Shown here in pieces: positions 1 through 64,000 of a stretch of DNA of 64,000 nt. The notes under the pieces were generated by a model that was not told where the DNA came from, ran no database searches, and saw only the letters and a program-made list of their open reading frames with translations. Position numbers and translations under genes: made by a program. Each line of letters starts with the position of its first letter. Within the stretch, counting starts at the first letter, position 1. Origin of the DNA: an uncultured Fidelibacterota bacterium (GTDB lineage Bacteria > Fidelibacterota > Marinisomatia > Marinisomatales > UBA1611); assembly GCA_913040915.1 (NCBI GenBank), contig CAJWHW010000007.1, positions 1 to 64,000 on the forward strand, given 5' to 3'.

Positions 1-422
1 TTACCCTTCAAACTGGTAACTCAACTACTGGCTCAATTACAATTACAGATGGGGCCGATGGCGATATCACTGTTGCTCCGAATGGTACAGGAAAAACAGA
101 TTTTAATGATAATGCCATTACAGGCTATGGTGCTGATTTACAGACACTTTCCGGCACATCAAAAACTCTGGCAGCAGCGGATAACGGCACCGTTATCGTT
201 TGTTCCAGCAACAGTGCTATAACGATCACTGTGCCGGCCAGTTTACCATCCGGTTTTAATTGTATGATCATCCAGAACGGCAGCGGACAGGTTTCCTTAA
301 GCGCGTCCAGCACAACGCTGAACAATCGCAACGGCAGCGCAACCGCAGGCCAGTATGCAATCATGACTCTGGTCCACTTAGGCAGTAACGTTTTTGTTGT
401 CTCAGGAGACACAACTTCTTAA
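1..422 (+). CDS. 5'-truncated Gly/Ser/Thr-rich fibre-like protein, C-terminal part; resembles phage tail-fibre distal domains
   Basis: The frame of ORF 231..422 stays open back to position 3 (TLQTGNSTTGSITITDGADGDITVAPNGTGKTDF...KTLAAADNGTVIVCSSNSAITITVPASLPSGFNCMIIQNGSGQVSL...VVSGDTTS*), so the gene starts upstream of the window. Confidence 0.7.
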   Translation, partial: TLQTGNSTTGSITITDGADGDITVAPNGTGKTDFNDNAITGYGADLQTLSGTSKTLAAADNGTVIVCSSNSAITITVPASLPSGFNCMIIQNGSGQVSLSASSTTLNNRNGSATAGQYAIMTLVHLGSNVFVVSGDTTS

Positions 423-446
423 TAGGCTTTGGACTTTCCAAAATCA

Positions 447-2276
447 ATGAAGCTGAAAATAAATAAGAGACTCTCTTTGAATACAGTATTAGGATTTTCA
501 CTTTTGATCTGTTCTATACTTAATGGACAGGACTATGAGTTGCGGACCTATCAGGTACCAACAACACAGGAGAGAATAAGCTCTGACTCCTTATCCCTTA
601 TGGGAAATATCGGAAGTTCCATATATCACACAAGTTCGTCTGACTCATTAAAGCTTAAAGGTGGAATGACACCGGTCATAGGCAGCTTGTTCAAAAGTCC
701 GCCGGAGCTGGCTACATTTATCAGCGACACAATCAGGAATGATGGGATGCCTGTTATTATTCGTGCCGTGGCAACGGACCTGAACGGAATAAATGGCTCT
801 ACCTTATTTATCCAGCCCGGTGGCGGAGCCCCTCTTGAGTTTCCCATGGTGGCTCTAGATGACAGTACCTTTGAAGCATCTGTCCCAGAGAGCTTACTCA
901 CCATTCGCAACTTTCGAGCTTGGGTGGTTACAGTTGATGGTATGTACTATGAAACTATAAGCCAGTATGATACGCCCAGTATGGAGTTTGGAATATCAGA
1001 ACTTTCAATGACAAATCAGTTTAGCCATTACCCGGAAGGTATAAAATCAGAAAAATGGCGGATGATATCCTGGCCAGGTGTGTTGGATAATAATGCACTC
1101 TCTTCAGATGACAAAGGGCATAGATTTTATGACTGGGATTTAACTACTAATAATTGGATAACACCCGAAACTATTGAGCCGGGAAAAGCTTACTGGTTTA
1201 AGCACAAATATTCAAGCGTACCCTTATTTGAAAATACAGAATCAGCAGGTACTGCTGTGCCACTAGTGGATTATGAAATTGAGCTACAACCAGGTTGGAA
1301 TATTATTGGCAGTCCTTTTTCATTTCCAGTTGAAGTGGATTATGACCCCAAAGAAATTTCAGGACTTTATTTATACGGACAAAACTCCCAAGATGGCTGG
1401 AGTTCACCACAGACAACCATGAAACCCTGGGCGGGTTATGCCATTAATGCAAAAATTAGTGGCCAAAGCATAACCCTTAAACCCTTCCCCGCTGAAAATG
1501 AACAGACAGACGTAGCGAGAGTAACTAAAAGTAATTGGACTATCAATCTACTCTTAGATGGAGAAGATTTCTTTGATCATAGTAATAGGATTGGTCGCCA
1601 AGATGACGCATTAGAATACGAAGATGGCTATGATGTTCCTAGCTTGCCCCATCTAGATCATTTCATAAAGATTAGTATGGATCTGAATCAGAATTCAGAC
1701 TTTAATTTTTCAAGCGATATTCGTTCTACAGATGAATTTAATGGTGTCTGGAATTTTAGGCTTAGGGGCAAAGGACATTCAAAGCCTGTGGTAGTTACTT
1801 CAAAAATTACTACTTCACTGCCAAGTATGCTTGTGGTTAAGGTTGTGGATATTCCAAATCGAACCATCTATGATCAGTTTCTTCTGACTGGAATTACTGT
1901 TAATGAAAAATTGACCGAAGGTTATGATATGAAACTGATTGCAGGAGATCAGGATTATATTGAAGAAACTGTACAGAAAATTTTATCCGAGATTCCAGAA
2001 GATTTTTCATTGAGTCAGAACTATCCCAATCCATTTAACCCTTTGACCAGGATTGATTTTACCCTACCTAGATCCGGAGATGTCTCGATTGTCATTTATA
2101 ATCTTAAAGGGCAGCAAGTTAAAACTTTAGTTGCAGAAAAAATGAAATACGGCTTTCACACCATCACCTGGAACGGTCTGGATCAGTTTGGACGGTCTGT
2201 GTCATCGGGTGTTTATTTTTCAGAAATGAGAGCAAGAGGATTTCGCCAGACAAAGAAAATGCTACTGTTGAAATGA
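447..2276 (+). CDS. Secreted protein with C-terminal T9SS type A sorting (Por secretion tail / FlgD-Ig-like) domain
   Basis: Signal peptide ending ILNG|QD; C-terminus IPEDFSLSQNYPNPFNP...IYNLKGQQVKTLV...WNG.D..G..VSSGVYF...KKMLLLK; ATG 447 preferred over TTG 429. Confidence 0.85.
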   Translation: MKLKINKRLSLNTVLGFSLLICSILNGQDYELRTYQVPTTQERISSDSLSLMGNIGSSIYHTSSSDSLKLKGGMTPVIGSLFKSPPELATFISDTIRNDGMPVIIRAVATDLNGINGSTLFIQPGGGAPLEFPMVALDDSTFEASVPESLLTIRNFRAWVVTVDGMYYETISQYDTPSMEFGISELSMTNQFSHYPEGIKSEKWRMISWPGVLDNNALSSDDKGHRFYDWDLTTNNWITPETIEPGKAYWFKHKYSSVPLFENTESAGTAVPLVDYEIELQPGWNIIGSPFSFPVEVDYDPKEISGLYLYGQNSQDGWSSPQTTMKPWAGYAINAKISGQSITLKPFPAENEQTDVARVTKSNWTINLLLDGEDFFDHSNRIGRQDDALEYEDGYDVPSLPHLDHFIKISMDLNQNSDFNFSSDIRSTDEFNGVWNFRLRGKGHSKPVVVTSKITTSLPSMLVVKVVDIPNRTIYDQFLLTGITVNEKLTEGYDMKLIAGDQDYIEETVQKILSEIPEDFSLSQNYPNPFNPLTRIDFTLPRSGDVSIVIYNLKGQQVKTLVAEKMKYGFHTITWNGLDQFGRSVSSGVYFSEMRARGFRQTKKMLLLK

Positions 2277-3415
2277 TAAAATTAAACATTATAAACATAA
2301 TTATATTTTGTTTACTATTTATAAACAAAATGAATGCCCAGTTTGCCTTGCCTACTTTTCAGGCGGTCAGTGCAAAGGATAACATAGCGCCAACCATTAC
2401 AGGCAATAGTCTGGCATCTGATAACAGCACCATCGCAATCACATTCATTGAAGCAGTTTTCAACACCAGTGGCGGAAGTGGATCGTTGCAGGTAAGTGAT
2501 TTTGAATTTTCCATCAGTGGTGGATCAGCAACACTCTCGAGTACGACACCCAGCAGCATATCCGTAAGTGGTAATACCTATACACTTGGTATTTCTTTAT
2601 CTGGGATAGCAAATGGCAGTGAGACACTAACGGTAAATCCTGTTGATGATAGCATTTATGATAAATCAGGAAATGAAGCCAGCACATCCCAGAGCAATAA
2701 TACAGCATCATTAAATGTCACTAACTACGTTATTGATTTTGATGGTAATAATGATTACGCATCCATAGCGTATAGTACTGCTTTTCAGCCAGATAACTTT
2801 ACAGTTCAAGCATGGGTCAATTTGGATGCATTTCAAAATGAAGATTATTTTGTTTACAGGCACAAAACCTGGTTCATAGGATTTAGTCGCTCTGGCACAA
2901 AAATAGAAGCTGGTGTTAGGGATGATGATGGTGACTGGCTGTATCCTAAATCAAGCACCACTCCTAGTACAAGTGGTGGCTGGTATCATGTTGTGCTTAC
3001 ATTCCAAGGAACCGGCAGTTCAACGGAATATGCAAAATTGTATATTAATGGAAGCCTCGAAGACACTGAATCCAACAATAATCATGATCTAAATTCTCAA
3101 AATACAAAAGTTTCAATGGGTGCGAAGATTAATGCCAGTAACCAAGTATCAAATTATTTCAATGGTCAGATAGATGAAGTTTCTTTTTGGAATGAAGTGC
3201 TTGCCGCAAACGAAATATCAGCATTGTATAATTCTGGGACACCTATTGATGCCAGTTCAAACAGCGGGAACTACACATCAAGTTCCGGTCTAGTTTCGTA
3301 TTATAAATTTCAACAGAACACAAACAGTGAAACAGGAAGTCACAATGCGACAAATAGCGGCGCAAGCTATTCTAATGTTACAATTAGTGGAGCTGAAGGA
3401 GAAGGAATACCCTAA
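2273..3415 (+). CDS. Secreted Ig-like + LamG/concanavalin-A-like jellyroll domain protein
   Basis: Signal peptide (..KMNA|QF); D..APTI Ig-like segment; LamG motifs FDGNNDY, FTVQAWV, WYHVVLT, KLYINGSL, FNGQIDEVSFWNEVL; ATGA overlap with the upstream gene. Confidence 0.85.
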   Translation: MIKLNIINIIIFCLLFINKMNAQFALPTFQAVSAKDNIAPTITGNSLASDNSTIAITFIEAVFNTSGGSGSLQVSDFEFSISGGSATLSSTTPSSISVSGNTYTLGISLSGIANGSETLTVNPVDDSIYDKSGNEASTSQSNNTASLNVTNYVIDFDGNNDYASIAYSTAFQPDNFTVQAWVNLDAFQNEDYFVYRHKTWFIGFSRSGTKIEAGVRDDDGDWLYPKSSTTPSTSGGWYHVVLTFQGTGSSTEYAKLYINGSLEDTESNNNHDLNSQNTKVSMGAKINASNQVSNYFNGQIDEVSFWNEVLAANEISALYNSGTPIDASSNSGNYTSSSGLVSYYKFQQNTNSETGSHNATNSGASYSNVTISGAEGEGIP

Positions 3416-3437
3416 ACTATAGAGATTTATTATTTAT

Positions 3438-3660
3438 GGACAAATTGATGAATTTACTTTCTAGAATGAATCGCATTTTTATTACTTCTTAGATAACTGC
3501 ACTATACGATAGCGGCGCTGGCCTATATACAGGTACTTATTGAGGGAGTTATACTTCTTCAGCTAATTTAGTGTGCTATCATCAGATATAAATTATCTGG
3601 GATGATAGAAATGGTAGTGGTAGTGGTAGTTGAAATGGTAGTGGTGTATGGATAGCTTAG
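3438..3660 (+). pseudogene. Decayed fragment of a second LamG-domain gene (C-terminal part)
   Basis: Manual translation gives GQIDEFTF*NE (3438-3470) and ITS*ITALYDSGAGLYTGTY*GSYTSSANLVCYHQI* (3481-3591), matching the upstream protein's GQIDEVSFWNE...EISALYNSGTPIDASSNSGNYTSSSGLVSYYKF, with stops and a frameshift. Confidence 0.75.
3608..3645. repeat. Short direct repeat GAAATGGTAGTGGT x2, overlapping (GGTAGT)x3
   Basis: Copies at 3608-3621 and 3632-3645; would encode NGSGSGS/NGSG within the LamG remnant. Confidence 0.8.
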
Positions 3661-3720
3661 AATTATAAGCTATATAATCCAGAGATATAATCAGTCTATG
3701 GAGAATCTTCTTGTTTTAAA

Positions 3721-4151
3721 GATCCCGATTTAATTGGATATATATTTGTAGCACCTTATGCTATTATTAGAAACTGGCATCTGTTCCATTCTAACAATGG
3801 ACTCTACACCCTGTGGTTACATTTTAGGTACAGATGATTCCATTACATTTTATGAAAAGTGTGAAGAAATGTGGTTTCCTAAATTTTGCAAACAATACCC
3901 ACTTCCAAAAAAGCATGAGGGCTCTTTAAAAGCTAATTATAAACGGCATCTAAATCGGGGTCATATTATTGAAAATGGGCTAAAAGATTACTCTGCCCAT
4001 TGCTCAAGGGAAAGGATCTGGTCGTAAACTAATCGAACGATTTTTGAAGCAACTACGATCCCAAGGTGTTCCTGGAGTACACCTTATTGTTAACAAAAAC
4101 AATCAAAATGCAATTGGCTTTTGTCGGAAGGTTGGTTTTCAGGAATTGTAA
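3721..4151 (+). pseudogene. Frameshifted GNAT-family N-acetyltransferase
   Basis: Three frames join: DPDLIGYIFVAPY (3721) / LETGICSILTMDSTPCGYILGTDD...DYSAH (ORF 3758..4027) / AQGKGSGRKLIERFLKQLRSQGVPGVHLIVNKNNQNAIGFCRKVGFQEL* (4002-4151), which holds the acetyl-CoA motif QGxGxG. Confidence 0.8.
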
Positions 4152-4165
4152 CTATTCAATCTAGT

Positions 4166-6505
4166 TTAAAAGTTTGCCCTGTAGTTAAGACCAAACCAAA
4201 ATTTATTTTCTGGCATCCAATCACCTTTCAGATCAGCATTCTTACTGAGCCCCGTAAATGAAATTCCAATTTCATCTGACACATTAAGATCTAATGACCA
4301 AATAGAGTTAAGACCTGTGATTGTCTGGAATGAGAATTCATAGAAAGGGACTTTAGAGATTTTAATGAAATCCATAAAAGATAACCTTTCAATGAAATTT
4401 GGTTTTTGACCAATTTGTCCAGTTATATCAAACCTAAAATAAAAAGATGTTAGATTTGTATAAGAGTTTCCTTCATCATTAAGGGATTCATAAGTATAGC
4501 TACCTGTACTATTAGAATCTACAGGTGCAGTGTAAACTTGATTAAAAAATGTTCTCTCATACAGATCCTGTCCTGCATCTATTGCTTGAATTCTAGTATC
4601 TTTCAGCCTGTGTGCTACTTTAATGAAGTGATAACCAGGTGTTGCAGTGAAACGTCCAATAAATGGAACCTTAATGGGGACCTGAACAGTAGTCGCAATT
4701 AAGGCATAACTATCAAGGATATTCAGGTTAACTGTGGAATCTTCAACTGCCTGCCATTTTGTTGTATCAGCCAATAGCTCTGGAGATGATAGCTTTTTTG
4801 AGCTTGAAGGATAAAATGTAAATCCCATTAAACCATGGAAATCAGCTTTGGTGGCAAAAAGGCTTTCAATATTCCCCCTTGCATACAGGCCTCCATAATC
4901 TGCACTGAGCAAAGATGTCTCATTATCATACCCAGTAGTCCCAATATCAAACGAGAATGGTAATCTAACACCAAATTCTGATTGGTGTGTAGCAACACCA
5001 AATTCCCCGGAACCACCAATCATACCTGGCAAACCGATCAGCTGATTCCCTACGCGCAGGTTCGCTGCATACTGCAATAGGTTTGAACGCATTGAAAGAG
5101 ATGCAAGTGAAAATTTAAAGTTACTACTATGCCAAACTGAAAATTCAGATCCATATCCAGCGATTAATCTTTCATTTTCACTCTCGTGAAAAACTGTTTC
5201 TGATGTACTATTTAAATACTGATCACGCTCTAAAAGAACATCTTGAATATCTTGACTAAAAACCCAGTCAACTTTTTCACGGTCAATAATAGTGTAATCA
5301 AGTCCGTTACCATACCAGATTTCATGAATTTCTTTGTTATTATCTTTTCTTTGAACCAAAATAATTTGATCTGTGGGTTTTAGCTCTTTAATTTGATTAG
5401 AAGACTCATCTTCATCATCAGTTCCATCAATATTTCTTAAACTCATATAGTTTAAAACGGCATCTTCCATTAGGATATGGTAAGGCTGATGATCAACAGT
5501 CCAAGATATAAATTTACGCTGATCTAAGGATTTTACTTCTGTTTCCATTTCGTCCGTTACAGTAATAGTTGCAGAACCACCAACAGATAATTTGCTATCT
5601 TTACTATCAATAATTTTATAGGCTATTTCGTAAACATTATCTTTATTTTGGTCAAGCGGATTTTCATAATCAGGCTCTTTTAAAAATGAAATGTCTCCAC
5701 CCCTTGTTATCTTAAAAACACCCTTGTCAGGACTTTCACTTAATTTAAATTTTACTCCAGACTGGTCACTATCAGGATCGTCAGCTTCTATCTTCGCTAC
5801 AATTTTTCCTGTATTCTCAGCGTGAAATAACTTTTTACTTTTAGTATTGAGTATCGGGCTTTCATTTTCATTTTCAACCTTAATGATAATGGTACCAACG
5901 AAAGACTCTTTATCTGAGTCAGAAACACGTAAGGTGATTGTGTAATTATTTTGCGATTCAAAATCAAATGCTTGTTTTGTAACAAGATTTTTTCCATCAA
6001 TCCTAAAATTATCTCTACTACCATCTCGAGCCAGCTCATAGGTAAATACATCGCCTTCATCAGGATCAGATACTACTAAGGCACCTACAACTGTACCTTC
6101 CGGTTGATTCTCTTTCACCGTATTTTTATCAAGAGTAACCGACTCTGGAGCATCGTTTACTGCATTAACATTTATTCTTACCTGTGCTATCCCATTAGCT
6201 GTACCTATATCAACCTTGTACTTAAAAACATCAATACCATTTGCATTAGCGTTTGGCGTGTAAACGATGTTTTGTCCATTGATTTCTGTAGTTCCAAATT
6301 TTGGTTGTTCCACAATTTCCAATAATAGGTTACTTTTATCTTTTATTTCATCATTTTTCAATACGCTTACAGCAATGGATCCATCTTCTGAAACCTGGGC
6401 ATTATCATTTTTTAGCGATAGACTGTTATCCTGAGCAATTAAGATAAAATTCAGCAACAGTATCCAAAATAAATTCCTTGAAATATTTATCATGTTCATA
6501 TCCAT
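4166..6505 (-). CDS. Secreted protein: N-terminal Ig-like (Big_9-type) and cadherin domains fused to a putative outer-membrane beta-rich domain
   Basis: Signal peptide (..LIA|QD); cadherin Ca motifs VNDAP, DPDEGD, FDFE, ENESP, PDYENPLD.NKDNVYE; C-terminal half has amphipathic strands and ends FWFGLNYRANF (terminal Phe). Confidence 0.7.
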   Translation of the reverse strand: MDMNMINISRNLFWILLLNFILIAQDNSLSLKNDNAQVSEDGSIAVSVLKNDEIKDKSNLLLEIVEQPKFGTTEINGQNIVYTPNANANGIDVFKYKVDIGTANGIAQVRINVNAVNDAPESVTLDKNTVKENQPEGTVVGALVVSDPDEGDVFTYELARDGSRDNFRIDGKNLVTKQAFDFESQNNYTITLRVSDSDKESFVGTIIIKVENENESPILNTKSKKLFHAENTGKIVAKIEADDPDSDQSGVKFKLSESPDKGVFKITRGGDISFLKEPDYENPLDQNKDNVYEIAYKIIDSKDSKLSVGGSATITVTDEMETEVKSLDQRKFISWTVDHQPYHILMEDAVLNYMSLRNIDGTDDEDESSNQIKELKPTDQIILVQRKDNNKEIHEIWYGNGLDYTIIDREKVDWVFSQDIQDVLLERDQYLNSTSETVFHESENERLIAGYGSEFSVWHSSNFKFSLASLSMRSNLLQYAANLRVGNQLIGLPGMIGGSGEFGVATHQSEFGVRLPFSFDIGTTGYDNETSLLSADYGGLYARGNIESLFATKADFHGLMGFTFYPSSSKKLSSPELLADTTKWQAVEDSTVNLNILDSYALIATTVQVPIKVPFIGRFTATPGYHFIKVAHRLKDTRIQAIDAGQDLYERTFFNQVYTAPVDSNSTGSYTYESLNDEGNSYTNLTSFYFRFDITGQIGQKPNFIERLSFMDFIKISKVPFYEFSFQTITGLNSIWSLDLNVSDEIGISFTGLSKNADLKGDWMPENKFWFGLNYRANF

Positions 6506-6511
6506 AATAAT

Positions 6512-8245
6512 TTAAAAATTGACAGTTATATAAGGAGAGATTAATAGAGTTCCACCACCATCTCCTAATTCATCGGGCCTACTGCCAGGATACCACTGCC
6601 ATTTACTTTCCGAATCACGTTTATCTGTAAATTCGATATAAGAATTATTTGGATATAACGTACAATCAATTCCTAGATTAACCATTTTATAGACGTTATG
6701 CTCCAGTCCAAAACTGTAAGCCTTAAATCCATTACCAGATACATTAAGCTGAACGAATGCTTTTGTATTTTTTGTATCTGTGACCCCTTCTACTTTTGCA
6801 TAAAAACCGATTGAATTTGTACCGGTGACTCGGTCTGTTATGCTGATATCATTTTTTTCATCAATCACACCGTGAACTATTTGCGCAAAAGATAAACCAG
6901 CTTTTAAACGCATTGAAGCAAATGCTTCACTTATTTTTAATTCTTTTCCCTTGCCTTTTCTTGCAACAATATCAGTTGTGGCAACTTTGAGAAGTTGTTG
7001 ATCTGCTGCAATAAGAGTCTCTAATGGTACCATCAATAATTCTTCACCATCCCATTTTAGACCATCCAAAAATTCTTGATCTTTTTCTGAAAGGTCTGTT
7101 AGTTTAAACACCATCTGAAATTCATCACTTTTTCTAAGAAGTACGACTTGGTTTTTATCCCTTTCCTGAAGAATTGCTTCTACAGTTCCTCCAGATTTTT
7201 TAGTCCAGACTCTTCCTTTTGCAGCTGCATTATGATCTTTTTCATTCCTATCCACTGCAATAGCTACGTTACCATCTTTCAAGCTTCTAAAGATTCCGGA
7301 GTAACTTTCATCTCCTATCGACCAGGTACGTGACTTTGTAACAATCTTTTTTGCTTCAGCTTTTTCTTTTTTCTGCTTTTTTAATTTTTTACCATAACTG
7401 GTATCAACCTTCCTGTTAATTTGGAAAGTGTTGCTCCAATACATTAGCCCACTGCTTGCAGGAAAAACCATATGCTTACGGCTATACACCTTTTCCCATT
7501 CATACTCTTCTCCATCAATATTCATATAATTGACCTGTCCACCAAGCATATGAGTATCAAACTTGAAACCAAATCCTATATTCCCTTCCAGTGGATGACC
7601 AATTCCATTCAAAACAGATTCCGTATTACCTGGAATGATGAGGTAGGTGCTGACCATGTCATTGGATAAACCCAATAATAGGTTTTCTGATAATTGGCGA
7701 CTGAAACCAAGATCAGCGAAACCTTGCTCAATTCGTAATGCCAGGTTGCTGCTTTTTTGCCGGATGAATATCTTTAATGACGAACTTGCACTGATTTGTG
7801 AGTTCGACCACCAGAATGCATCCCTGGCATCTTTGAAACTGCGTTCTTTAAAAATATTATCAACAGTACTGAATTCTTCTAATTCAGATAGGTCTTCTCT
7901 GCTTGCATCCTTCCACTTGTATTCTCTATCTAATATAGTATTTAACTGGAACGGATCCATTTTCCCTACTTCATCCATCATGAATGACTGATACTCACCC
8001 ATTTGGTAATTTTTGGCTTTCAGCTTTCTAAGCTCAACCTTATCATCCATGGCTTCAACATGAACAATAATTGAATGAGAAGCCTGGATCGTATTCTCTT
8101 CAAACTTATCAACTTCAATAAGACGATTGATATAAGCTTCAATGAACTCACTGTTGACAATTGGATCTGCCACTTCCCAGTACAAGGATTCCTGCGCCAT
8201 AAGGCCAGTTCCTAAGAGAATGATCAAAATCCTTAATTTCATCAT
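6512..8245 (-). CDS. Putative outer-membrane protein with inserted SHD1-like domains
   Basis: Signal peptide MMKLRILIILLGTGLMA|QE (start at 8245 avoids overlap); SHD1-like motif RVWTKKSGGTVEA...VVLLRKSD...FKLTDLSEKDQEFL; ends LISPYITVNF. Confidence 0.6.
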   Translation of the reverse strand: MMKLRILIILLGTGLMAQESLYWEVADPIVNSEFIEAYINRLIEVDKFEENTIQASHSIIVHVEAMDDKVELRKLKAKNYQMGEYQSFMMDEVGKMDPFQLNTILDREYKWKDASREDLSELEEFSTVDNIFKERSFKDARDAFWWSNSQISASSSLKIFIRQKSSNLALRIEQGFADLGFSRQLSENLLLGLSNDMVSTYLIIPGNTESVLNGIGHPLEGNIGFGFKFDTHMLGGQVNYMNIDGEEYEWEKVYSRKHMVFPASSGLMYWSNTFQINRKVDTSYGKKLKKQKKEKAEAKKIVTKSRTWSIGDESYSGIFRSLKDGNVAIAVDRNEKDHNAAAKGRVWTKKSGGTVEAILQERDKNQVVLLRKSDEFQMVFKLTDLSEKDQEFLDGLKWDGEELLMVPLETLIAADQQLLKVATTDIVARKGKGKELKISEAFASMRLKAGLSFAQIVHGVIDEKNDISITDRVTGTNSIGFYAKVEGVTDTKNTKAFVQLNVSGNGFKAYSFGLEHNVYKMVNLGIDCTLYPNNSYIEFTDKRDSESKWQWYPGSRPDELGDGGGTLLISPYITVNF

Positions 8246-8249
8246 TTTA

Positions 8250-9689
8250 TTAATCATAATATTCAAACTCATTATCAGAAATAGACTCTGCTTTATATTT
8301 ATCTACTACTTTGATTTTAATTTCTGTAGTAGAGCCAAACTGAGGTTCATCCAGCTCAAAACTGTATTTTACAACACGTCGATTTCCAACTCTTTTTTCA
8401 GGTTGCTCTTCCTCCAGTTTTCCGTAAACGCCAGAAAGAGGGACAACAGCCTTTTTACCATTTTTATTCCCATAGGTTGTAACCGTTAGGAGCAGGTTAT
8501 TAGAGCCTTTACCCAACCTTTTGAACTCAAGTTTAGGTGGCGGTATTTTCCTTACCTTTACTTCATGGGCTAGGCCTTTGACCTTATTCCCATCAACAAA
8601 TGTTTCGAATTTGACTTTACCTCTCTTTTTTGGCTTAAAGGCAGCTTCATAAGAATCAAATGTCTTTGCATTCACTGCTGAACCGGATATTTTTACGGAA
8701 ATTCTATCTCGGTCAACGTCTTTGACCCGACTATCAAACACATATTTTTCACCAATATAGATTTCTTTATCCTCAGATGGTGAACTGTATTTTGGATCAA
8801 CTACAATAATACGGGCAGAAGTGATACTGGATTTTTTATCGCGCTTACGAAGGCCCACCACTTCTACTGTGCCATTACTTGTACCTTTTCCTCTAATGAA
8901 AGCACGTGGCAAGCCAGAAACAAGTTCCTTCACTAAATCTTTTCCACTTGCAAGTTCAACATCAAAGTCTGCATCTGTATTTACACCGCCTACACTAAAT
9001 GGGATCTCCCAATTGAGACCGCGAAGAACAGTATATTTTTTCTTATCAAAAAGAACAAAAAATTCAGATTGCTGACCATCCATATATATAAGAGTGACCG
9101 GTGTATCAAATTCCCGATTAATTGTAAAACTTCCTTCCCTGGAAACTTCACCATTAATAATCTTTAACAACTTATCAGTTACCTTATAATCACCAAATGC
9201 TTCAGACCATTGATTGTATGTAGTTGTATCAATATCCGGTATAAATTGTACAGCTAGATCAACATCGAAGGGTTGGTTAAGATAATTTTCTTCTACAGAG
9301 CTTAGTTCAACCTTGGCTACATAACGATTGTTATTGCCTTCTTGTGCATATGGCTCCACTGTCACATTTTCTAGCTCCCAGTCATAGGTCTCATCCACCT
9401 TTACACTTTCGCCTTCAATTTCCACAATTGGCGTGGTAAAACTGGGATTGAATTTGATTGAGCCTTGTTCATACTCCCCTTCCACATCAAAAAAGAGTTG
9501 GTAGTAATCTGGATCTTCATAATTTGACTCAACATTACTGATTTCAACCAGGGTCTGGAGTTTATCCTGCGCGACATTTTTTAAAATGTCATCCTGTCTC
9601 TGCATGTAGATTGAAAGTTCACCTTCAATCGCAAATAAACTTAAGATAGCTCCTAAGTTGATTAGGAAATAAACTTCAACTTTTTTCAT
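8250..9689 (-). CDS. Divergent GldM/PorM-like single-pass inner-membrane protein with a long beta-rich periplasmic region
   Basis: One N-terminal TM helix (VYFLINLGAILSLFAI); C-terminal segment IYIGEKY...VKDVDRDRISVKISG...KPKKRGKVKF...VKVRKIPPP resembles the GldM distal domains as recalled; lies directly after the gldL-like gene. Confidence 0.55.
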   Translation of the reverse strand: MKKVEVYFLINLGAILSLFAIEGELSIYMQRQDDILKNVAQDKLQTLVEISNVESNYEDPDYYQLFFDVEGEYEQGSIKFNPSFTTPIVEIEGESVKVDETYDWELENVTVEPYAQEGNNNRYVAKVELSSVEENYLNQPFDVDLAVQFIPDIDTTTYNQWSEAFGDYKVTDKLLKIINGEVSREGSFTINREFDTPVTLIYMDGQQSEFFVLFDKKKYTVLRGLNWEIPFSVGGVNTDADFDVELASGKDLVKELVSGLPRAFIRGKGTSNGTVEVVGLRKRDKKSSITSARIIVVDPKYSSPSEDKEIYIGEKYVFDSRVKDVDRDRISVKISGSAVNAKTFDSYEAAFKPKKRGKVKFETFVDGNKVKGLAHEVKVRKIPPPKLEFKRLGKGSNNLLLTVTTYGNKNGKKAVVPLSGVYGKLEEEQPEKRVGNRRVVKYSFELDEPQFGSTTEIKIKVVDKYKAESISDNEFEYYD

Positions 9690-9699
9690 AATTTATTAC

Positions 9700-10098
9700 C
9701 TAATTCTTGATTGCTTTTGATAAAATCTCGTTCACCTCTTTCCTGACTTCTTCACGCACTTTTCCACTGGCTAAATTGGACAGTCCTTCACCCATTTCTG
9801 CAACTTTAATAACAGCAGCTGTCAATTCTGAAATCTCCTTGCTGTCCATATCAGCAACACTGGCACTGGTTGTCTTGGCACTCCCTCCGTCAGGACCGAG
9901 ATTATAGATACTCTGTGCATAAAGTAGCAAAAGAAAAAACTCCAAAATCAACGCACCTATTGAAAGATAGGTCATTACGCCAATATGATCCGGGTCCAAT
10001 GTGGCTATGATTGATCGGAATCCTACAATCACAAGTAAAAATGCTGCACCGCCGTAAACCATAGCTGTTCTGGCGTTCATATCTGATCTAATTTTCAT
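9700..10098 (-). CDS. Short GldL/PorL-like motor subunit (2 TM helices + short cytoplasmic helix)
   Basis: TM1 MVYGGAAFLLVIVGFR and TM2 LSIGALILEFFLLLLYA parallel GldL YGMGAAVVIVGALFK / LSIGLLTEALIF, including the intramembrane Glu (E53 here). Confidence 0.65.
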   Translation of the reverse strand: MKIRSDMNARTAMVYGGAAFLLVIVGFRSIIATLDPDHIGVMTYLSIGALILEFFLLLLYAQSIYNLGPDGGSAKTTSASVADMDSKEISELTAAVIKVAEMGEGLSNLASGKVREEVRKEVNEILSKAIKN

Positions 10099-10122
10099 TT
10101 TATTCCCTTTTATTATTTTAAA

Positions 10123-12054
10123 TTATTCTGAAACTTCAATAGAATAATCGAAAGATGTTGTTGCCCCACAGTCTGCCGCTTGAACTCTTACGTTGTGAGT
10201 TCCGATGTATGTTGAATCCGGCGGTGTGCCATAAAGCCTGTATTGTGAATAATTGATTGATAACCAATTTGGTTTTGTAGGCACAGTAAATTCAATCGCA
10301 TCACTATTATCATCATTTATAGCAAACTGAAAACTATACTCTTGTCCCACATTTGCAGTAGTATCAACTGATCCGGAATTGGTGAATTCAGGAGCAAAAT
10401 TTTCATCTACACTGATTGTGAAAGTGAAGGTAGTATCTTTTGGCACATTCGGACGATTATCTGTAATAGTTAATGAAATATTTCCACTGGACCCGATATC
10501 ACTATCTGATGGTGTTCCAGATAAAACACCGCTACTATTTATATTCATCCAACTCACATTATTATCATATGTAAGAGTTACATTATCACCATCGGGGTCA
10601 GACCAGTTCACATCATAATAATACTGGCAACCGTGATTGATACTTTCTATAATATTATTTGTGTTGGAAAAAGTCGGGGTGTCATTGGGGTCAACAGTAA
10701 TTGTGAAGTCTTGAGTTGTAGATAATGGGTAACCATTCCTGTTATCATTTAATGTTAAACTAAAAGTAATTTCCTGATTAACATAAGACGTTGGGAGGTA
10801 ACCTGATACTGTCCCATAAGTACCGCTTGAATTTGGAGTAAATGTTAATTCATCTACTAAGTCAGTTACTACTACTTCCAAAGTAGAATAATCCACACTA
10901 TTCGGATCAGTCCAGTAGATTATCCATGATAAGTTTCTTTCCTCTTCCCAATCATCCTGATAATCAGATGTAGTAAAGTATGGTTCTTGATTTGGTTTTA
11001 CAAAAATACTAAAAGTTTGTTTTAATGTATCAGGATCCACTGGCCTATTATCAATTAATGTTATATCAAACTCTACATAGTTTTCCGCATAGTCGTGTGG
11101 GATTGTGCCAGAAACTTTGCAAGAAGTGGCAGAGTTCTGTTCAAATGATAGTTCGTATGAATTCCATTCTATAGTGGCAGTAACTACATCAAATGAATTA
11201 GGGTCACTAAAATTTATAGTCCATGAATCTGCTATCAATTCATCCCATTCTTCTTCAAAACTTGATGAAAATACAGGCGCACTATTGTCTCTTACATTGA
11301 GATTGAATTCCTTGGTAATGAATAATCCACCTTCATCTGTAAGTTTTAAACTAAAGGATAGATTAGGGTTTGCAGAATCAGGAGTGCCTACAAGTTTATT
11401 TCCATTCACTGAAATCCAATCAGGATTATTGACCAATGTCAATGTAGAATTATACGTTAAATCAGTATCTCCCCATTTTATTTCACCTGACTCATAGGGG
11501 ATTCCTATGTCGGCTAAGCCAGAGTATACATTAGAATTATCCCAAGTTGGGTTTTCATTCACATTTGTTATCTCTACGCTAACTGTAAGTGAGCCCTTTT
11601 CTTCACTAGGGCTATCATCTGTAACCTCCATTAATACGTCGCACTGAGTACTAGCTCCATTTTGCGAATGGAGTGCTTCATAATTAATATTCGCACTCTC
11701 CAAGAGTACAAGTTTCCAAGCTCCTGAAGAATCTTGTAAAATAGTAAAAATGTTTCTGTCATTCCCATTAATTGTTTGGGATTTTATTACAACAGATTTT
11801 ATTTCATCATCAGGATTGATGTCATCTACTTCAATAGTACCAATTGTAGTGCTCGTACCTTCCTGATCTTCTGGGAGCTGCCCTACATTATTATCATTAA
11901 AACTAATATCCCATTCAATACTGCCTTTGGGTTCACCAGGCTCGAGGACCTGAGTATTGCCTGGTAAATCAAGTTCGACATCTTCACAACTAATTATAAA
12001 AAGATAAATGATTAATGATATAAGTTTTTTAAAATGGTTTGATTTTAGTCTCAT
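10123..12054 (-). CDS. Lipoprotein with about 6 tandem cadherin-like / He_PIG-type Ig domains
   Basis: Lipobox-like IISC after a hydrophobic stretch; recurring linkers VNENP, DNSAP, PNQEP, PNDTP, ENFAP; (F/W)(S/T)DP(N/D) and DNR motifs; W....G.LSGTP. Confidence 0.8.
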   Translation of the reverse strand: MRLKSNHFKKLISLIIYLFIISCEDVELDLPGNTQVLEPGEPKGSIEWDISFNDNNVGQLPEDQEGTSTTIGTIEVDDINPDDEIKSVVIKSQTINGNDRNIFTILQDSSGAWKLVLLESANINYEALHSQNGASTQCDVLMEVTDDSPSEEKGSLTVSVEITNVNENPTWDNSNVYSGLADIGIPYESGEIKWGDTDLTYNSTLTLVNNPDWISVNGNKLVGTPDSANPNLSFSLKLTDEGGLFITKEFNLNVRDNSAPVFSSSFEEEWDELIADSWTINFSDPNSFDVVTATIEWNSYELSFEQNSATSCKVSGTIPHDYAENYVEFDITLIDNRPVDPDTLKQTFSIFVKPNQEPYFTTSDYQDDWEEERNLSWIIYWTDPNSVDYSTLEVVVTDLVDELTFTPNSSGTYGTVSGYLPTSYVNQEITFSLTLNDNRNGYPLSTTQDFTITVDPNDTPTFSNTNNIIESINHGCQYYYDVNWSDPDGDNVTLTYDNNVSWMNINSSGVLSGTPSDSDIGSSGNISLTITDNRPNVPKDTTFTFTISVDENFAPEFTNSGSVDTTANVGQEYSFQFAINDDNSDAIEFTVPTKPNWLSINYSQYRLYGTPPDSTYIGTHNVRVQAADCGATTSFDYSIEVSE

Positions 12055-12330
12055 AGATTATTTTAACTTTTAATTTTTTGGGAAATGATAGTATTCAAAC
12101 CTTAGAAATAATCCAATAAACATACTGTATTGGAAAGTTTTCGCCAATTTTACTTTCATTCGACGAAAGACTATTGAAAATTGTTTGAATTACCAATCCT
12201 TACCTCGATAACTAAATGAAATTTAATGTGCATCTATCATAAATAGGGGAAAAAGTATTGTCCATAAATAAAAGAAATAATTCTTTAATTGCTATAAAAT
12301 TCTAAAAACTGAAACTACTAGAAAGAAAAT

Positions 12331-13167
12331 TTAATCTCTGAATTTGGCACCTACAGGAGGTCGGTAAGCCTGAAAAGGAATTAATATTAAATTTTTTAAA
12401 CTTGAATGCTCCCGTACTTCCAGATGGGTGTCAATACCGTACTCTAATTCATCTATTTTTCGATGAGAAGTAGTAGAAAAAAGATGATCCCAAATGGAAA
12501 ATATATTACCATAGTTCGAATCTGTATCCGGCAATATGTAATGATGATGAATTTTGTGGAAATGGGGCGTAACAAAGATCCAGGATAAAGGTTTATCCAA
12601 CCATCCAGGTACTTGAATATTAGCATGAGTCAGGGCAGCAAAAAAGGCTGAAATAGTCTGGTACAGCATAACAAGGCCAAAAGACGCACCTGTAATCAAT
12701 ACCGCTAGAGTTGTAAATAGGAGACGGAAAATATTTTCGCCGGGATGGTGACGGAGACCTGTGGTCACATCTACATTAGTATCAGTATGATGTATTAAAT
12801 GGAATTTCCACATCCATTTTACCTTGTGTTCCAGCCAGTGAATGAGCCAGGCTCCAATTAAATCTAAAAGAACCAATCCAGCAATCACATAAGCCCATAA
12901 GGGAAATTGAATCCAGTTTAATATACCGGATTGATTAGATTGGCCAAAATTAACTGCAGACACAATCAGGGATGCCCCGATGAGATTTATGAGGAGTGTA
13001 ATGAGCGTAAAAGTTAGGTTAATTCTTGCATGTTTAAGTTTATTGTAATCCATCTGAAAAAGAGGGGCAATTGCTTCCAGAGATAGAAATAAGCCTAATC
13101 CGCTAATCAGAAAAATGGATCTTGTTGATGAAGGAACTGTTTCGAAAAAAGTCAGGAGTTCCTGCAT
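12331..13167 (-). CDS. Sterol desaturase / fatty acid hydroxylase family membrane di-iron enzyme
   Basis: His boxes HWLEH, HLIHH, RHHP, HAN, HKIHH; DSNYGNIFSIWD.LF. Confidence 0.9.
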   Translation of the reverse strand: MQELLTFFETVPSSTRSIFLISGLGLFLSLEAIAPLFQMDYNKLKHARINLTFTLITLLINLIGASLIVSAVNFGQSNQSGILNWIQFPLWAYVIAGLVLLDLIGAWLIHWLEHKVKWMWKFHLIHHTDTNVDVTTGLRHHPGENIFRLLFTTLAVLITGASFGLVMLYQTISAFFAALTHANIQVPGWLDKPLSWIFVTPHFHKIHHHYILPDTDSNYGNIFSIWDHLFSTTSHRKIDELEYGIDTHLEVREHSSLKNLILIPFQAYRPPVGAKFRD

Positions 13168-13207
13168 TTTTAACACTCACCTAAAAGCATATATGTTATC
13201 AACAATA

Positions 13208-14122
13208 TTATTTCCCAGCCAAGGTGACCATAATGGCATTCTGAGCATGCATCCTGTTTTCAGCTTCATCAAATACTATAGAATATTCTGCTTCCATGAC
13301 ACCGTCCGTGACTTCCCGACCACGTTCAGCTGGCAGACAGTGCATGAATAAGGTTTCCTTACCTGTTGCCTCCATTAATGCTTCATTGACCTGAAAATCA
13401 GCAAAGATGCGTTCTCGCTCTTCTGCTTCTTCCTTTTTGTCCATAGACGCCCACACATCCGTGTAAATCACATCAGCACTATTTACAGCAGACTTGGGAT
13501 TATGAGATAATTCAAAAGTAGAAATACCTGAATCTTCAACCATCTTAACTGTTTCTGAATCGGGCTCAAATCCTGTCGGGCCGCAACAGACAAAATGCAT
13601 GGGTAATTTACTTGCAAGCTGTAACCAGGAATGAACAATGTTATTCCCATCACCCATATAGGTTACCTTTAAATCATCAAGATTGCCACGATGTTCCCAG
13701 ATAGTTAGTATGTCAGCCATAATCTGACAGGGGTGGTTGTAATCTGTGAGTCCATTAATAACGGTAGAATCTGAATATTTTGCCAATTCTAGCATATTCT
13801 CATGATCAAAGAGACGAGCCATAATAAGATTGTTATAGCGTGAAATAACACGGGCAATATCCTTGATTTCTTCGCGCTTACCGATCCCAATATCGCTTGG
13901 ACCTAGAAATAGAGCATGACCGCCCATCCATGTAAAACCGGTTTCAAAAGAAATCCGGGTTCTTGCAGAAGGTTTTGCAAAGATCATGGCCAATGATTGA
14001 TCCTTGAATGGTTTATATTCCTCCCTTTTTTTATATTTTGTCTTGATTTCCTTAGCAAGTTGCAACAAAGCCAACAGTTCATCCTTTGAAAAATCTGCGA
14101 TATGTAAAAAGTGATTTGGCAT
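13208..14122 (-). CDS. argF: Ornithine carbamoyltransferase
   Basis: KPSARTRISFE, HPCQ, GDGNN, YTDVWASM, FMHCLP, EAENRMH. Confidence 0.93.
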   Translation of the reverse strand: MPNHFLHIADFSKDELLALLQLAKEIKTKYKKREEYKPFKDQSLAMIFAKPSARTRISFETGFTWMGGHALFLGPSDIGIGKREEIKDIARVISRYNNLIMARLFDHENMLELAKYSDSTVINGLTDYNHPCQIMADILTIWEHRGNLDDLKVTYMGDGNNIVHSWLQLASKLPMHFVCCGPTGFEPDSETVKMVEDSGISTFELSHNPKSAVNSADVIYTDVWASMDKKEEAEERERIFADFQVNEALMEATGKETLFMHCLPAERGREVTDGVMEAEYSIVFDEAENRMHAQNAIMVTLAGK

Positions 14123-14132
14123 TTTTTTACCC

Positions 14133-15473
14133 TTATAGAATGTAGCGGCTCAGATCAGGGTCTGTCACAATACCATTTAAAGTTTCTTTCACAATTTTAC
14201 CAGTAATCTTTATTTTTTTCGTACCCCTCTTTGGTTGATCAAAAAGGTGATTCTCTAAAAGAGTGGTCATAATCGTATGTAGCCTTCTAGCTCCGATATT
14301 TTCCATTTTACTATTCACGGCCGAAGCCAATTCTGCAATAGCATTTAATGCTGTATCGTTGAATTCAAGTTCAACATCTTCTGCGCCTAAAAGAGCCGTA
14401 TATTGTTTAATCAAGGCAGAGCGAGGATGAGTTAAAATTTTGATAAAATCACTTTTTGTGAGTTTATCCATTTCCACTCGAATTGGAAATCTACCCTGTA
14501 ATTCTGGAATCATATCTGAAGGAGTACTCACATGAAATGCGCCTGCAGCAATAAATAAAATGTGATCAGTAGAAATCGACCCGTATTTTGTATTTACATT
14601 GCTACCCTCCACAATCGGGAGCAAATCCCGCTGAACACCTTCCCGGCTTACATCTGGGCCAACACTACCATTCGACCCTACAACTTTATCAATTTCATCT
14701 AAAAAAATGATCCCGTGATTTTCAGTGCGGTCCCGCGCAATTCTGATTACTTCATCCTGATCAATTAATTTAGCTGCTTCGTTTTCTGTCAAGACTTCTC
14801 TTGCTTCAGCTACAGTCATTTTTTTGGAACGTTTCTTTTTTGGAAATTGTCCTGCAAGCATATCTTTAATATTCATGCCGATATCTTCCATCCCCATGGG
14901 GCCAAAAACCTGCATCCCGATTGAAGGCTCATCTGAAATTTCAATTTCAATCATTTTATCTTCAAAAGAACCGGTTTCCATTTTTTTGCGGATTCTATCA
15001 CGGGTTCGAGCATGACGTTCTTTTAGGTCTTTAGAAATTTTAGGGTCATCTTTATGCTCATCTGGAAATAAAATATCCAGAATTCTTTCATTTGCCAGAA
15101 GTTCTGCCAGTTCCAGTACTTCTTCCTCCTTGTCTCTTTGCGCCATCGTCACAGCTGTATCCATCAAATCTCTAACCATGGATTCTACATCACGGCCAAC
15201 ATAACCCACTTCCGTAAACTTACTGGCTTCAACTTTAATGAAAGGTGCATTTGCCAGATTTGAAAGTCTGCGGGCGATCTCCGTTTTACCTACACCTGTA
15301 GAACCAATCATAATAATATTATTAGGCATGATTTCATCTCGGAGTTTTTCGTCTACCTGCTGTCTACGCCAACGGTTTCGCAGCGCGATAGCAACTGCTT
15401 TTTTTGCATTCTTTTGGCCAACAATATAACGGTCCAGTTCTTTCACGATTTGTTTTGGCGTCATTTCTTTCAT
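14133..15473 (-). CDS. hslU: ATP-dependent protease ATPase subunit HslU
   Basis: GVGKTEIARR, KVEASKFTEVGYVGRD, DEIDK, GVQRDLLP, ENIGARRL. Confidence 0.97.
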   Translation of the reverse strand: MKEMTPKQIVKELDRYIVGQKNAKKAVAIALRNRWRRQQVDEKLRDEIMPNNIIMIGSTGVGKTEIARRLSNLANAPFIKVEASKFTEVGYVGRDVESMVRDLMDTAVTMAQRDKEEEVLELAELLANERILDILFPDEHKDDPKISKDLKERHARTRDRIRKKMETGSFEDKMIEIEISDEPSIGMQVFGPMGMEDIGMNIKDMLAGQFPKKKRSKKMTVAEAREVLTENEAAKLIDQDEVIRIARDRTENHGIIFLDEIDKVVGSNGSVGPDVSREGVQRDLLPIVEGSNVNTKYGSISTDHILFIAAGAFHVSTPSDMIPELQGRFPIRVEMDKLTKSDFIKILTHPRSALIKQYTALLGAEDVELEFNDTALNAIAELASAVNSKMENIGARRLHTIMTTLLENHLFDQPKRGTKKIKITGKIVKETLNGIVTDPDLSRYIL

Positions 15474-16015
15474 TAAATCTCCAATACGGTAATTGCATCA
15501 TTCGTGTAAATACAAAGGTCAGCTGCGATTTTTAATGATTTTTCAGCGATTTGCTTAGCTGAATAACTGGATGAACTAATCAATGCAGTTGCAGCAGCTT
15601 GGGCAAATCCTCCGCCTGATCCTATGGAAACAATGGGCCCATCTGGCTCAATTACATTTCCATCTCCAGAGATGATAAAGCTGTAATTTTTATTCATAAC
15701 AACGAGCATTGCATCCAAATTTCTAAGGACTTTATCCGTTCGCCAATCTTTAGCCAGTTCAACTACAGTGCGGGTTAAGTCTCCATCATACTTGTCCAGT
15801 TTTTGTTCAAATTTTTCAAAAAGTGTTAAGGCATCCGCTGCTGCACCTGCAAAACCACCTAATACGTCTCCACTCTCACATTCAAATTTGCGAACTTTTA
15901 CTGCTTTTTGCTTAAACGACATTTCGCCAAAAGTAACTTGACCATCTCCAGCCATAGCAACTTTACGTTTATGGCGTACCCCTAGTATCGTGGTTGATTT
16001 AATAGTTATTTTCAT
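15473..16015 (-). CDS. hslV: ATP-dependent protease peptidase subunit HslV
   Basis: STTILGV, AGDGQVT, GFAG..ADA, ELAKDWRTD, IGSGG, CIYTN. Confidence 0.97.
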   Translation of the reverse strand: MKITIKSTTILGVRHKRKVAMAGDGQVTFGEMSFKQKAVKVRKFECESGDVLGGFAGAAADALTLFEKFEQKLDKYDGDLTRTVVELAKDWRTDKVLRNLDAMLVVMNKNYSFIISGDGNVIEPDGPIVSIGSGGGFAQAAATALISSSSYSAKQIAEKSLKIAADLCIYTNDAITVLEI

Positions 16016-16056
16016 TTTTTATTCACACTTTATTATAATCAAGTGCGGTTTTCAAT

Positions 16057-16902
16057 TTATTGTGTTAATTCCTTAAATAGTTTCGAATCGCCAGGTAGAA
16101 CCAGCGTAGTTTTTTTATCAATCACTTTTTCATAAGTTTCTAAAGTACGTAAAAACTCATAAAAATCCGGATCTTTAGAAAAAGATGCAGCATAAATATC
16201 CAGGGCTCTGGCTTCACCCTCACCTCTTATTTCCTGAGCTTGCTTATAAGCATCTGCAAGGATAACTGTTTTATCGCGATCGGTTGCGGCACGAATCTTT
16301 TGTGCTTCTTCTTCTCCTTCTGAGCGGAATTTGTTTGCTTGTCGCTTCCGCTCAGCTTCCATCCGGGCATAGATTGATGCTTCGTTTTCACGGGGTAAAT
16401 CCACACGGCGAATTCTTACATCTACAACCTCAATACCAAAGTCCCTCGTCTCTTCATTACTGGCTTTAGTAACTTTATCCATGATGAGCTCACGATTTTC
16501 TGTAATGATTTCTACCATATCATGAGTCCCCAGTTCCTGACGAAGTTCGGAATAGACAATATCATCCAATCGGGTTTTTGCTGTAGGTACCGCTTTCACT
16601 GTTTGTAAAAATAAAAGAGGGTCTACAATTCGCCAGCGAACATAGTTATCAATAATGAGTGATTTTTTATCCCGACTGAGGATTTCTTCAGGTGGCACAT
16701 CATATTCTAAAAGCCTTTTTTCAAAAGAATTAGCAACTTGTAGAGGAGCTGGAAGTTTAAAATTCAGCCCCGGTTCTTTAATCGTCTTGACTGGCTTTCC
16801 AAACTGAAGAATGACAATTTGTTCCGTTTCATCGATAGTTATAATACTGGATAAAACAAATAAGAGGGCGAGTACAAAAATTACAATAGTAAAACGTTTC
16901 AT
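16057..16902 (-). CDS. hflC: FtsH modulator HflC
   Basis: SPFH domain; RMEAER, SEGEEEA, DPDFYEFLR; downstream of hflK. Confidence 0.95.
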   Translation of the reverse strand: MKRFTIVIFVLALLFVLSSIITIDETEQIVILQFGKPVKTIKEPGLNFKLPAPLQVANSFEKRLLEYDVPPEEILSRDKKSLIIDNYVRWRIVDPLLFLQTVKAVPTAKTRLDDIVYSELRQELGTHDMVEIITENRELIMDKVTKASNEETRDFGIEVVDVRIRRVDLPRENEASIYARMEAERKRQANKFRSEGEEEAQKIRAATDRDKTVILADAYKQAQEIRGEGEARALDIYAASFSKDPDFYEFLRTLETYEKVIDKKTTLVLPGDSKLFKELTQ

Positions 16903-17870
16903 TATTTCTGCCCTCCTTTTCCTGCTGTAAGGTTCAATAAGTTCAGCATATTTCCACTGTCCTTGTCCGGAATAACAACCTTGTCAATATCAGGTAAAAC
17001 TTTTTCCATTGTTTCTAAAAACAGGCGTTTTTGGGTAATGCTTTTAGCTTTTCTGTATTCTTTTAAAATGGTTGTGAATTTTGTAGCATCACCTTCTGCA
17101 CGTTTTATACGTGATTCTTTAAATCCTTCCGCATCTCTAATCATAGCTTCTGCTTCCCCCCGAGCTTTCGGGATTATATCATTTCGATAGCCCTCTGCCT
17201 GGTTGACCATTCTATTTTTATCTTCCTTTGCAGAAGCCACATCCTTAAATGCGCCAATAACTTCCTTTGGAGGAGATACATCCTGAAGCTGTACTGCAAC
17301 TACGTGTATCCCTGATTCATATTTATCCAGGATCGCCTGAAGTTGTGTCTTTGTTTCTTCCTGAATTGTAAATTTTCCTGTAGTAAGTGTTTCATCAATT
17401 TTATTTCTACCCACTACGGTTCTGAGACTTGCTTCAGAAGCTTCCCTAACAGTGAGTTCCGGTCCAACAATATTGAATAGATATGAAACCGGATCCTTAA
17501 TTTTGTATTGAACAATCATTTCAGCATCAACAATATTTTCATCTCCCGTAAGCATGAGGCTCTCTTTTTCAACCGTTCGATACTGCCCATTTCGCAATGT
17601 CCTAAATCCAATCTCAATACGTTTCACCTCTGTCACTTTAGGTGTGTTCACACTCTCAATCGGATAAGGGAAATGATAGTTCAATCCTGATTGTGCCACC
17701 CGGGTATATTCTCCAAAAGTACGCACAACCCCTACTTCATCTGGGCCTACCATATACACACCCGTAAATAACCATAGGGCCAGAGCAATACCCAATAATG
17801 GAATCAGTTTGATGTTAAACTCGGGAATCTGAACTTCCTGATCTCCGACAAATACACGTCTTGTTGCCAT
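16902..17870 (-). CDS. hflK: FtsH modulator HflK
   Basis: MLTGDENIV, QLQDV.PP.EV..AF.DV, IPKARGEA, AEGDA; SD AGGAG upstream. Confidence 0.95.
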   Translation of the reverse strand: MATRRVFVGDQEVQIPEFNIKLIPLLGIALALWLFTGVYMVGPDEVGVVRTFGEYTRVAQSGLNYHFPYPIESVNTPKVTEVKRIEIGFRTLRNGQYRTVEKESLMLTGDENIVDAEMIVQYKIKDPVSYLFNIVGPELTVREASEASLRTVVGRNKIDETLTTGKFTIQEETKTQLQAILDKYESGIHVVAVQLQDVSPPKEVIGAFKDVASAKEDKNRMVNQAEGYRNDIIPKARGEAEAMIRDAEGFKESRIKRAEGDATKFTTILKEYRKAKSITQKRLFLETMEKVLPDIDKVVIPDKDSGNMLNLLNLTAGKGGQK

Positions 17871-17880
17871 AAATACTCCT

Positions 17881-19224
17881 TTAAATTTCTTTTCTTAATC
17901 TCGCTACAGGGTATCCCATCTGATCCCTATATTTTGCCACGGTTCTTCGTGCAAGTGTATAGCCTTCTTTGGCTAATTCTTCTACAAGTGTATCATCACT
18001 TAATGGTTTATGCTTATCTTCAGCCTGAATGATCTTTTTCAAAGCTCTTTTGATGATAAATGTTCCCAGAATTCTGCCGTCATTTAATTCGATCGAATCT
18101 GTAAAAAAATGTTTCAGTTCAAAAATACCATAAGGAGTATCAACAAATTTTCTGCGGGTTGAACGACTGATAGTGGAAATATCCATTTTAATTTTATCCG
18201 CAATATCCTGAAGTTTCAGAGGCCGAAGAAAATCCATGTTGCCGGCAAACCATTCTGGCTGAAATTCAATGATAGCACGCATCACATTCACCATGGTAAT
18301 TCTTCTCTGGTGAACAGCCTCAATAAACCAGTTTGCAGATTCCATTTTTTCTTTAATAAATTTTTTGGCATCATTGCTGTATGAACCGTTATCTAATTGT
18401 TCTACATAATTTTGGCTAATCCGAAGTTCCGGAATACCACCGTCATTTGTCGTAATGACCCAATCATTACCATCTTCTCTGACGATTACATCAGGTATAA
18501 CAGTTTGAAATTTATCACCATAACCTTCACCTGGACGTGGATTTAAATGGGTAATATGCTCTATTGCATTATGTAACTCTTTTTCAGTGCACCCAAGACG
18601 GCTTTGAATCTTCTCATAGCGTTTGTGCATAAAATCATCAAAACAACTATGAACAATTTGGTGAGACAACGAACTTTCCTCACCCTCTAATTGAATCATA
18701 AGGCATTCTTCTAAACCTCTTGATGCAATACCTTTTGGTTCTAAACGCTGCACTTTATGTAGAATGGGTTCGATTTCTTCTTCAAGCATTTCATAACGGT
18801 CTGCTATAAGAATTAGATCCGTATCTAGATAGCCACGCTCATTCGTATTCCAGAGTATTTCTTCTGCAATTTCCCGCTTGTGATCGTCTAAATTAGAATC
18901 CTGGAGTTGTTGAATCAAATCCTCAATCAGAGTATGGCGATCCGGAAGTGGCATTTCCTTTTTTTCTTCGGAGAGGTAATAAGTAGATTCATCGCTGTAC
19001 ATATCTTCCAGTGAAACATCCATATCATCAATTGCTGTTTCTTCTTTGACTTCTTCCTGCTGGTCTTCAGGTTCTACCTGTTCTAAAAGTGGATTCTGTT
19101 CTAATTCCTCTAAAATAGCCTGCTCTAGATTTACGGTATTTAACTGTAGAAGTTGAGCTTGAAGTACTTGCCGCGGCGCAAGCTTTTGCTTTTGTGTTTG
19201 AATTTGTTTTAAAGATGTCGCCAT
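17881..19224 (-). CDS. rpoN: RNA polymerase sigma-54 factor
   Basis: Gln/Leu-rich region I, ELEQNPLLE, STISR, RpoN box ARRTVAKYR. Confidence 0.97.
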   Translation of the reverse strand: MATSLKQIQTQKQKLAPRQVLQAQLLQLNTVNLEQAILEELEQNPLLEQVEPEDQQEEVKEETAIDDMDVSLEDMYSDESTYYLSEEKKEMPLPDRHTLIEDLIQQLQDSNLDDHKREIAEEILWNTNERGYLDTDLILIADRYEMLEEEIEPILHKVQRLEPKGIASRGLEECLMIQLEGEESSLSHQIVHSCFDDFMHKRYEKIQSRLGCTEKELHNAIEHITHLNPRPGEGYGDKFQTVIPDVIVREDGNDWVITTNDGGIPELRISQNYVEQLDNGSYSNDAKKFIKEKMESANWFIEAVHQRRITMVNVMRAIIEFQPEWFAGNMDFLRPLKLQDIADKIKMDISTISRSTRRKFVDTPYGIFELKHFFTDSIELNDGRILGTFIIKRALKKIIQAEDKHKPLSDDTLVEELAKEGYTLARRTVAKYRDQMGYPVARLRKEI

Positions 19225-19964
19225 TAGTCAAGTTTAAATTTTTCACCTAAATAAAGCCTTCGCGCTTCTGCATCATTTGCTAAAAATTTTGATGTGCCGG
19301 ATTTTAAGATTTGACCGTCAAATAATAAATAGGATCGATCTGTAATAGAAAGTGTCTCCCTTACATTATGGTCAGTAATCAAAACACCAATTTCTTTTTC
19401 TTTAAGAGAATGAACGATACTTTGAATTTCTTCCACCGCAATGGGATCTACACCAGCAAAAGGTTCATCGAGTAATATAAAATCTGGATCCATACAAAGG
19501 CTCCTGGCTATTTCAACTCGCCGTCGTTCACCGCCTGAAAGCGTATTACCCTTTGACTTGGATAAATGAGATATGGATAAATCATCAAGAAGAGTTTCCA
19601 TTTTCACTTTTTGACTATTTTTAGTCAGATCTCTTCGCATTTCCAAAACTAGATTTAAATTGTCTTCAACAGAAAGTTTTCCAAAGATGGATGGCTCCTG
19701 GGCCAGATAACCGATACCTTTTCGAGCCCGTTTATACATTGCATCTTGAGTGATTTCTGTATCATCAAGAAACACATCTCCTTTTGTAGGTTTAATCATT
19801 CCTGTTATCATATAAAATGAAGTCGTTTTCCCAGCTCCGTTAGGCCCTAAAAGCCCAACAATTTCCCCACGGTCAACAGTTAAATCTACATCCTGTACAA
19901 CCATTCGTTTACCGTACTGTTTATATAAACCTTTTGCATGGAGAGTATTATGACGATCTCTCAT
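19224..19964 (-). CDS. lptB: LPS export ABC transporter ATP-binding protein LptB
   Basis: GPNGAGKTT, LSGGERRRVEIAR, DEPFAGVDP, ITDHNVRETL, YLGEKF. Confidence 0.96.
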   Translation of the reverse strand: MRDRHNTLHAKGLYKQYGKRMVVQDVDLTVDRGEIVGLLGPNGAGKTTSFYMITGMIKPTKGDVFLDDTEITQDAMYKRARKGIGYLAQEPSIFGKLSVEDNLNLVLEMRRDLTKNSQKVKMETLLDDLSISHLSKSKGNTLSGGERRRVEIARSLCMDPDFILLDEPFAGVDPIAVEEIQSIVHSLKEKEIGVLITDHNVRETLSITDRSYLLFDGQILKSGTSKFLANDAEARRLYLGEKFKLD

Positions 19965-20485
19965 TTAAATTCCCTTCCTGTAACACCGGATGGATTCAAA
20001 ATTCGCCAATTCTTTAAATCGGAGTCTGATTCAAATCCTACCCCATAAAGGGAATCAGCTTTTTCCGTTGTAATCATAATATTATCTTTTGTGCGAAGTT
20101 TTTCTTCCCTTGAACTCCAAGTTAAAGTATTGGTATATAGTGTGATACCGCTATCAGAAACCGCCACAACATTTCCAATTGCTTTCATATCATTAGAAGA
20201 CTGATCCACTTCTGCTTTATCAGAAGTAAGAACAGATGTATGCTGTTCTTTATCATCATAAAAATCCACTATAACGCTGCTGTCAAGTAGAACAAATGCA
20301 CGATCATTATATTTTTCTAAATGGCCAGATTGAACTTTTGCGCGCATCATTCCTTGATCCGTTAATATAATGGTTACCCCCCAGCTTTCTTGGTCAGGAA
20401 GACCAGCTCTAGACGGAAGATCTTCAACTCTCTCCCGCTGGCATGATATAAATATCAATAATATAAATAAAAAAAAAGAGCGCAT
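19961..20485 (-). CDS. lptC: LPS export periplasmic protein LptC
   Basis: PDQESW, A.GNVV..SDSG..LYT..L.W, G.GFESD; position between kdsC and lptB; lipobox-like FISC. Confidence 0.88.
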   Translation of the reverse strand: MRSFFLFILLIFISCQRERVEDLPSRAGLPDQESWGVTIILTDQGMMRAKVQSGHLEKYNDRAFVLLDSSVIVDFYDDKEQHTSVLTSDKAEVDQSSNDMKAIGNVVAVSDSGITLYTNTLTWSSREEKLRTKDNIMITTEKADSLYGVGFESDSDLKNWRILNPSGVTGREFK

Positions 20486-20489
20486 AGGA

Positions 20490-23445
<2,956 letters not shown>

Positions 23446-24180
23446 TTAATATTCCAGCTGAATTGGTTTTTGTAAATTGTTCATAATTTTAGAAACTTTT
23501 TCTAAATCTCCTTCTGTATCCACAGCCCATTGATCGCAATTTGATATCATGGCCCGAATAGGTAGACCATTATCTAAGGCTCTCAATTGTTCCAAAGATC
23601 GTTCAACTTCTCTTTGACTTGGTTCCATCATAGTAAACTGGTATAATGCATTTCTGCGGAATCCATATATTCCAATATGACGATAAACGCCACCGATTTC
23701 TAAATCAAAAATATTTCGTTTGAATTCAATACAATTAGATTGATCATCCAATAATGCCTTTACAATATTGGGGTTTAATAAATTGCTGACAGTAAGCCTG
23801 CGACTAACAACAGTGGACATATGCACCTTTTGATCTTCAAAAGTTGTGACCAAAGCATCTATCAGATCGGGATCTATTAGAGGTTCATCTCCCTGAATGT
23901 TTATTATTATTTCAGCCTCATCTATTTTTTGGATGACTTCTGCAACTCTGTCTGTACCAGATTGATGTTGCCTAGAAGTCATCACCATTTCAAAATCAAA
24001 TTCAGCCAATGCTTCCTGAGTCTCTTCCGAATCAATAGCCAAAATAACCCTATCAATAGAATTAGCTTCTTTTACCCGATCTACGACATGCGCAATCATC
24101 GGTTTGCCATGGAGGAGAGCCAAAATCTTTTTTGGAAATCTTTTTGAATCAAGCCGTGCAGGTATTACACCGATATTCAT
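23446..24180 (-). CDS. kdsB: CMP-KDO synthetase
   Basis: IPARLDSKRFPKK, HQSGTDR, NIQGDEP, HIGIYGF, LEQLRAL. Confidence 0.95.
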   Translation of the reverse strand: MNIGVIPARLDSKRFPKKILALLHGKPMIAHVVDRVKEANSIDRVILAIDSEETQEALAEFDFEMVMTSRQHQSGTDRVAEVIQKIDEAEIIINIQGDEPLIDPDLIDALVTTFEDQKVHMSTVVSRRLTVSNLLNPNIVKALLDDQSNCIEFKRNIFDLEIGGVYRHIGIYGFRRNALYQFTMMEPSQREVERSLEQLRALDNGLPIRAMISNCDQWAVDTEGDLEKVSKIMNNLQKPIQLEY

Positions 24181-24286
24181 CTGATTTTTTATATATTTTT
24201 ATTGGGGACACGTTTTGGACACCCATGTTCAAATGAAAGGAATTTTTATCATGGATAAAACTAAAAATAAATGAGTTATAAAAAAC

Positions 24287-24302
24287 AGGCATGATTTTTG
24301 CA
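24287..24302 (+). promoter_or_regulatory. Candidate sigma-54 (-24/-12) promoter
   Basis: AGGCATGATTTTTGCA has exact GG-N10-GC spacing and is close to TGGCACG-N4-TTGCW; a GGACAC direct repeat (24206-24211, 24217-24222) lies about 70-80 bp upstream. Confidence 0.45.
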
Positions 24303-24361
24303 TTGAAATTTACCCGCTTGAGATGGAAAGGGAAAATTTATTCTAAACATATAATAACCTA

Positions 24362-24594
24362 GGCGATGGTAATTCGGATCCCCAACCATTAAATCTTGAC
24401 GGAATGGCTATTAGTGGAGATAGTGGTGGCTCTTGTTTTGGAAAATTTGGAGAAGAGTAGAAAATAATTGATATTCTATATCGGACACCATTAACTATGG
24501 CGGTGTTGCCGAATACAAAAAAGTCTCAATGTAAAAAGACTGGATTGAAGATGTAATTAATTCCAATGTACCAGAATTACTAGTATCACCATAA
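24362..24594 (+). pseudogene. Remnant of a trypsin-like (S1) serine protease, C-terminal part
   Basis: Manual translation: GDGNSDPQPLNLDGMAISGDSGGSCFGKFGEE*KIIDIL, then after a frameshift NYGGVAEYKKVSM*KDWIEDVINSNVPELLVSP*; catalytic GDSGG at 24416-24430. Confidence 0.75.
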
Positions 24595-24601
24595 ATTGAA
24601 C

Positions 24602-25855
24602 TTATTCAAATCTTAATGATTCAATAGGATCCATATTAGCAGCTTTCCATGCAGGGTAGATACCAAATCCAATACCAATTACAGAACAGACGGCTAACCC
24701 GATAAATGCCCAGTCCAATGGAATAACAGCAGGTATATTAAAAATAGCAGCTACGGCATTTCCACCGGCTACGCCGAGCACAATTCCTGCTATACCGCCA
24801 AATTCACTTAAGAACACAGCTTCAGTTAGAAATTGAGTAAGAATATCTCTGCGTGTTGCTCCAATGGCTTTACGAATACCAATTTCTTTGATGCGTTCAG
24901 ATACAGAAACCAACATGATATTCATGATTCCTATTCCAGCAACTACCAGAGCAATAACACTAACAGAAAATGCAAACACTTTAATTCCATTAGTAAAACC
25001 CGATATTTCTTCCAATATCTCTTCATTAGATGTCAATTCAAAATTATTATCTTCTCCAGGTGGTACTTTTCTTAGCGTTCTTAAAATGCCGATAATTTCG
25101 TCACGAGTTTGTTCGTATAACTCTGATGATGGTGCTTCTACTGAAATTTCAATGTTATGTCGCCATCCACCGTACATTTGTAAATGCGTAGTCAAGGGTA
25201 TACCAATAATATTATCCTGACTCTCACCAAACATTGCCCCTATTTCCTCAATCACACCAATGATACGAAACTTAATTCCATCAATCGTAATTGTTTTATC
25301 CAATGGATCTTCATATGGGAATAGTTGGGTAATGGCATCTTTTCCGATTAAGGCTGTCTTCCGATGATGAAGAACATCATCCTGACTGAAATTTCGTCCA
25401 TCGCTGATATTTGTATTTAAGGTTCTAAGGCTCCACTCATCACATCCATAAACTTCGATATTTTTTGTGGCCTGTTTATCCCTATACTTTACAGTAGATC
25501 CCATTTCAATATCTTGTGCACTTACATGGAGAGGCAGTTGTGCTCTAGCTTTTAAATCTTCATAAAGCTGGTATGTAATATTCGGTCGGTTTTTATATCT
25601 CCATCTTCTTCCTTTACCAAATTGAAATTCTGGCCTTTTAGTAATGTAGAAAGTATTTGTACCAAAAACATTCAAGCCTTTTTCCACAGATGACTCAAGA
25701 GTTCTTATTGCTGTCATGACTCCGATGACAGAAAAAACACCAATTGTTATACCCAACAGGGTTAAGATAGAACGTAGTTTATTATCCCGAATAGCTTCCA
25801 GAGCCATTCTAAAACTTTCTATTAGAGTGTTTTTTAAATGAGATTTCTTTTCCAT
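24602..25855 (-). CDS. MacB/FtsX-family ABC transporter permease
   Basis: NKLRSILTLLGI.IG, GIGIMNIMLVSVSERIKEIGIRKAIGA, YPAWKAA.MDPIESLRFE. Confidence 0.93.
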   Translation of the reverse strand: MEKKSHLKNTLIESFRMALEAIRDNKLRSILTLLGITIGVFSVIGVMTAIRTLESSVEKGLNVFGTNTFYITKRPEFQFGKGRRWRYKNRPNITYQLYEDLKARAQLPLHVSAQDIEMGSTVKYRDKQATKNIEVYGCDEWSLRTLNTNISDGRNFSQDDVLHHRKTALIGKDAITQLFPYEDPLDKTITIDGIKFRIIGVIEEIGAMFGESQDNIIGIPLTTHLQMYGGWRHNIEISVEAPSSELYEQTRDEIIGILRTLRKVPPGEDNNFELTSNEEILEEISGFTNGIKVFAFSVSVIALVVAGIGIMNIMLVSVSERIKEIGIRKAIGATRRDILTQFLTEAVFLSEFGGIAGIVLGVAGGNAVAAIFNIPAVIPLDWAFIGLAVCSVIGIGFGIYPAWKAANMDPIESLRFE

Positions 25856-25874
25856 TTATACAAAATTATTTTCA

Positions 25875-27089
25875 TTACTCATAACGAAGTGCATCAATGG
25901 GATCTAATTTTGCTGCTTTATAGGATGGAGCGAGACCTGATATGATTCCAACAAACATGGAAAGTCCTAAAGCACTCAATGCTAAATCAAGCGGCATGTC
26001 CGAAGGAAAATATTGATTAATTATAAGACTTCCTCCCCATGCCAAACCCATTCCAATAAGCCCACCAAAAAGGCAAATAGTAATAGCTTCCATTAAAAAT
26101 TGTCCTAAAATCATTTTTGGCGTGGCTCCTAATGCCTTTCGTGTACCTATCTCTCTTGTTCGTTCTTTCACTGAAACAAACATAATATTGGCAATACCAA
26201 TTCCACCAACCACCAAGGATAATACAGTAATAAAAAAACCTGTTCCTCCTATGGCTAGTTTGATCATAGAATATTGTTTTTTAAAAGGGTCTTGTCGATT
26301 TATTGCAAAATTATTTTCACTGGTAGGTCGTATATGCCTTAGTTGACGCATCATGGCAGTAAGTTCTTCAGTGGCATTTTCTATTTGATTGTGGGCCACT
26401 TTCACATTAATCCCGGTCCAGCCTCTACGGGTAAATAAGCGCTGATGGGTACCAATAGGAATTATAATTTGTTTATCTAAACTAAACATCCCAAGAAACT
26501 TTCCTTGTTTCTCAAGCTCACCAATGACACGAAATGTATAATTACCTATAGTTATCTTTTTACTAATGGAATTTTCATTTTCAAATAAATTATCTGCAAT
26601 ATCCTTTCCTATGATAGCTACTCTTGAGCCAGATCTGCTTTCTGAATTTGAAAAAAACCTTCCCCTATCAATTTCAGCAGTGGAAATAAGAGCATATTCA
26701 TCTGTTGTCCCAGTCACTCTTACCCCGCCAATATCATTCTCACCCCTTTTTACAGTCGTCCACCACTCGGATATAGGCGCTACATATTGAGTGTATCTGG
26801 ATCGTTCACGGATCACATCTGCATGGTTGATTTTTATATTGGGCCTATTTTTCATTTCCCACCATTCTTTATCACCAAACCATTCAAACTTTCTTATATA
26901 TAGCACATCTTTCCCAAGGAACTCCATACTTTTTTCAAAAGATTGATCCAGACCTGATATAAGAGTTCCCATTAATGTGACGGCAAGGATACCAATCACC
27001 ACTCCCAGAGCTGTAAGTAAGGAGCGCATTTTATTTGCCATGACGGCAGTTAGAGAAATACGCAGATTTTCAAAGAATAAACTAAACAT
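25875..27089 (-). CDS. MacB/FtsX-family ABC transporter permease (paralogue)
   Basis: NKMRSLLTALG, GGIGIANIMFVSVKERTREIG.RKALGA, DPIDALRYE. Confidence 0.93.
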   Translation of the reverse strand: MFSLFFENLRISLTAVMANKMRSLLTALGVVIGILAVTLMGTLISGLDQSFEKSMEFLGKDVLYIRKFEWFGDKEWWEMKNRPNIKINHADVIRERSRYTQYVAPISEWWTTVKRGENDIGGVRVTGTTDEYALISTAEIDRGRFFSNSESRSGSRVAIIGKDIADNLFENENSISKKITIGNYTFRVIGELEKQGKFLGMFSLDKQIIIPIGTHQRLFTRRGWTGINVKVAHNQIENATEELTAMMRQLRHIRPTSENNFAINRQDPFKKQYSMIKLAIGGTGFFITVLSLVVGGIGIANIMFVSVKERTREIGTRKALGATPKMILGQFLMEAITICLFGGLIGMGLAWGGSLIINQYFPSDMPLDLALSALGLSMFVGIISGLAPSYKAAKLDPIDALRYE

Positions 27090-27775
27090 TAAACAGTTGA
27101 GTAAATATCCTCTTTAATTTTTCCATCAAATAACCTAATAGTTCGATGAGCATGGGAAGCCACATCATCTTCATGAGTTACAAGTATAATTGTATTCCCG
27201 GCCTGATGGAGCGAATCGAATATCCCCATAATTTCTGTACCGCTTTTTGAATCAAGGTTACCTGTTGGTTCGTCCGCTAAAATAATGGATGGATTATTCA
27301 CCAATGCACGTGCGATGGCAACACGCTGTCGTTGCCCACCAGATAATTCATTAGGCTTATGATGCATTCGATCTCCCAAACCGACACTTTCAAGAGCTTT
27401 AACAGCCATAGACTGCCGCTGATTTTGAATAATATTACCATAGATAAGAGGAATCTCAACATTATGCTGTGCAGTAGCCTTTGGGAGGAGATTGAATGTC
27501 TGAAATACAAATCCAATTTTTCTGTTTCGAATAGATGCTAATTGATCATCATTCATCTCGTGAACTTTTTCACCTTCAAATTCATATAAACCGGAAGTAG
27601 GCGTGTCCAGGCAGCCAATCATATTCATTAATGTAGACTTGCCGGATCCAGAAGGCCCCATGATGGCTAAATATTCATTTTCTTGAATCATGAGATCTAC
27701 TCCATCCAAGGCTCGAACTTCTTCACCACCTACATTGTAAATCTTAAAAATCTCTTTTAGAGAAATTAGCGACAT
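27089..27775 (-). CDS. MacB-type ABC transporter ATP-binding protein
   Basis: [34 protein letters not shown]; start set at MSLISL (27775). Confidence 0.94.
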
Positions 27776-27779
27776 ATTA

Positions 27780-29060
27780 CTATTGCTTTTTCCATTCACT
27801 ACCAAAGCCTTGGCCAACGGAAACAAGCATACCATGCTCAAGCTCCCTACTGATTGCCTTATAACTCCCTGTAACAATAGAAGCACCTTCATCAATTCCA
27901 GATTTCACAGCATAATGACTTTCACTATCTACATCCACATCTACAGGTGTAATAATAGCATATTTTTTCCCTTCAGGTGCAATCTCACTTTCAAATTCAT
28001 CCTTTAAAACAAAGACTACTTCAATCATTTTTTCTTTTTTCCATCCTTCATTTTCTGAGCTTCTTTCAACGCCACGTCCCTCTTTCTTTTTTCCTGCCTT
28101 TCGTTTTGCCATTTTTTCATATTTCTCTGAGCGAGCAGTTAGAGATTGAATTGGGACAGAAATTGCATTTTTTCTTATTTCTGTAATGATATTAACTGTG
28201 CTACTCATCCCCGGACGAATTGTTCCTGGAGGGTCGATCATTTTCACCTTTACTTTAAAATTAGTGACTTGCTCTTGGCTTCCTAAATTCATTGATTGAG
28301 CCGTATGGGCAATTTCACTTACAACCCCATAAAATATTGTATCAGGGAGTGCATCCACTTCAACTTCTGCAGTATCTCCTACAGATACAGTCACAACATC
28401 ATTTTCATTTACATCTACTAGCACTTCCATTCTACTTAAATCAGCGATAGTCATTACAACACCGGGGTTGAACATCCCGCCAACAGCCATTTCCCCAACT
28501 TCTTTAGTCAAACTTGTAACAATACCATAGGCAGGAGCTAATAATTTGGTTTTGGAGAGTTCATCTTCTCTGGAAAGCAAGGATGAACGTGCCTGCTCCA
28601 CTTGACTTGAAGCTAACTCAAAGGATGCTTCAATTTGTTCTAATTCCTGCTTGGATATCAGATTTTGTTCAAATAAAGATTCAGTTCGTATTTTTTGAGC
28701 TTTGACTTGCTTTAGATTTGCTTCGGCAGATTTCACACTGGATAATGTTTGGTTATAAGCCGCTCTATATTGTTTTTCATCCAGAGCAATGAGCATTTGC
28801 CCAGGTCTTACTGTATCCCCTTCAGCCACAGTGATATCAGTGATCCATGCTGTAATAGTAGATGAAATTTGTACTTCTTCCTCAGGCTGGATTCTACCGT
28901 TTGCATTCACCTTATGGATAATATCTCTGCGGAGAACTTTCTCAGCTTGAACAGAAATTTCTTCATCATTGGAAAAGCCGATTACGCCATAAGATATCCA
29001 TGCAAAGATGATAATTAATATAGGAATCCAGATTTTTTTCTTTTTAAAATGTTTTATCAT
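27780..29060 (-). CDS. MacA/HlyD-family periplasmic adaptor subunit
   Basis: N-terminal TM anchor, V.EGD.V..GQ lipoyl-like halves, alpha-hairpin, IADLSRM, IRPGMS. Confidence 0.92.
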
Positions 29061-29066
29061 ATTTAG

Positions 29067-30392
29067 TTAGTCTTCTTTGGTTTGAAACTCTAAATCCAAG
29101 GTCCCCAGTAAAGCTTTCAAACTTGCTTCTTGCATCCTGGCATCATGGATTGTGTTAATGAGTGTTGAATTTGAACGAATAAGAGATACTTGTGCATCAA
29201 GAACTTCTAAAATAGTTGCAGACCCTAAACTGTATCTTTCTCGAACTAATTTTAAATCTTCCTCTGCAGAAGCCACTACAGCCCGGTTAATAGGTATTAT
29301 CTCAGTATAATTCTCCAAAGTTTTGCGAATCAATTCTGCTTGAACCCGCAGATCATTCAATAAGGTCACATAATTATATTCCGATTGCTGTTTAGATAAT
29401 TTGGCCTGATGTTGCTGAACTGAAAGTGAATTCCCAGTATAAATTGGGACACTGACAGAGAAATTCATCCCTAGAGACCAATTGTCTTTTATAGCATCCC
29501 TTAATTCTTCACTATTTTCTCCATTTGCTGAATAACTGACAGAAGAATTGAGGGATGGCATCCGCATTCCTTTTACCATTTTATAGGAAATTTCCCCTAA
29601 ATAAATCTGTTCCTGTGAAATGAGTAAATTAGGATTACTTGTTTTTAAAACTTGAAGTATTTCGCTACTGGGTGGTATAACAGGGGCGGTCCAAGTATCC
29701 TCTCTAGCAGTAATCGGTTGTCCAAAGTCCTGTAGGCCCATGTCATTGAATAACACCCGGCGGGCATTATCAAGATTCGTTTGTCTACTTAGCACTTCTA
29801 CTCTGGCCTGACCTTGTGCAACTTTAGCTTTTAATAGGTCAGTTCGCTTAACTACACCCAAATCAAATTGTTTTTGCACAAGGGAAACCTGTTGTTCAGA
29901 CATCTCTAAATTTTTAAGTGCTACCTCATAAAATTCCTGTGCTTTTAAGAGCCCGTAGTAAGATTGAATAACATTTTGGATAACTTGAATTTTAGTGGAA
30001 CGATGATTCAACCTTGCAATATTAAGCTGAGACTTAGCCTGCTTTACTTGGTTTAAAGAACGGCCACCATTAAAAATATTCTGATTTAAAGAAATACCGG
30101 CAGATATATTATCATAAGAACTTGAGAGTGTAGTATCAACAGAAAATGTCTCAAAATTTGGTGTAATTGTTTCAACTTGAGGGAAATGTGTACGACCGGT
30201 GCTTGTAGAAGCACTTAATGAAGGTAGAAAGCCGCTGTATGATCCCTTTACACCTTCTTCCGCAGAAAAAACACCCAACTCTGATGACTGCAGTGTTTTT
30301 TTCGAACCAAGTGCAATCTCAATACAATCAGCTAATTCATATCCCTGAGCGAATAAGCCAGAAAAGAAAAATATGATAAATGATTTTTTCAT
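29067..30392 (-). CDS. TolC-family outer membrane efflux protein
   Basis: Signal peptide; two OEP repeats (..LPSL...QNIFNGG; ..MPSL...VPIYTG), ERYSLGSATILEVLDAQ. Confidence 0.92.
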   Translation of the reverse strand: MKKSFIIFFFSGLFAQGYELADCIEIALGSKKTLQSSELGVFSAEEGVKGSYSGFLPSLSASTSTGRTHFPQVETITPNFETFSVDTTLSSSYDNISAGISLNQNIFNGGRSLNQVKQAKSQLNIARLNHRSTKIQVIQNVIQSYYGLLKAQEFYEVALKNLEMSEQQVSLVQKQFDLGVVKRTDLLKAKVAQGQARVEVLSRQTNLDNARRVLFNDMGLQDFGQPITAREDTWTAPVIPPSSEILQVLKTSNPNLLISQEQIYLGEISYKMVKGMRMPSLNSSVSYSANGENSEELRDAIKDNWSLGMNFSVSVPIYTGNSLSVQQHQAKLSKQQSEYNYVTLLNDLRVQAELIRKTLENYTEIIPINRAVVASAEEDLKLVRERYSLGSATILEVLDAQVSLIRSNSTLINTIHDARMQEASLKALLGTLDLEFQTKED

Positions 30393-30432
30393 TTTTTTGA
30401 ACTTTTATATTTGAAAAGTTTAATATTAAAAA

Positions 30433-31851
30433 CTAAGAATTGTTTCGAATTTTAATTAAATAATTTATTGCTTCTTCATAAGAATTTTCAATTTTTCCAT
30501 CTAATATAGCTTCCTCTATAGCATTTTTAATTTCCCCAACTTTACGGCCTTCTGTCAATCCACAAATAGTCATTATTTCATCACCGCGAACTGGAGATTG
30601 AAATGCTTTCATCGCATCCCGCTCCGCTACATTATTCATCTTGGATTCGACTTTTTCAAAATTTTTTAAATATTGTTTTACACGCTTGGAGTTTTTTGTT
30701 GTGATATCAGCTCTGCATAAGGTCATTAGATCATCTATATCTTCTCCTGCAGCAACCATTAGCCTCCTGACAGCCGAATCTGTAACAATATCTTTTACTA
30801 AAGCTATAGGACGGAGATGTAAAAGTGTTAACTTTTTTAAATATTCCTTTAAATCGTTGGGAAGTTTCATTCTATGGGCTACTTTGTTCAGCATACGCTC
30901 ACCAATCGCATCATGGCCGTGGAAAGTGTACCCCTTCTTATTATCAATCCTTCTGGTGCTTGGTTTCGCAATATCATGGACCAAGGCAGCAAACCTTAAT
31001 TCCATTTTTTCAGAAAGTTCTGCGGCATTATCCACCACTTGAAGAGTGTGTGCAAAAATATCCTTATGATGCCACTCCGATGTTTGTTCCATGCCATACA
31101 TAATATGTATTTCTGGGAATACTTTTTCCATGATTCCTGTTTTTTGCAAAATTACTAAACCTATGGAAGGTTTTTTTGTTTTTAAAATTTTGATGAATTC
31201 ATCGCGTATCCGTTCCCAAGAAACAATTTCAATTCTACTAGAATTTTTCTTCATTGAGTTTCTACATTCATGTTCAATTTTGAATCTCAATTTTGATGCA
31301 AAATAAGCAGCACGCATTATTCTAAGCGGATCTTCAGAAAATGTCTCATCTGGATTTGATGGTGTACGTAAAATTTTTTGATTAATATCCGTAATCCCTC
31401 CATAGGGGTCATAAAAATCTCCAAATGTCTTAGGTCGTATATCCATAGCCATAGCATTAATTGTAAAATCTCGCCGGAATAAATCACCCTTTAAATCAGT
31501 ATAAATTATCTTTGATGGTTTACGAGATTCTTCTTTGTATTCTTCGTATCTCGCAGTTGCCACTTCAATTTGGATTTTCTTAAATGGAATTAAGGCTGTG
31601 CCAAATTTTTTAAATGGAATAATATTTTTAACATCCAAACTCTCAGCTAACTTTTTAGCAAATGAGATACCCTCTCCCACCGTCATAATATCAATATCAT
31701 TTAATGGTTTTCCCATGATTAGATCACGTACAAATCCACCTACGACATAGACTTCTGTTCCATTCTTATCACCAAGTCGGCCCGCTAATTCCAAAACAAA
31801 GCGGACTTGGTTATATTTTTCATGATTTAATAAATCCTTTAGATTAGCCAT
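30433..31851 (-). CDS. CCA tRNA nucleotidyltransferase / poly(A) polymerase family with HD domain
   Basis: VGGFVRD, DIDI, EVATAR, RRDFTINAMA, EDPLRIMRA, ERIRDE, HT...HDIAKP. Confidence 0.93.
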   Translation of the reverse strand: MANLKDLLNHEKYNQVRFVLELAGRLGDKNGTEVYVVGGFVRDLIMGKPLNDIDIMTVGEGISFAKKLAESLDVKNIIPFKKFGTALIPFKKIQIEVATARYEEYKEESRKPSKIIYTDLKGDLFRRDFTINAMAMDIRPKTFGDFYDPYGGITDINQKILRTPSNPDETFSEDPLRIMRAAYFASKLRFKIEHECRNSMKKNSSRIEIVSWERIRDEFIKILKTKKPSIGLVILQKTGIMEKVFPEIHIMYGMEQTSEWHHKDIFAHTLQVVDNAAELSEKMELRFAALVHDIAKPSTRRIDNKKGYTFHGHDAIGERMLNKVAHRMKLPNDLKEYLKKLTLLHLRPIALVKDIVTDSAVRRLMVAAGEDIDDLMTLCRADITTKNSKRVKQYLKNFEKVESKMNNVAERDAMKAFQSPVRGDEIMTICGLTEGRKVGEIKNAIEEAILDGKIENSYEEAINYLIKIRNNS

Positions 31852-31925
31852 ATGGCGAAATTACCAAGATTAATTTTTGAAATAAACATCTTGAATACAA
31901 AGATCACTCTCATCAATTTTGCCCC

Positions 31926-32768
31926 ATGGTAAAAAGAGTCACAATCATTTTTCTTTTTCTTACTGCTAATTTGGCTGCCCAATTTGGTTCCGTTGATATC
32001 AATTTTGACACACGTCTACTCCGTAGTAATGAGAAGCAGGAGATTGTTAATCTCCAAAGTGATATACAGCGTTTTTTCTTAACCACAAGTTGGGACGAAT
32101 CATACAGTGATTTGGAAATTCATCTCCATATCCAATTGGTCTTTGAAGGTATTACAGCAAAAGGGAATGAAAAAATATTCAGTTGCCAAGCTTTATTTTC
32201 CAATGGTAGCGACATTCGTTTTTTTGATAAAAGTGTGCAATTCATTTATAATTCAGGGTCCAGTCTTTACTTTGACCCAGTACTTTTTGAACCTTTATCT
32301 GGATTTCTCGCTTATTATGCACATTTAGTATTAGGGGGAGAAATTGATACCTACGAATTCAATGGAGGAAATATTGCATATGAAGCAGCCCGGGATATTG
32401 CCCTTCGCGGATCAGCTTCATTATATAAGAAAGGGTGGGGCAATCGAATAACTTTAGTGGACGATATAAATCGAAACATAGGATTGCGTAAAGCTCGTCT
32501 TGCTTGGTACATTGCCATGGATTTATTTAAAGATGGTGAATTAGAAGGAACTATTACAGAAATAAATAATATGCTGGATGGCATTGAACAATCATATAGG
32601 GATTTAGGTAGAGATCACCATACCCAGTATTTTTTAAAAGTTCAATCAGGCCCCATAGCCAGAATTTTGGCTATGATGGGACGGAGAGAATTATTAATGG
32701 ATATGAAAGAATTAGACCCTGATCGACGGGATTTTTATCAGGAAGCCTTAGACTCGATTTCAAAATAA
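31926..32768 (+). CDS. DUF4835-family protein (T9SS PorD-like)
   Basis: Signal peptide (..LAA|QF); FFD....F.Y....L.F....F..L...LAYYA..VLG...DTY..NGG..Y..A......A.....GW pattern recalled for DUF4835. Confidence 0.7.
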   Translation: MVKRVTIIFLFLTANLAAQFGSVDINFDTRLLRSNEKQEIVNLQSDIQRFFLTTSWDESYSDLEIHLHIQLVFEGITAKGNEKIFSCQALFSNGSDIRFFDKSVQFIYNSGSSLYFDPVLFEPLSGFLAYYAHLVLGGEIDTYEFNGGNIAYEAARDIALRGSASLYKKGWGNRITLVDDINRNIGLRKARLAWYIAMDLFKDGELEGTITEINNMLDGIEQSYRDLGRDHHTQYFLKVQSGPIARILAMMGRRELLMDMKELDPDRRDFYQEALDSISK

Positions 32769-33787
32769 GTCTTTTTACCGCCTAAGTAATGGACTAACAC
32801 AATTGCAGTCTTTGCCATATTGGCCATAATTATTTTACTGCTGACTTTTCTTAATTTTCTATACCGAGCCCTTTTCTTTAAAATCGTAATCGGATGTAAA
32901 AATATCCAGAGTAATGACCTAAGTATACCTGTCAGATGGTTCCAATCCATCTTCACAAGGGCATACCCCAAGGCTACAAACTCAAGCATAAAACGAATGA
33001 ATCCTATGTAAAATATGATTGGAAAAGAATAATTCCCAAATAACATGAGTAGGGAATTGCGATGATTTAGATAATATTTCCGGTGAGTATGCATTGGAAG
33101 AGAAACAGCATTTTTATGATATACAACGGATTGTGGTTCAACCCAGACTTCATAGCCCATAGCCTGAAACCGCCAACATAAATCAATTTCTTCCATATGG
33201 GAAAAAAAAGTTTCATCAAATTTTCCTGCTTCAAAAAATATATCTTTTCGGACCATCATAGCTGTTCCAGATGTCCAAAAACAGGATTCTGCAGTGTTAT
33301 ATTGACCTTGATCTTTTTCTTGTTCCAAAAAAATACGCCCTCGGGCAAATGGATAACAAAATATATCCATATGGCCACCTGCTCCTCCGGCATAATCAAA
33401 AATATTTTTTTGATAATAATTTAGGATTTTAGGTTGAATAGAAGCGATGAAGTCGTTCTTGTCCAGTTTATCTACCAAAGGAGGTAGCCAGTCAGAGTCT
33501 TGAGTAGTATCATTATTTAAAAATAATAGGTATTTTCCATTGGCTTTTTCAGCACCACGATTACATCCACCGGCATATCCATAATTTTGATCATTTTCAA
33601 TAAGGATGATATCAGGATGGTTGGTCTTAATCCATTCCTGACTTCCATCAATAGATGCATTATCAATTATAATGATTTCAAATGATTCATAATTGGATTG
33701 CTTTAAAGTCGATATACATTCAGACAGGACTTCAATTCCATTCCAGTGGGGAATAATAATGGAAACTGTTGGCTGTGATTTGGTCAT
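32738..33787 (-). CDS. GT2-family glycosyltransferase
   Basis: VSIIIPHWNG, IDNASIDGS, N.GYAGGCN, FLNND, HMEEIDLCWR; 31-bp convergent overlap with the DUF4835 gene. Confidence 0.93.
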   Translation of the reverse strand: MTKSQPTVSIIIPHWNGIEVLSECISTLKQSNYESFEIIIIDNASIDGSQEWIKTNHPDIILIENDQNYGYAGGCNRGAEKANGKYLLFLNNDTTQDSDWLPPLVDKLDKNDFIASIQPKILNYYQKNIFDYAGGAGGHMDIFCYPFARGRIFLEQEKDQGQYNTAESCFWTSGTAMMVRKDIFFEAGKFDETFFSHMEEIDLCWRFQAMGYEVWVEPQSVVYHKNAVSLPMHTHRKYYLNHRNSLLMLFGNYSFPIIFYIGFIRFMLEFVALGYALVKMDWNHLTGILRSLLWIFLHPITILKKRARYRKLRKVSSKIIMANMAKTAIVLVHYLGGKKTYFEIESKAS

Positions 33788-33802
33788 GATGACCTATTTA
33801 GA

Positions 33803-36751
33803 TTATTCAGCTGAACGTATTTCTTCCAGAATCTTTTTGGCATTTTTATCAGATGGGTTCCTATCCACCCAATCAGATAAAATTAACTCTGCATCCATCA
33901 AACGATCATTATTTCTATAAATATAAACCAAGGATGAAACTAACTCCGGAAAACTGCTCTGCCATTGGGCCCATTTATTTTTTGTTACAGATTTTTTTCC
34001 AAATCCTCTTGTTTTCACCATACCTTCCAACTGGAAAAATTCCAGACGCATTTCTTCCAAAATATCTAAGGCTCTTTCAGTATCATTCAATTCTCTAAAA
34101 TATATATTCGCATATTCCACCCGGTTGGACGGTTTACCTTTTTTACGATCTACCAATTGATCCATGATATCTCTCATAGATTTCTTCTCATCCAAATCAC
34201 CATAGAGTCTTGCCACCTGATAATGCAGGTCTTCTGACTGAATTGGAATGGTCTCAACTGGAATGTTTTGTTCCATTTTATCTAAAGTTTGAATGATTTT
34301 ATTTCTCAATTCAGCCAATTTTAATTCATCTTTATTTTTGTCACGACGATCTTCCCGCTGATAATCCATATAATAATCCACTGCTAACTGCATATACGCA
34401 CTACGATAATTTTGAAGCAAACGTTGAGTTTGTTTATTAAAATAAACTTTATCATTACCAAGGTTTCTAAACATGTAACCCGGCTGATAATCTCGAGACC
34501 AATTTAAATAATCAGAACTTTTAGGCTGATAAAAATTAGCTGGTTCAAATTCTGTTGACCAGATTTTGGTTCCCACATCTGTCAATAGATTATCATACAT
34601 ACGTTCTGAGTCTATCGGGTCTGTCTTATGGCTTTTCAATTGAAAAGTCAGGCCCTGCATATCAAGGTAATTATCTAGTCCGATCCTATTTTTCTGAGAG
34701 ACAGTTACCGCAAAATAAATAGGTACTCGCCAACCGGCATCACTGATGATACGCATGATCATCATGTCCTGAACACGAAGAGCTTGATTACCATAGGTCG
34801 GTTTCATTTCCCATTCGATAAATCCATTATCATTTTCAGGGTCATTATATACAGGTACTTTCACATTTTGCTTTTCCCATCGTGTCAGACTGGATGTTAA
34901 TTGATCAATTTGTCTATCAGATAAATTAATAAATCTGGTTTCTTTAGGACGCCAGTCTCTCTGCTGTTTGATATACCAAGGTGTATTTAAAAGACTCAAA
35001 TTCACCACGGCTACATCCGTTCTAACTTTTTCCACTTCCTGCAAATACCAAAGGGGAAAAGTATCATTGTCTCCATTTGTAAAAATTACCGCATTAGGTT
35101 TACAAGATTGTAGAATATTGTAACTATAATCCCATGCTACATAATTACCGGAGCGATCGTGCGTATGATAATTTGCTTTTGCCATAACTACTGGTATGAA
35201 AATAATTTGAAGTATGAGAGCCATTACTACCAACCTCCGACTTACTTCCTTATCATTGAACCATTGAATAATTTTTTCACTGATGGCAGATGCACCGATT
35301 CCTACCCAGATAGCAAAGGCAAAAAAGCTCCCTACATATGAATAATCCCGTTCTCTTGGCTGGGGATCATCTTGATTTAAATACAATATAATGGCATAGC
35401 CAGTCATAATAAAAAGAGCCAAAATAGAAAAAGCCATCCGATCGTCCCGATAGGCATGATAGAACATGCCTATAAGCCCAAGAAAAAATGCCAATGGTAA
35501 GCCAAACTGAGTCCAATCAACACCATCTTCCCTATTATTAGCACCCATAGCAGTTACATATAGATCTTTCGACGAACCTCTTCCAGCAAACTGCCATAAA
35601 AAGTAACGGTTATACATTTTTCTAATTTGATAATCCCAAAAGAAGTCCCATTGCTTACCAGTTTGGTATTTTTTATATTTATTTTGCTGAGCAGATGTAA
35701 AAGTTCGCCCCGGACCTTCAGGATATCCTGAAACCTCATGCAATGGCGGGATACCATTAAATCGTCTTGGGAACATACCGACATCACCATATTGTTCACG
35801 TTCAAGATAAGAGATAAATGCTTCTACAGTTTCGGGATCATTTTCATCAATTCCTGGATCTTGATTAGAGCGAATAAAAATCATAGCATAAGTAGAATAT
35901 CCAATAAGAACTAATACCGCAGAAGTCATTGCAACAGAAGTTAAACGTTTTTGATTTACAATCGCCCAAATCATCCCACTAAAAACCACTATAATAAGCC
36001 CAGCAGTTGCGCCAACACCAATAGAGGCGGCAATCTTTGGCAAACCTTTGATAATGATATTATGAATGATATAGAAAACAATACCTGTAATAAAAATAGT
36101 GATACCAAACGACTTTATTTCAAATTTATATTTTCTGAAATAAATAATAAGAGCTACGAATGGTAACGTAAGAAGATTCAATAAGTGAAGCCCTGTTGCT
36201 AAACCAATCATATAGGCAATAATTAATATGTACCGTTCGTGGCCAGGATCATCAGCTTTTTCGCTCCAATGTAAAATTAGCCAAACTACAATTGCTGTAA
36301 AAAAGGTACTGAATGCATAAACTTCTGCTTCCACTGCATTAAACCAATGGCTATCAGTAAAAGCAAAAACCAAAGACCCTAAAATAGCACCACCAAATGC
36401 AACCAGTACATCATCAGCTGTTTCTAACTTGCCTCGCCAATGCGCAACAACCTGAACAATGATTAAATATAAAAACATTACAGCAAATGCACTAGCCAGG
36501 GGAGATAATAGATTTACTCTGAAAGCTATGTCCTCATTAAGAGGAATCATGGATGCTATTCGACCAAGTAATAGGAAAAATGGGCTCCCCGGTGGATGAG
36601 GTACGCCAAGAGTATGGGAAACTGCGATAAATTCGCCACAATCCCAATATGAGACTGTAGGAGCCATGGTATCAAAATACACAAAAAAAGAAATAAGAAA
36701 TATGGTAACTGCCAGTATTCTGTTGAGCCTGATATAATTTGTGCCTATCAC
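33803..36751 (-). CDS. DUF2723 / TMEM260-like (GT-C fold) membrane glycosyltransferase
   Basis: APTVSYWDCGEFIA...LGVPHPPG.P, AVEAEVY, YLEREQYG, PRERDYSYVGSF, FTNGDNDTFPLWY.QEVE; many TM helices. Confidence 0.9.
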   Translation of the reverse strand: MIGTNYIRLNRILAVTIFLISFFVYFDTMAPTVSYWDCGEFIAVSHTLGVPHPPGSPFFLLLGRIASMIPLNEDIAFRVNLLSPLASAFAVMFLYLIIVQVVAHWRGKLETADDVLVAFGGAILGSLVFAFTDSHWFNAVEAEVYAFSTFFTAIVVWLILHWSEKADDPGHERYILIIAYMIGLATGLHLLNLLTLPFVALIIYFRKYKFEIKSFGITIFITGIVFYIIHNIIIKGLPKIAASIGVGATAGLIIVVFSGMIWAIVNQKRLTSVAMTSAVLVLIGYSTYAMIFIRSNQDPGIDENDPETVEAFISYLEREQYGDVGMFPRRFNGIPPLHEVSGYPEGPGRTFTSAQQNKYKKYQTGKQWDFFWDYQIRKMYNRYFLWQFAGRGSSKDLYVTAMGANNREDGVDWTQFGLPLAFFLGLIGMFYHAYRDDRMAFSILALFIMTGYAIILYLNQDDPQPRERDYSYVGSFFAFAIWVGIGASAISEKIIQWFNDKEVSRRLVVMALILQIIFIPVVMAKANYHTHDRSGNYVAWDYSYNILQSCKPNAVIFTNGDNDTFPLWYLQEVEKVRTDVAVVNLSLLNTPWYIKQQRDWRPKETRFINLSDRQIDQLTSSLTRWEKQNVKVPVYNDPENDNGFIEWEMKPTYGNQALRVQDMMIMRIISDAGWRVPIYFAVTVSQKNRIGLDNYLDMQGLTFQLKSHKTDPIDSERMYDNLLTDVGTKIWSTEFEPANFYQPKSSDYLNWSRDYQPGYMFRNLGNDKVYFNKQTQRLLQNYRSAYMQLAVDYYMDYQREDRRDKNKDELKLAELRNKIIQTLDKMEQNIPVETIPIQSEDLHYQVARLYGDLDEKKSMRDIMDQLVDRKKGKPSNRVEYANIYFRELNDTERALDILEEMRLEFFQLEGMVKTRGFGKKSVTKNKWAQWQSSFPELVSSLVYIYRNNDRLMDAELILSDWVDRNPSDKNAKKILEEIRSAE

Positions 36752-36754
36752 GGG

Positions 36755-37120
36755 TTATTCTTCTCCAGTTTTATCATAGGATAAATTCTCATTTGTTTGC
36801 AAAGTTGGATCATTATTATCATCATTTTTTTGAATAATATTATTTCCCATCTTATCCTTTTCATCCATAAAAGACATTTTGAGTTCACTAACCGTGTTAA
36901 TGAGTAGTTGTTCCTCATATTCAGATAGATTACCTTTCATCTTTACCTCTATCATATCTAATAAATCAATATAAAAAGATGCTTGGTTGATATTCTTTTC
37001 AACTTTTTTTGTCATAGGATTCTTCATTTTACCTAAAGCAATCCAAGCACTAGACTGAAAAGTCCCCACCAGGTACATAAATAATTTTTGATTTTTATTT
37101 TCTGTTGTTTGAGACATCAT
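36755..37120 (-). CDS. DUF1844-like small protein
   Basis: F..LV..FQSSAWIALGK..NP.T......QA...ID.L.M...K.KGNL..E..LL...SEL. Confidence 0.8.
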   Translation of the reverse strand: MMSQTTENKNQKLFMYLVGTFQSSAWIALGKMKNPMTKKVEKNINQASFYIDLLDMIEVKMKGNLSEYEEQLLINTVSELKMSFMDEKDKMGNNIIQKNDDNNDPTLQTNENLSYDKTGEE

Positions 37121-37200
37121 ACTTACTAAAAAATTTAATAATGCTACTTGTAAAGCCGGGGAATTTAATTCCTAGAATATATAGACCAAATGAGGAATAG

Positions 37201-39273
37201 TTAAGATAATTTTATATCGTTAATGCGGTCAGCATAGACATGTAAAAATATTTTACGTAGCTCTTGATGATTATCATCATTCAATTTTGGATCATTATGA
37301 ACGATCTCAAATGCTGCTTCTCTGGCATCCTTGATAATATCAAAATCCAATACCATATTTGCAATTTTATACTTTAAAAACCCTGATTGTTTTAATCCAA
37401 AAAATTCTCCCGGGCCCCGCAATTTTAGGTCTTTATCAGCTATCACAAACCCATCATTCGTTTCTTCCATTATATTTAATCGAACTCGAGATGTATCTGT
37501 CAAACTGTGCTTTACGAGGATGCAATAACTATTTTCTGCACCACGGCCAACTCTACCTCTAAGTTGGTGTAATTGTGTCAATCCAAATCGTTCAGCATGT
37601 TCTACCAACATAATGGTTGCATTGGGTATGTTTACACCAACTTCAACTACTGTAGTTGATACAAGAATATTTAAATGATTCTTGGCAAATTTGCTCATTA
37701 TATTTTCTTTGTCTTCTGCTTTCATTTTTCCATGTATTAATCCCACATTAAGATTGGGAAAGATAATCTCATTTAGTTTTTGGTGAGCTTCAACTGCTGC
37801 TGCTAAATCTGATTTTTCAGATTCTTCAACCAATGGATAAATAATCATACACTGTTTTCCGGACTTTACTTCATCTCGTATAAATTGATATACTTTTGGA
37901 ATTCTAGCTGGTTCTATAACTTTCGTGACTATTGGAATTCGATTTGCTGGCATTTCATCTATTATTGACAAATCCATATCACCATGATAGGTTATGGATA
38001 GTGTTCTGGGTATTGGCGTTGCGGTCATTGCTAGGAAATGGGGACTGAGTCCCTTCTTAATAAGGTTAGCTCTTTGATTCACACCAAAACGGTGCTGTTC
38101 ATCAACAATAACTAAACCAAGGTTTTTAAAATTTACATCATCTTGAATCAATGCATGGGTTCCAATTAACACAGAAATCTTTCCAGATGCTAATGCTTCT
38201 ATGATAGGTCCCCTTTCAGATTTTTTCATATTACCCACTAAGAGTGCGCAGGAAATTTTCGCCTTATTCAATTCTTTATTGAATGAATTGAAATGCTGAT
38301 TCGCTAATATTTCTGTGGGCACCATTACAGCAACCTGAACACCATTACCAACAGCCAATGCTGAAACCAATATTGAAACAATTGTTTTTCCTGAACCCAC
38401 ATCACCTTGTAATAAACGATTCATTGAGACTGCCTTTTTCAGGTCAAAATGAATTTCTTTGATTACTTTTTTCTGAGAGTTTGTCAATTCAAAATTCAAT
38501 GATTCTGAAATTATTTTAAAATATGGACCAATGTCATTTAATGGAATCGTACCAGCGTATTGTAAATTCTTTTTCCGGAGCGCCATGAGAAGTTGTAAAA
38601 AAAAGTGCTCGTCAAATTTTAACCTTCTAATTGCATGATCCAAATTGCTAATTCTATCCGAGAAATGAATATCATTAAGTGCTTTACGAAGATCAATTAA
38701 ATTGTATTTTTCTAAAATAGATGAAGGAAAAATTTCTGGGATGGAAATGTTGGTTGATAAGACATCTTGCACTAAACCCCTTAAAATACGTTGGTCTAAA
38801 CCAACTTCTTTTAATTCTTTTGTTAGAGGATAAAGTGGTATCACCTTACCAGTACTTGCAGGGTCATCATCTTTATCTAATTTATCGAATTCTGGATGTG
38901 TGATTGTAAATCCATTGTAAAAGTCCACCTTCCCATGAATTGCTATTTTATCTCCAATTTGAAATAGATTTTTTATATATCGAATTCCATTAAACCATGT
39001 CAAAGTCAATAAACCAGTTCCATCATTAACAATAGCTTGAAAAATTTTACCTCTGCGAGTTGATTTTTCTCCAAATGTCTCCACCTTGCCAATTAAGGTT
39101 ACTATATCTCCCTTGGTGAAATTTCGAATAGGAGATATTGTAGTACGATCTAGATAGCGTCTAGGAAAATAATAAAGTAATTCGTGAACATTGGATACGC
39201 CATGATCAATTAATGCTTTCTCTCGCCTTGGTCCAATGCCTTTGATTTGCGAGATTGGCGTTGAAAGTTTCAA
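37201..39273 (-). CDS. recG: ATP-dependent DNA helicase RecG
   Basis: LQGDVGSGKT, DEQHRFG, MTATPIPRTL, HQLRGRVGRG, DLKLRGPGE; TTG start at 39273 preferred. Confidence 0.97.
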   Translation of the reverse strand: MKLSTPISQIKGIGPRREKALIDHGVSNVHELLYYFPRRYLDRTTISPIRNFTKGDIVTLIGKVETFGEKSTRRGKIFQAIVNDGTGLLTLTWFNGIRYIKNLFQIGDKIAIHGKVDFYNGFTITHPEFDKLDKDDDPASTGKVIPLYPLTKELKEVGLDQRILRGLVQDVLSTNISIPEIFPSSILEKYNLIDLRKALNDIHFSDRISNLDHAIRRLKFDEHFFLQLLMALRKKNLQYAGTIPLNDIGPYFKIISESLNFELTNSQKKVIKEIHFDLKKAVSMNRLLQGDVGSGKTIVSILVSALAVGNGVQVAVMVPTEILANQHFNSFNKELNKAKISCALLVGNMKKSERGPIIEALASGKISVLIGTHALIQDDVNFKNLGLVIVDEQHRFGVNQRANLIKKGLSPHFLAMTATPIPRTLSITYHGDMDLSIIDEMPANRIPIVTKVIEPARIPKVYQFIRDEVKSGKQCMIIYPLVEESEKSDLAAAVEAHQKLNEIIFPNLNVGLIHGKMKAEDKENIMSKFAKNHLNILVSTTVVEVGVNIPNATIMLVEHAERFGLTQLHQLRGRVGRGAENSYCILVKHSLTDTSRVRLNIMEETNDGFVIADKDLKLRGPGEFFGLKQSGFLKYKIANMVLDFDIIKDAREAAFEIVHNDPKLNDDNHQELRKIFLHVYADRINDIKLS

Positions 39274-39292
39274 ATTAGTTCCCCGATTGGGG

Positions 39293-40630
39293 TTATTTCC
39301 ATTCTTTCCTGTAAGTATAATAGACAATTTTTGTTTCACCGGCACTCAGAGATAACGGAAAGTGGATAGTTGAAGCATCCTTTTTTAGGTAGTTCAATGA
39401 CTCATCCTTTATAACCCAGTCACCATTAATATGTTCAACTAACAAAGCATTTATATTTTCATTTCTAGCATTAGTCACTTGAACTTCAATAACGGCTTCC
39501 TCACTTTTTCTTTGACGATCATAATTCAAAACACGGCGTTTTCCAATTACATCAAAAGCCCTGCCAGAAACCAATTTAGTGGACTGCCCTTTTGGTACTT
39601 GACCCATATCATCTGCGCCAATGTATTCTAACCCACCCGCTTCAGTGAAAGAATACATTTCAACTTTACCACCAGGTAGCGATATACCCAAACCATTGGA
39701 TTCTGTATTCTCCATCGTTATGCGAACTTCCATTGGTTCCTCCTTTTGCCGCCTTTCACTATTCTCAAAAACATATGTTTTTATATATCCTACATCCAGA
39801 GGGCCATACATACGAACTGTTAAATTTTCCTTTGCTTCAAGATCATGGATGTCATTTAATGCATAAATATGATAGTCACCCAATTCGCCTTTCTCCATCA
39901 TAGGTTTAATACTTTCTGACGCCATAGCCGAATGAGCAATACGACTTGGCCTTGGCTTTTTTTTCCCGGCTTGGTTTAAATGACCCTCTACCAATTGAAG
40001 TTTTGCACCCTCAAATTCCATATCGGAACTGTTTGCAATTACCGCTTCTGCGATAAGTTCTCCTTTTTCCTCATCTAACATTTTCAAACGGTAAACTGTC
40101 GACCAAGAAAAATTCTTTGATTTATAAACCAATTCTCCCTTAACAATTTTTTCTTCTTTGGATTGCAGATCCCAAGATAAAAATGGATTAAAGGTAGGGG
40201 CATCTATATCACCATTCCCACTTCCTAAAAATTCTAGTTCGTTACGATTAAATGATAAAATACCTTTATTATGAGAAATAGTCACAGATCCACTGCTAAT
40301 TTCCAATAAAGTTCCTTTTACAACTTTACTACCTTTAGGTTTTACTTGAATTTCTTCACCTCGCAGTTTTTTGAAATAATCAGTACCTGTGAAAATATTA
40401 TCATTAAATCTTTGAGAAATGATAACAGCACCATCCAAATTCAAAAATGGGGTGTCTCGATGGATGCCATTTGGTAAACTGCTCCAAGTGACATAACTAA
40501 GCCCTGATGGTATAGACCAACCAACAGGTTGTTTTATAAGGGCTGTTCCGTCTTTATAGATAGTCAGAGTGGCATCTTCAGACTGCGCTATTATAAATCC
40601 TGTTAGCAATAAAGAACTCAATAATCTCAT
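39293..40630 (-). CDS. DUF4139-domain secreted protein
   Basis: Signal peptide (..IIA|QS); LTIYKDG.AL, W...Y, A.LQLVEG, GLG.SLPGGKV, G.AFDV, VE. Confidence 0.75.
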   Translation of the reverse strand: MRLLSSLLLTGFIIAQSEDATLTIYKDGTALIKQPVGWSIPSGLSYVTWSSLPNGIHRDTPFLNLDGAVIISQRFNDNIFTGTDYFKKLRGEEIQVKPKGSKVVKGTLLEISSGSVTISHNKGILSFNRNELEFLGSGNGDIDAPTFNPFLSWDLQSKEEKIVKGELVYKSKNFSWSTVYRLKMLDEEKGELIAEAVIANSSDMEFEGAKLQLVEGHLNQAGKKKPRPSRIAHSAMASESIKPMMEKGELGDYHIYALNDIHDLEAKENLTVRMYGPLDVGYIKTYVFENSERRQKEEPMEVRITMENTESNGLGISLPGGKVEMYSFTEAGGLEYIGADDMGQVPKGQSTKLVSGRAFDVIGKRRVLNYDRQRKSEEAVIEVQVTNARNENINALLVEHINGDWVIKDESLNYLKKDASTIHFPLSLSAGETKIVYYTYRKEWK

Positions 40631-43257
40631 TGAAGCATCTCCATGTTAGCTGTTACTTTATCTAATTCTTCGGATAATTTAGATAAGTTTAATCTTTCTT
40701 TTTCTACTATATGCTCCGGTGCACGGGTAATAAATTTTTCATTGGACAATTTACTATTAATCCCAATAATGAGCTTGTTTATTTCTGAAATTCTTTTTTC
40801 CATTCGATGTTTTTCTTGACCTAAATCAACTAAACCGCCTAAAGGGATATACAACTCCATACCATCAACTACCATTGTCGCAGACTGACCAGGCTTTTCT
40901 ATGCTTTCTCCAATTGAAATTTGATCCAATCGAGCTAAGGCTCTTAAAAGAATCTGGTTATTGGACAGAAAGCTTTCTTGTTTGTTTGAACACCGGATAT
41001 AAATATTTGAGAATTTAGAAGGAGGTACATTCATTCTGCTTCGGATAGATCTAATCGCAGTAACTATGTTTTTCAATAGGTTCATATCACTTTCAGCTGA
41101 TTCCGAATTGTAAGACCAGGATTTAGGCCACGTTGTTAGAATTAAATCTACAGCTTCTTTAGGTTTGAAATTATTCCACAATTCTTCAGTAATAAATGGT
41201 GAATATGGATGGAGCAATGCCAAAACAGTTCGGATAATTTTTAATGCAACAGACCTTGTCAGATTTGCTGCCGACTCGCTATCACCGTAGAACCTAGTTT
41301 TTGCAATTTCAACATACCAATCACAGAAATCACTCCATATGAATTCATATAATACTTTTGCAGCTTCATTAAAATGAAAACGATCCAGTTGACGATTATA
41401 ATCTGTAATTGTTTTTGATAAACGGCTTAATATCCATCGCTCTGGTAAATCTAATTCACCTTCCAATCCACCTTCCTCATCCCAATTTTCAGGAATATTC
41501 ATTTGAACAAAACGACAGGCATTCCATAGTTTATTCATAAAATTACGACCAATTTCTAAACGGTCTTTTGAAAATAAAACATCTAATCCTTGTGGAGCCA
41601 TAAGCATGATGCTAAACCGTACTGCATCTGTCCCATATTCTTCAAATAAATCAAGTGGATCTGGAGAATTACCTAAGGATTTACTTAGTTTTCTTCCTTG
41701 GGTATCTCTTAGGATGGAAGTGAAGTATACATCTTTAAATGGAAGATCACCTAAAAATTCATACCCAGTTATAATCATTCTAGCAACCCAGAAAAAGATG
41801 ATATCCGGTCCAGTAACCAGTGCTTGAGTTGGATAAAATTTAGATAGACTAGCATCTTTATCTGGCCAAGTATGGACTCCCATTGGCCATAACCACGAAC
41901 TAGCCCAAGTATCTAAAACGTCTGGGTCCTGTGTCCAATTTTCAGGGTCATCCGGCCCTTCTACAGAGACATGAACCTTTTCAGAATCATTATTATGGTA
42001 CCAAACAGGGATTTGATGTCCCCACCACAATTGACGACTTATACACCAATCTTTTATATTTTCCATCCAATGATTATATGTCTTTGTCCAGTGTTCTGGA
42101 TGGAATTTGATATTACGGTTATTTACTGCTGCTATTGCCGGTTCCACCAATCTGTCCATTTTCATAAACCACTGTTCGGACATATAAAATTCAATTGGTA
42201 CATGTCCCCTCTCAGAAAACCCTATTTTACTAACATAATCCTCTGTCTTCTCTAATAATCCTAGAGTATCCAAATCAGCTAAAACCGCTTTTCTAGTTTC
42301 TTCACGTGATAAGCCAATATATTCATTCGGTACATTTTGGTTCATGGACGCATCATCATTCATAATATTGATGAATTCTAATTTATGATTTTCACCCATA
42401 GCAAAATCATTTGGATCATGGGCTGGTGTTACTTTAATACATCCAGTCCCAAATTCAGGATCCACATAAGCATCCTTTATTATTGGAATTTCCCTCCCAA
42501 CCAAGGGTAACTTCACCGTTTTTCCTACTAAATGTTGATATCTTTCATCATCAGGATGTACAGCAACAGCCGTATCCCCCAGCATAGTTTCTGGTCGTGT
42601 GGTAGCTACTACTAAAAATTCATCAGAATTAGTAATTGGATATCTAAAGTGCCATAAGTACCCATTTTTTTCCTTGTGTATGACTTCTTCATCACTAATC
42701 GCAGATTTTGAAGCTGGGCACCAATTCACTAGACGATATCCTTTATAAATAAGCCCTTTTTCATACAACTTGACAAATGCGGATAGGACTGCTTTTGTAT
42801 ACCCATCATCCATAGTAAACCGCTCACGGTCCCAATCACAGGAACAGCCAAGTTTTTTTAACTGATGAATAATAATTCCACCATATTTATCTTTCCATTC
42901 CCAAGCATATTTTAAAAACTCATCTCGTTTTAATTCGTTTTTATCTATACCTTTTTCCTCAAGCATGGCAACCACTTTTGCTTCTGTTGCGATAGATGCA
43001 TGGTCTGTCCCTGGGATCCAGCAAGCTTCTTTACCTTCCATTCTGGCTTTGCGAATTAAGATATCCTGAATAGTATTGTTTAAAACATGGCCTACTGTTA
43101 GCATACCCGTCACATTAGGCGGTGGGATGACGATAGTATAAGGCTCCTTTTTAGAATGCTCATCAGCATGAAAATATTTTTTTTCTAACCAGTGCGAGTA
43201 CCACTTATCCTCTATAGCTGCAGGATTATATGCTTTTTCTAAAGTAGGTGATGACAT
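40627..43257 (-). CDS. valS: Valine--tRNA ligase
   Basis: PPPNVTG.L(TVGH), PGTDHASIAT, ATTRPET, DWCISRQLWWGH, KLSKS, C-terminal coiled coil. Confidence 0.97.
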   Translation of the reverse strand: MSSPTLEKAYNPAAIEDKWYSHWLEKKYFHADEHSKKEPYTIVIPPPNVTGMLTVGHVLNNTIQDILIRKARMEGKEACWIPGTDHASIATEAKVVAMLEEKGIDKNELKRDEFLKYAWEWKDKYGGIIIHQLKKLGCSCDWDRERFTMDDGYTKAVLSAFVKLYEKGLIYKGYRLVNWCPASKSAISDEEVIHKEKNGYLWHFRYPITNSDEFLVVATTRPETMLGDTAVAVHPDDERYQHLVGKTVKLPLVGREIPIIKDAYVDPEFGTGCIKVTPAHDPNDFAMGENHKLEFINIMNDDASMNQNVPNEYIGLSREETRKAVLADLDTLGLLEKTEDYVSKIGFSERGHVPIEFYMSEQWFMKMDRLVEPAIAAVNNRNIKFHPEHWTKTYNHWMENIKDWCISRQLWWGHQIPVWYHNNDSEKVHVSVEGPDDPENWTQDPDVLDTWASSWLWPMGVHTWPDKDASLSKFYPTQALVTGPDIIFFWVARMIITGYEFLGDLPFKDVYFTSILRDTQGRKLSKSLGNSPDPLDLFEEYGTDAVRFSIMLMAPQGLDVLFSKDRLEIGRNFMNKLWNACRFVQMNIPENWDEEGGLEGELDLPERWILSRLSKTITDYNRQLDRFHFNEAAKVLYEFIWSDFCDWYVEIAKTRFYGDSESAANLTRSVALKIIRTVLALLHPYSPFITEELWNNFKPKEAVDLILTTWPKSWSYNSESAESDMNLLKNIVTAIRSIRSRMNVPPSKFSNIYIRCSNKQESFLSNNQILLRALARLDQISIGESIEKPGQSATMVVDGMELYIPLGGLVDLGQEKHRMEKRISEINKLIIGINSKLSNEKFITRAPEHIVEKERLNLSKLSEELDKVTANMEMLQ

Positions 43258-43605
43258 AAAAGTTTATTAAATAATGATTAAATTTTGGTGAAAATAGGGT
43301 CAGTGATTTTACGACAATTCAATGCCCCTTTCATTGGAAACCTGACTTAATATCAAGTTGAAATCAACCATTCATTTTTTTAGGTACATGATAAATTCAA
43401 AGCCCATAATTCTTGATAACAATTATGTTTGATCCTTATGGATTTCTAACCACATTTGAATTTAGAATGATAGGTCCATTTTTACTTTTCAGCGTACCAA
43501 GATTTTTGCTTTTAACCAGGGGACAATTAGAGTGGAAACACAATAAAAAATTAAAAGCAGACGAAAAAGTTGTTCAAAATAAGTCATCATAAATAATATT
43601 TATCA

Positions 43606-44157
43606 ATGATTCTTCTAATCGATAATTATGATTCATTTACCTACAACCTTGCTCAGTTAATTGAATCTTTTGGCGAAACTGTTCAAGTTATACAAAATGA
43701 TACAAATATTAATCTGGATGAGTTTTTACCGGAAAAAATAATCATATCCCCCGGACCAGGAACACCATCTGAATCAGGTATTTCAAAACAAATTATTCAA
43801 GAATACATGAACAAACAGCCCATTCTCGGTGTATGCTTAGGGCACCAGTGTATTGGAGAAGTATTTGGGTCAACTGTAAAATCATCACAACGAATTCTTC
43901 ACGGAAAAGCATCATTGATTCATCACATGAATTCAGGGATTTTTAAAGGAATTCCTTCTCCCTTTCAAGCAGCCCGATACCATTCCCTATCACTGGATTC
44001 TGTACCAGAAAACTTTTTTAAAACTGCCTGGGCAAATGATCATGAAATTATGGGAATCCAACATGAAGCTTTACCGTTATTTGGTGTTCAATTCCACCCT
44101 GAATCATTTTTAACACCTATGGGTCCGAAAATATTGGAGAATTTTCTTAATGTTTAA
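43606..44157 (+). CDS. pabA: Aminodeoxychorismate/anthranilate synthase glutamine amidotransferase component
   Basis: IDNYDSFTYNL, SPGPG, GVCLGHQ, RYHSL, QFHPES. Confidence 0.88.
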   Translation: MILLIDNYDSFTYNLAQLIESFGETVQVIQNDTNINLDEFLPEKIIISPGPGTPSESGISKQIIQEYMNKQPILGVCLGHQCIGEVFGSTVKSSQRILHGKASLIHHMNSGIFKGIPSPFQAARYHSLSLDSVPENFFKTAWANDHEIMGIQHEALPLFGVQFHPESFLTPMGPKILENFLNV

Positions 44158-45250
44158 AAAAGCAGTTTTCCTAGGCAATGATCAATCAGATTGGGTGAAT
44201 ATTTCAGTTACTAACCCAATTGATACGCTTTCCCTTGAGATTGATGATTCGCCAGAAAAATTGGTTAATTTCATTCATAAACATACTGGAAGGTTTTTAG
44301 CTGGATTTATAACCTATGAATATGGTGTAAAACAAATGGGTGTTCCTGTAGATAATTATAAAGACATACCTGCTGTTTATTTTTGCGCTTTTGATAGTAG
44401 TGAAAAACCAAATCCTATTGCAAAAATTTCCATGCCGAGATGGGAAATCTTTGAACCCACTATATCTAAAAAAACTTATGAAACTAATTTTAAACATATA
44501 AAAGATCATATTTTTAGAGGCAATTTTTACCAAATCAATTATACTTATCATCTCAAATCATTAGCTAATGTCCCAGCAGAAAATTTATTCTATAGTTTCA
44601 GAAAAAATAATAAGGTTGGATACTGTGCATTTTTTGAAACAAATAATTGGGCAATCCATTCCTTATCGCCGGAACAATTTATAAAAATTAAAAATGGTAT
44701 TATCACCACAAAACCTATCAAAGGAACTATAGTAAGAGGGGACACAAAAGAAGAAGATAAGTACAATTTGAGTATGCTACTTAGGAGCGAAAAAGAACAG
44801 GCAGAACTTTATATGATTATTGATCTCTTGAGGAATGATCTAGGTAAAGTCTGTGAAACAGACTCAGTAAAAGTTTTTGAATCAAAATCTGTAAAAAAAT
44901 TAGAAAAAGTATTCCATACCTATGGAAAAATACAGGGCACTTTAAAATCAACTTTGAGTCCTATAGAAGCTTTAATCTCCATGCTACCCGGCGGTTCTAT
45001 TTCCGGATGTCCGAAAAAACGAGCTTGTGAAATCATACATGAATTGGAATTAAACCCAAGAGGTGTTTATACCGGCACAATAGGATACATCCTACCTGAT
45101 GGCACCCTTAATTTTAATATTGCTATTCGGACCGCTGTACAGCAAAAAGATAAATTAACACTGGGTGTTGGAGGTGGTATTACCGTGGATTCAAATTGTT
45201 TCGATGAATATGATGAAACATTAGCAAAAGCTATGTCTTTTCAACCATGA
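44150..45250 (+). CDS. pabB: Aminodeoxychorismate synthase component I (compact chorismate-binding enzyme)
   Basis: YQIN, SPEQF, PIKGT (PabB-type Lys), MIIDLLRNDLG, PGGSISGCPK, NIAIRT, GGGIT. Confidence 0.85.
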   Translation: MFKKAVFLGNDQSDWVNISVTNPIDTLSLEIDDSPEKLVNFIHKHTGRFLAGFITYEYGVKQMGVPVDNYKDIPAVYFCAFDSSEKPNPIAKISMPRWEIFEPTISKKTYETNFKHIKDHIFRGNFYQINYTYHLKSLANVPAENLFYSFRKNNKVGYCAFFETNNWAIHSLSPEQFIKIKNGIITTKPIKGTIVRGDTKEEDKYNLSMLLRSEKEQAELYMIIDLLRNDLGKVCETDSVKVFESKSVKKLEKVFHTYGKIQGTLKSTLSPIEALISMLPGGSISGCPKKRACEIIHELELNPRGVYTGTIGYILPDGTLNFNIAIRTAVQQKDKLTLGVGGGITVDSNCFDEYDETLAKAMSFQP

Positions 45251-46035
45251 TAACAGCACTTGTTAATAATGAATGGGAAAGGATTCCCCCTGAGTCTCTC
45301 AAGCTGGGAGAAAATACTTTTGCATTTAAACAAGGGCTGTATGAGACATTTCGTACTTTGGATTATAGGCCTGTATTTTTAGCTCCACATTTAGATCGAA
45401 TTTTTAATTCAGCAAAATTGACTGGACTTGACATCCATTATCAAAAAGAAGAATTGTTAAATATGGTAAATCGGGTTGTTAGATCTTTCCACGATCCAAA
45501 TCAGCGGGCACGAATTTTGGTCGTCCCTAACAAATTAATTATCTATACTTCATCATTAAATTTGGATCCAATTATTTATAAAGGGGTTTCTGCCATTACA
45601 GTATTGGGCACACGGGAAACTCCAGATTTAAAAACGACCAATTATAAAGTTTGTTATGATGCATGGAAATTGGCGGAAAAACAAAATTGTTTTGAAGCGA
45701 TATTGATTGATAATGATGGCTCAGTTTTGGAGGGCAGTCGAAGTAATATCTTTTGGATAAAGGATGGAAAACTATTTACACGCGAGGGTAATGTTCTACC
45801 AGGTATCACGCGACAAACAATCATTAAATATTCACCCTACCCAATTACTTTTGAATCATTGAATCAGAATGAAATTTGCTCTTTAGATGAGTTATTCTTA
45901 ACAAACAGCGGCTCCGGAATTGTTCCTATCATACAAGTAGATAAGCATTCAATTAATGGTTGTTTAATTGGCAAAATGACACATCAATTATTAAAACTTT
46001 ATAATGATTGGATGTACAATGATATAAAAGAGTAA
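45247..46035 (+). CDS. pabC: Class IV PLP enzyme, probable 4-amino-4-deoxychorismate lyase
   Basis: GLYETFR, HLDR, LKTTNY, EGSRSNIF, LPGITR, LFLTNS; follows pabAB. Confidence 0.7.
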   Translation: MITALVNNEWERIPPESLKLGENTFAFKQGLYETFRTLDYRPVFLAPHLDRIFNSAKLTGLDIHYQKEELLNMVNRVVRSFHDPNQRARILVVPNKLIIYTSSLNLDPIIYKGVSAITVLGTRETPDLKTTNYKVCYDAWKLAEKQNCFEAILIDNDGSVLEGSRSNIFWIKDGKLFTREGNVLPGITRQTIIKYSPYPITFESLNQNEICSLDELFLTNSGSGIVPIIQVDKHSINGCLIGKMTHQLLKLYNDWMYNDIKE

Positions 46036-46050
46036 TTTTTGATTTGAGTT

Positions 46051-46533
46051 ATGAAAATAATTAATCAAATAAATATAAAACCCAGCGTGCGTGGTGAACA
46101 TGGTTTACCCAAAAACTCTGTTCATCGTGTTCATATTTCTAAAATGGGCTTGGAAGGTGATTATAATCATTGGCGGAAAAACAAAAAACATAATGACCCT
46201 GATATGGCCGTTTTACTTTATCCTGTTGAAACCATAGATGAATTGAATAATGAAGGTTGGCCTGTAAGGCCTGGTGATCTAGGTGAAAATTTGACAATTT
46301 CTGGTTTTAAACATTGCCACTTTAAACCAAATCAACAATATCAAATTGGGGATTGTATCTTGGAAATTTCTTTGGAGTGTGATCCATGTACTAACCTTTC
46401 CGTACTTCCTTATGTGGGCAAACGAAAGATAAATGAATTTATTAAAACCACCATGAAAAGACGAGGTTGGTATGCCCGTGTAATAAATGAAGGTTGGGTG
46501 GAAAAGGGCAATGAATTAAAACAGATTACATGA
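46051..46533 (+). CDS. MOSC-domain protein (YiiM-like)
   Basis: GLPK, GLEGD, PGDLGENLT, C.PC, RGWYARV..EG.V..G. Confidence 0.88.
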   Translation: MKIINQINIKPSVRGEHGLPKNSVHRVHISKMGLEGDYNHWRKNKKHNDPDMAVLLYPVETIDELNNEGWPVRPGDLGENLTISGFKHCHFKPNQQYQIGDCILEISLECDPCTNLSVLPYVGKRKINEFIKTTMKRRGWYARVINEGWVEKGNELKQIT

Positions 46534-47249
46534 GTCAAACAAAAAAATATAATATTTCAGGTATGACTTGCAGTGAATGTGTGGTTTTAATTAAAGATAA
46601 ACTTCAAATTATCCAACAGGTTGAGAATGCTGAAGTTTCTTTGGAATCAAATTCCGTTCATTTGACCACTTCAACACCCGTTTCCATAAATATCTTACAG
46701 ACAGCACTGCCAGAAAAATATACATTAAATGAACTGGAAACATCACCAAATAAAAAACCCATAATTGAAAATAAATCTGACTTAGGACAGTTATACCCAC
46801 TTTTTCTTATCTTTTTTTATATCACAGCTTCAACTCTTATCATAAATAGGGCTGATCTTAACGTAAGAAATTTCATGTATGATTTTATGGGGATTTTTTA
46901 TATTGTTTTCAGTTTTTTTAAATTTCTAGATTATAAAAATTTCCCAGATTCATTTGCTAAATATGATCCACTCGCAAAAATTATGCCTTTTTATGGATGG
47001 TCCTACCCATTCATTGAGACAATTTTAGGGATGTTATTTTTATTCAGATTAAAGCTCCAATTTGCATTGATTACAACTCTGGTAATTCTTGGCCTAACAA
47101 CCGTTGGGGTTACGAAAGTATTGCTAAATAAAAACCCGATCCAGTGTGCGTGTCTAGGTACATCCATCAAACTGCCTATGACTAGAGCAACCATCATTGA
47201 AAACAGCGTAATGCTAATGATGGCAATTTGGATGCTGCAATATAATTAG
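46530..47249 (+). CDS. Heavy-metal-associated (HMA) domain + MauE/DoxX-like membrane protein
   Basis: GMTCSEC; FMG.FYIVFSFFKFLD, YDPLAK, YPFIE, CACLG. Confidence 0.88.
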   Translation: MSQTKKYNISGMTCSECVVLIKDKLQIIQQVENAEVSLESNSVHLTTSTPVSINILQTALPEKYTLNELETSPNKKPIIENKSDLGQLYPLFLIFFYITASTLIINRADLNVRNFMYDFMGIFYIVFSFFKFLDYKNFPDSFAKYDPLAKIMPFYGWSYPFIETILGMLFLFRLKLQFALITTLVILGLTTVGVTKVLLNKNPIQCACLGTSIKLPMTRATIIENSVMLMMAIWMLQYN

Positions 47250-47351
47250 AAAATATTTCATAAATTAATTTGTAAGCTCATTACAGTTTTTTCGACTGAA
47301 TTTTTACTTTTATAAAATGATATTTTTGAATATTAATTTTTATTTGACAGT

Positions 47352-49601
47352 ATGTTAAATAGTTTTTCTAAGTTTATAATTAATCATCCTAGGATAATAC
47401 TATCCAGTGTTTTTATCATTTCGCTTTTTCTTTCTTTTTTTATTCCGAATCTGAAAATTGATTTTTCCATTGAGCATTTATTTTCACAAAAGGATCCTGG
47501 AGTTGAAAAATATTTTTCATTTCGAGATACTTTTGGGCGGGAAGATAATGTTTTAACAATCATATATAAGCCAATAAATGTCTACGAGAAACAACTTTAT
47601 ATTGAGCTCGAGGAGTTGGTTTATGGCATAGAAGAATTAGATGGTGTAAAGAATGTAATATCTATTTTCACTTTAAGTGACATAGACCTTAACGCTTGGT
47701 TAGGAAATTTACATGATGATTATTTTCCATGGGATAAGGATACAATTTTTAAAAAATTGAGTTATATACAACAAGACCCATCAATAGGATGTAGAGTAAT
47801 CTCTAAAAATTTACAATATGGTTCAATAATTATATCTCTAAAAGATAATGCCAATAATCATGGTAGGCGCACTGAACTTCTTGAAGAAATAAAAATTCTT
47901 ACATCAAAGACTTCTGCAGAATGGACGTATTCAGGAGTATCTGTCTTGAGAACAGAATATGTTCGCTATATGCTTCGAGACAATTTTGTTTTTTTACCTC
48001 CAATAGCGGTTATTTTTATTTCCATTCTTAGTTTTATTTTTCGTAACTGGGCCTATGTTTTATTACCTACACTAACAGTGATAATAACTGTAATCTGGTT
48101 ATTAGGCTTTATGGGAATATTTGGATTAGAAATAAATATTATGACCTATATAGTGCCTACGCTTCTAATTATTATTGGTATAAGTGATGCAATCCATATC
48201 CAAGCAAGGTTCAGAGAAAATTTCATAAAATATCCTTCAGATCCACTGGAAGCAATGCTTACGACCATGAACCAGATGACAAAAGTAATTTTTCTAACTA
48301 GTGTTACAACAGCAATTGGATTTCTGGCGCTCATGACCACATCTATTCAAATTGTTAGAGAATTTGGTATGGAAATCTCTATTGGGGTAATGTTTGCCTG
48401 GCTGGTATCTATATTAATAGTACCATCCGGAATTATTTTTTCACAACAATTCAAAGTTAGAAAAAAAGATACATTTCAACCTTTTCTTATTTGGTTATCA
48501 GGAATTATCCCCAATAACCCATGGGCATTTATTATTGTTCCGAGTCTCATATCTGCAATATGTATTTACAAGATTAAAGATATTTCTACTGATGCATCAC
48601 TCATGGATGATTTAAGACCTAAAAATAAATTGTATCAGGATCTCAAATTAACAGAGAAAAATTTTGGTGGTGTATTACCGTTTGAAATTTTAGTAAAAAC
48701 CAAATCAAAAGAAATGAAGCAGGATGAAGTTTCTATTGATAGTGAAGTTTTGCAGTTATCTAAAATGATTCAACAGCTACTTGAAACTGAGTTGAAAAAT
48801 AGTCGGTTTTTTTCAGTAAATAATTTACTGGAATCTGCAAAACGGATTCAGGCAGGAAACAAAGCTAGTGTCAGTGATGAAATATTATTAAACCAAATAC
48901 TTGAAAACCAATCAAGTGGTCAAATCAATCTAATAAATGAAGGAAGAGATGTCCTTAGAATAACAGGTCTCATAGAAGATAAAACATCTAATGAGATGAA
49001 ACAGATCTATACCAAACTTGATTCACTTTCAGATACTTTTTCTGAAAAGGTTTCTATTGATTATACTGGCACGACTGTAGTAGCATTAAACACGAATGAT
49101 TATCTAGTACAATCCCTGGTTAATAGTCTTGGACTAGCTTTGATATTCATCAGTGTAATTATGGCAATTATGTTCCGTACTAACTCCATCCTTTTCGCTA
49201 GCCTTGTAACAAATCTGATCCCCATCTTTTCTGTTTTAGGTATTTTGGCTTGGCTTGGTATCTCAATACGTCCGCCTACGGCAATGACATTTGCGGTGGC
49301 TCTGGGAATAGCAGTTGACGACAGTTTGCATTTTTTACTACGATACAGACGAGAATTAAGAAACGGTTTAAACCGAGTAAATGCAATTAAAGCAACCATA
49401 ATCCATACAGGCTCTGCACTTTTGATTACTACATCTATATTGGTTGCAGGGTTCTCTGTATTATTACTCTCTGCATTTCTTCCTACATATCAATTTGGAC
49501 TATTATCGGCAGTTATGGTTGGGACTGCTCTTCTTTGTGACCTTACACTATTGCCGGCACTTTGCTTAATATTGCCGAATCCAAGAAAAAATGAGAACTA
49601 G
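47352..49601 (+). CDS. MMPL/RND-family transporter
   Basis: Duplicated topology; GISDAIH, TS.TTAIGF, GIAVDDSLHF, LLPAL. Confidence 0.92.
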   Translation: MLNSFSKFIINHPRIILSSVFIISLFLSFFIPNLKIDFSIEHLFSQKDPGVEKYFSFRDTFGREDNVLTIIYKPINVYEKQLYIELEELVYGIEELDGVKNVISIFTLSDIDLNAWLGNLHDDYFPWDKDTIFKKLSYIQQDPSIGCRVISKNLQYGSIIISLKDNANNHGRRTELLEEIKILTSKTSAEWTYSGVSVLRTEYVRYMLRDNFVFLPPIAVIFISILSFIFRNWAYVLLPTLTVIITVIWLLGFMGIFGLEINIMTYIVPTLLIIIGISDAIHIQARFRENFIKYPSDPLEAMLTTMNQMTKVIFLTSVTTAIGFLALMTTSIQIVREFGMEISIGVMFAWLVSILIVPSGIIFSQQFKVRKKDTFQPFLIWLSGIIPNNPWAFIIVPSLISAICIYKIKDISTDASLMDDLRPKNKLYQDLKLTEKNFGGVLPFEILVKTKSKEMKQDEVSIDSEVLQLSKMIQQLLETELKNSRFFSVNNLLESAKRIQAGNKASVSDEILLNQILENQSSGQINLINEGRDVLRITGLIEDKTSNEMKQIYTKLDSLSDTFSEKVSIDYTGTTVVALNTNDYLVQSLVNSLGLALIFISVIMAIMFRTNSILFASLVTNLIPIFSVLGILAWLGISIRPPTAMTFAVALGIAVDDSLHFLLRYRRELRNGLNRVNAIKATIIHTGSALLITTSILVAGFSVLLLSAFLPTYQFGLLSAVMVGTALLCDLTLLPALCLILPNPRKNEN

Positions 49602-50682
49602 AAAAAACATATATCAGATCAGAATTATTGTTTTGGGTAATATTCTATATTGTTATCTCATTGGTCAAAATCTTTCACTTAAGGGAATGCTTACGCTAAG
49701 CGGCTTAATAGGTGATGATGCTCCAAGAAATCTGCCAACTTATGAATCAAGTATAGACTATATCCCTACTTTATCTATAGTAAAGGAATTATCTAGTAAT
49801 ACTTTTCTAGATGCAGAATGGAGTTATAGGTTAAAAAAAGACTACTCAGGAGATTCGCTCTATAATAAGATATATAAGAAAAATCGTTTATGGGCAAGAT
49901 ATTCAAGTGAGAAAATTGAAGCTAGGCTTGGTCTTCAAAAAATTATTTTTGGACCCACACAAATTCTCCGATCGCTTTCATGGTTTGATACATTTGATAT
50001 AAAGGATCCTACCGGTCAGACAGATGGCGTAGAATCTTTTCGACTCAGATGGTTTCCATCCAATTCAATAGGTATTTGGACATGGGCAGTCCAAAATGAT
50101 CACAAAATTGTTTCTTATGGAGGACGGGGAGAGGTTTCGACTCTTTTGGGCGAATGGGGGATAACATTCCATCATGACCCCACAAACTCGTTACAAATGA
50201 TCGGTCAAACCAAAGTCTTGATTGATCAAGCTCACAACAGAATGGCCCTGGATTTTAGATACGACGGATTTATTGGCTTTTGGAATGAAAGTGCTTTTTT
50301 ATTTTCTAAAGAAAATAATATTGCACTGGTTACCATAGGAGCTGATTACACCTTGCCAATTGCCACCGGGATCATGCTTATGACTGAATCTATGTTGGTA
50401 AAAGATTATCAAATTGATTCGAACTCTACACAAACAGCTTTAATGGCCAGTGTACCCCTGGGCATGGTTTATCAGCTCATGTTTATTTCTCAATTTAATT
50501 GGGAAGAAAAAAAGAATTATAACTTTTTACGCCTGACTGCAACTTATGATCAATATGCTTTAAATTTTATCATTTCAATTAATCCAAAACGATCTGATTA
50601 TAATGAAGCTGCTTATTTCCTGCCTAATACAGTGGCTGGTTTTGGCACGAACCTAAAATTCGTCTTCATGTATAATCATTAG
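49591..50682 (+). CDS. Hypothetical outer-membrane beta-barrel-like protein
   Basis: Signal-like N-terminus; RLGLQKIIFG, FD..DP.....GV; amphipathic strands; 11-bp overlap with the MMPL gene. Confidence 0.55.
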   Translation: MRTRKNIYQIRIIVLGNILYCYLIGQNLSLKGMLTLSGLIGDDAPRNLPTYESSIDYIPTLSIVKELSSNTFLDAEWSYRLKKDYSGDSLYNKIYKKNRLWARYSSEKIEARLGLQKIIFGPTQILRSLSWFDTFDIKDPTGQTDGVESFRLRWFPSNSIGIWTWAVQNDHKIVSYGGRGEVSTLLGEWGITFHHDPTNSLQMIGQTKVLIDQAHNRMALDFRYDGFIGFWNESAFLFSKENNIALVTIGADYTLPIATGIMLMTESMLVKDYQIDSNSTQTALMASVPLGMVYQLMFISQFNWEEKKNYNFLRLTATYDQYALNFIISINPKRSDYNEAAYFLPNTVAGFGTNLKFVFMYNH

Positions 50683-50691
50683 GATATAATA

Positions 50692-51408
50692 ATGCAAAAT
50701 AATTCTGTAGTAACTATTGAAAACCTTACAAAGCAGTTTCCAGTAGGTGGCAGTTTTTTCACAGCACTTAAAGATGTGGATCTGACCATTAACAAAGGTG
50801 AATTCACCGGCTTAGTTGGGCCATCTGGATCAGGAAAAACAACACTGTTAAATATTATCGGCGGACTGGATTCTCCCACTGAAGGGCAGGTCAACGTATT
50901 AGACAATGCTCTAAATGATACGTCCCATAACGCTCGAGCGCGCCTGCGCCGAAAACATATGGGTTTTATTTTCCAAAGCTATAACCTGTTGCCAGTCTAC
51001 ACTGTATTTGAGAATGTAGAACTACCACTGATCTTGAATAAGGTTGAGCAGGAAGAGCGGAAAGATATGGTAAAAAAAGCGGTTAAATCCGTCGGGCTAA
51101 CCGATAAGCTAAATTCTCGGCCAAATATGTTGAGCGGAGGTGAATGTCAACGAACGGCTATTGCCAGAGCAATTGTCCATCAACCGGAACTTGTGTTGGC
51201 AGATGAACCAACCGCTAATCTGGATGCAGAAAATTCTCATCAAATTATGAAAATCCTCACAGATTTAAATGAAAAGTTAGATACTTCCTTTGTTTTTGCT
51301 ACACACGATGAAAAAATCATGGCCTACTTAAGACGTATAATTCGCCTAGGAGATGGCCAAATAACTGAAGATAAAAAGATTGAGAACCCCAATGGAAAGA
51401 AATACTAA
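50692..51408 (+). CDS. LolD-like ABC transporter ATP-binding protein
   Basis: GPSGSGKTT, LSGGECQR, ADEPTANLD, ATHD. Confidence 0.93.
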   Translation: MQNNSVVTIENLTKQFPVGGSFFTALKDVDLTINKGEFTGLVGPSGSGKTTLLNIIGGLDSPTEGQVNVLDNALNDTSHNARARLRRKHMGFIFQSYNLLPVYTVFENVELPLILNKVEQEERKDMVKKAVKSVGLTDKLNSRPNMLSGGECQRTAIARAIVHQPELVLADEPTANLDAENSHQIMKILTDLNEKLDTSFVFATHDEKIMAYLRRIIRLGDGQITEDKKIENPNGKKY

Positions 51409-52583
51409 TGCTGTTTAAGGTTGCTATCAAGAATCTGTTGGGCGCTAGGTTACGTACTATTCTGAATGTTCTTGTAACCGCTTTTTCATTTTTCTTAATC
51501 CTGTTCATGTCAGCAATGTATAATGGCATGCTGCAACACGCCAAACAAGTCACCATGGATACAGAAATTGCCGGTGGCGCTTATTGGCACCCGGATTACG
51601 ACCCACTGGATCCCATGACATTTGAAGATGCTCATTCATCCCTACCAGAAGAAATACAATCATTGGTAAATCAAAATAATGCTTTCCCAGTATTGGTAAG
51701 CCAGGCATCCATCTATCCCGCAGGTCGCATCATGCCTGCCATTATGAAGGGTATTCCACCTGATCAAAGTATTGTAAATATGCCAACTAATGCACTTTCA
51801 AAAAACAATGATATATCAATTCCCGTCTTGATCGGTAAAGGAATGGCCAGCAATACAAAGCTGAAAGTGGGTGATACCTTTATCATCCGCTGGCTGGATG
51901 CTGATCGAACTTATGATGCAGATGAAGGTACGGTCGTACACATTATGGATACGGAAAATTTCAAACTTGACATTGGCCATATCTGGATACCACTGGATAA
52001 AGCCCGATCTATGCTAGCCATGGAAAATGAAGCCACTTACGTGACCTTTGAAAAAGGAGTGCCTTTAGTTCATAACCTTGGTGGTTGGATTCCCCGCGAT
52101 ATTAATTATCTAGTCCAGGATATGGAAGCTATTATTGAAGCAGACAAGCCTCAGGCCCAAGTCATGTATATGATCCTATTAGCCTTGGCTGCCATGGGAA
52201 TTTTTAACGCTCAAGTATTATCTATCTTTCGCCGAGGAAGAGAGATCGGGACACTCATGGCAATAGGCATGACACGTCCAAGAGTGGTAGGACTTTTCAC
52301 CTTAGAAGGAGGTCTCAATGCAATATTGGCAGCAGTAGCAACACTCATCTTTTTTGGTCCTGCACTCTGGTATTTTGGTGTATATGGAATACCGTTGCCA
52401 ATTGATTACACCGAGATGGGTTTGATCATCGCAAAACGACTGATACCGGTTTATACCATAGGCCTAGTTTTATCAACTACTATTCTTGTTTCACTGGTTG
52501 TATTGATTGTGAGCTATATACCGGCCAGGCGCATCACACGAATGCAACCAACAGATGCTCTGAGAGGTAAGGCGATAGCATGA
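51408..52583 (+). CDS. LolC/E-like (FtsX family) ABC permease
   Basis: N-terminal TM, periplasmic domain, RGREIGTLMAIGM, PARRIT..PTDALR. Confidence 0.85.
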   Translation: MLFKVAIKNLLGARLRTILNVLVTAFSFFLILFMSAMYNGMLQHAKQVTMDTEIAGGAYWHPDYDPLDPMTFEDAHSSLPEEIQSLVNQNNAFPVLVSQASIYPAGRIMPAIMKGIPPDQSIVNMPTNALSKNNDISIPVLIGKGMASNTKLKVGDTFIIRWLDADRTYDADEGTVVHIMDTENFKLDIGHIWIPLDKARSMLAMENEATYVTFEKGVPLVHNLGGWIPRDINYLVQDMEAIIEADKPQAQVMYMILLALAAMGIFNAQVLSIFRRGREIGTLMAIGMTRPRVVGLFTLEGGLNAILAAVATLIFFGPALWYFGVYGIPLPIDYTEMGLIIAKRLIPVYTIGLVLSTTILVSLVVLIVSYIPARRITRMQPTDALRGKAIA

Positions 52584-53863
52584 TCAAATTTTTAACTAAA
52601 GGATTACTCCGAGACCGTTCCCGCAGTCTGTTCCCGTTTTTGGTAATAACGCTTACAGTTGCACTCGTTATATTCTCGCTCGGCTTTATGAAAGGTACTA
52701 TGAACAGTATGCTACTTGACACCGCCGTGATCATGACCGGGCATGAAAAAGTAGTTACACGCGCCTACAATGAAGAAAGCCAACTCATGCCCAATGACCT
52801 GGCCTTATTGGAAGTAGATGAGCTTGTTGATGAGCTAAGTCAGAATTATCCGGAGTTGTTCTGGTTACCGCGAATTACCTTTGCAGGGTTATTAGATGTT
52901 CCAGATGAAGTGGGTGAAACAAAAGCACAGGGTCCCGTGCTTGCTTTTGGTATTGATTTCTTTAATTCTGGATCTCGTGAAGTTGAAATTTGGGAATTGG
53001 AAAAATTGATATTGAGTGGAACACTGCCTAAGAATAAAGATGATGCTCTTATTAGTTCAAAATTGGCGAATCAATTGAACGTAAAAGCTGGAGAGAGAGT
53101 CACATTTATAGGTTCCACCATGAATAATGCTTTTACAACCTACAATTTCAATATTGCAGGCACGTTTAACTTGCGTAAGGGACAGACAGACAGGCAAATG
53201 ATGCTTGTTGACCTCTCCGGTGCCCGCAATGCGTTGAATATGGATAATGCTGCTTCAGCCATTTTCGGATTTAGCCACTCGTTATATTATGATGACGAAG
53301 CAGCCGTTATACGTCGTACAACATATAATGAAACCTATAGTGACAGTATGGATATTTTTAGTCCTTTTATGCTTGCCCTACGGGATGGAAATCAGATGGG
53401 ATCAATAGTAGATATAAGCGATGCAATGATGTCTATTATGGGAGGAGTATTTTTAGTCGTGGTGATGGTTGTTCTCTGGAACATGGGACTCATGAGCGGT
53501 CTGCGCCGCTATGGTGAAGTCGGATTACGACTAGCTCTTGGGGAGTCCAAGGGACAGGTTTACCGATCTATGATCTCTGAAGCGTTAATCATCGGATTAA
53601 CCGGAACGATAATGGGAACGGGCATTGGGCTTGCTATTACCTATTTTGTCCAGGAGTATGGCATAGATTACACACAAGGAATAGAGGCATTATCAAATTC
53701 GTCTATGGTGATGCCCAATGTATTTTATGCTCAAGTTACACCAGATCTATTTTTTATTGGATTTATTCCTGGCGTTTTGGCCACTTTACTAGGTACCATG
53801 CTAGCTGGCCTGGGCATATACAAACGGGAAATGGCGCAATTATTCAAGGAACTGGAAACATGA
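52580..53863 (+). CDS. LolC/E-like (FtsX family) ABC permease, second subunit
   Basis: N-terminal TM, RRYGEVGLRLALGE, EALIIG; ATGA overlap. Confidence 0.85.
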   Translation: MIKFLTKGLLRDRSRSLFPFLVITLTVALVIFSLGFMKGTMNSMLLDTAVIMTGHEKVVTRAYNEESQLMPNDLALLEVDELVDELSQNYPELFWLPRITFAGLLDVPDEVGETKAQGPVLAFGIDFFNSGSREVEIWELEKLILSGTLPKNKDDALISSKLANQLNVKAGERVTFIGSTMNNAFTTYNFNIAGTFNLRKGQTDRQMMLVDLSGARNALNMDNAASAIFGFSHSLYYDDEAAVIRRTTYNETYSDSMDIFSPFMLALRDGNQMGSIVDISDAMMSIMGGVFLVVVMVVLWNMGLMSGLRRYGEVGLRLALGESKGQVYRSMISEALIIGLTGTIMGTGIGLAITYFVQEYGIDYTQGIEALSNSSMVMPNVFYAQVTPDLFFIGFIPGVLATLLGTMLAGLGIYKREMAQLFKELET

Positions 53864-54600
53864 TTAAATTTGTTATTCTTTTAATTTCTTTCACATTTAT
53901 TACGGGACAATCCAAAGAAATGACTGTGGATGATATTATTCAGGCTATGGATAAAAATATGAATGCGAAATCCCGGATACTGACAAGCAAAATGGTTGTA
54001 CACAGTAGGCGGGCAAGTCGTACCATTGAATCTCGTAATTGGGTTGTGGGAACAGATAAAGCATTCACCGAATATTTATCTCCACCCAGAGAAGCGGGTA
54101 CAAAAATGCTCAAATTAGGCGATAAGCTTTGGACCTATTCGCCACAAACAGATCGAGTGATCCAGATCTCTGGCCACATGCTACGTCAATCTGTTATGGG
54201 GTCAGATATGTCCTACAGTGATATGATGGAAGACCGTCCATTGATGGATCTCTACGATGCTAAAATAGAAGGTTCTGTTGAAATTGATGGAAGGGATCAT
54301 TGGATAATGATGTTAACAGCCAAAGTGAAAGGATTATCTTACCCTATGCGCAGAGCATGGATTGACAAAGAATATCTGGTCCCCATGAAAGAAGAATTAT
54401 ATGCCAAAAGCGGTAAACTACTAAAAACATCTACTATGCACGGCATCAAAAATGTACAGAATAGGTGGTTTCCTTCTCGTTTTATATTTAAGGATGAATT
54501 AAAACGAAATAGCAAAGGAACAGAATGGGTAATTGATGAAATTGAGTTTGATAGTGAGATTTCAGAATCTCGATTCTCAAAGGCACTACTTAGAAAATAA
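53860..54600 (+). CDS. LolA-like outer-membrane lipoprotein-sorting protein
   Basis: Signal peptide (..ITG|QS); P.RE.GTKMLK....LW.YSP...R...ISG....QS.MGSD.SY.D; LYAKSGKLLK. Confidence 0.85.
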   Translation: MIKFVILLISFTFITGQSKEMTVDDIIQAMDKNMNAKSRILTSKMVVHSRRASRTIESRNWVVGTDKAFTEYLSPPREAGTKMLKLGDKLWTYSPQTDRVIQISGHMLRQSVMGSDMSYSDMMEDRPLMDLYDAKIEGSVEIDGRDHWIMMLTAKVKGLSYPMRRAWIDKEYLVPMKEELYAKSGKLLKTSTMHGIKNVQNRWFPSRFIFKDELKRNSKGTEWVIDEIEFDSEISESRFSKALLRK

Positions 54601-55998
54601 CAAAACTGTTTCAATATGTTGTGTATGAGGAAACATATCCACCATGACTGCAACATTTATATTGTACCCTTTTTCTACCAATACTTTTGCATCCCGAGCT
54701 TGAGTGGTTGGGTTACAGGACACATAAATAATTTTCTTAGCTTTTAGCTTTGGCAGGTATTGTAACATATCCGGATGTATGCCAGCACGTGGAGGGTCAA
54801 CAATAATCACATCCGGCTTTGGGATTCGTTTTGGCAGTTGGCCCGATTTAAAAAATGTATCCAAATTCGCTTTTAAAAATTTTACATTTTCAATTCCATT
54901 TTTTAAAGCATTTCTTTCCGCATCTTCTAACGCCGAACGAATCACTTCAAATCCATAGATATTTTTAGCTTCATTGGCCAGGTACAACCCAATCGTTCCC
55001 GTACCACAATATAAATCATATACAATTTCTTCGCCTGAAAGCTTGGCGACTTTCGCTACTTCATCATATAATCTTTGACCCTGTATGGTATTTGTTTGGA
55101 AGAATGAATTGGCTGAAATTTCAAATGTCAATTCGCCAATTTTCTCTTCTATGGTTGATGAACCATATATAATTGTTTCATACTCACCAAAGGCCACATC
55201 TGCTTTTCGAGTGTTTACATTATTTATCATAGATGTGATTTCCGGTACTTGGTCCAACAATGCATCCGTTAATGGGGACAATTTATTTAAATCATCATAA
55301 GCGGTGACAATATTCACCATGAGCTGATTGGTATTTATTCCATAGCGAAGCATTAAAAACCTTAAGAATCCTATGTGAGTTTTAGGATCATATGGCCGTA
55401 ATTCCGGATTTTTGCGGCAAACGTCTCTGGAAATTTTAAGTATTTGGTTACCTATTTCAGGCTGGATATGGCAATCATAGATATCCAATATTTTATCATA
55501 ACGTCCCGGAATATGAAGTCCAACAGCAAAGGATTTATCTACATGTTGCGGCTCTGACCCAAGAACCCATCGGTGTGGAGAAAAGGTGAATTCCATTTTA
55601 TTCCGATAATTGAAAATTGGATTAGCTCCAATGGTTTTATCTAACCTAAATCTTTTAAAACCGCCTAATCGGCGAAACGCATCTTCACTCTGAAGTGATT
55701 TTTCTTTAAGCTGTACTTCATAGGATAGGTTTTGAATTTTACACCCTCCGCAAACACTGAAATGTTCACAAGGCACATTTACAGCATCGGGGGAGTCTTG
55801 AAGCACTTCTAAAACACGAGCTTCTGCAAAACCTTTTTTCTTTTTATAGATAAGAGCTTGGACAGTTTGCCCTGGGATGGCACCGTTTACAAAAATGACA
55901 AAGTCATCTTTCCTTGCTAGACCCATGCCTCCATAGGCAAGAGACTCAATCTTTAGTTCTAATTCTAGACCGCGTTTTATTTTTATAAAGTCAGCCAT
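54586..55998 (-). CDS. rlmD: 23S rRNA (uracil-5)-methyltransferase RlmD/RumA
   Basis: TRAM domain, C.HF..CGGC, YRNKMEF, SFFQTN, DLYCGTG, DPPRAG, YVSCNP, DMFPHT.H.E. Confidence 0.95.
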   Translation of the reverse strand: MADFIKIKRGLELELKIESLAYGGMGLARKDDFVIFVNGAIPGQTVQALIYKKKKGFAEARVLEVLQDSPDAVNVPCEHFSVCGGCKIQNLSYEVQLKEKSLQSEDAFRRLGGFKRFRLDKTIGANPIFNYRNKMEFTFSPHRWVLGSEPQHVDKSFAVGLHIPGRYDKILDIYDCHIQPEIGNQILKISRDVCRKNPELRPYDPKTHIGFLRFLMLRYGINTNQLMVNIVTAYDDLNKLSPLTDALLDQVPEITSMINNVNTRKADVAFGEYETIIYGSSTIEEKIGELTFEISANSFFQTNTIQGQRLYDEVAKVAKLSGEEIVYDLYCGTGTIGLYLANEAKNIYGFEVIRSALEDAERNALKNGIENVKFLKANLDTFFKSGQLPKRIPKPDVIIVDPPRAGIHPDMLQYLPKLKAKKIIYVSCNPTTQARDAKVLVEKGYNINVAVMVDMFPHTQHIETVLLFSK

Positions 55999-56007
55999 TA
56001 TAAGGAA

Positions 56008-57309
56008 TTAAATCAATTGTTGGATAACTATTGGGAGCGGATCCACTTTTGAATCATTTATGCTATATGCTTGCTGTATTAATTCAATGGCATGATTTGC
56101 TTGAGTTTCGTTTTTAGCATGGACCATGGCTAAGGGTTGACCTACTTCAATATAATTACCTAAACCTGATATCTCTGTTAATCCAACAGAGTGATCAATA
56201 GTATCACTAGCTTTTTTCCTGCCTCCACCTAAAGAAACAACCGCCAGACCAACATCCCGTGTTTGAATATTAGAAATGAACCCTGTTTGAGTTGCTGGGA
56301 TAGGTTTTATTATATCTGATTGTTTAAATTTTTCTTTAAGTATATTACCAGAACCGCCTAAAGTCATGACCATTTCTTCAAATTTTTCAGCTGCTTTACC
56401 TGAATCTAAAACTCTGGTTATTTCTTTAATGGCTTCTTTTTTAGATCCGGATAAGCCTGCTATTATTACCATCTCGGCTGACAAAGATAAAACAACTTCA
56501 TGAAGACGTTTGTCACGTTCTGATCCAGTTAAATAATCAATCACTTCCTGCACTTCCAATGAATTTCCTACATTAGTTCCCAATGGTTGATTCATATCTG
56601 TGATGAGTGCAGTTGTTTTCATTCCAAATTCTTTTCCAACATGAATAATATTTTTACCCAGCTCTAAAGCAAAATCTTTTTGATCTGCAAATGCACCATT
56701 TCCCATTTTAATATCCATTACAAGTCCATCCAATCCTGCAGCTATTTTCTTAGATAAAATAGATGCAGTAATTAGGGGTATTGATTCAACAGTGGCTGTT
56801 ACATCACGTACGCCATATATTATTTTATCTGCAGGTGCCAGATTGTCTGTTTGTCCAATGATGGCACAACCCACTTTTTTTACAACTTGACGAAAATGAT
56901 CATTATCAGGTGTAGTATTATATCCAGGTATCGATTCCAGCTTATCCAATGTACCTCCGGTATGGCCTAAACCCCTTCCAGAAATCATAGGATTATAGAT
57001 TCCGCATGCAGCAACAATTGGTGCAAGCAACAGGCTTATTTTATCACCGACACCACCGGTAGAATGCTTATCAATCACAGGGCCATCTAAGTTATCCCAA
57101 TTCAGAGTATCACCTGATTTCATCATTTGATCAGTAAGATAGAAAGTTTCATCCACTGTCATTCCATTAAATATAACAGCCATGGAAAAAGCAGCAATAT
57201 GACTTTCATTTACAAGCCCTTCAGCAATTCCTTCAATATAATATTGGATTTCTTCCCCACTGAGAGAATGGCCATCTCTTTTTTTTCTGATGATTTCTTG
57301 AGGAAGCAT
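56008..57309 (-). CDS. deoA: Thymidine / pyrimidine-nucleoside phosphorylase
   Basis: DKHSTGGVGDK, SGRGLGHTGGT.DKLE, RDVTATV, SILSKK. Confidence 0.94.
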   Translation of the reverse strand: MLPQEIIRKKRDGHSLSGEEIQYYIEGIAEGLVNESHIAAFSMAVIFNGMTVDETFYLTDQMMKSGDTLNWDNLDGPVIDKHSTGGVGDKISLLLAPIVAACGIYNPMISGRGLGHTGGTLDKLESIPGYNTTPDNDHFRQVVKKVGCAIIGQTDNLAPADKIIYGVRDVTATVESIPLITASILSKKIAAGLDGLVMDIKMGNGAFADQKDFALELGKNIIHVGKEFGMKTTALITDMNQPLGTNVGNSLEVQEVIDYLTGSERDKRLHEVVLSLSAEMVIIAGLSGSKKEAIKEITRVLDSGKAAEKFEEMVMTLGGSGNILKEKFKQSDIIKPIPATQTGFISNIQTRDVGLAVVSLGGGRKKASDTIDHSVGLTEISGLGNYIEVGQPLAMVHAKNETQANHAIELIQQAYSINDSKVDPLPIVIQQLI

Positions 57310-57354
57310 TGTTGAACCGGAATTATTTAAAAAAGAATATGTGAAAAATTGGTT

Positions 57355-58164
57355 TTATGAATTTTCATAATTCGAAAGAAATTCCCCCAATAACGATTGG
57401 AGATCATGGGCAGCATAGTTTGCATTTCCCATGGTTTGTTCATGACTTAAAGCAACTTTGCTCATTCCTGCAGCCATGTTTGTTATAATGGAAAGAGCTG
57501 CAACCTTTAAACCAAAAAACCTAGCAAGGATCACTTCTGGGACGGTGGACATGCCTACTACTTGTGCACCTAAATTTTTGGCAACTTTGATTTCTGCAGA
57601 TGTTTCAAAACTGGGACCGCAAAACCAAATGTAAACACCCTCATGCAAAGTAATTCCTTTTGATAGAGCTGCATCACGAAACTGATTACATAACATTGGA
57701 TCATAAGCATCTACCATATCGACAAATCGCGATGATTCTGTTTCCTTAAATAATGGTGATACACCAGTAAAATTGATATGGTCGGTTAGTAACATTATGC
57801 TTCCTGGTTTGGCTTTATGAACTAAACTTCCTGCTGCATTGGTCAAAATAAGTAAATCACAACCTAATTCTTTTAATGTATGGATTGGTGTCCGCATTGC
57901 ATCTGCATGACCTTTTTCATAATAATGGGCTCGGCCTTGTAAAATAGCGACCTCTGCTCTATAAACTTTTCCCAGTACTAATTGTCCTACGTGCCCCTGG
58001 ACTCCAGCATTGGGAAAATCCGGTAAATCATCATATGAAATAATAGTTTGATCTTCAACAAGATCTACAAAAGAGCCTAATCCTGATCCAAGTACGATTC
58101 CAACTCTTGGTTCCTTCCCCGGTGCTCTAGACCGAATGATGTCTAAAACAGATTTTACTGACAT
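57355..58164 (-). CDS. punA: Purine-nucleoside phosphorylase (trimeric type)
   Basis: LGSGLG, GH.G, GR.H.YE, TNAAG, GPSFET.AE, GMSTVPE, ITN.AAG. Confidence 0.92.
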   Translation of the reverse strand: MSVKSVLDIIRSRAPGKEPRVGIVLGSGLGSFVDLVEDQTIISYDDLPDFPNAGVQGHVGQLVLGKVYRAEVAILQGRAHYYEKGHADAMRTPIHTLKELGCDLLILTNAAGSLVHKAKPGSIMLLTDHINFTGVSPLFKETESSRFVDMVDAYDPMLCNQFRDAALSKGITLHEGVYIWFCGPSFETSAEIKVAKNLGAQVVGMSTVPEVILARFFGLKVAALSIITNMAAGMSKVALSHEQTMGNANYAAHDLQSLLGEFLSNYENS

Positions 58165-58167
58165 AAA

Positions 58168-59022
58168 TTAAACTCCAATAGGGTGCCAGGTAGTTTTTAT
58201 TTCCTGTGTTTTCAAAATTTGATACGGATCTTCTTTTTGCCAATCTTCATTGGAATAAATAATCGCATGCTTCACATTCAATGCTGCATTGGATTCAACC
58301 ATTTGGATATGAGCTTTATTATCGCCACAGTAAATCATTGCATTCACATCCATATGAGAAGAAAAATGTTCTAAGAGTTCATCTCTTTGGCCAGTGAAAA
58401 TATTTACCACACCACTAGGGAGATCCGAAGTGTGCAGAACTTCCGCAAATGAGACTGATGATATTGGCTTGGATTCAGATGCTAGAACCACCATTGTATT
58501 TCCCCCAGTGATGATAGGTGCTAAGATAGAAACAAGCCCCAGTAATGATGTATCATTTGGTGCAAAAGCAGCAACTACACCTGTTGGTTCCGGTATGGTG
58601 AAATTAAAATAAGGAAGCGATACAGGATTTACACGACTAAAAATTTGCTGGTATTTATCCGCCCAACCAGCATAATAAATAAGCCGATCAATAGATTGAT
58701 CTAATTCTGTTTCAGCCTGTTTTTTGGTACTGCCTTGGAACATAAGCTCCTCTGTAAATTGATCCCGTCTGCCTTCCAACATTTCAGCTATACGATATAA
58801 AATTTGGGAACGGTTAAAGGCTGTTTTTCCTGACCATCCACCAACAGCCTTCCTTGCAGCTACCATAGCATTCCGAAAATCTTTTCTAGAACCACGGCAA
58901 ATATTTACCACTGTTCCATCCTTTGGACTTTCCCATTTTATATATCGACCCGATTCCGTCCTAGGAAATTTTCCATCAATATATAATTTATATGTTTTTT
59001 GAATTTTAACTCGTTTACCCAT
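58168..59022 (-). CDS. Truncated aldehyde-dehydrogenase-fold protein (non-catalytic partner)
   Basis: KTYKLYIDGKFPRTESGR, YAGWADK, EPTGVV, LPSGVVNI, KTTWHP; no ELGGK and no catalytic Cys domain. Confidence 0.85.
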   Translation of the reverse strand: MGKRVKIQKTYKLYIDGKFPRTESGRYIKWESPKDGTVVNICRGSRKDFRNAMVAARKAVGGWSGKTAFNRSQILYRIAEMLEGRRDQFTEELMFQGSTKKQAETELDQSIDRLIYYAGWADKYQQIFSRVNPVSLPYFNFTIPEPTGVVAAFAPNDTSLLGLVSILAPIITGGNTMVVLASESKPISSVSFAEVLHTSDLPSGVVNIFTGQRDELLEHFSSHMDVNAMIYCGDNKAHIQMVESNAALNVKHAIIYSNEDWQKEDPYQILKTQEIKTTWHPIGV

Positions 59023-59031
59023 TCATATGTC

Positions 59032-60480
59032 CTAATTCAAATCCACATAACCGCGGAGACCTTCTACCCCGCCTTCACTACCAACACCACTTTCCTTATA
59101 CCCGCCAAATGGCGCACTAGGATCAAATTTATTAAATGTATTCGCCCAAATAACACCTGCACGAATTTCTTTGGACACTTTGAAAATTTTAGCCCCCTTA
59201 TCTGTCCAAACACCACCAGAAAGGCCGTAGGGAGTATTATTCGCTTTTGCAATCACTTCATCAATAGTTCTGAATGTTTGGATCGCAAGTACAGGACCAA
59301 AGATTTCTTCCTGCACAACCCGATTTGATTGACTTACATCAGTGAAAATTATCGGAGCGCACCAATAGCCTTTATCTGGCATTTCAGATTTAGACTGATA
59401 AATGGTCCCTCCTTCATCTTTTCCCAATTGTACATATTCATTGATTTTCTCAAGTTGTATTTTTGAATTGATGGCACCGATGTCTGTATTTTTATCTAGG
59501 GGATCCCCCACAATAAGCGAATCCATTCGATTTTTCAGTTTAGAGATAACTTGTTCAGCAATGCCTTCCTGTAAGTAGAGCCGGGACCCGGCGCAACATA
59601 CATGACCCTGATTAAAAAATATTGAATTAATAATCCCTTCCACAGCTTGGTCAATGGGAGCATCTTCAAAAATGATATTTGCTGCCTTACCACCCAACTC
59701 CAAAGTATATTTTTTTCCAGAGCCAGCCAAAGCTTTCATAATATATTTTCCAACTTCTGTACTGCCAGTGAATGCAATTTTATCAATATCGGGGTGATTC
59801 ACCAATGCCTGTCCTGTCTCAACACCACCGGTAACTATATTAATAACTCCAGGTGGCAGGTTGGCTTCTTGGATGATTTCTGCCAATTTCATAGCGGTAA
59901 GGGAAGTTGTTTCAGCTGGTTTTAAAACCAGCGTGTTCCCAGTTACCAATGCAGGTGCTAATTTCCAGGCCGCCATAAGTAATGGAAAATTCCATGGAAT
60001 AATTTGACCTACCACACCTAATGGTGTAGGAGAAACACCAGGGAAAGCATATTTTAATTTATCTGCCCATCCAGCATAATAAAAAAAGTGCGCAGCAGCA
60101 AGGGGTATATCTACATCACGAGACTCCCGAATAGGTTTCCCTCCATCCATGCATTCAATTACAGAAAACTCCCTAGCTCTTTCTTGAAGTAATCGTGCAA
60201 TACGGTAAACATATTTTCCTCGTTCCCTTGGTCCCATTTTTGACCAAGTTTTTTTATAAGCATTTCTCGCTGCAACTACGGCTTTATTTACATCAGAGTC
60301 ATCGGCTTCAGCAATTTTGGCAATTACTTTTTCGTTAGCTGGATTAATGGAATCAAAATATTTCTTTTGATAAGCAGGGACAAACTCGCCATTTATAAAA
60401 AGGTTGTATTGATTTTTTAATTGAATGTGATCGATGCTTTCAGGCGCCGGACTGTATTCCCAATTTACTGATTTATTCAT
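59032..60480 (-). CDS. Aldehyde dehydrogenase
   Basis: IIPWNFP, LKPAE, FTGSTEVG, LELGGK, FFNQGHVCCAG, EEIFGPV, PFGGYKESG. Confidence 0.95.
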   Translation of the reverse strand: MNKSVNWEYSPAPESIDHIQLKNQYNLFINGEFVPAYQKKYFDSINPANEKVIAKIAEADDSDVNKAVVAARNAYKKTWSKMGPRERGKYVYRIARLLQERAREFSVIECMDGGKPIRESRDVDIPLAAAHFFYYAGWADKLKYAFPGVSPTPLGVVGQIIPWNFPLLMAAWKLAPALVTGNTLVLKPAETTSLTAMKLAEIIQEANLPPGVINIVTGGVETGQALVNHPDIDKIAFTGSTEVGKYIMKALAGSGKKYTLELGGKAANIIFEDAPIDQAVEGIINSIFFNQGHVCCAGSRLYLQEGIAEQVISKLKNRMDSLIVGDPLDKNTDIGAINSKIQLEKINEYVQLGKDEGGTIYQSKSEMPDKGYWCAPIIFTDVSQSNRVVQEEIFGPVLAIQTFRTIDEVIAKANNTPYGLSGGVWTDKGAKIFKVSKEIRAGVIWANTFNKFDPSAPFGGYKESGVGSEGGVEGLRGYVDLN

Positions 60481-60489
60481 AATATTTTT

Positions 60490-61389
60490 TTAATCCAATG
60501 AAAAATAATCTTTTGATTGGTAGTACCCTGTATCTTGTTTTATTATTTGCATAATTACATCATTTGCCAAAGAACTTGCACCAAATCGAAACAAATCTGG
60601 CGAAAGCCAATCAGGACCTAAAGTTTCCTTAACCATTACCAAATATTGAATGGCTTGTTTTGCAGTGCCAATGCCACCAGCAGGTTTCATGCCAATTCGC
60701 TTCCCTGTTTTTATTTGAAAATCTCTAATGGCTTCCAACATAGTTAGGACAACAGGCGGTGTGGCTGCAGGCGCAATCTTACCTGTTGATGTTTTAATAA
60801 AATCTGCACCTGCTTCCATAGCAATGTCGCTTGCCAAACGTACATTATCTAATGTAACCAGTTCTCCAGTTTCTAGTATCACTTTCAGATGCGCACTTCC
60901 GCAAGCTTCCTTCACTTTTGTGATTTCTTCAGACACATAATTATAATCACCACGGAGAAATCGTCCTCTAGATATTACCATATCAATTTCATTCGCACCT
61001 GCATCAACGACAGATCTTACTTCATCCAATTTTGATTCCAAATCTGCCATCCCGCTTGGAAAAGATGTGGCCACAGAAGCTATATGAATACTAGTCCCTG
61101 ATAAAGCTTCTTTCGCTATTGGAACCATAGTAGGATAAACACAAATAGCTGCAACGCTTGGTAATCCGGGAAACTGATCATAAAGATGAGCTGCTTTGTA
61201 GCAAAGTTGTTTTACTTTACCGAGAGAATCTTTCCCTTCTAAAGTAGTAAGATCAATCATGCTCAAGGTTAATTCCAAAGCTTGAATCTTTGATTCCTTT
61301 TTTATGCTTCTTGAAAATAGCCTGACTACCCGTTCCTTTGTATTCACTTCATCAATTGGATGGGTATATAAATGGTGTTGTGTATTCAT
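60490..61389 (-). CDS. deoC: Deoxyribose-phosphate aldolase (long form)
   Basis: IDLTTLEG.D, AAICVYP, EIDMVI, LKVILETGEL, DFIKTSTGK, KPAGGI, RFGASSL. Confidence 0.95.
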   Translation of the reverse strand: MNTQHHLYTHPIDEVNTKERVVRLFSRSIKKESKIQALELTLSMIDLTTLEGKDSLGKVKQLCYKAAHLYDQFPGLPSVAAICVYPTMVPIAKEALSGTSIHIASVATSFPSGMADLESKLDEVRSVVDAGANEIDMVISRGRFLRGDYNYVSEEITKVKEACGSAHLKVILETGELVTLDNVRLASDIAMEAGADFIKTSTGKIAPAATPPVVLTMLEAIRDFQIKTGKRIGMKPAGGIGTAKQAIQYLVMVKETLGPDWLSPDLFRFGASSLANDVIMQIIKQDTGYYQSKDYFSLD

Positions 61390-61447
61390 AAGATTTTGTT
61401 ATTATAAGGAAATTTAGAGCAAAAATGCCACTTTGAATACATCTTCT

Positions 61448-62785
61448 TTAAATACAAGATCGAATTTGGTTTACGAGCTTGTTTGCTTCTAATTTATTTA
61501 CCGCTTCTGCATAGATGCGCATGATTGGCTCTGTATTTGAATTCCGTAAATGAACCCACCGATCTGCCCATGTGAACTTTACACCGTCTAATGTATTTGT
61601 ATCTGCATCATGAAAAAGAGATTGGACCTTTTGGATTAAGGTATCCGAATCAATACCATCTAAATCCACTTTATCTTTTACAATTTCAAATTGTGGTAAT
61701 AACTGATGAATCTTACCGAGCGAATTTTCTGTTTGGGACATCCGATTCAAAACCATTGTTGCCCCTACTAACGAATCTCGTCCTAAATGGCATTCTCTAA
61801 GGATTACACCACCATTTCCTTCTCCCCCGAGCTCTGAACCAATTTCATTCATTTTATTTACTACATTAATTTCTCCTACAGCCGTCCGAGCAACTGAAAT
61901 ATTATTTACTTCAGCCAATTTTTCTAAAGCCAAAGACGTGGATAAATTCACCACAAATGGGTCTGTTTTATTGGTCTCCTTCATATATCCATCTGCTGCC
62001 AATACCAGCGTATATTCTTCCCCCAATGGGTTTCCATTTTCATCTACCGTGGCCAAGCGATCTGCATCAGGGTCAACAGCAAATCCACACGCTGCACCAT
62101 ATTTAATAACAGCTTGAGATAAATCAGTTAAATTTTCTGGGAGCGGTTCCGTCCCTCGGGTAAAATTCCCATTAGGCTCACAATTGATTTCTATTACATC
62201 GCACCCTAAAGATTCTAACATGGCAGGGAGAGCCTGAGCTCCAGCACCATTTACCGCATCAATCACAACTTTAAAATGGCGGCGTTGAATTCTGGTTAGC
62301 TCAATGCAGGATAAACTGGCACATGCGATCACATGTTTTTGAATGGCATTTTTTTCAGGCCAGACTATTCCCGGATCATCCGCATTTGGGAGTTCAGTAT
62401 TCTTATCTACTAATTCAAATAATTTTTCACAATCTTCTGGGTGGAAAAATGTACTGTCATCTCGAACAAACTTTAACCCATTCCATTCAATTGGGTTATG
62501 GCTGGCAGTAACAATAAATCCACCAATAGCTTCCGTATTGTGAACCATATATTGAATTGTTGGTGTGGGAACAATATCACAAAAAATAACCGTTCTTCCA
62601 AGTCGAGTGAGCTCACTCATCATAGTATGAAGAATATCATCTCCTGATGGACGGCTATCACGTCCAGCTATAATAACGCCTGCCGGTAAAAATTGATGGA
62701 GCGCTTTTGCATACACAATTGCAGATTCTGGTGTTAAATGTGTTTTTGTAAGCCCGCGAACACCAGAGATACTTCTAATTAACAT
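61448..62785 (-). CDS. Phosphohexomutase (GlmM/PMM-PGM family)
   Basis: SISGVRG, GRDSR, TASHNP, DPDADR, VGE, GGEGNGG, R.SNTEP..R. Confidence 0.92.
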   Translation of the reverse strand: MLIRSISGVRGLTKTHLTPESAIVYAKALHQFLPAGVIIAGRDSRPSGDDILHTMMSELTRLGRTVIFCDIVPTPTIQYMVHNTEAIGGFIVTASHNPIEWNGLKFVRDDSTFFHPEDCEKLFELVDKNTELPNADDPGIVWPEKNAIQKHVIACASLSCIELTRIQRRHFKVVIDAVNGAGAQALPAMLESLGCDVIEINCEPNGNFTRGTEPLPENLTDLSQAVIKYGAACGFAVDPDADRLATVDENGNPLGEEYTLVLAADGYMKETNKTDPFVVNLSTSLALEKLAEVNNISVARTAVGEINVVNKMNEIGSELGGEGNGGVILRECHLGRDSLVGATMVLNRMSQTENSLGKIHQLLPQFEIVKDKVDLDGIDSDTLIQKVQSLFHDADTNTLDGVKFTWADRWVHLRNSNTEPIMRIYAEAVNKLEANKLVNQIRSCI

Positions 62786-62964
62786 TTTAATTGATGGTTA
62801 AAGTAAGGAGTTGAGAACAAAAAGCTATGGAAGTTATAGAAATGAATTTAGCAAATAGAAATGATAAATTGATTTTATTTAGATATAAGATTCCATTTTA
62901 GAGTTTAAATTAAAATTGGTGAAAAATTTTCCATATTATATTGACCTAAGTTCAAGGTATTCAT

Positions 62965-62998
62965 AAAAAGAAAAAAGCCCCGGAAAAACCGAGGCTTT
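62965..62998 (-). terminator. Rho-independent terminator downstream of rpsU
   Basis: Minus strand AAAGCCTCGG-TTTTT-CCGGGGCTTT hairpin (one G-U pair) followed by TTTCTTTTT. Confidence 0.85.
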
Positions 62999-63019
62999 CA
63001 TCAATTCCCAAACGGGTGC

Positions 63020-63265
63020 CTACTTGCGTCGCCTGCGACGTCGCTGACGGCTGGCACGCGGATCGTTCCGCAATGCTTCTATCCTGGCAAGCCTTTTAAT
63101 ACGACGGGCTGTTTTCTTTCGAGCTTCCCGCTTTGCATCACTTGGCTTTTCATAGAAGGATCGAGTCCTAACTTCCCGAAGAATACCTGCTCGCTCCCAC
63201 ATCTTTTTAAATCGACGCAGGGCTCGTTCAAATGATTCCTTTTCTCTTACCTGGACTTCAACCAC
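63020..63265 (-). CDS. rpsU: 30S ribosomal protein bS21 with Arg-rich C-terminal extension
   Basis: [34 protein letters not shown] start. Confidence 0.95.
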
Positions 63266-63269
63266 TTAA

Positions 63270-63278
63270 ATCACCTCC
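63270..63278 (-). promoter_or_regulatory. Extended Shine-Dalgarno GGAGGTGAT upstream of rpsU
   Basis: Minus strand TTGGAGGTGATTTAAGTG; 9-nt complement of the canonical 16S 3' tail. Confidence 0.85.
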
Positions 63279-63365
63279 AAAGTGTAGTTTGTGGTTATTT
63301 ATTACAAAATTTCTCGCTTCAGAAAAGCCGGCGATTTTACCGGTATACTGACCATTTTCCAAGAG

Positions 63366-64000
63366 TTAAACCATGGATGCAAATTCTTCAACCGTCAGCG
63401 TTTCCGGCCGTCGGGTGAAATCAATTTTATTCTGAATCTCTTTTGGAATATTCCAACTTTTTAATGTATTTCTTAGCATTTTCCGCCTTTGAGAGAAAGC
63501 CGTAGTGACTAATTTATTAAACTTTTTGTATTTTTCATCTGGAACTATTGGAGCTTCTTTTTTTGTAAAACGTACAATAGCGGACTCTACTTTTGGTTTG
63601 GGAATAAATACATCTGGCGAAATGGAAAAACAATATTTGACATTTAAGTATGCACCAACCACAACCGAAAGCCTTCCATAAGCTTTTGTCCCGACTTCTG
63701 CGGACAAGCGCTCGGCCATTTCTTTTTGCATCATAATATGAGCATCAGTCCAAAAATCTAATTGTTCAATAAGCCAAAAAAGAATAGGCGATGTAATATT
63801 ATATGGTATATTGCCTACCACGCGAACAGGCTCAGAAATAGGTAATTCATTGATTTCTTGCAAAAGTACATCACCATGGAGAATATGAAGCCCTTCTAGA
63901 ACAGATCTGTTTTTTAAATGATCTATTAGCATTGGATCAATTTCAATAGCAGCTATTTCTTTTACATCAGGTAAAACCCTTTCAGTAAGTGCACCCTCTC
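63366..64000 (-). CDS. rsmA: 16S rRNA dimethyladenosine transferase RsmA/KsgA, 5'-truncated by the window edge
   Basis: Frame open to the edge (..EGALTERVL...AIEIDP); GNIPYNITSPIL, QKE.AER, YGRLSV, F.PKPKVES, F.QRRKMLRN. Confidence 0.95.
   Translation of the reverse strand, partial: EGALTERVLPDVKEIAAIEIDPMLIDHLKNRSVLEGLHILHGDVLLQEINELPISEPVRVVGNIPYNITSPILFWLIEQLDFWTDAHIMMQKEMAERLSAEVGTKAYGRLSVVVGAYLNVKYCFSISPDVFIPKPKVESAIVRFTKKEAPIVPDEKYKKFNKLVTTAFSQRRKMLRNTLKSWNIPKEIQNKIDFTRRPETLTVEEFASMV

Follow-up and report, generated by a model that had tools for sequence, protein, structure and literature searches.

A conserved four-gene envelope cassette of Marinimicrobia with architectural likeness to the GldLM motor

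Marinimicrobia carry a conserved unit of four genes, P0002 to P0005, which encode a predicted inner-membrane hairpin protein, a bitopic protein with a long periplasmic part and two putative outer-membrane barrels. Their order and strand are the same in 48 of 60 related loci, the remaining 12 being cut by contig ends, an arrangement far beyond chance. We find it plausible that this cassette encodes an accessory, so far unannotated trans-envelope machine of the phylum, one that is probably ion-driven; since the cassette as such matches no known family, a motor role can only be inferred.

A four-gene unit and its distribution

The initial annotation described five tightly packed, co-oriented genes in the window, by which we mean the whole stretch of 64,000 nucleotides that was analysed, and five minus-strand ORFs are indeed found there (Table 1). 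The gaps P0001/P0002, P0002/P0003 and P0004/P0005 measure 24, 10 and 6 nt; P0003 overlaps the longest P0004 ORF by 23 nt, or is separated from P0004 by 4 nt when the tenth codon (Met) is taken as the start of the latter. The protein features that had been read from the sequence are visible as well: YGGAA and an intramembrane Glu in P0002 (Y15-G-G-A-A and E53, in two hydrophobic segments), a single N-terminal hydrophobic segment in P0003, followed in its AF2 model by four beta domains, and signal-like hydrophobic starts in P0004 and P0005, whose termini (...VNF and ...ANF) carry the Phe with which outer-membrane barrels commonly end. Contigs from RNA libraries (at least 95% identity; four runs, four studies) cover parts of all five genes, and those at 9235-10363 and 7746-8284 cross gene junctions, which by itself proves neither transcription nor a single transcript.

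Table 1. Genes of the cassette and the adjoining lipoprotein gene, with positions in the window
Gene	Position	Strand	Product	Source
P0001	10123..12054	-	643 aa; putative lipoprotein	ORF list
P0002	9700..10098	-	132 aa; inner-membrane hairpin protein	ORF list
P0003	8250..9689	-	479 aa; bitopic protein	ORF list
P0004	6512..8272	-	586 aa; secreted protein, putative outer-membrane beta-barrel	ORF list
P0005	4166..6505	-	779 aa; secreted protein, putative outer-membrane barrel	ORF list

The 48 intact loci bear out the idea of a conserved, tightly packed envelope cassette, with P0002-like and P0003-like genes spaced 3-40 nt apart across loci (median 9). Of the proposed five-gene order, however, only the four genes from P0002 to P0005 are kept and form the conserved unit: P0001 lies upstream in 24 of the 60 loci, all within the clade in which the P0003 homologue shows 65% identity or more, and is an accessory to the cassette that is confined to that clade. 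Its product has a lipobox-like FIISC (Cys23) and Ig-like or dystroglycan-type repeats; in Pfam it finds only a sub-threshold match to Sarcoglycan_2, and its orthologue at L049:5918-7561 matches He_PIG (PF05345) at 4.4e-24. It had been called a cadherin-repeat lipoprotein, but the significant cadherin matches (PF00028, 1.5e-19) sit in the N terminus of P0005.

About one in seven of the sampled phylum genomes has the cassette, 21 of 151 when P0003 is the query and 22 of 151 with a profile of the P0002-family TM region, as do 10 of the 95 high-quality genomes in the sample. Of two genomes belonging to the same family, one lacks it. To date the cassette has been met in Marinimicrobia alone, and the genes that flank it differ from clade to clade.

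The inner-membrane pair and its likeness to GldLM

By hydropathy, P0002 has two TM helices at about residues 9-36 and 38-67, which carry Y15-GGAA, R28, E53 and Y60 and lead into a coiled-coil tail, predicted to be cytoplasmic and variable in length across 44 relatives. In these relatives Y15, A18, A19, L21, G26 and L57 are invariant, and R28, E53, F54 and Y60 are conserved in at least 90%; against the far clade, identity is 49.6% in TM1 and 60.1% in TM2 versus 23.2% in the tail. The N-terminal TM helix of P0003 is hyper-conserved (K/R-x-VEVYF...AIEGE), with 97.5% identity versus 36.7% for the rest of the protein among 15 mid-clade sequences and 64.6% versus 22.4% among 18 far-clade sequences. 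Its conserved polar residues are a basic K/R3, the invariant Glu E5, Y7 and an E22-G-E24 motif. The AF2 model of P0003 (pLDDT 78.7) shows helices at residues 4-17 and 22-45, then four beta-sandwich domains (about 48-200, 207-297, 309-380 and 386-476), and on this model the protein is a four-domain rod. The membrane helices are thus the best-conserved parts of both proteins, with conserved polar residues inside them, and the near-invariant Glu, Arg and Tyr at these places suggest a functional intramembrane interface or an ion path.

But how close is this pair to GldL and GldM (PorL and PorM), which in Bacteroidota form the proton-driven motor behind type 9 secretion and gliding? In the published account of GldLM on which we draw, GldL has two TMHs and a cytoplasmic tail, GldM has one TMH and four domains that span the periplasm, the first of them (D1) a helical domain above the TMH, and the residues singled out are E49 (TMH2, an invariant Glu) and Y13 (TMH1, a conserved Tyr) of GldL and R9 and Y17 of GldM. 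P0002 has the two TM helices and tail of GldL, P0003 the N-terminal TMH and, in its AF2 model, the four periplasmic domains of GldM, and in both systems the two genes are adjacent. E53 and Y15 of P0002 may correspond to GldL E49 and Y13, to judge by the helix in which each lies, and K/R3 and Y7 of P0003 recall GldM R9 and Y17, each pair combining a basic residue with a Tyr on an axle-like helix. In contrast to GldM, the P0003 helix also bears the invariant Glu E5, and where GldM has its helical D1 the model of P0003 has just one helix of 24 residues ahead of its beta domains.

The initial annotation spoke of recognisable, divergent homologues of GldL and GldM, a view that the profile and structure comparisons did not support: no GldL or GldM profile recognised P0002, P0003 or, among the families listed, the 44 diverse relatives. 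P0002 has no match in Pfam or NCBIfam at E <= 1, GldL is absent from the best 25 of 108 families listed for the 44 relatives, and PF22827 does not match the 19 most divergent of them at E <= 1. Profiles of the full P0002 family and of its TM region alone, with which every sequence in the PDB was searched at E <= 10, retrieved no GldL or PorL chain, only coiled-coil or chance matches. P0003 and five distant orthologues do not match the GldM families (TIGR03517, PF12081, PF12080), and the P0003 model resembles generic tandem Ig proteins (Foldseek against the PDB; VIA-align), with no GldM or PorM among 50 matches listed, a comparison in which single-domain matches may be missed as the model exceeds 400 residues. 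The likeness of P0002 to GldL is architectural and lies in the buried Glu and Tyr of the hairpin; for the cassette as a whole, membership in the GldL/GldM families is not demonstrable and the likeness is again one of architecture.

A looser comparison is with the 5:2 ion-driven stators ExbB-ExbD-TonB, TolQ-TolR-TolA and MotAB, inner-membrane complexes that pass PMF energy over the periplasm to barrels of the outer membrane. MotB, ExbD and TolR have an Asp near the cytoplasmic end of their single-pass helix, and E5 of P0003 lies at the same helix end. However, the ring subunits of the ExbB, TolQ and MotA systems have three or four helices and P0002 has two, the periplasmic part of P0003 is modelled as an Ig rod and not as a TonB- or OmpA-like domain, and no cassette protein matched these families in the Pfam and NCBIfam scans.

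The outer-membrane barrels

P0004 consists of a conserved N-terminal periplasmic domain and a predicted barrel that spans about residues 150-586, with a clade-specific insert at about 292-445. In VIA-align the barrel of its AF2 model (pLDDT 77.9) matches 6h3i_F, a chain of PorV size from the T9SS translocon entry 6h3i (Z 12.1, rmsd 4.3, 212 aligned), in a tie with the FadL homologue 3dwo (Z 11.8), TodX (Z 11.3) and FadL (Z 11.2); Foldseek finds TodX at 4.8e-5, with low TM-scores of 0.17-0.24. P0004 has no Pfam family match, and the model points to a FadL/PorV-type fold. P0005 has clade-specific repeats at about residues 30-320, where Big_9 (8.2e-13) is found along with the cadherin matches; they are joined to a conserved core of some 450 aa, and core-only homologues (412-466 aa) are found in other clades. 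An hhalign comparison of the two families (Prob 94.2%, E 1.1e-7, 231 columns) identifies the barrel part of P0005 as a distant paralogue of P0004.

Both proteins end in Phe, and P0004, with P0005 through its barrel part, shares the fold class of the 14-stranded barrels FadL, TodX and PorV. Unlike those families, each has a large conserved N-terminal domain, and the P0004 barrel has no sequence-family match. The PorV model NF033710 matches six places elsewhere in the genome (best 1.7e-38) and none in the window, where PorP/SprF (TIGR03519) is likewise not found. The outer-membrane partners are unlike GldK and GldN, as had been proposed: the Pfam and NCBIfam scans found neither an FGE-sulfatase lipoprotein nor GldN in the cassette, which has two barrels of predicted FadL/PorV fold in the position of the GldK/GldN ring. 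Mapping the genes onto K, L, M and N slots nevertheless misleads, since P0001, the lipoprotein gene upstream, is confined to one clade and the downstream pair encodes paralogous barrels.

Possible functions of the cassette

The genome of the source organism, which is 85% complete, was searched with profiles. SprA is present, divided between two contig ends, and there are 55 matches to TIGR04183, the C-terminal sorting domain of the T9SS, of which the sole one in the contig region (C7:2022-2264) lies outside the cassette; no match falls inside it, and P0001 to P0005 do not present themselves as T9SS cargo. GldL (TIGR03513) and GldM (TIGR03517) gave no matches at E <= 10, the former in a six-frame search without a control genome that has a true GldL, and neither PF12080 nor GldN (TIGR03523) was found. 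Two candidates were rejected: a PF12081 match at E 0.03 is a chance hit to a tRNA-synthetase-like ORF on another contig, as its N-terminal sequence indicates, and a GldK candidate on contig C35 (TIGR03525, 135 bits against a 350-bit cut-off) has no Cys in its N-terminal hydrophobic stretch. This FGE-sulfatase protein, not a lipoprotein, stands alone, and the opposite-strand ORFs beside it are not gld-like by sequence. No canonical gldK, gldL, gldM or gldN was thus found elsewhere in the genome, at its 85% completeness, in line with the initial annotation. Among the 151 sampled genomes of the phylum, 149 have SprA, none gives a GldM match and none a GldL_N match over the cut-off, again without a positive control genome.

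One alternative is that the cassette is the missing, extremely divergent GldLM of this organism, energising the SprA-dependent export of CTD cargo, with P0004 and P0005 in place of the GldK/GldN ring or of PorV/PorP-type shuttles. SprA, the 55 CTD matches, the absence of GldL, GldM and GldN matches beside a sub-threshold GldK, the same lack of GldM matches, and of GldL_N matches over the cut-off, across the phylum sample, and the top rank of 6h3i among the P0004 matches all speak for it. We nevertheless regard it as unlikely. With SprA in 149 and the cassette in 21-22 of the 151 genomes, most T9SS-bearing relatives do without the cassette, and it is therefore not a motor on which the T9SS relies throughout the phylum; no T9SS gene adjoins it in any clade examined, PorV has its six matches elsewhere, FadL and TodX tie with 6h3i as matches of the barrel, and the GldL/GldM searches behind the apparent gap were run without a positive control genome. 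A further alternative, for which the FadL-like matches of P0004 speak, is energised uptake of large or hydrophobic substrates, in which the rod would open two FadL-type channels and the inner-membrane pair would act as ExbBD-TonB. Phosphodiesterase and sulfatase genes lie near the cassette in several loci, and a gene with a TonB_C domain is directly upstream of it in one clade (same GTDB family as G080; loci L041 and L090). However, known FadL-type channels normally need no energy input, nothing in the cassette matches ExbB, ExbD or TolQR, and the TonB_C neighbour is limited to that clade and the flanking genes vary between clades; we hold uptake to be quite improbable.

Does the cassette move anything at all? 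P0002 and P0003 could simply anchor an Ig rod to two barrels, as a passive envelope-spanning scaffold, tether or sensor without ion-driven movement; possible roles would be holding the membranes together, displaying Ig/cadherin adhesins or signalling inward through the coiled-coil tail. The lack of detectable kinship to any motor family, the plain Ig-like domains of the periplasmic part, the cadherin and He_PIG adhesin-type modules added in this clade and the coiled-coil tail of variable length are all consistent with such a role. On the other hand, simple anchors rarely show 65-97% identity in their membrane helices against 22-37% in the remainder, and the near-invariant Glu, Arg and Tyr occur in the helices of both inner-membrane partners, so that we view a passive scaffold as somewhat doubtful.

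We favour the reading as an accessory, probably ion-driven machine. P0002 and P0003 would form an inner-membrane complex with buried carboxylates that pick up an ion (H+ or Na+) and let it go again. The movement that results would travel through the periplasmic rod of P0003 to both outer-membrane barrels, where it could power a step such as gating, transport or the shifting of a component at the surface. In this picture the binding of the ion, the oligomeric state and the contact of P0003 with the barrels are all inferred. Such a mode of working would resemble that of GldLM/PorLM and, more loosely, that of ExbBD-TonB, and in this clade the machine may have gained Ig/cadherin modules through the P0001 lipoprotein and the N terminus of P0005.

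More tentatively, the cassette may represent an unrecognised class of ion-driven trans-envelope motor, in which a ring of two-helix subunits and a single-helix axle, both with buried carboxylates, turn or push an Ig rod against a pair of FadL/PorV-type barrels. Such a motor could be a deeply branching sister of GldLM, older than the GldK/GldN ring, or could have arisen independently. If this is true, it would offer a tractable way to learn how phyla other than Bacteroidota that have SprA supply energy to processes at the outer membrane.

A conserved four-gene unit

Between 4166 and 12054, five minus-strand open reading frames follow one another with short spacers, bearing out the observation of the initial annotation. 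The spacers within the run are 24, 10 and 6 nt, and a 23-nt overlap of P0003 and P0004 becomes a 4-nt gap with a start at the tenth codon of P0004. The lipoprotein P0001 begins with a lipobox-like FIISC, P0002 carries Y15-GGAA and E53 in its two hydrophobic segments, and P0003 has a single hydrophobic segment at its N terminus, while P0004 and P0005 both start with a signal-like segment and end in Phe. The lipoprotein had been described as a cadherin protein, an assignment that has to be moved: the significant Pfam PF00028 matches (1.5e-19) sit in the N terminus of P0005, with none such in P0001, which instead carries He_PIG-type Ig repeats that are clear in its orthologue at L049:5918-7561 (4.4e-24).

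Genes of the cassette and other genes of the window named in the text
Gene	Position	Strand	Length (aa)	Product
P0001	10123-12054	-	643	lipoprotein
P0002	9700-10098	-	132	two-helix membrane hairpin
P0003	8250-9689	-	479	bitopic membrane protein
P0004	6512-8272	-	586	outer-membrane barrel
P0005	4166-6505	-	779	outer-membrane barrel
	429-2276	+	615	FlgD_ig / T9SS C-terminal sorting domain protein
	2273-3415			Laminin_G_3 protein
	31926-32768	+		DUF4835 protein, envelope-related
	33803-36751	-	982	TMEM260-like protein, envelope-related; PF11028 (Pfam: protein O-mannosyl-transferase family)

Conservation of the gene order was followed in 60 loci, obtained by scanning the P0003 alignment against one genome per species. 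Homologues of P0002-P0005 are complete, with order and strand kept, in 48 of them, and a contig end cuts the remaining 12; in related loci 3-40 nt (median 9) separate the P0002-like gene from the P0003-like one. A P0001 homologue lies upstream in only 24 of the 60, every one a member of the clade with P0003 homologues of 65% identity or more, and in other clades this slot is filled by unrelated genes, which encode a TonB_C protein or a thioesterase or belong to no family. The cadherin N terminus of P0005 is likewise clade-specific, its homologues elsewhere measuring 412-466 aa. Because both features are confined in this way, the conserved cassette is one of four genes, to which the Ig and cadherin modules are an addition of the window's clade. 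The names attached to the 60 loci are of Marinimicrobia type or uninformative, apart from two labelled Lentisphaeria, and close homologues carry Marinimicrobia or Neomarinimicrobiota names. A search of metagenome contigs with a distant P0002-like subfamily gave no confirmed relative.

One genome carries two copies of the cassette (G080:C95:33670-35814 and G080:C64:6175-8064), whose P0002-like proteins measure 276 and 178 aa. In one clade, a 296-aa protein with TonB_C near its N terminus (residues 53-128) adjoins the P0002-like gene upstream (L090:6370-7260, L041:5076-5966). Upstream of the cassette in a clade of 42-46% identity stand five co-oriented genes (L079:3039-7414), which encode proteins of 137 and 242 aa, a 273-aa ParA/MinD-like ATPase and proteins of 476 and 326 aa; four of the five have no Pfam match. 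Finally, at G059:C6:8281-8439, in a genome without a P0003 match, the P0002-family transmembrane profile matches (7.1e-13) an open frame just 80 aa long, possibly a remnant or else a hairpin gene standing alone.

Metatranscriptome contigs of at least 95% identity, from four runs of four studies, cover parts of all five genes. One of them (9235-10363) crosses the P0003/P0002 and P0002/P0001 junctions and another (7746-8284) the P0004/P0003 junction, with the reservation that RNA libraries can contain DNA and that genes joined on one contig need not share a transcript. Stretches without cover, such as 10478-10740 in all four runs, are uninformative. Scanning 3400-12700 for promoters and terminators did no better than scanning shuffled sequence (40 promoter-like matches against 35.8, 6 terminator-like against 4.8).

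P0002 and P0003 compared with GldL and GldM

The likeness of P0002 and P0003 to GldLM lies in their architecture and in their pattern of conservation. The published description (10.1101/2020.05.11.089193) gives GldL two transmembrane helices and a long cytoplasmic tail, and GldM one transmembrane helix and four periplasmic domains in a 180 Å rod, the first of these domains being helical; P0003 differs in having no such helical domain. Its AlphaFold2 model (pLDDT 78.7) consists of two helices (4-17 and 22-45) followed by four beta-sandwich domains.

In both families conservation is highest in the membrane helices. For P0003, the helix is 97.5% identical against 36.7% for the rest of the protein in a clade of intermediate distance (n=15), and 64.6% against 22.4% in a far clade (n=18); in the far clade of P0002 (n=17), TM1 and TM2 reach 49.6% and 60.1%, and the tail 23.2%. 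Y15 of P0002 is invariant, and R28, E53, F54 and Y60 are kept at 90% or more. The P0003 helix follows the pattern K/R-x-V-E-V-Y-F...A-I-E-G-E, of which E5, Y7, F8, E22, G23 and E24 do not vary among 23 sequences and are visibly kept across the 60 loci. Plain membrane anchors rarely show helices so much better conserved than the rest, and the pattern fits mutually packed helices with functional buried charges.

The initial annotation went further and took the two proteins for recognisable, if divergent, homologues of GldL and GldM, a view that the sequence searches do not uphold. Neither protein has a Pfam or NCBIfam match at E <= 1. A search of 1.84 billion representatives returned 59 relatives of P0002; GldL is absent among the matches listed in an NCBIfam scan of 44 diverse ones, and the 19 most divergent have no match to GldL_N (PF22827) at E <= 1. 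Profiles of the whole P0002 family and of its two-helix region, searched at E <= 10 in the full set of PDB sequences, retrieved designed coiled coils or a pair of chance hits and no GldL or PorL chain. Five distant P0003 orthologues have no family match either. At the level of fold, where a resemblance of P0003 to GldM or PorM had been proposed for checking, Foldseek and VIA-align paired the model with generic tandem Ig proteins, with no GldM or PorM among the matches listed, and in the ESM Atlas P0003 and the core of P0005 each retrieved only the cluster they belong to or, at scores under 0.9, clusters that are unnamed or of Ig domains. Predicting a complex of four P0002(1-75) and two P0003(1-60) chains gave ipSAE values of 0.01 and 0.01, where the mark is 0.32, in a run whose controls were not folded; these values speak neither for nor against binding. 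By every sequence test available, P0002 and P0003 do not come out as homologues of GldL and GldM.

Outer-membrane barrels and type IX secretion

The barrel part of P0004 spans approximately residues 150-586 of its AlphaFold2 model (pLDDT 77.9). Its structural matches are tied: 6h3i_F, a PorV-sized chain from the PDB entry of the T9SS translocon, at Z 12.1 (rmsd 4.3 over 212 residues), a homologue of FadL at Z 11.8, TodX at Z 11.3 and FadL itself at Z 11.2; Foldseek lists TodX at 4.8e-5 with low TM-scores. The PorV HMM matches neither P0004 nor P0005. BLASTP finds nothing between the two barrels, whose kinship is visible by profile-profile comparison only: hhalign aligns 231 columns of the barrel part at 94.2% probability (E 1.1e-7), and on this profile evidence they are distant paralogues, each with its own conserved N-terminal domain rich in invariant residues. 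A clade-specific barrel-loop insert in P0004 (approximately residues 292-445; window 7080-7400) holds a helix and small beta domains; other clades, whose homologues measure 421-476 aa, lack it. P0004 residues 351-408 resemble Sla1 homology domain 1, an SH3-like fold (Z 8.1, rmsd 2.0).

We searched the genome (1.86 Mb, 71 contigs, 85% complete) for the T9SS genes that bear on the proposal of a motor without GldK and GldN. At this completeness, it has no GldL, GldM, GldN or PorP match. The best GldK score, 135 bits against a cut-off of 350, belongs to an FGE-sulfatase protein that stands alone and whose hydrophobic N-terminal stretch lacks a Cys. PF12081 matches by chance at C19:13642-13833, in a frame whose N-terminal sequence reads as threonyl-tRNA-synthetase-like. 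SprA is present, split across two contig ends (G000:C14:60-3008 and G000:C25:28900-31923), which is an assembly break and not necessarily a broken gene; the PorV model matches in six places, all outside the window, and the T9SS C-terminal sorting domain has 55 matches. The 615-aa protein with such a domain (TIGR04183, C7:2022-2264), just outside the cassette on the opposite strand and adjoined by the Laminin_G_3 protein, is a probable T9SS cargo.

Across 151 genomes of the phylum, SprA occurs in 149 (95/95 of high quality), P0003 in 21 (10/95) and the P0002-family transmembrane profile in 22, and the cassette is therefore accessory and cannot be the general T9SS motor of the phylum. Most matches to the cassette come from a single GTDB family (16 of its 26 genomes); of the two further genomes in the family to which the window belongs, one gives no match. 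In searches run without a positive control, GldM (TIGR03517) was found in 0/151 genomes and GldL_N (PF22827) in 0/151 over the cut-off, so that no recognisable GldLM-type T9SS motor appears in the phylum at the level of these models; one weak PF22827 match, in a secreted barrel-like frame of G123, is a chance hit. A literature search found no printed description of how the T9SS is energised in Marinimicrobia.

Readings of the cassette

What the analysis establishes directly is the four-gene unit, its topology and domain make-up, the conserved buried polar residues, and the fold and paralogy of the barrels. We read this cassette as an energised trans-envelope machine, a proposal to which we give about an even chance. 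P0002 and P0003 would assemble as an inner-membrane complex whose carboxylates would bind and release an ion, and the P0003 rod would carry the resulting movement to the two barrels; transport, secretion, gating and surface movement are candidate outputs.

A passive scaffold or a sensor is a reading that we regard as rather unlikely; against it stands the conservation of the helices, so far above that of the remainder of their proteins. That the cassette drives the T9SS is improbable, its presence in 21-22 of 151 genomes standing against 149 for SprA. A TonB-like uptake system is, in our estimate, very doubtful.

Only a few ion-driven motors of the envelope are known, namely MotAB, ExbBD/TolQR, GldLM and ZorAB, and every newly found one has opened a field. 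Marinimicrobia abound in the interior of the ocean. With only four genes, the cassette is small enough for expression, purification and imaging. Combining a GldLM-like architecture with other outer-membrane partners, it could be a relative or an analogue of GldLM.
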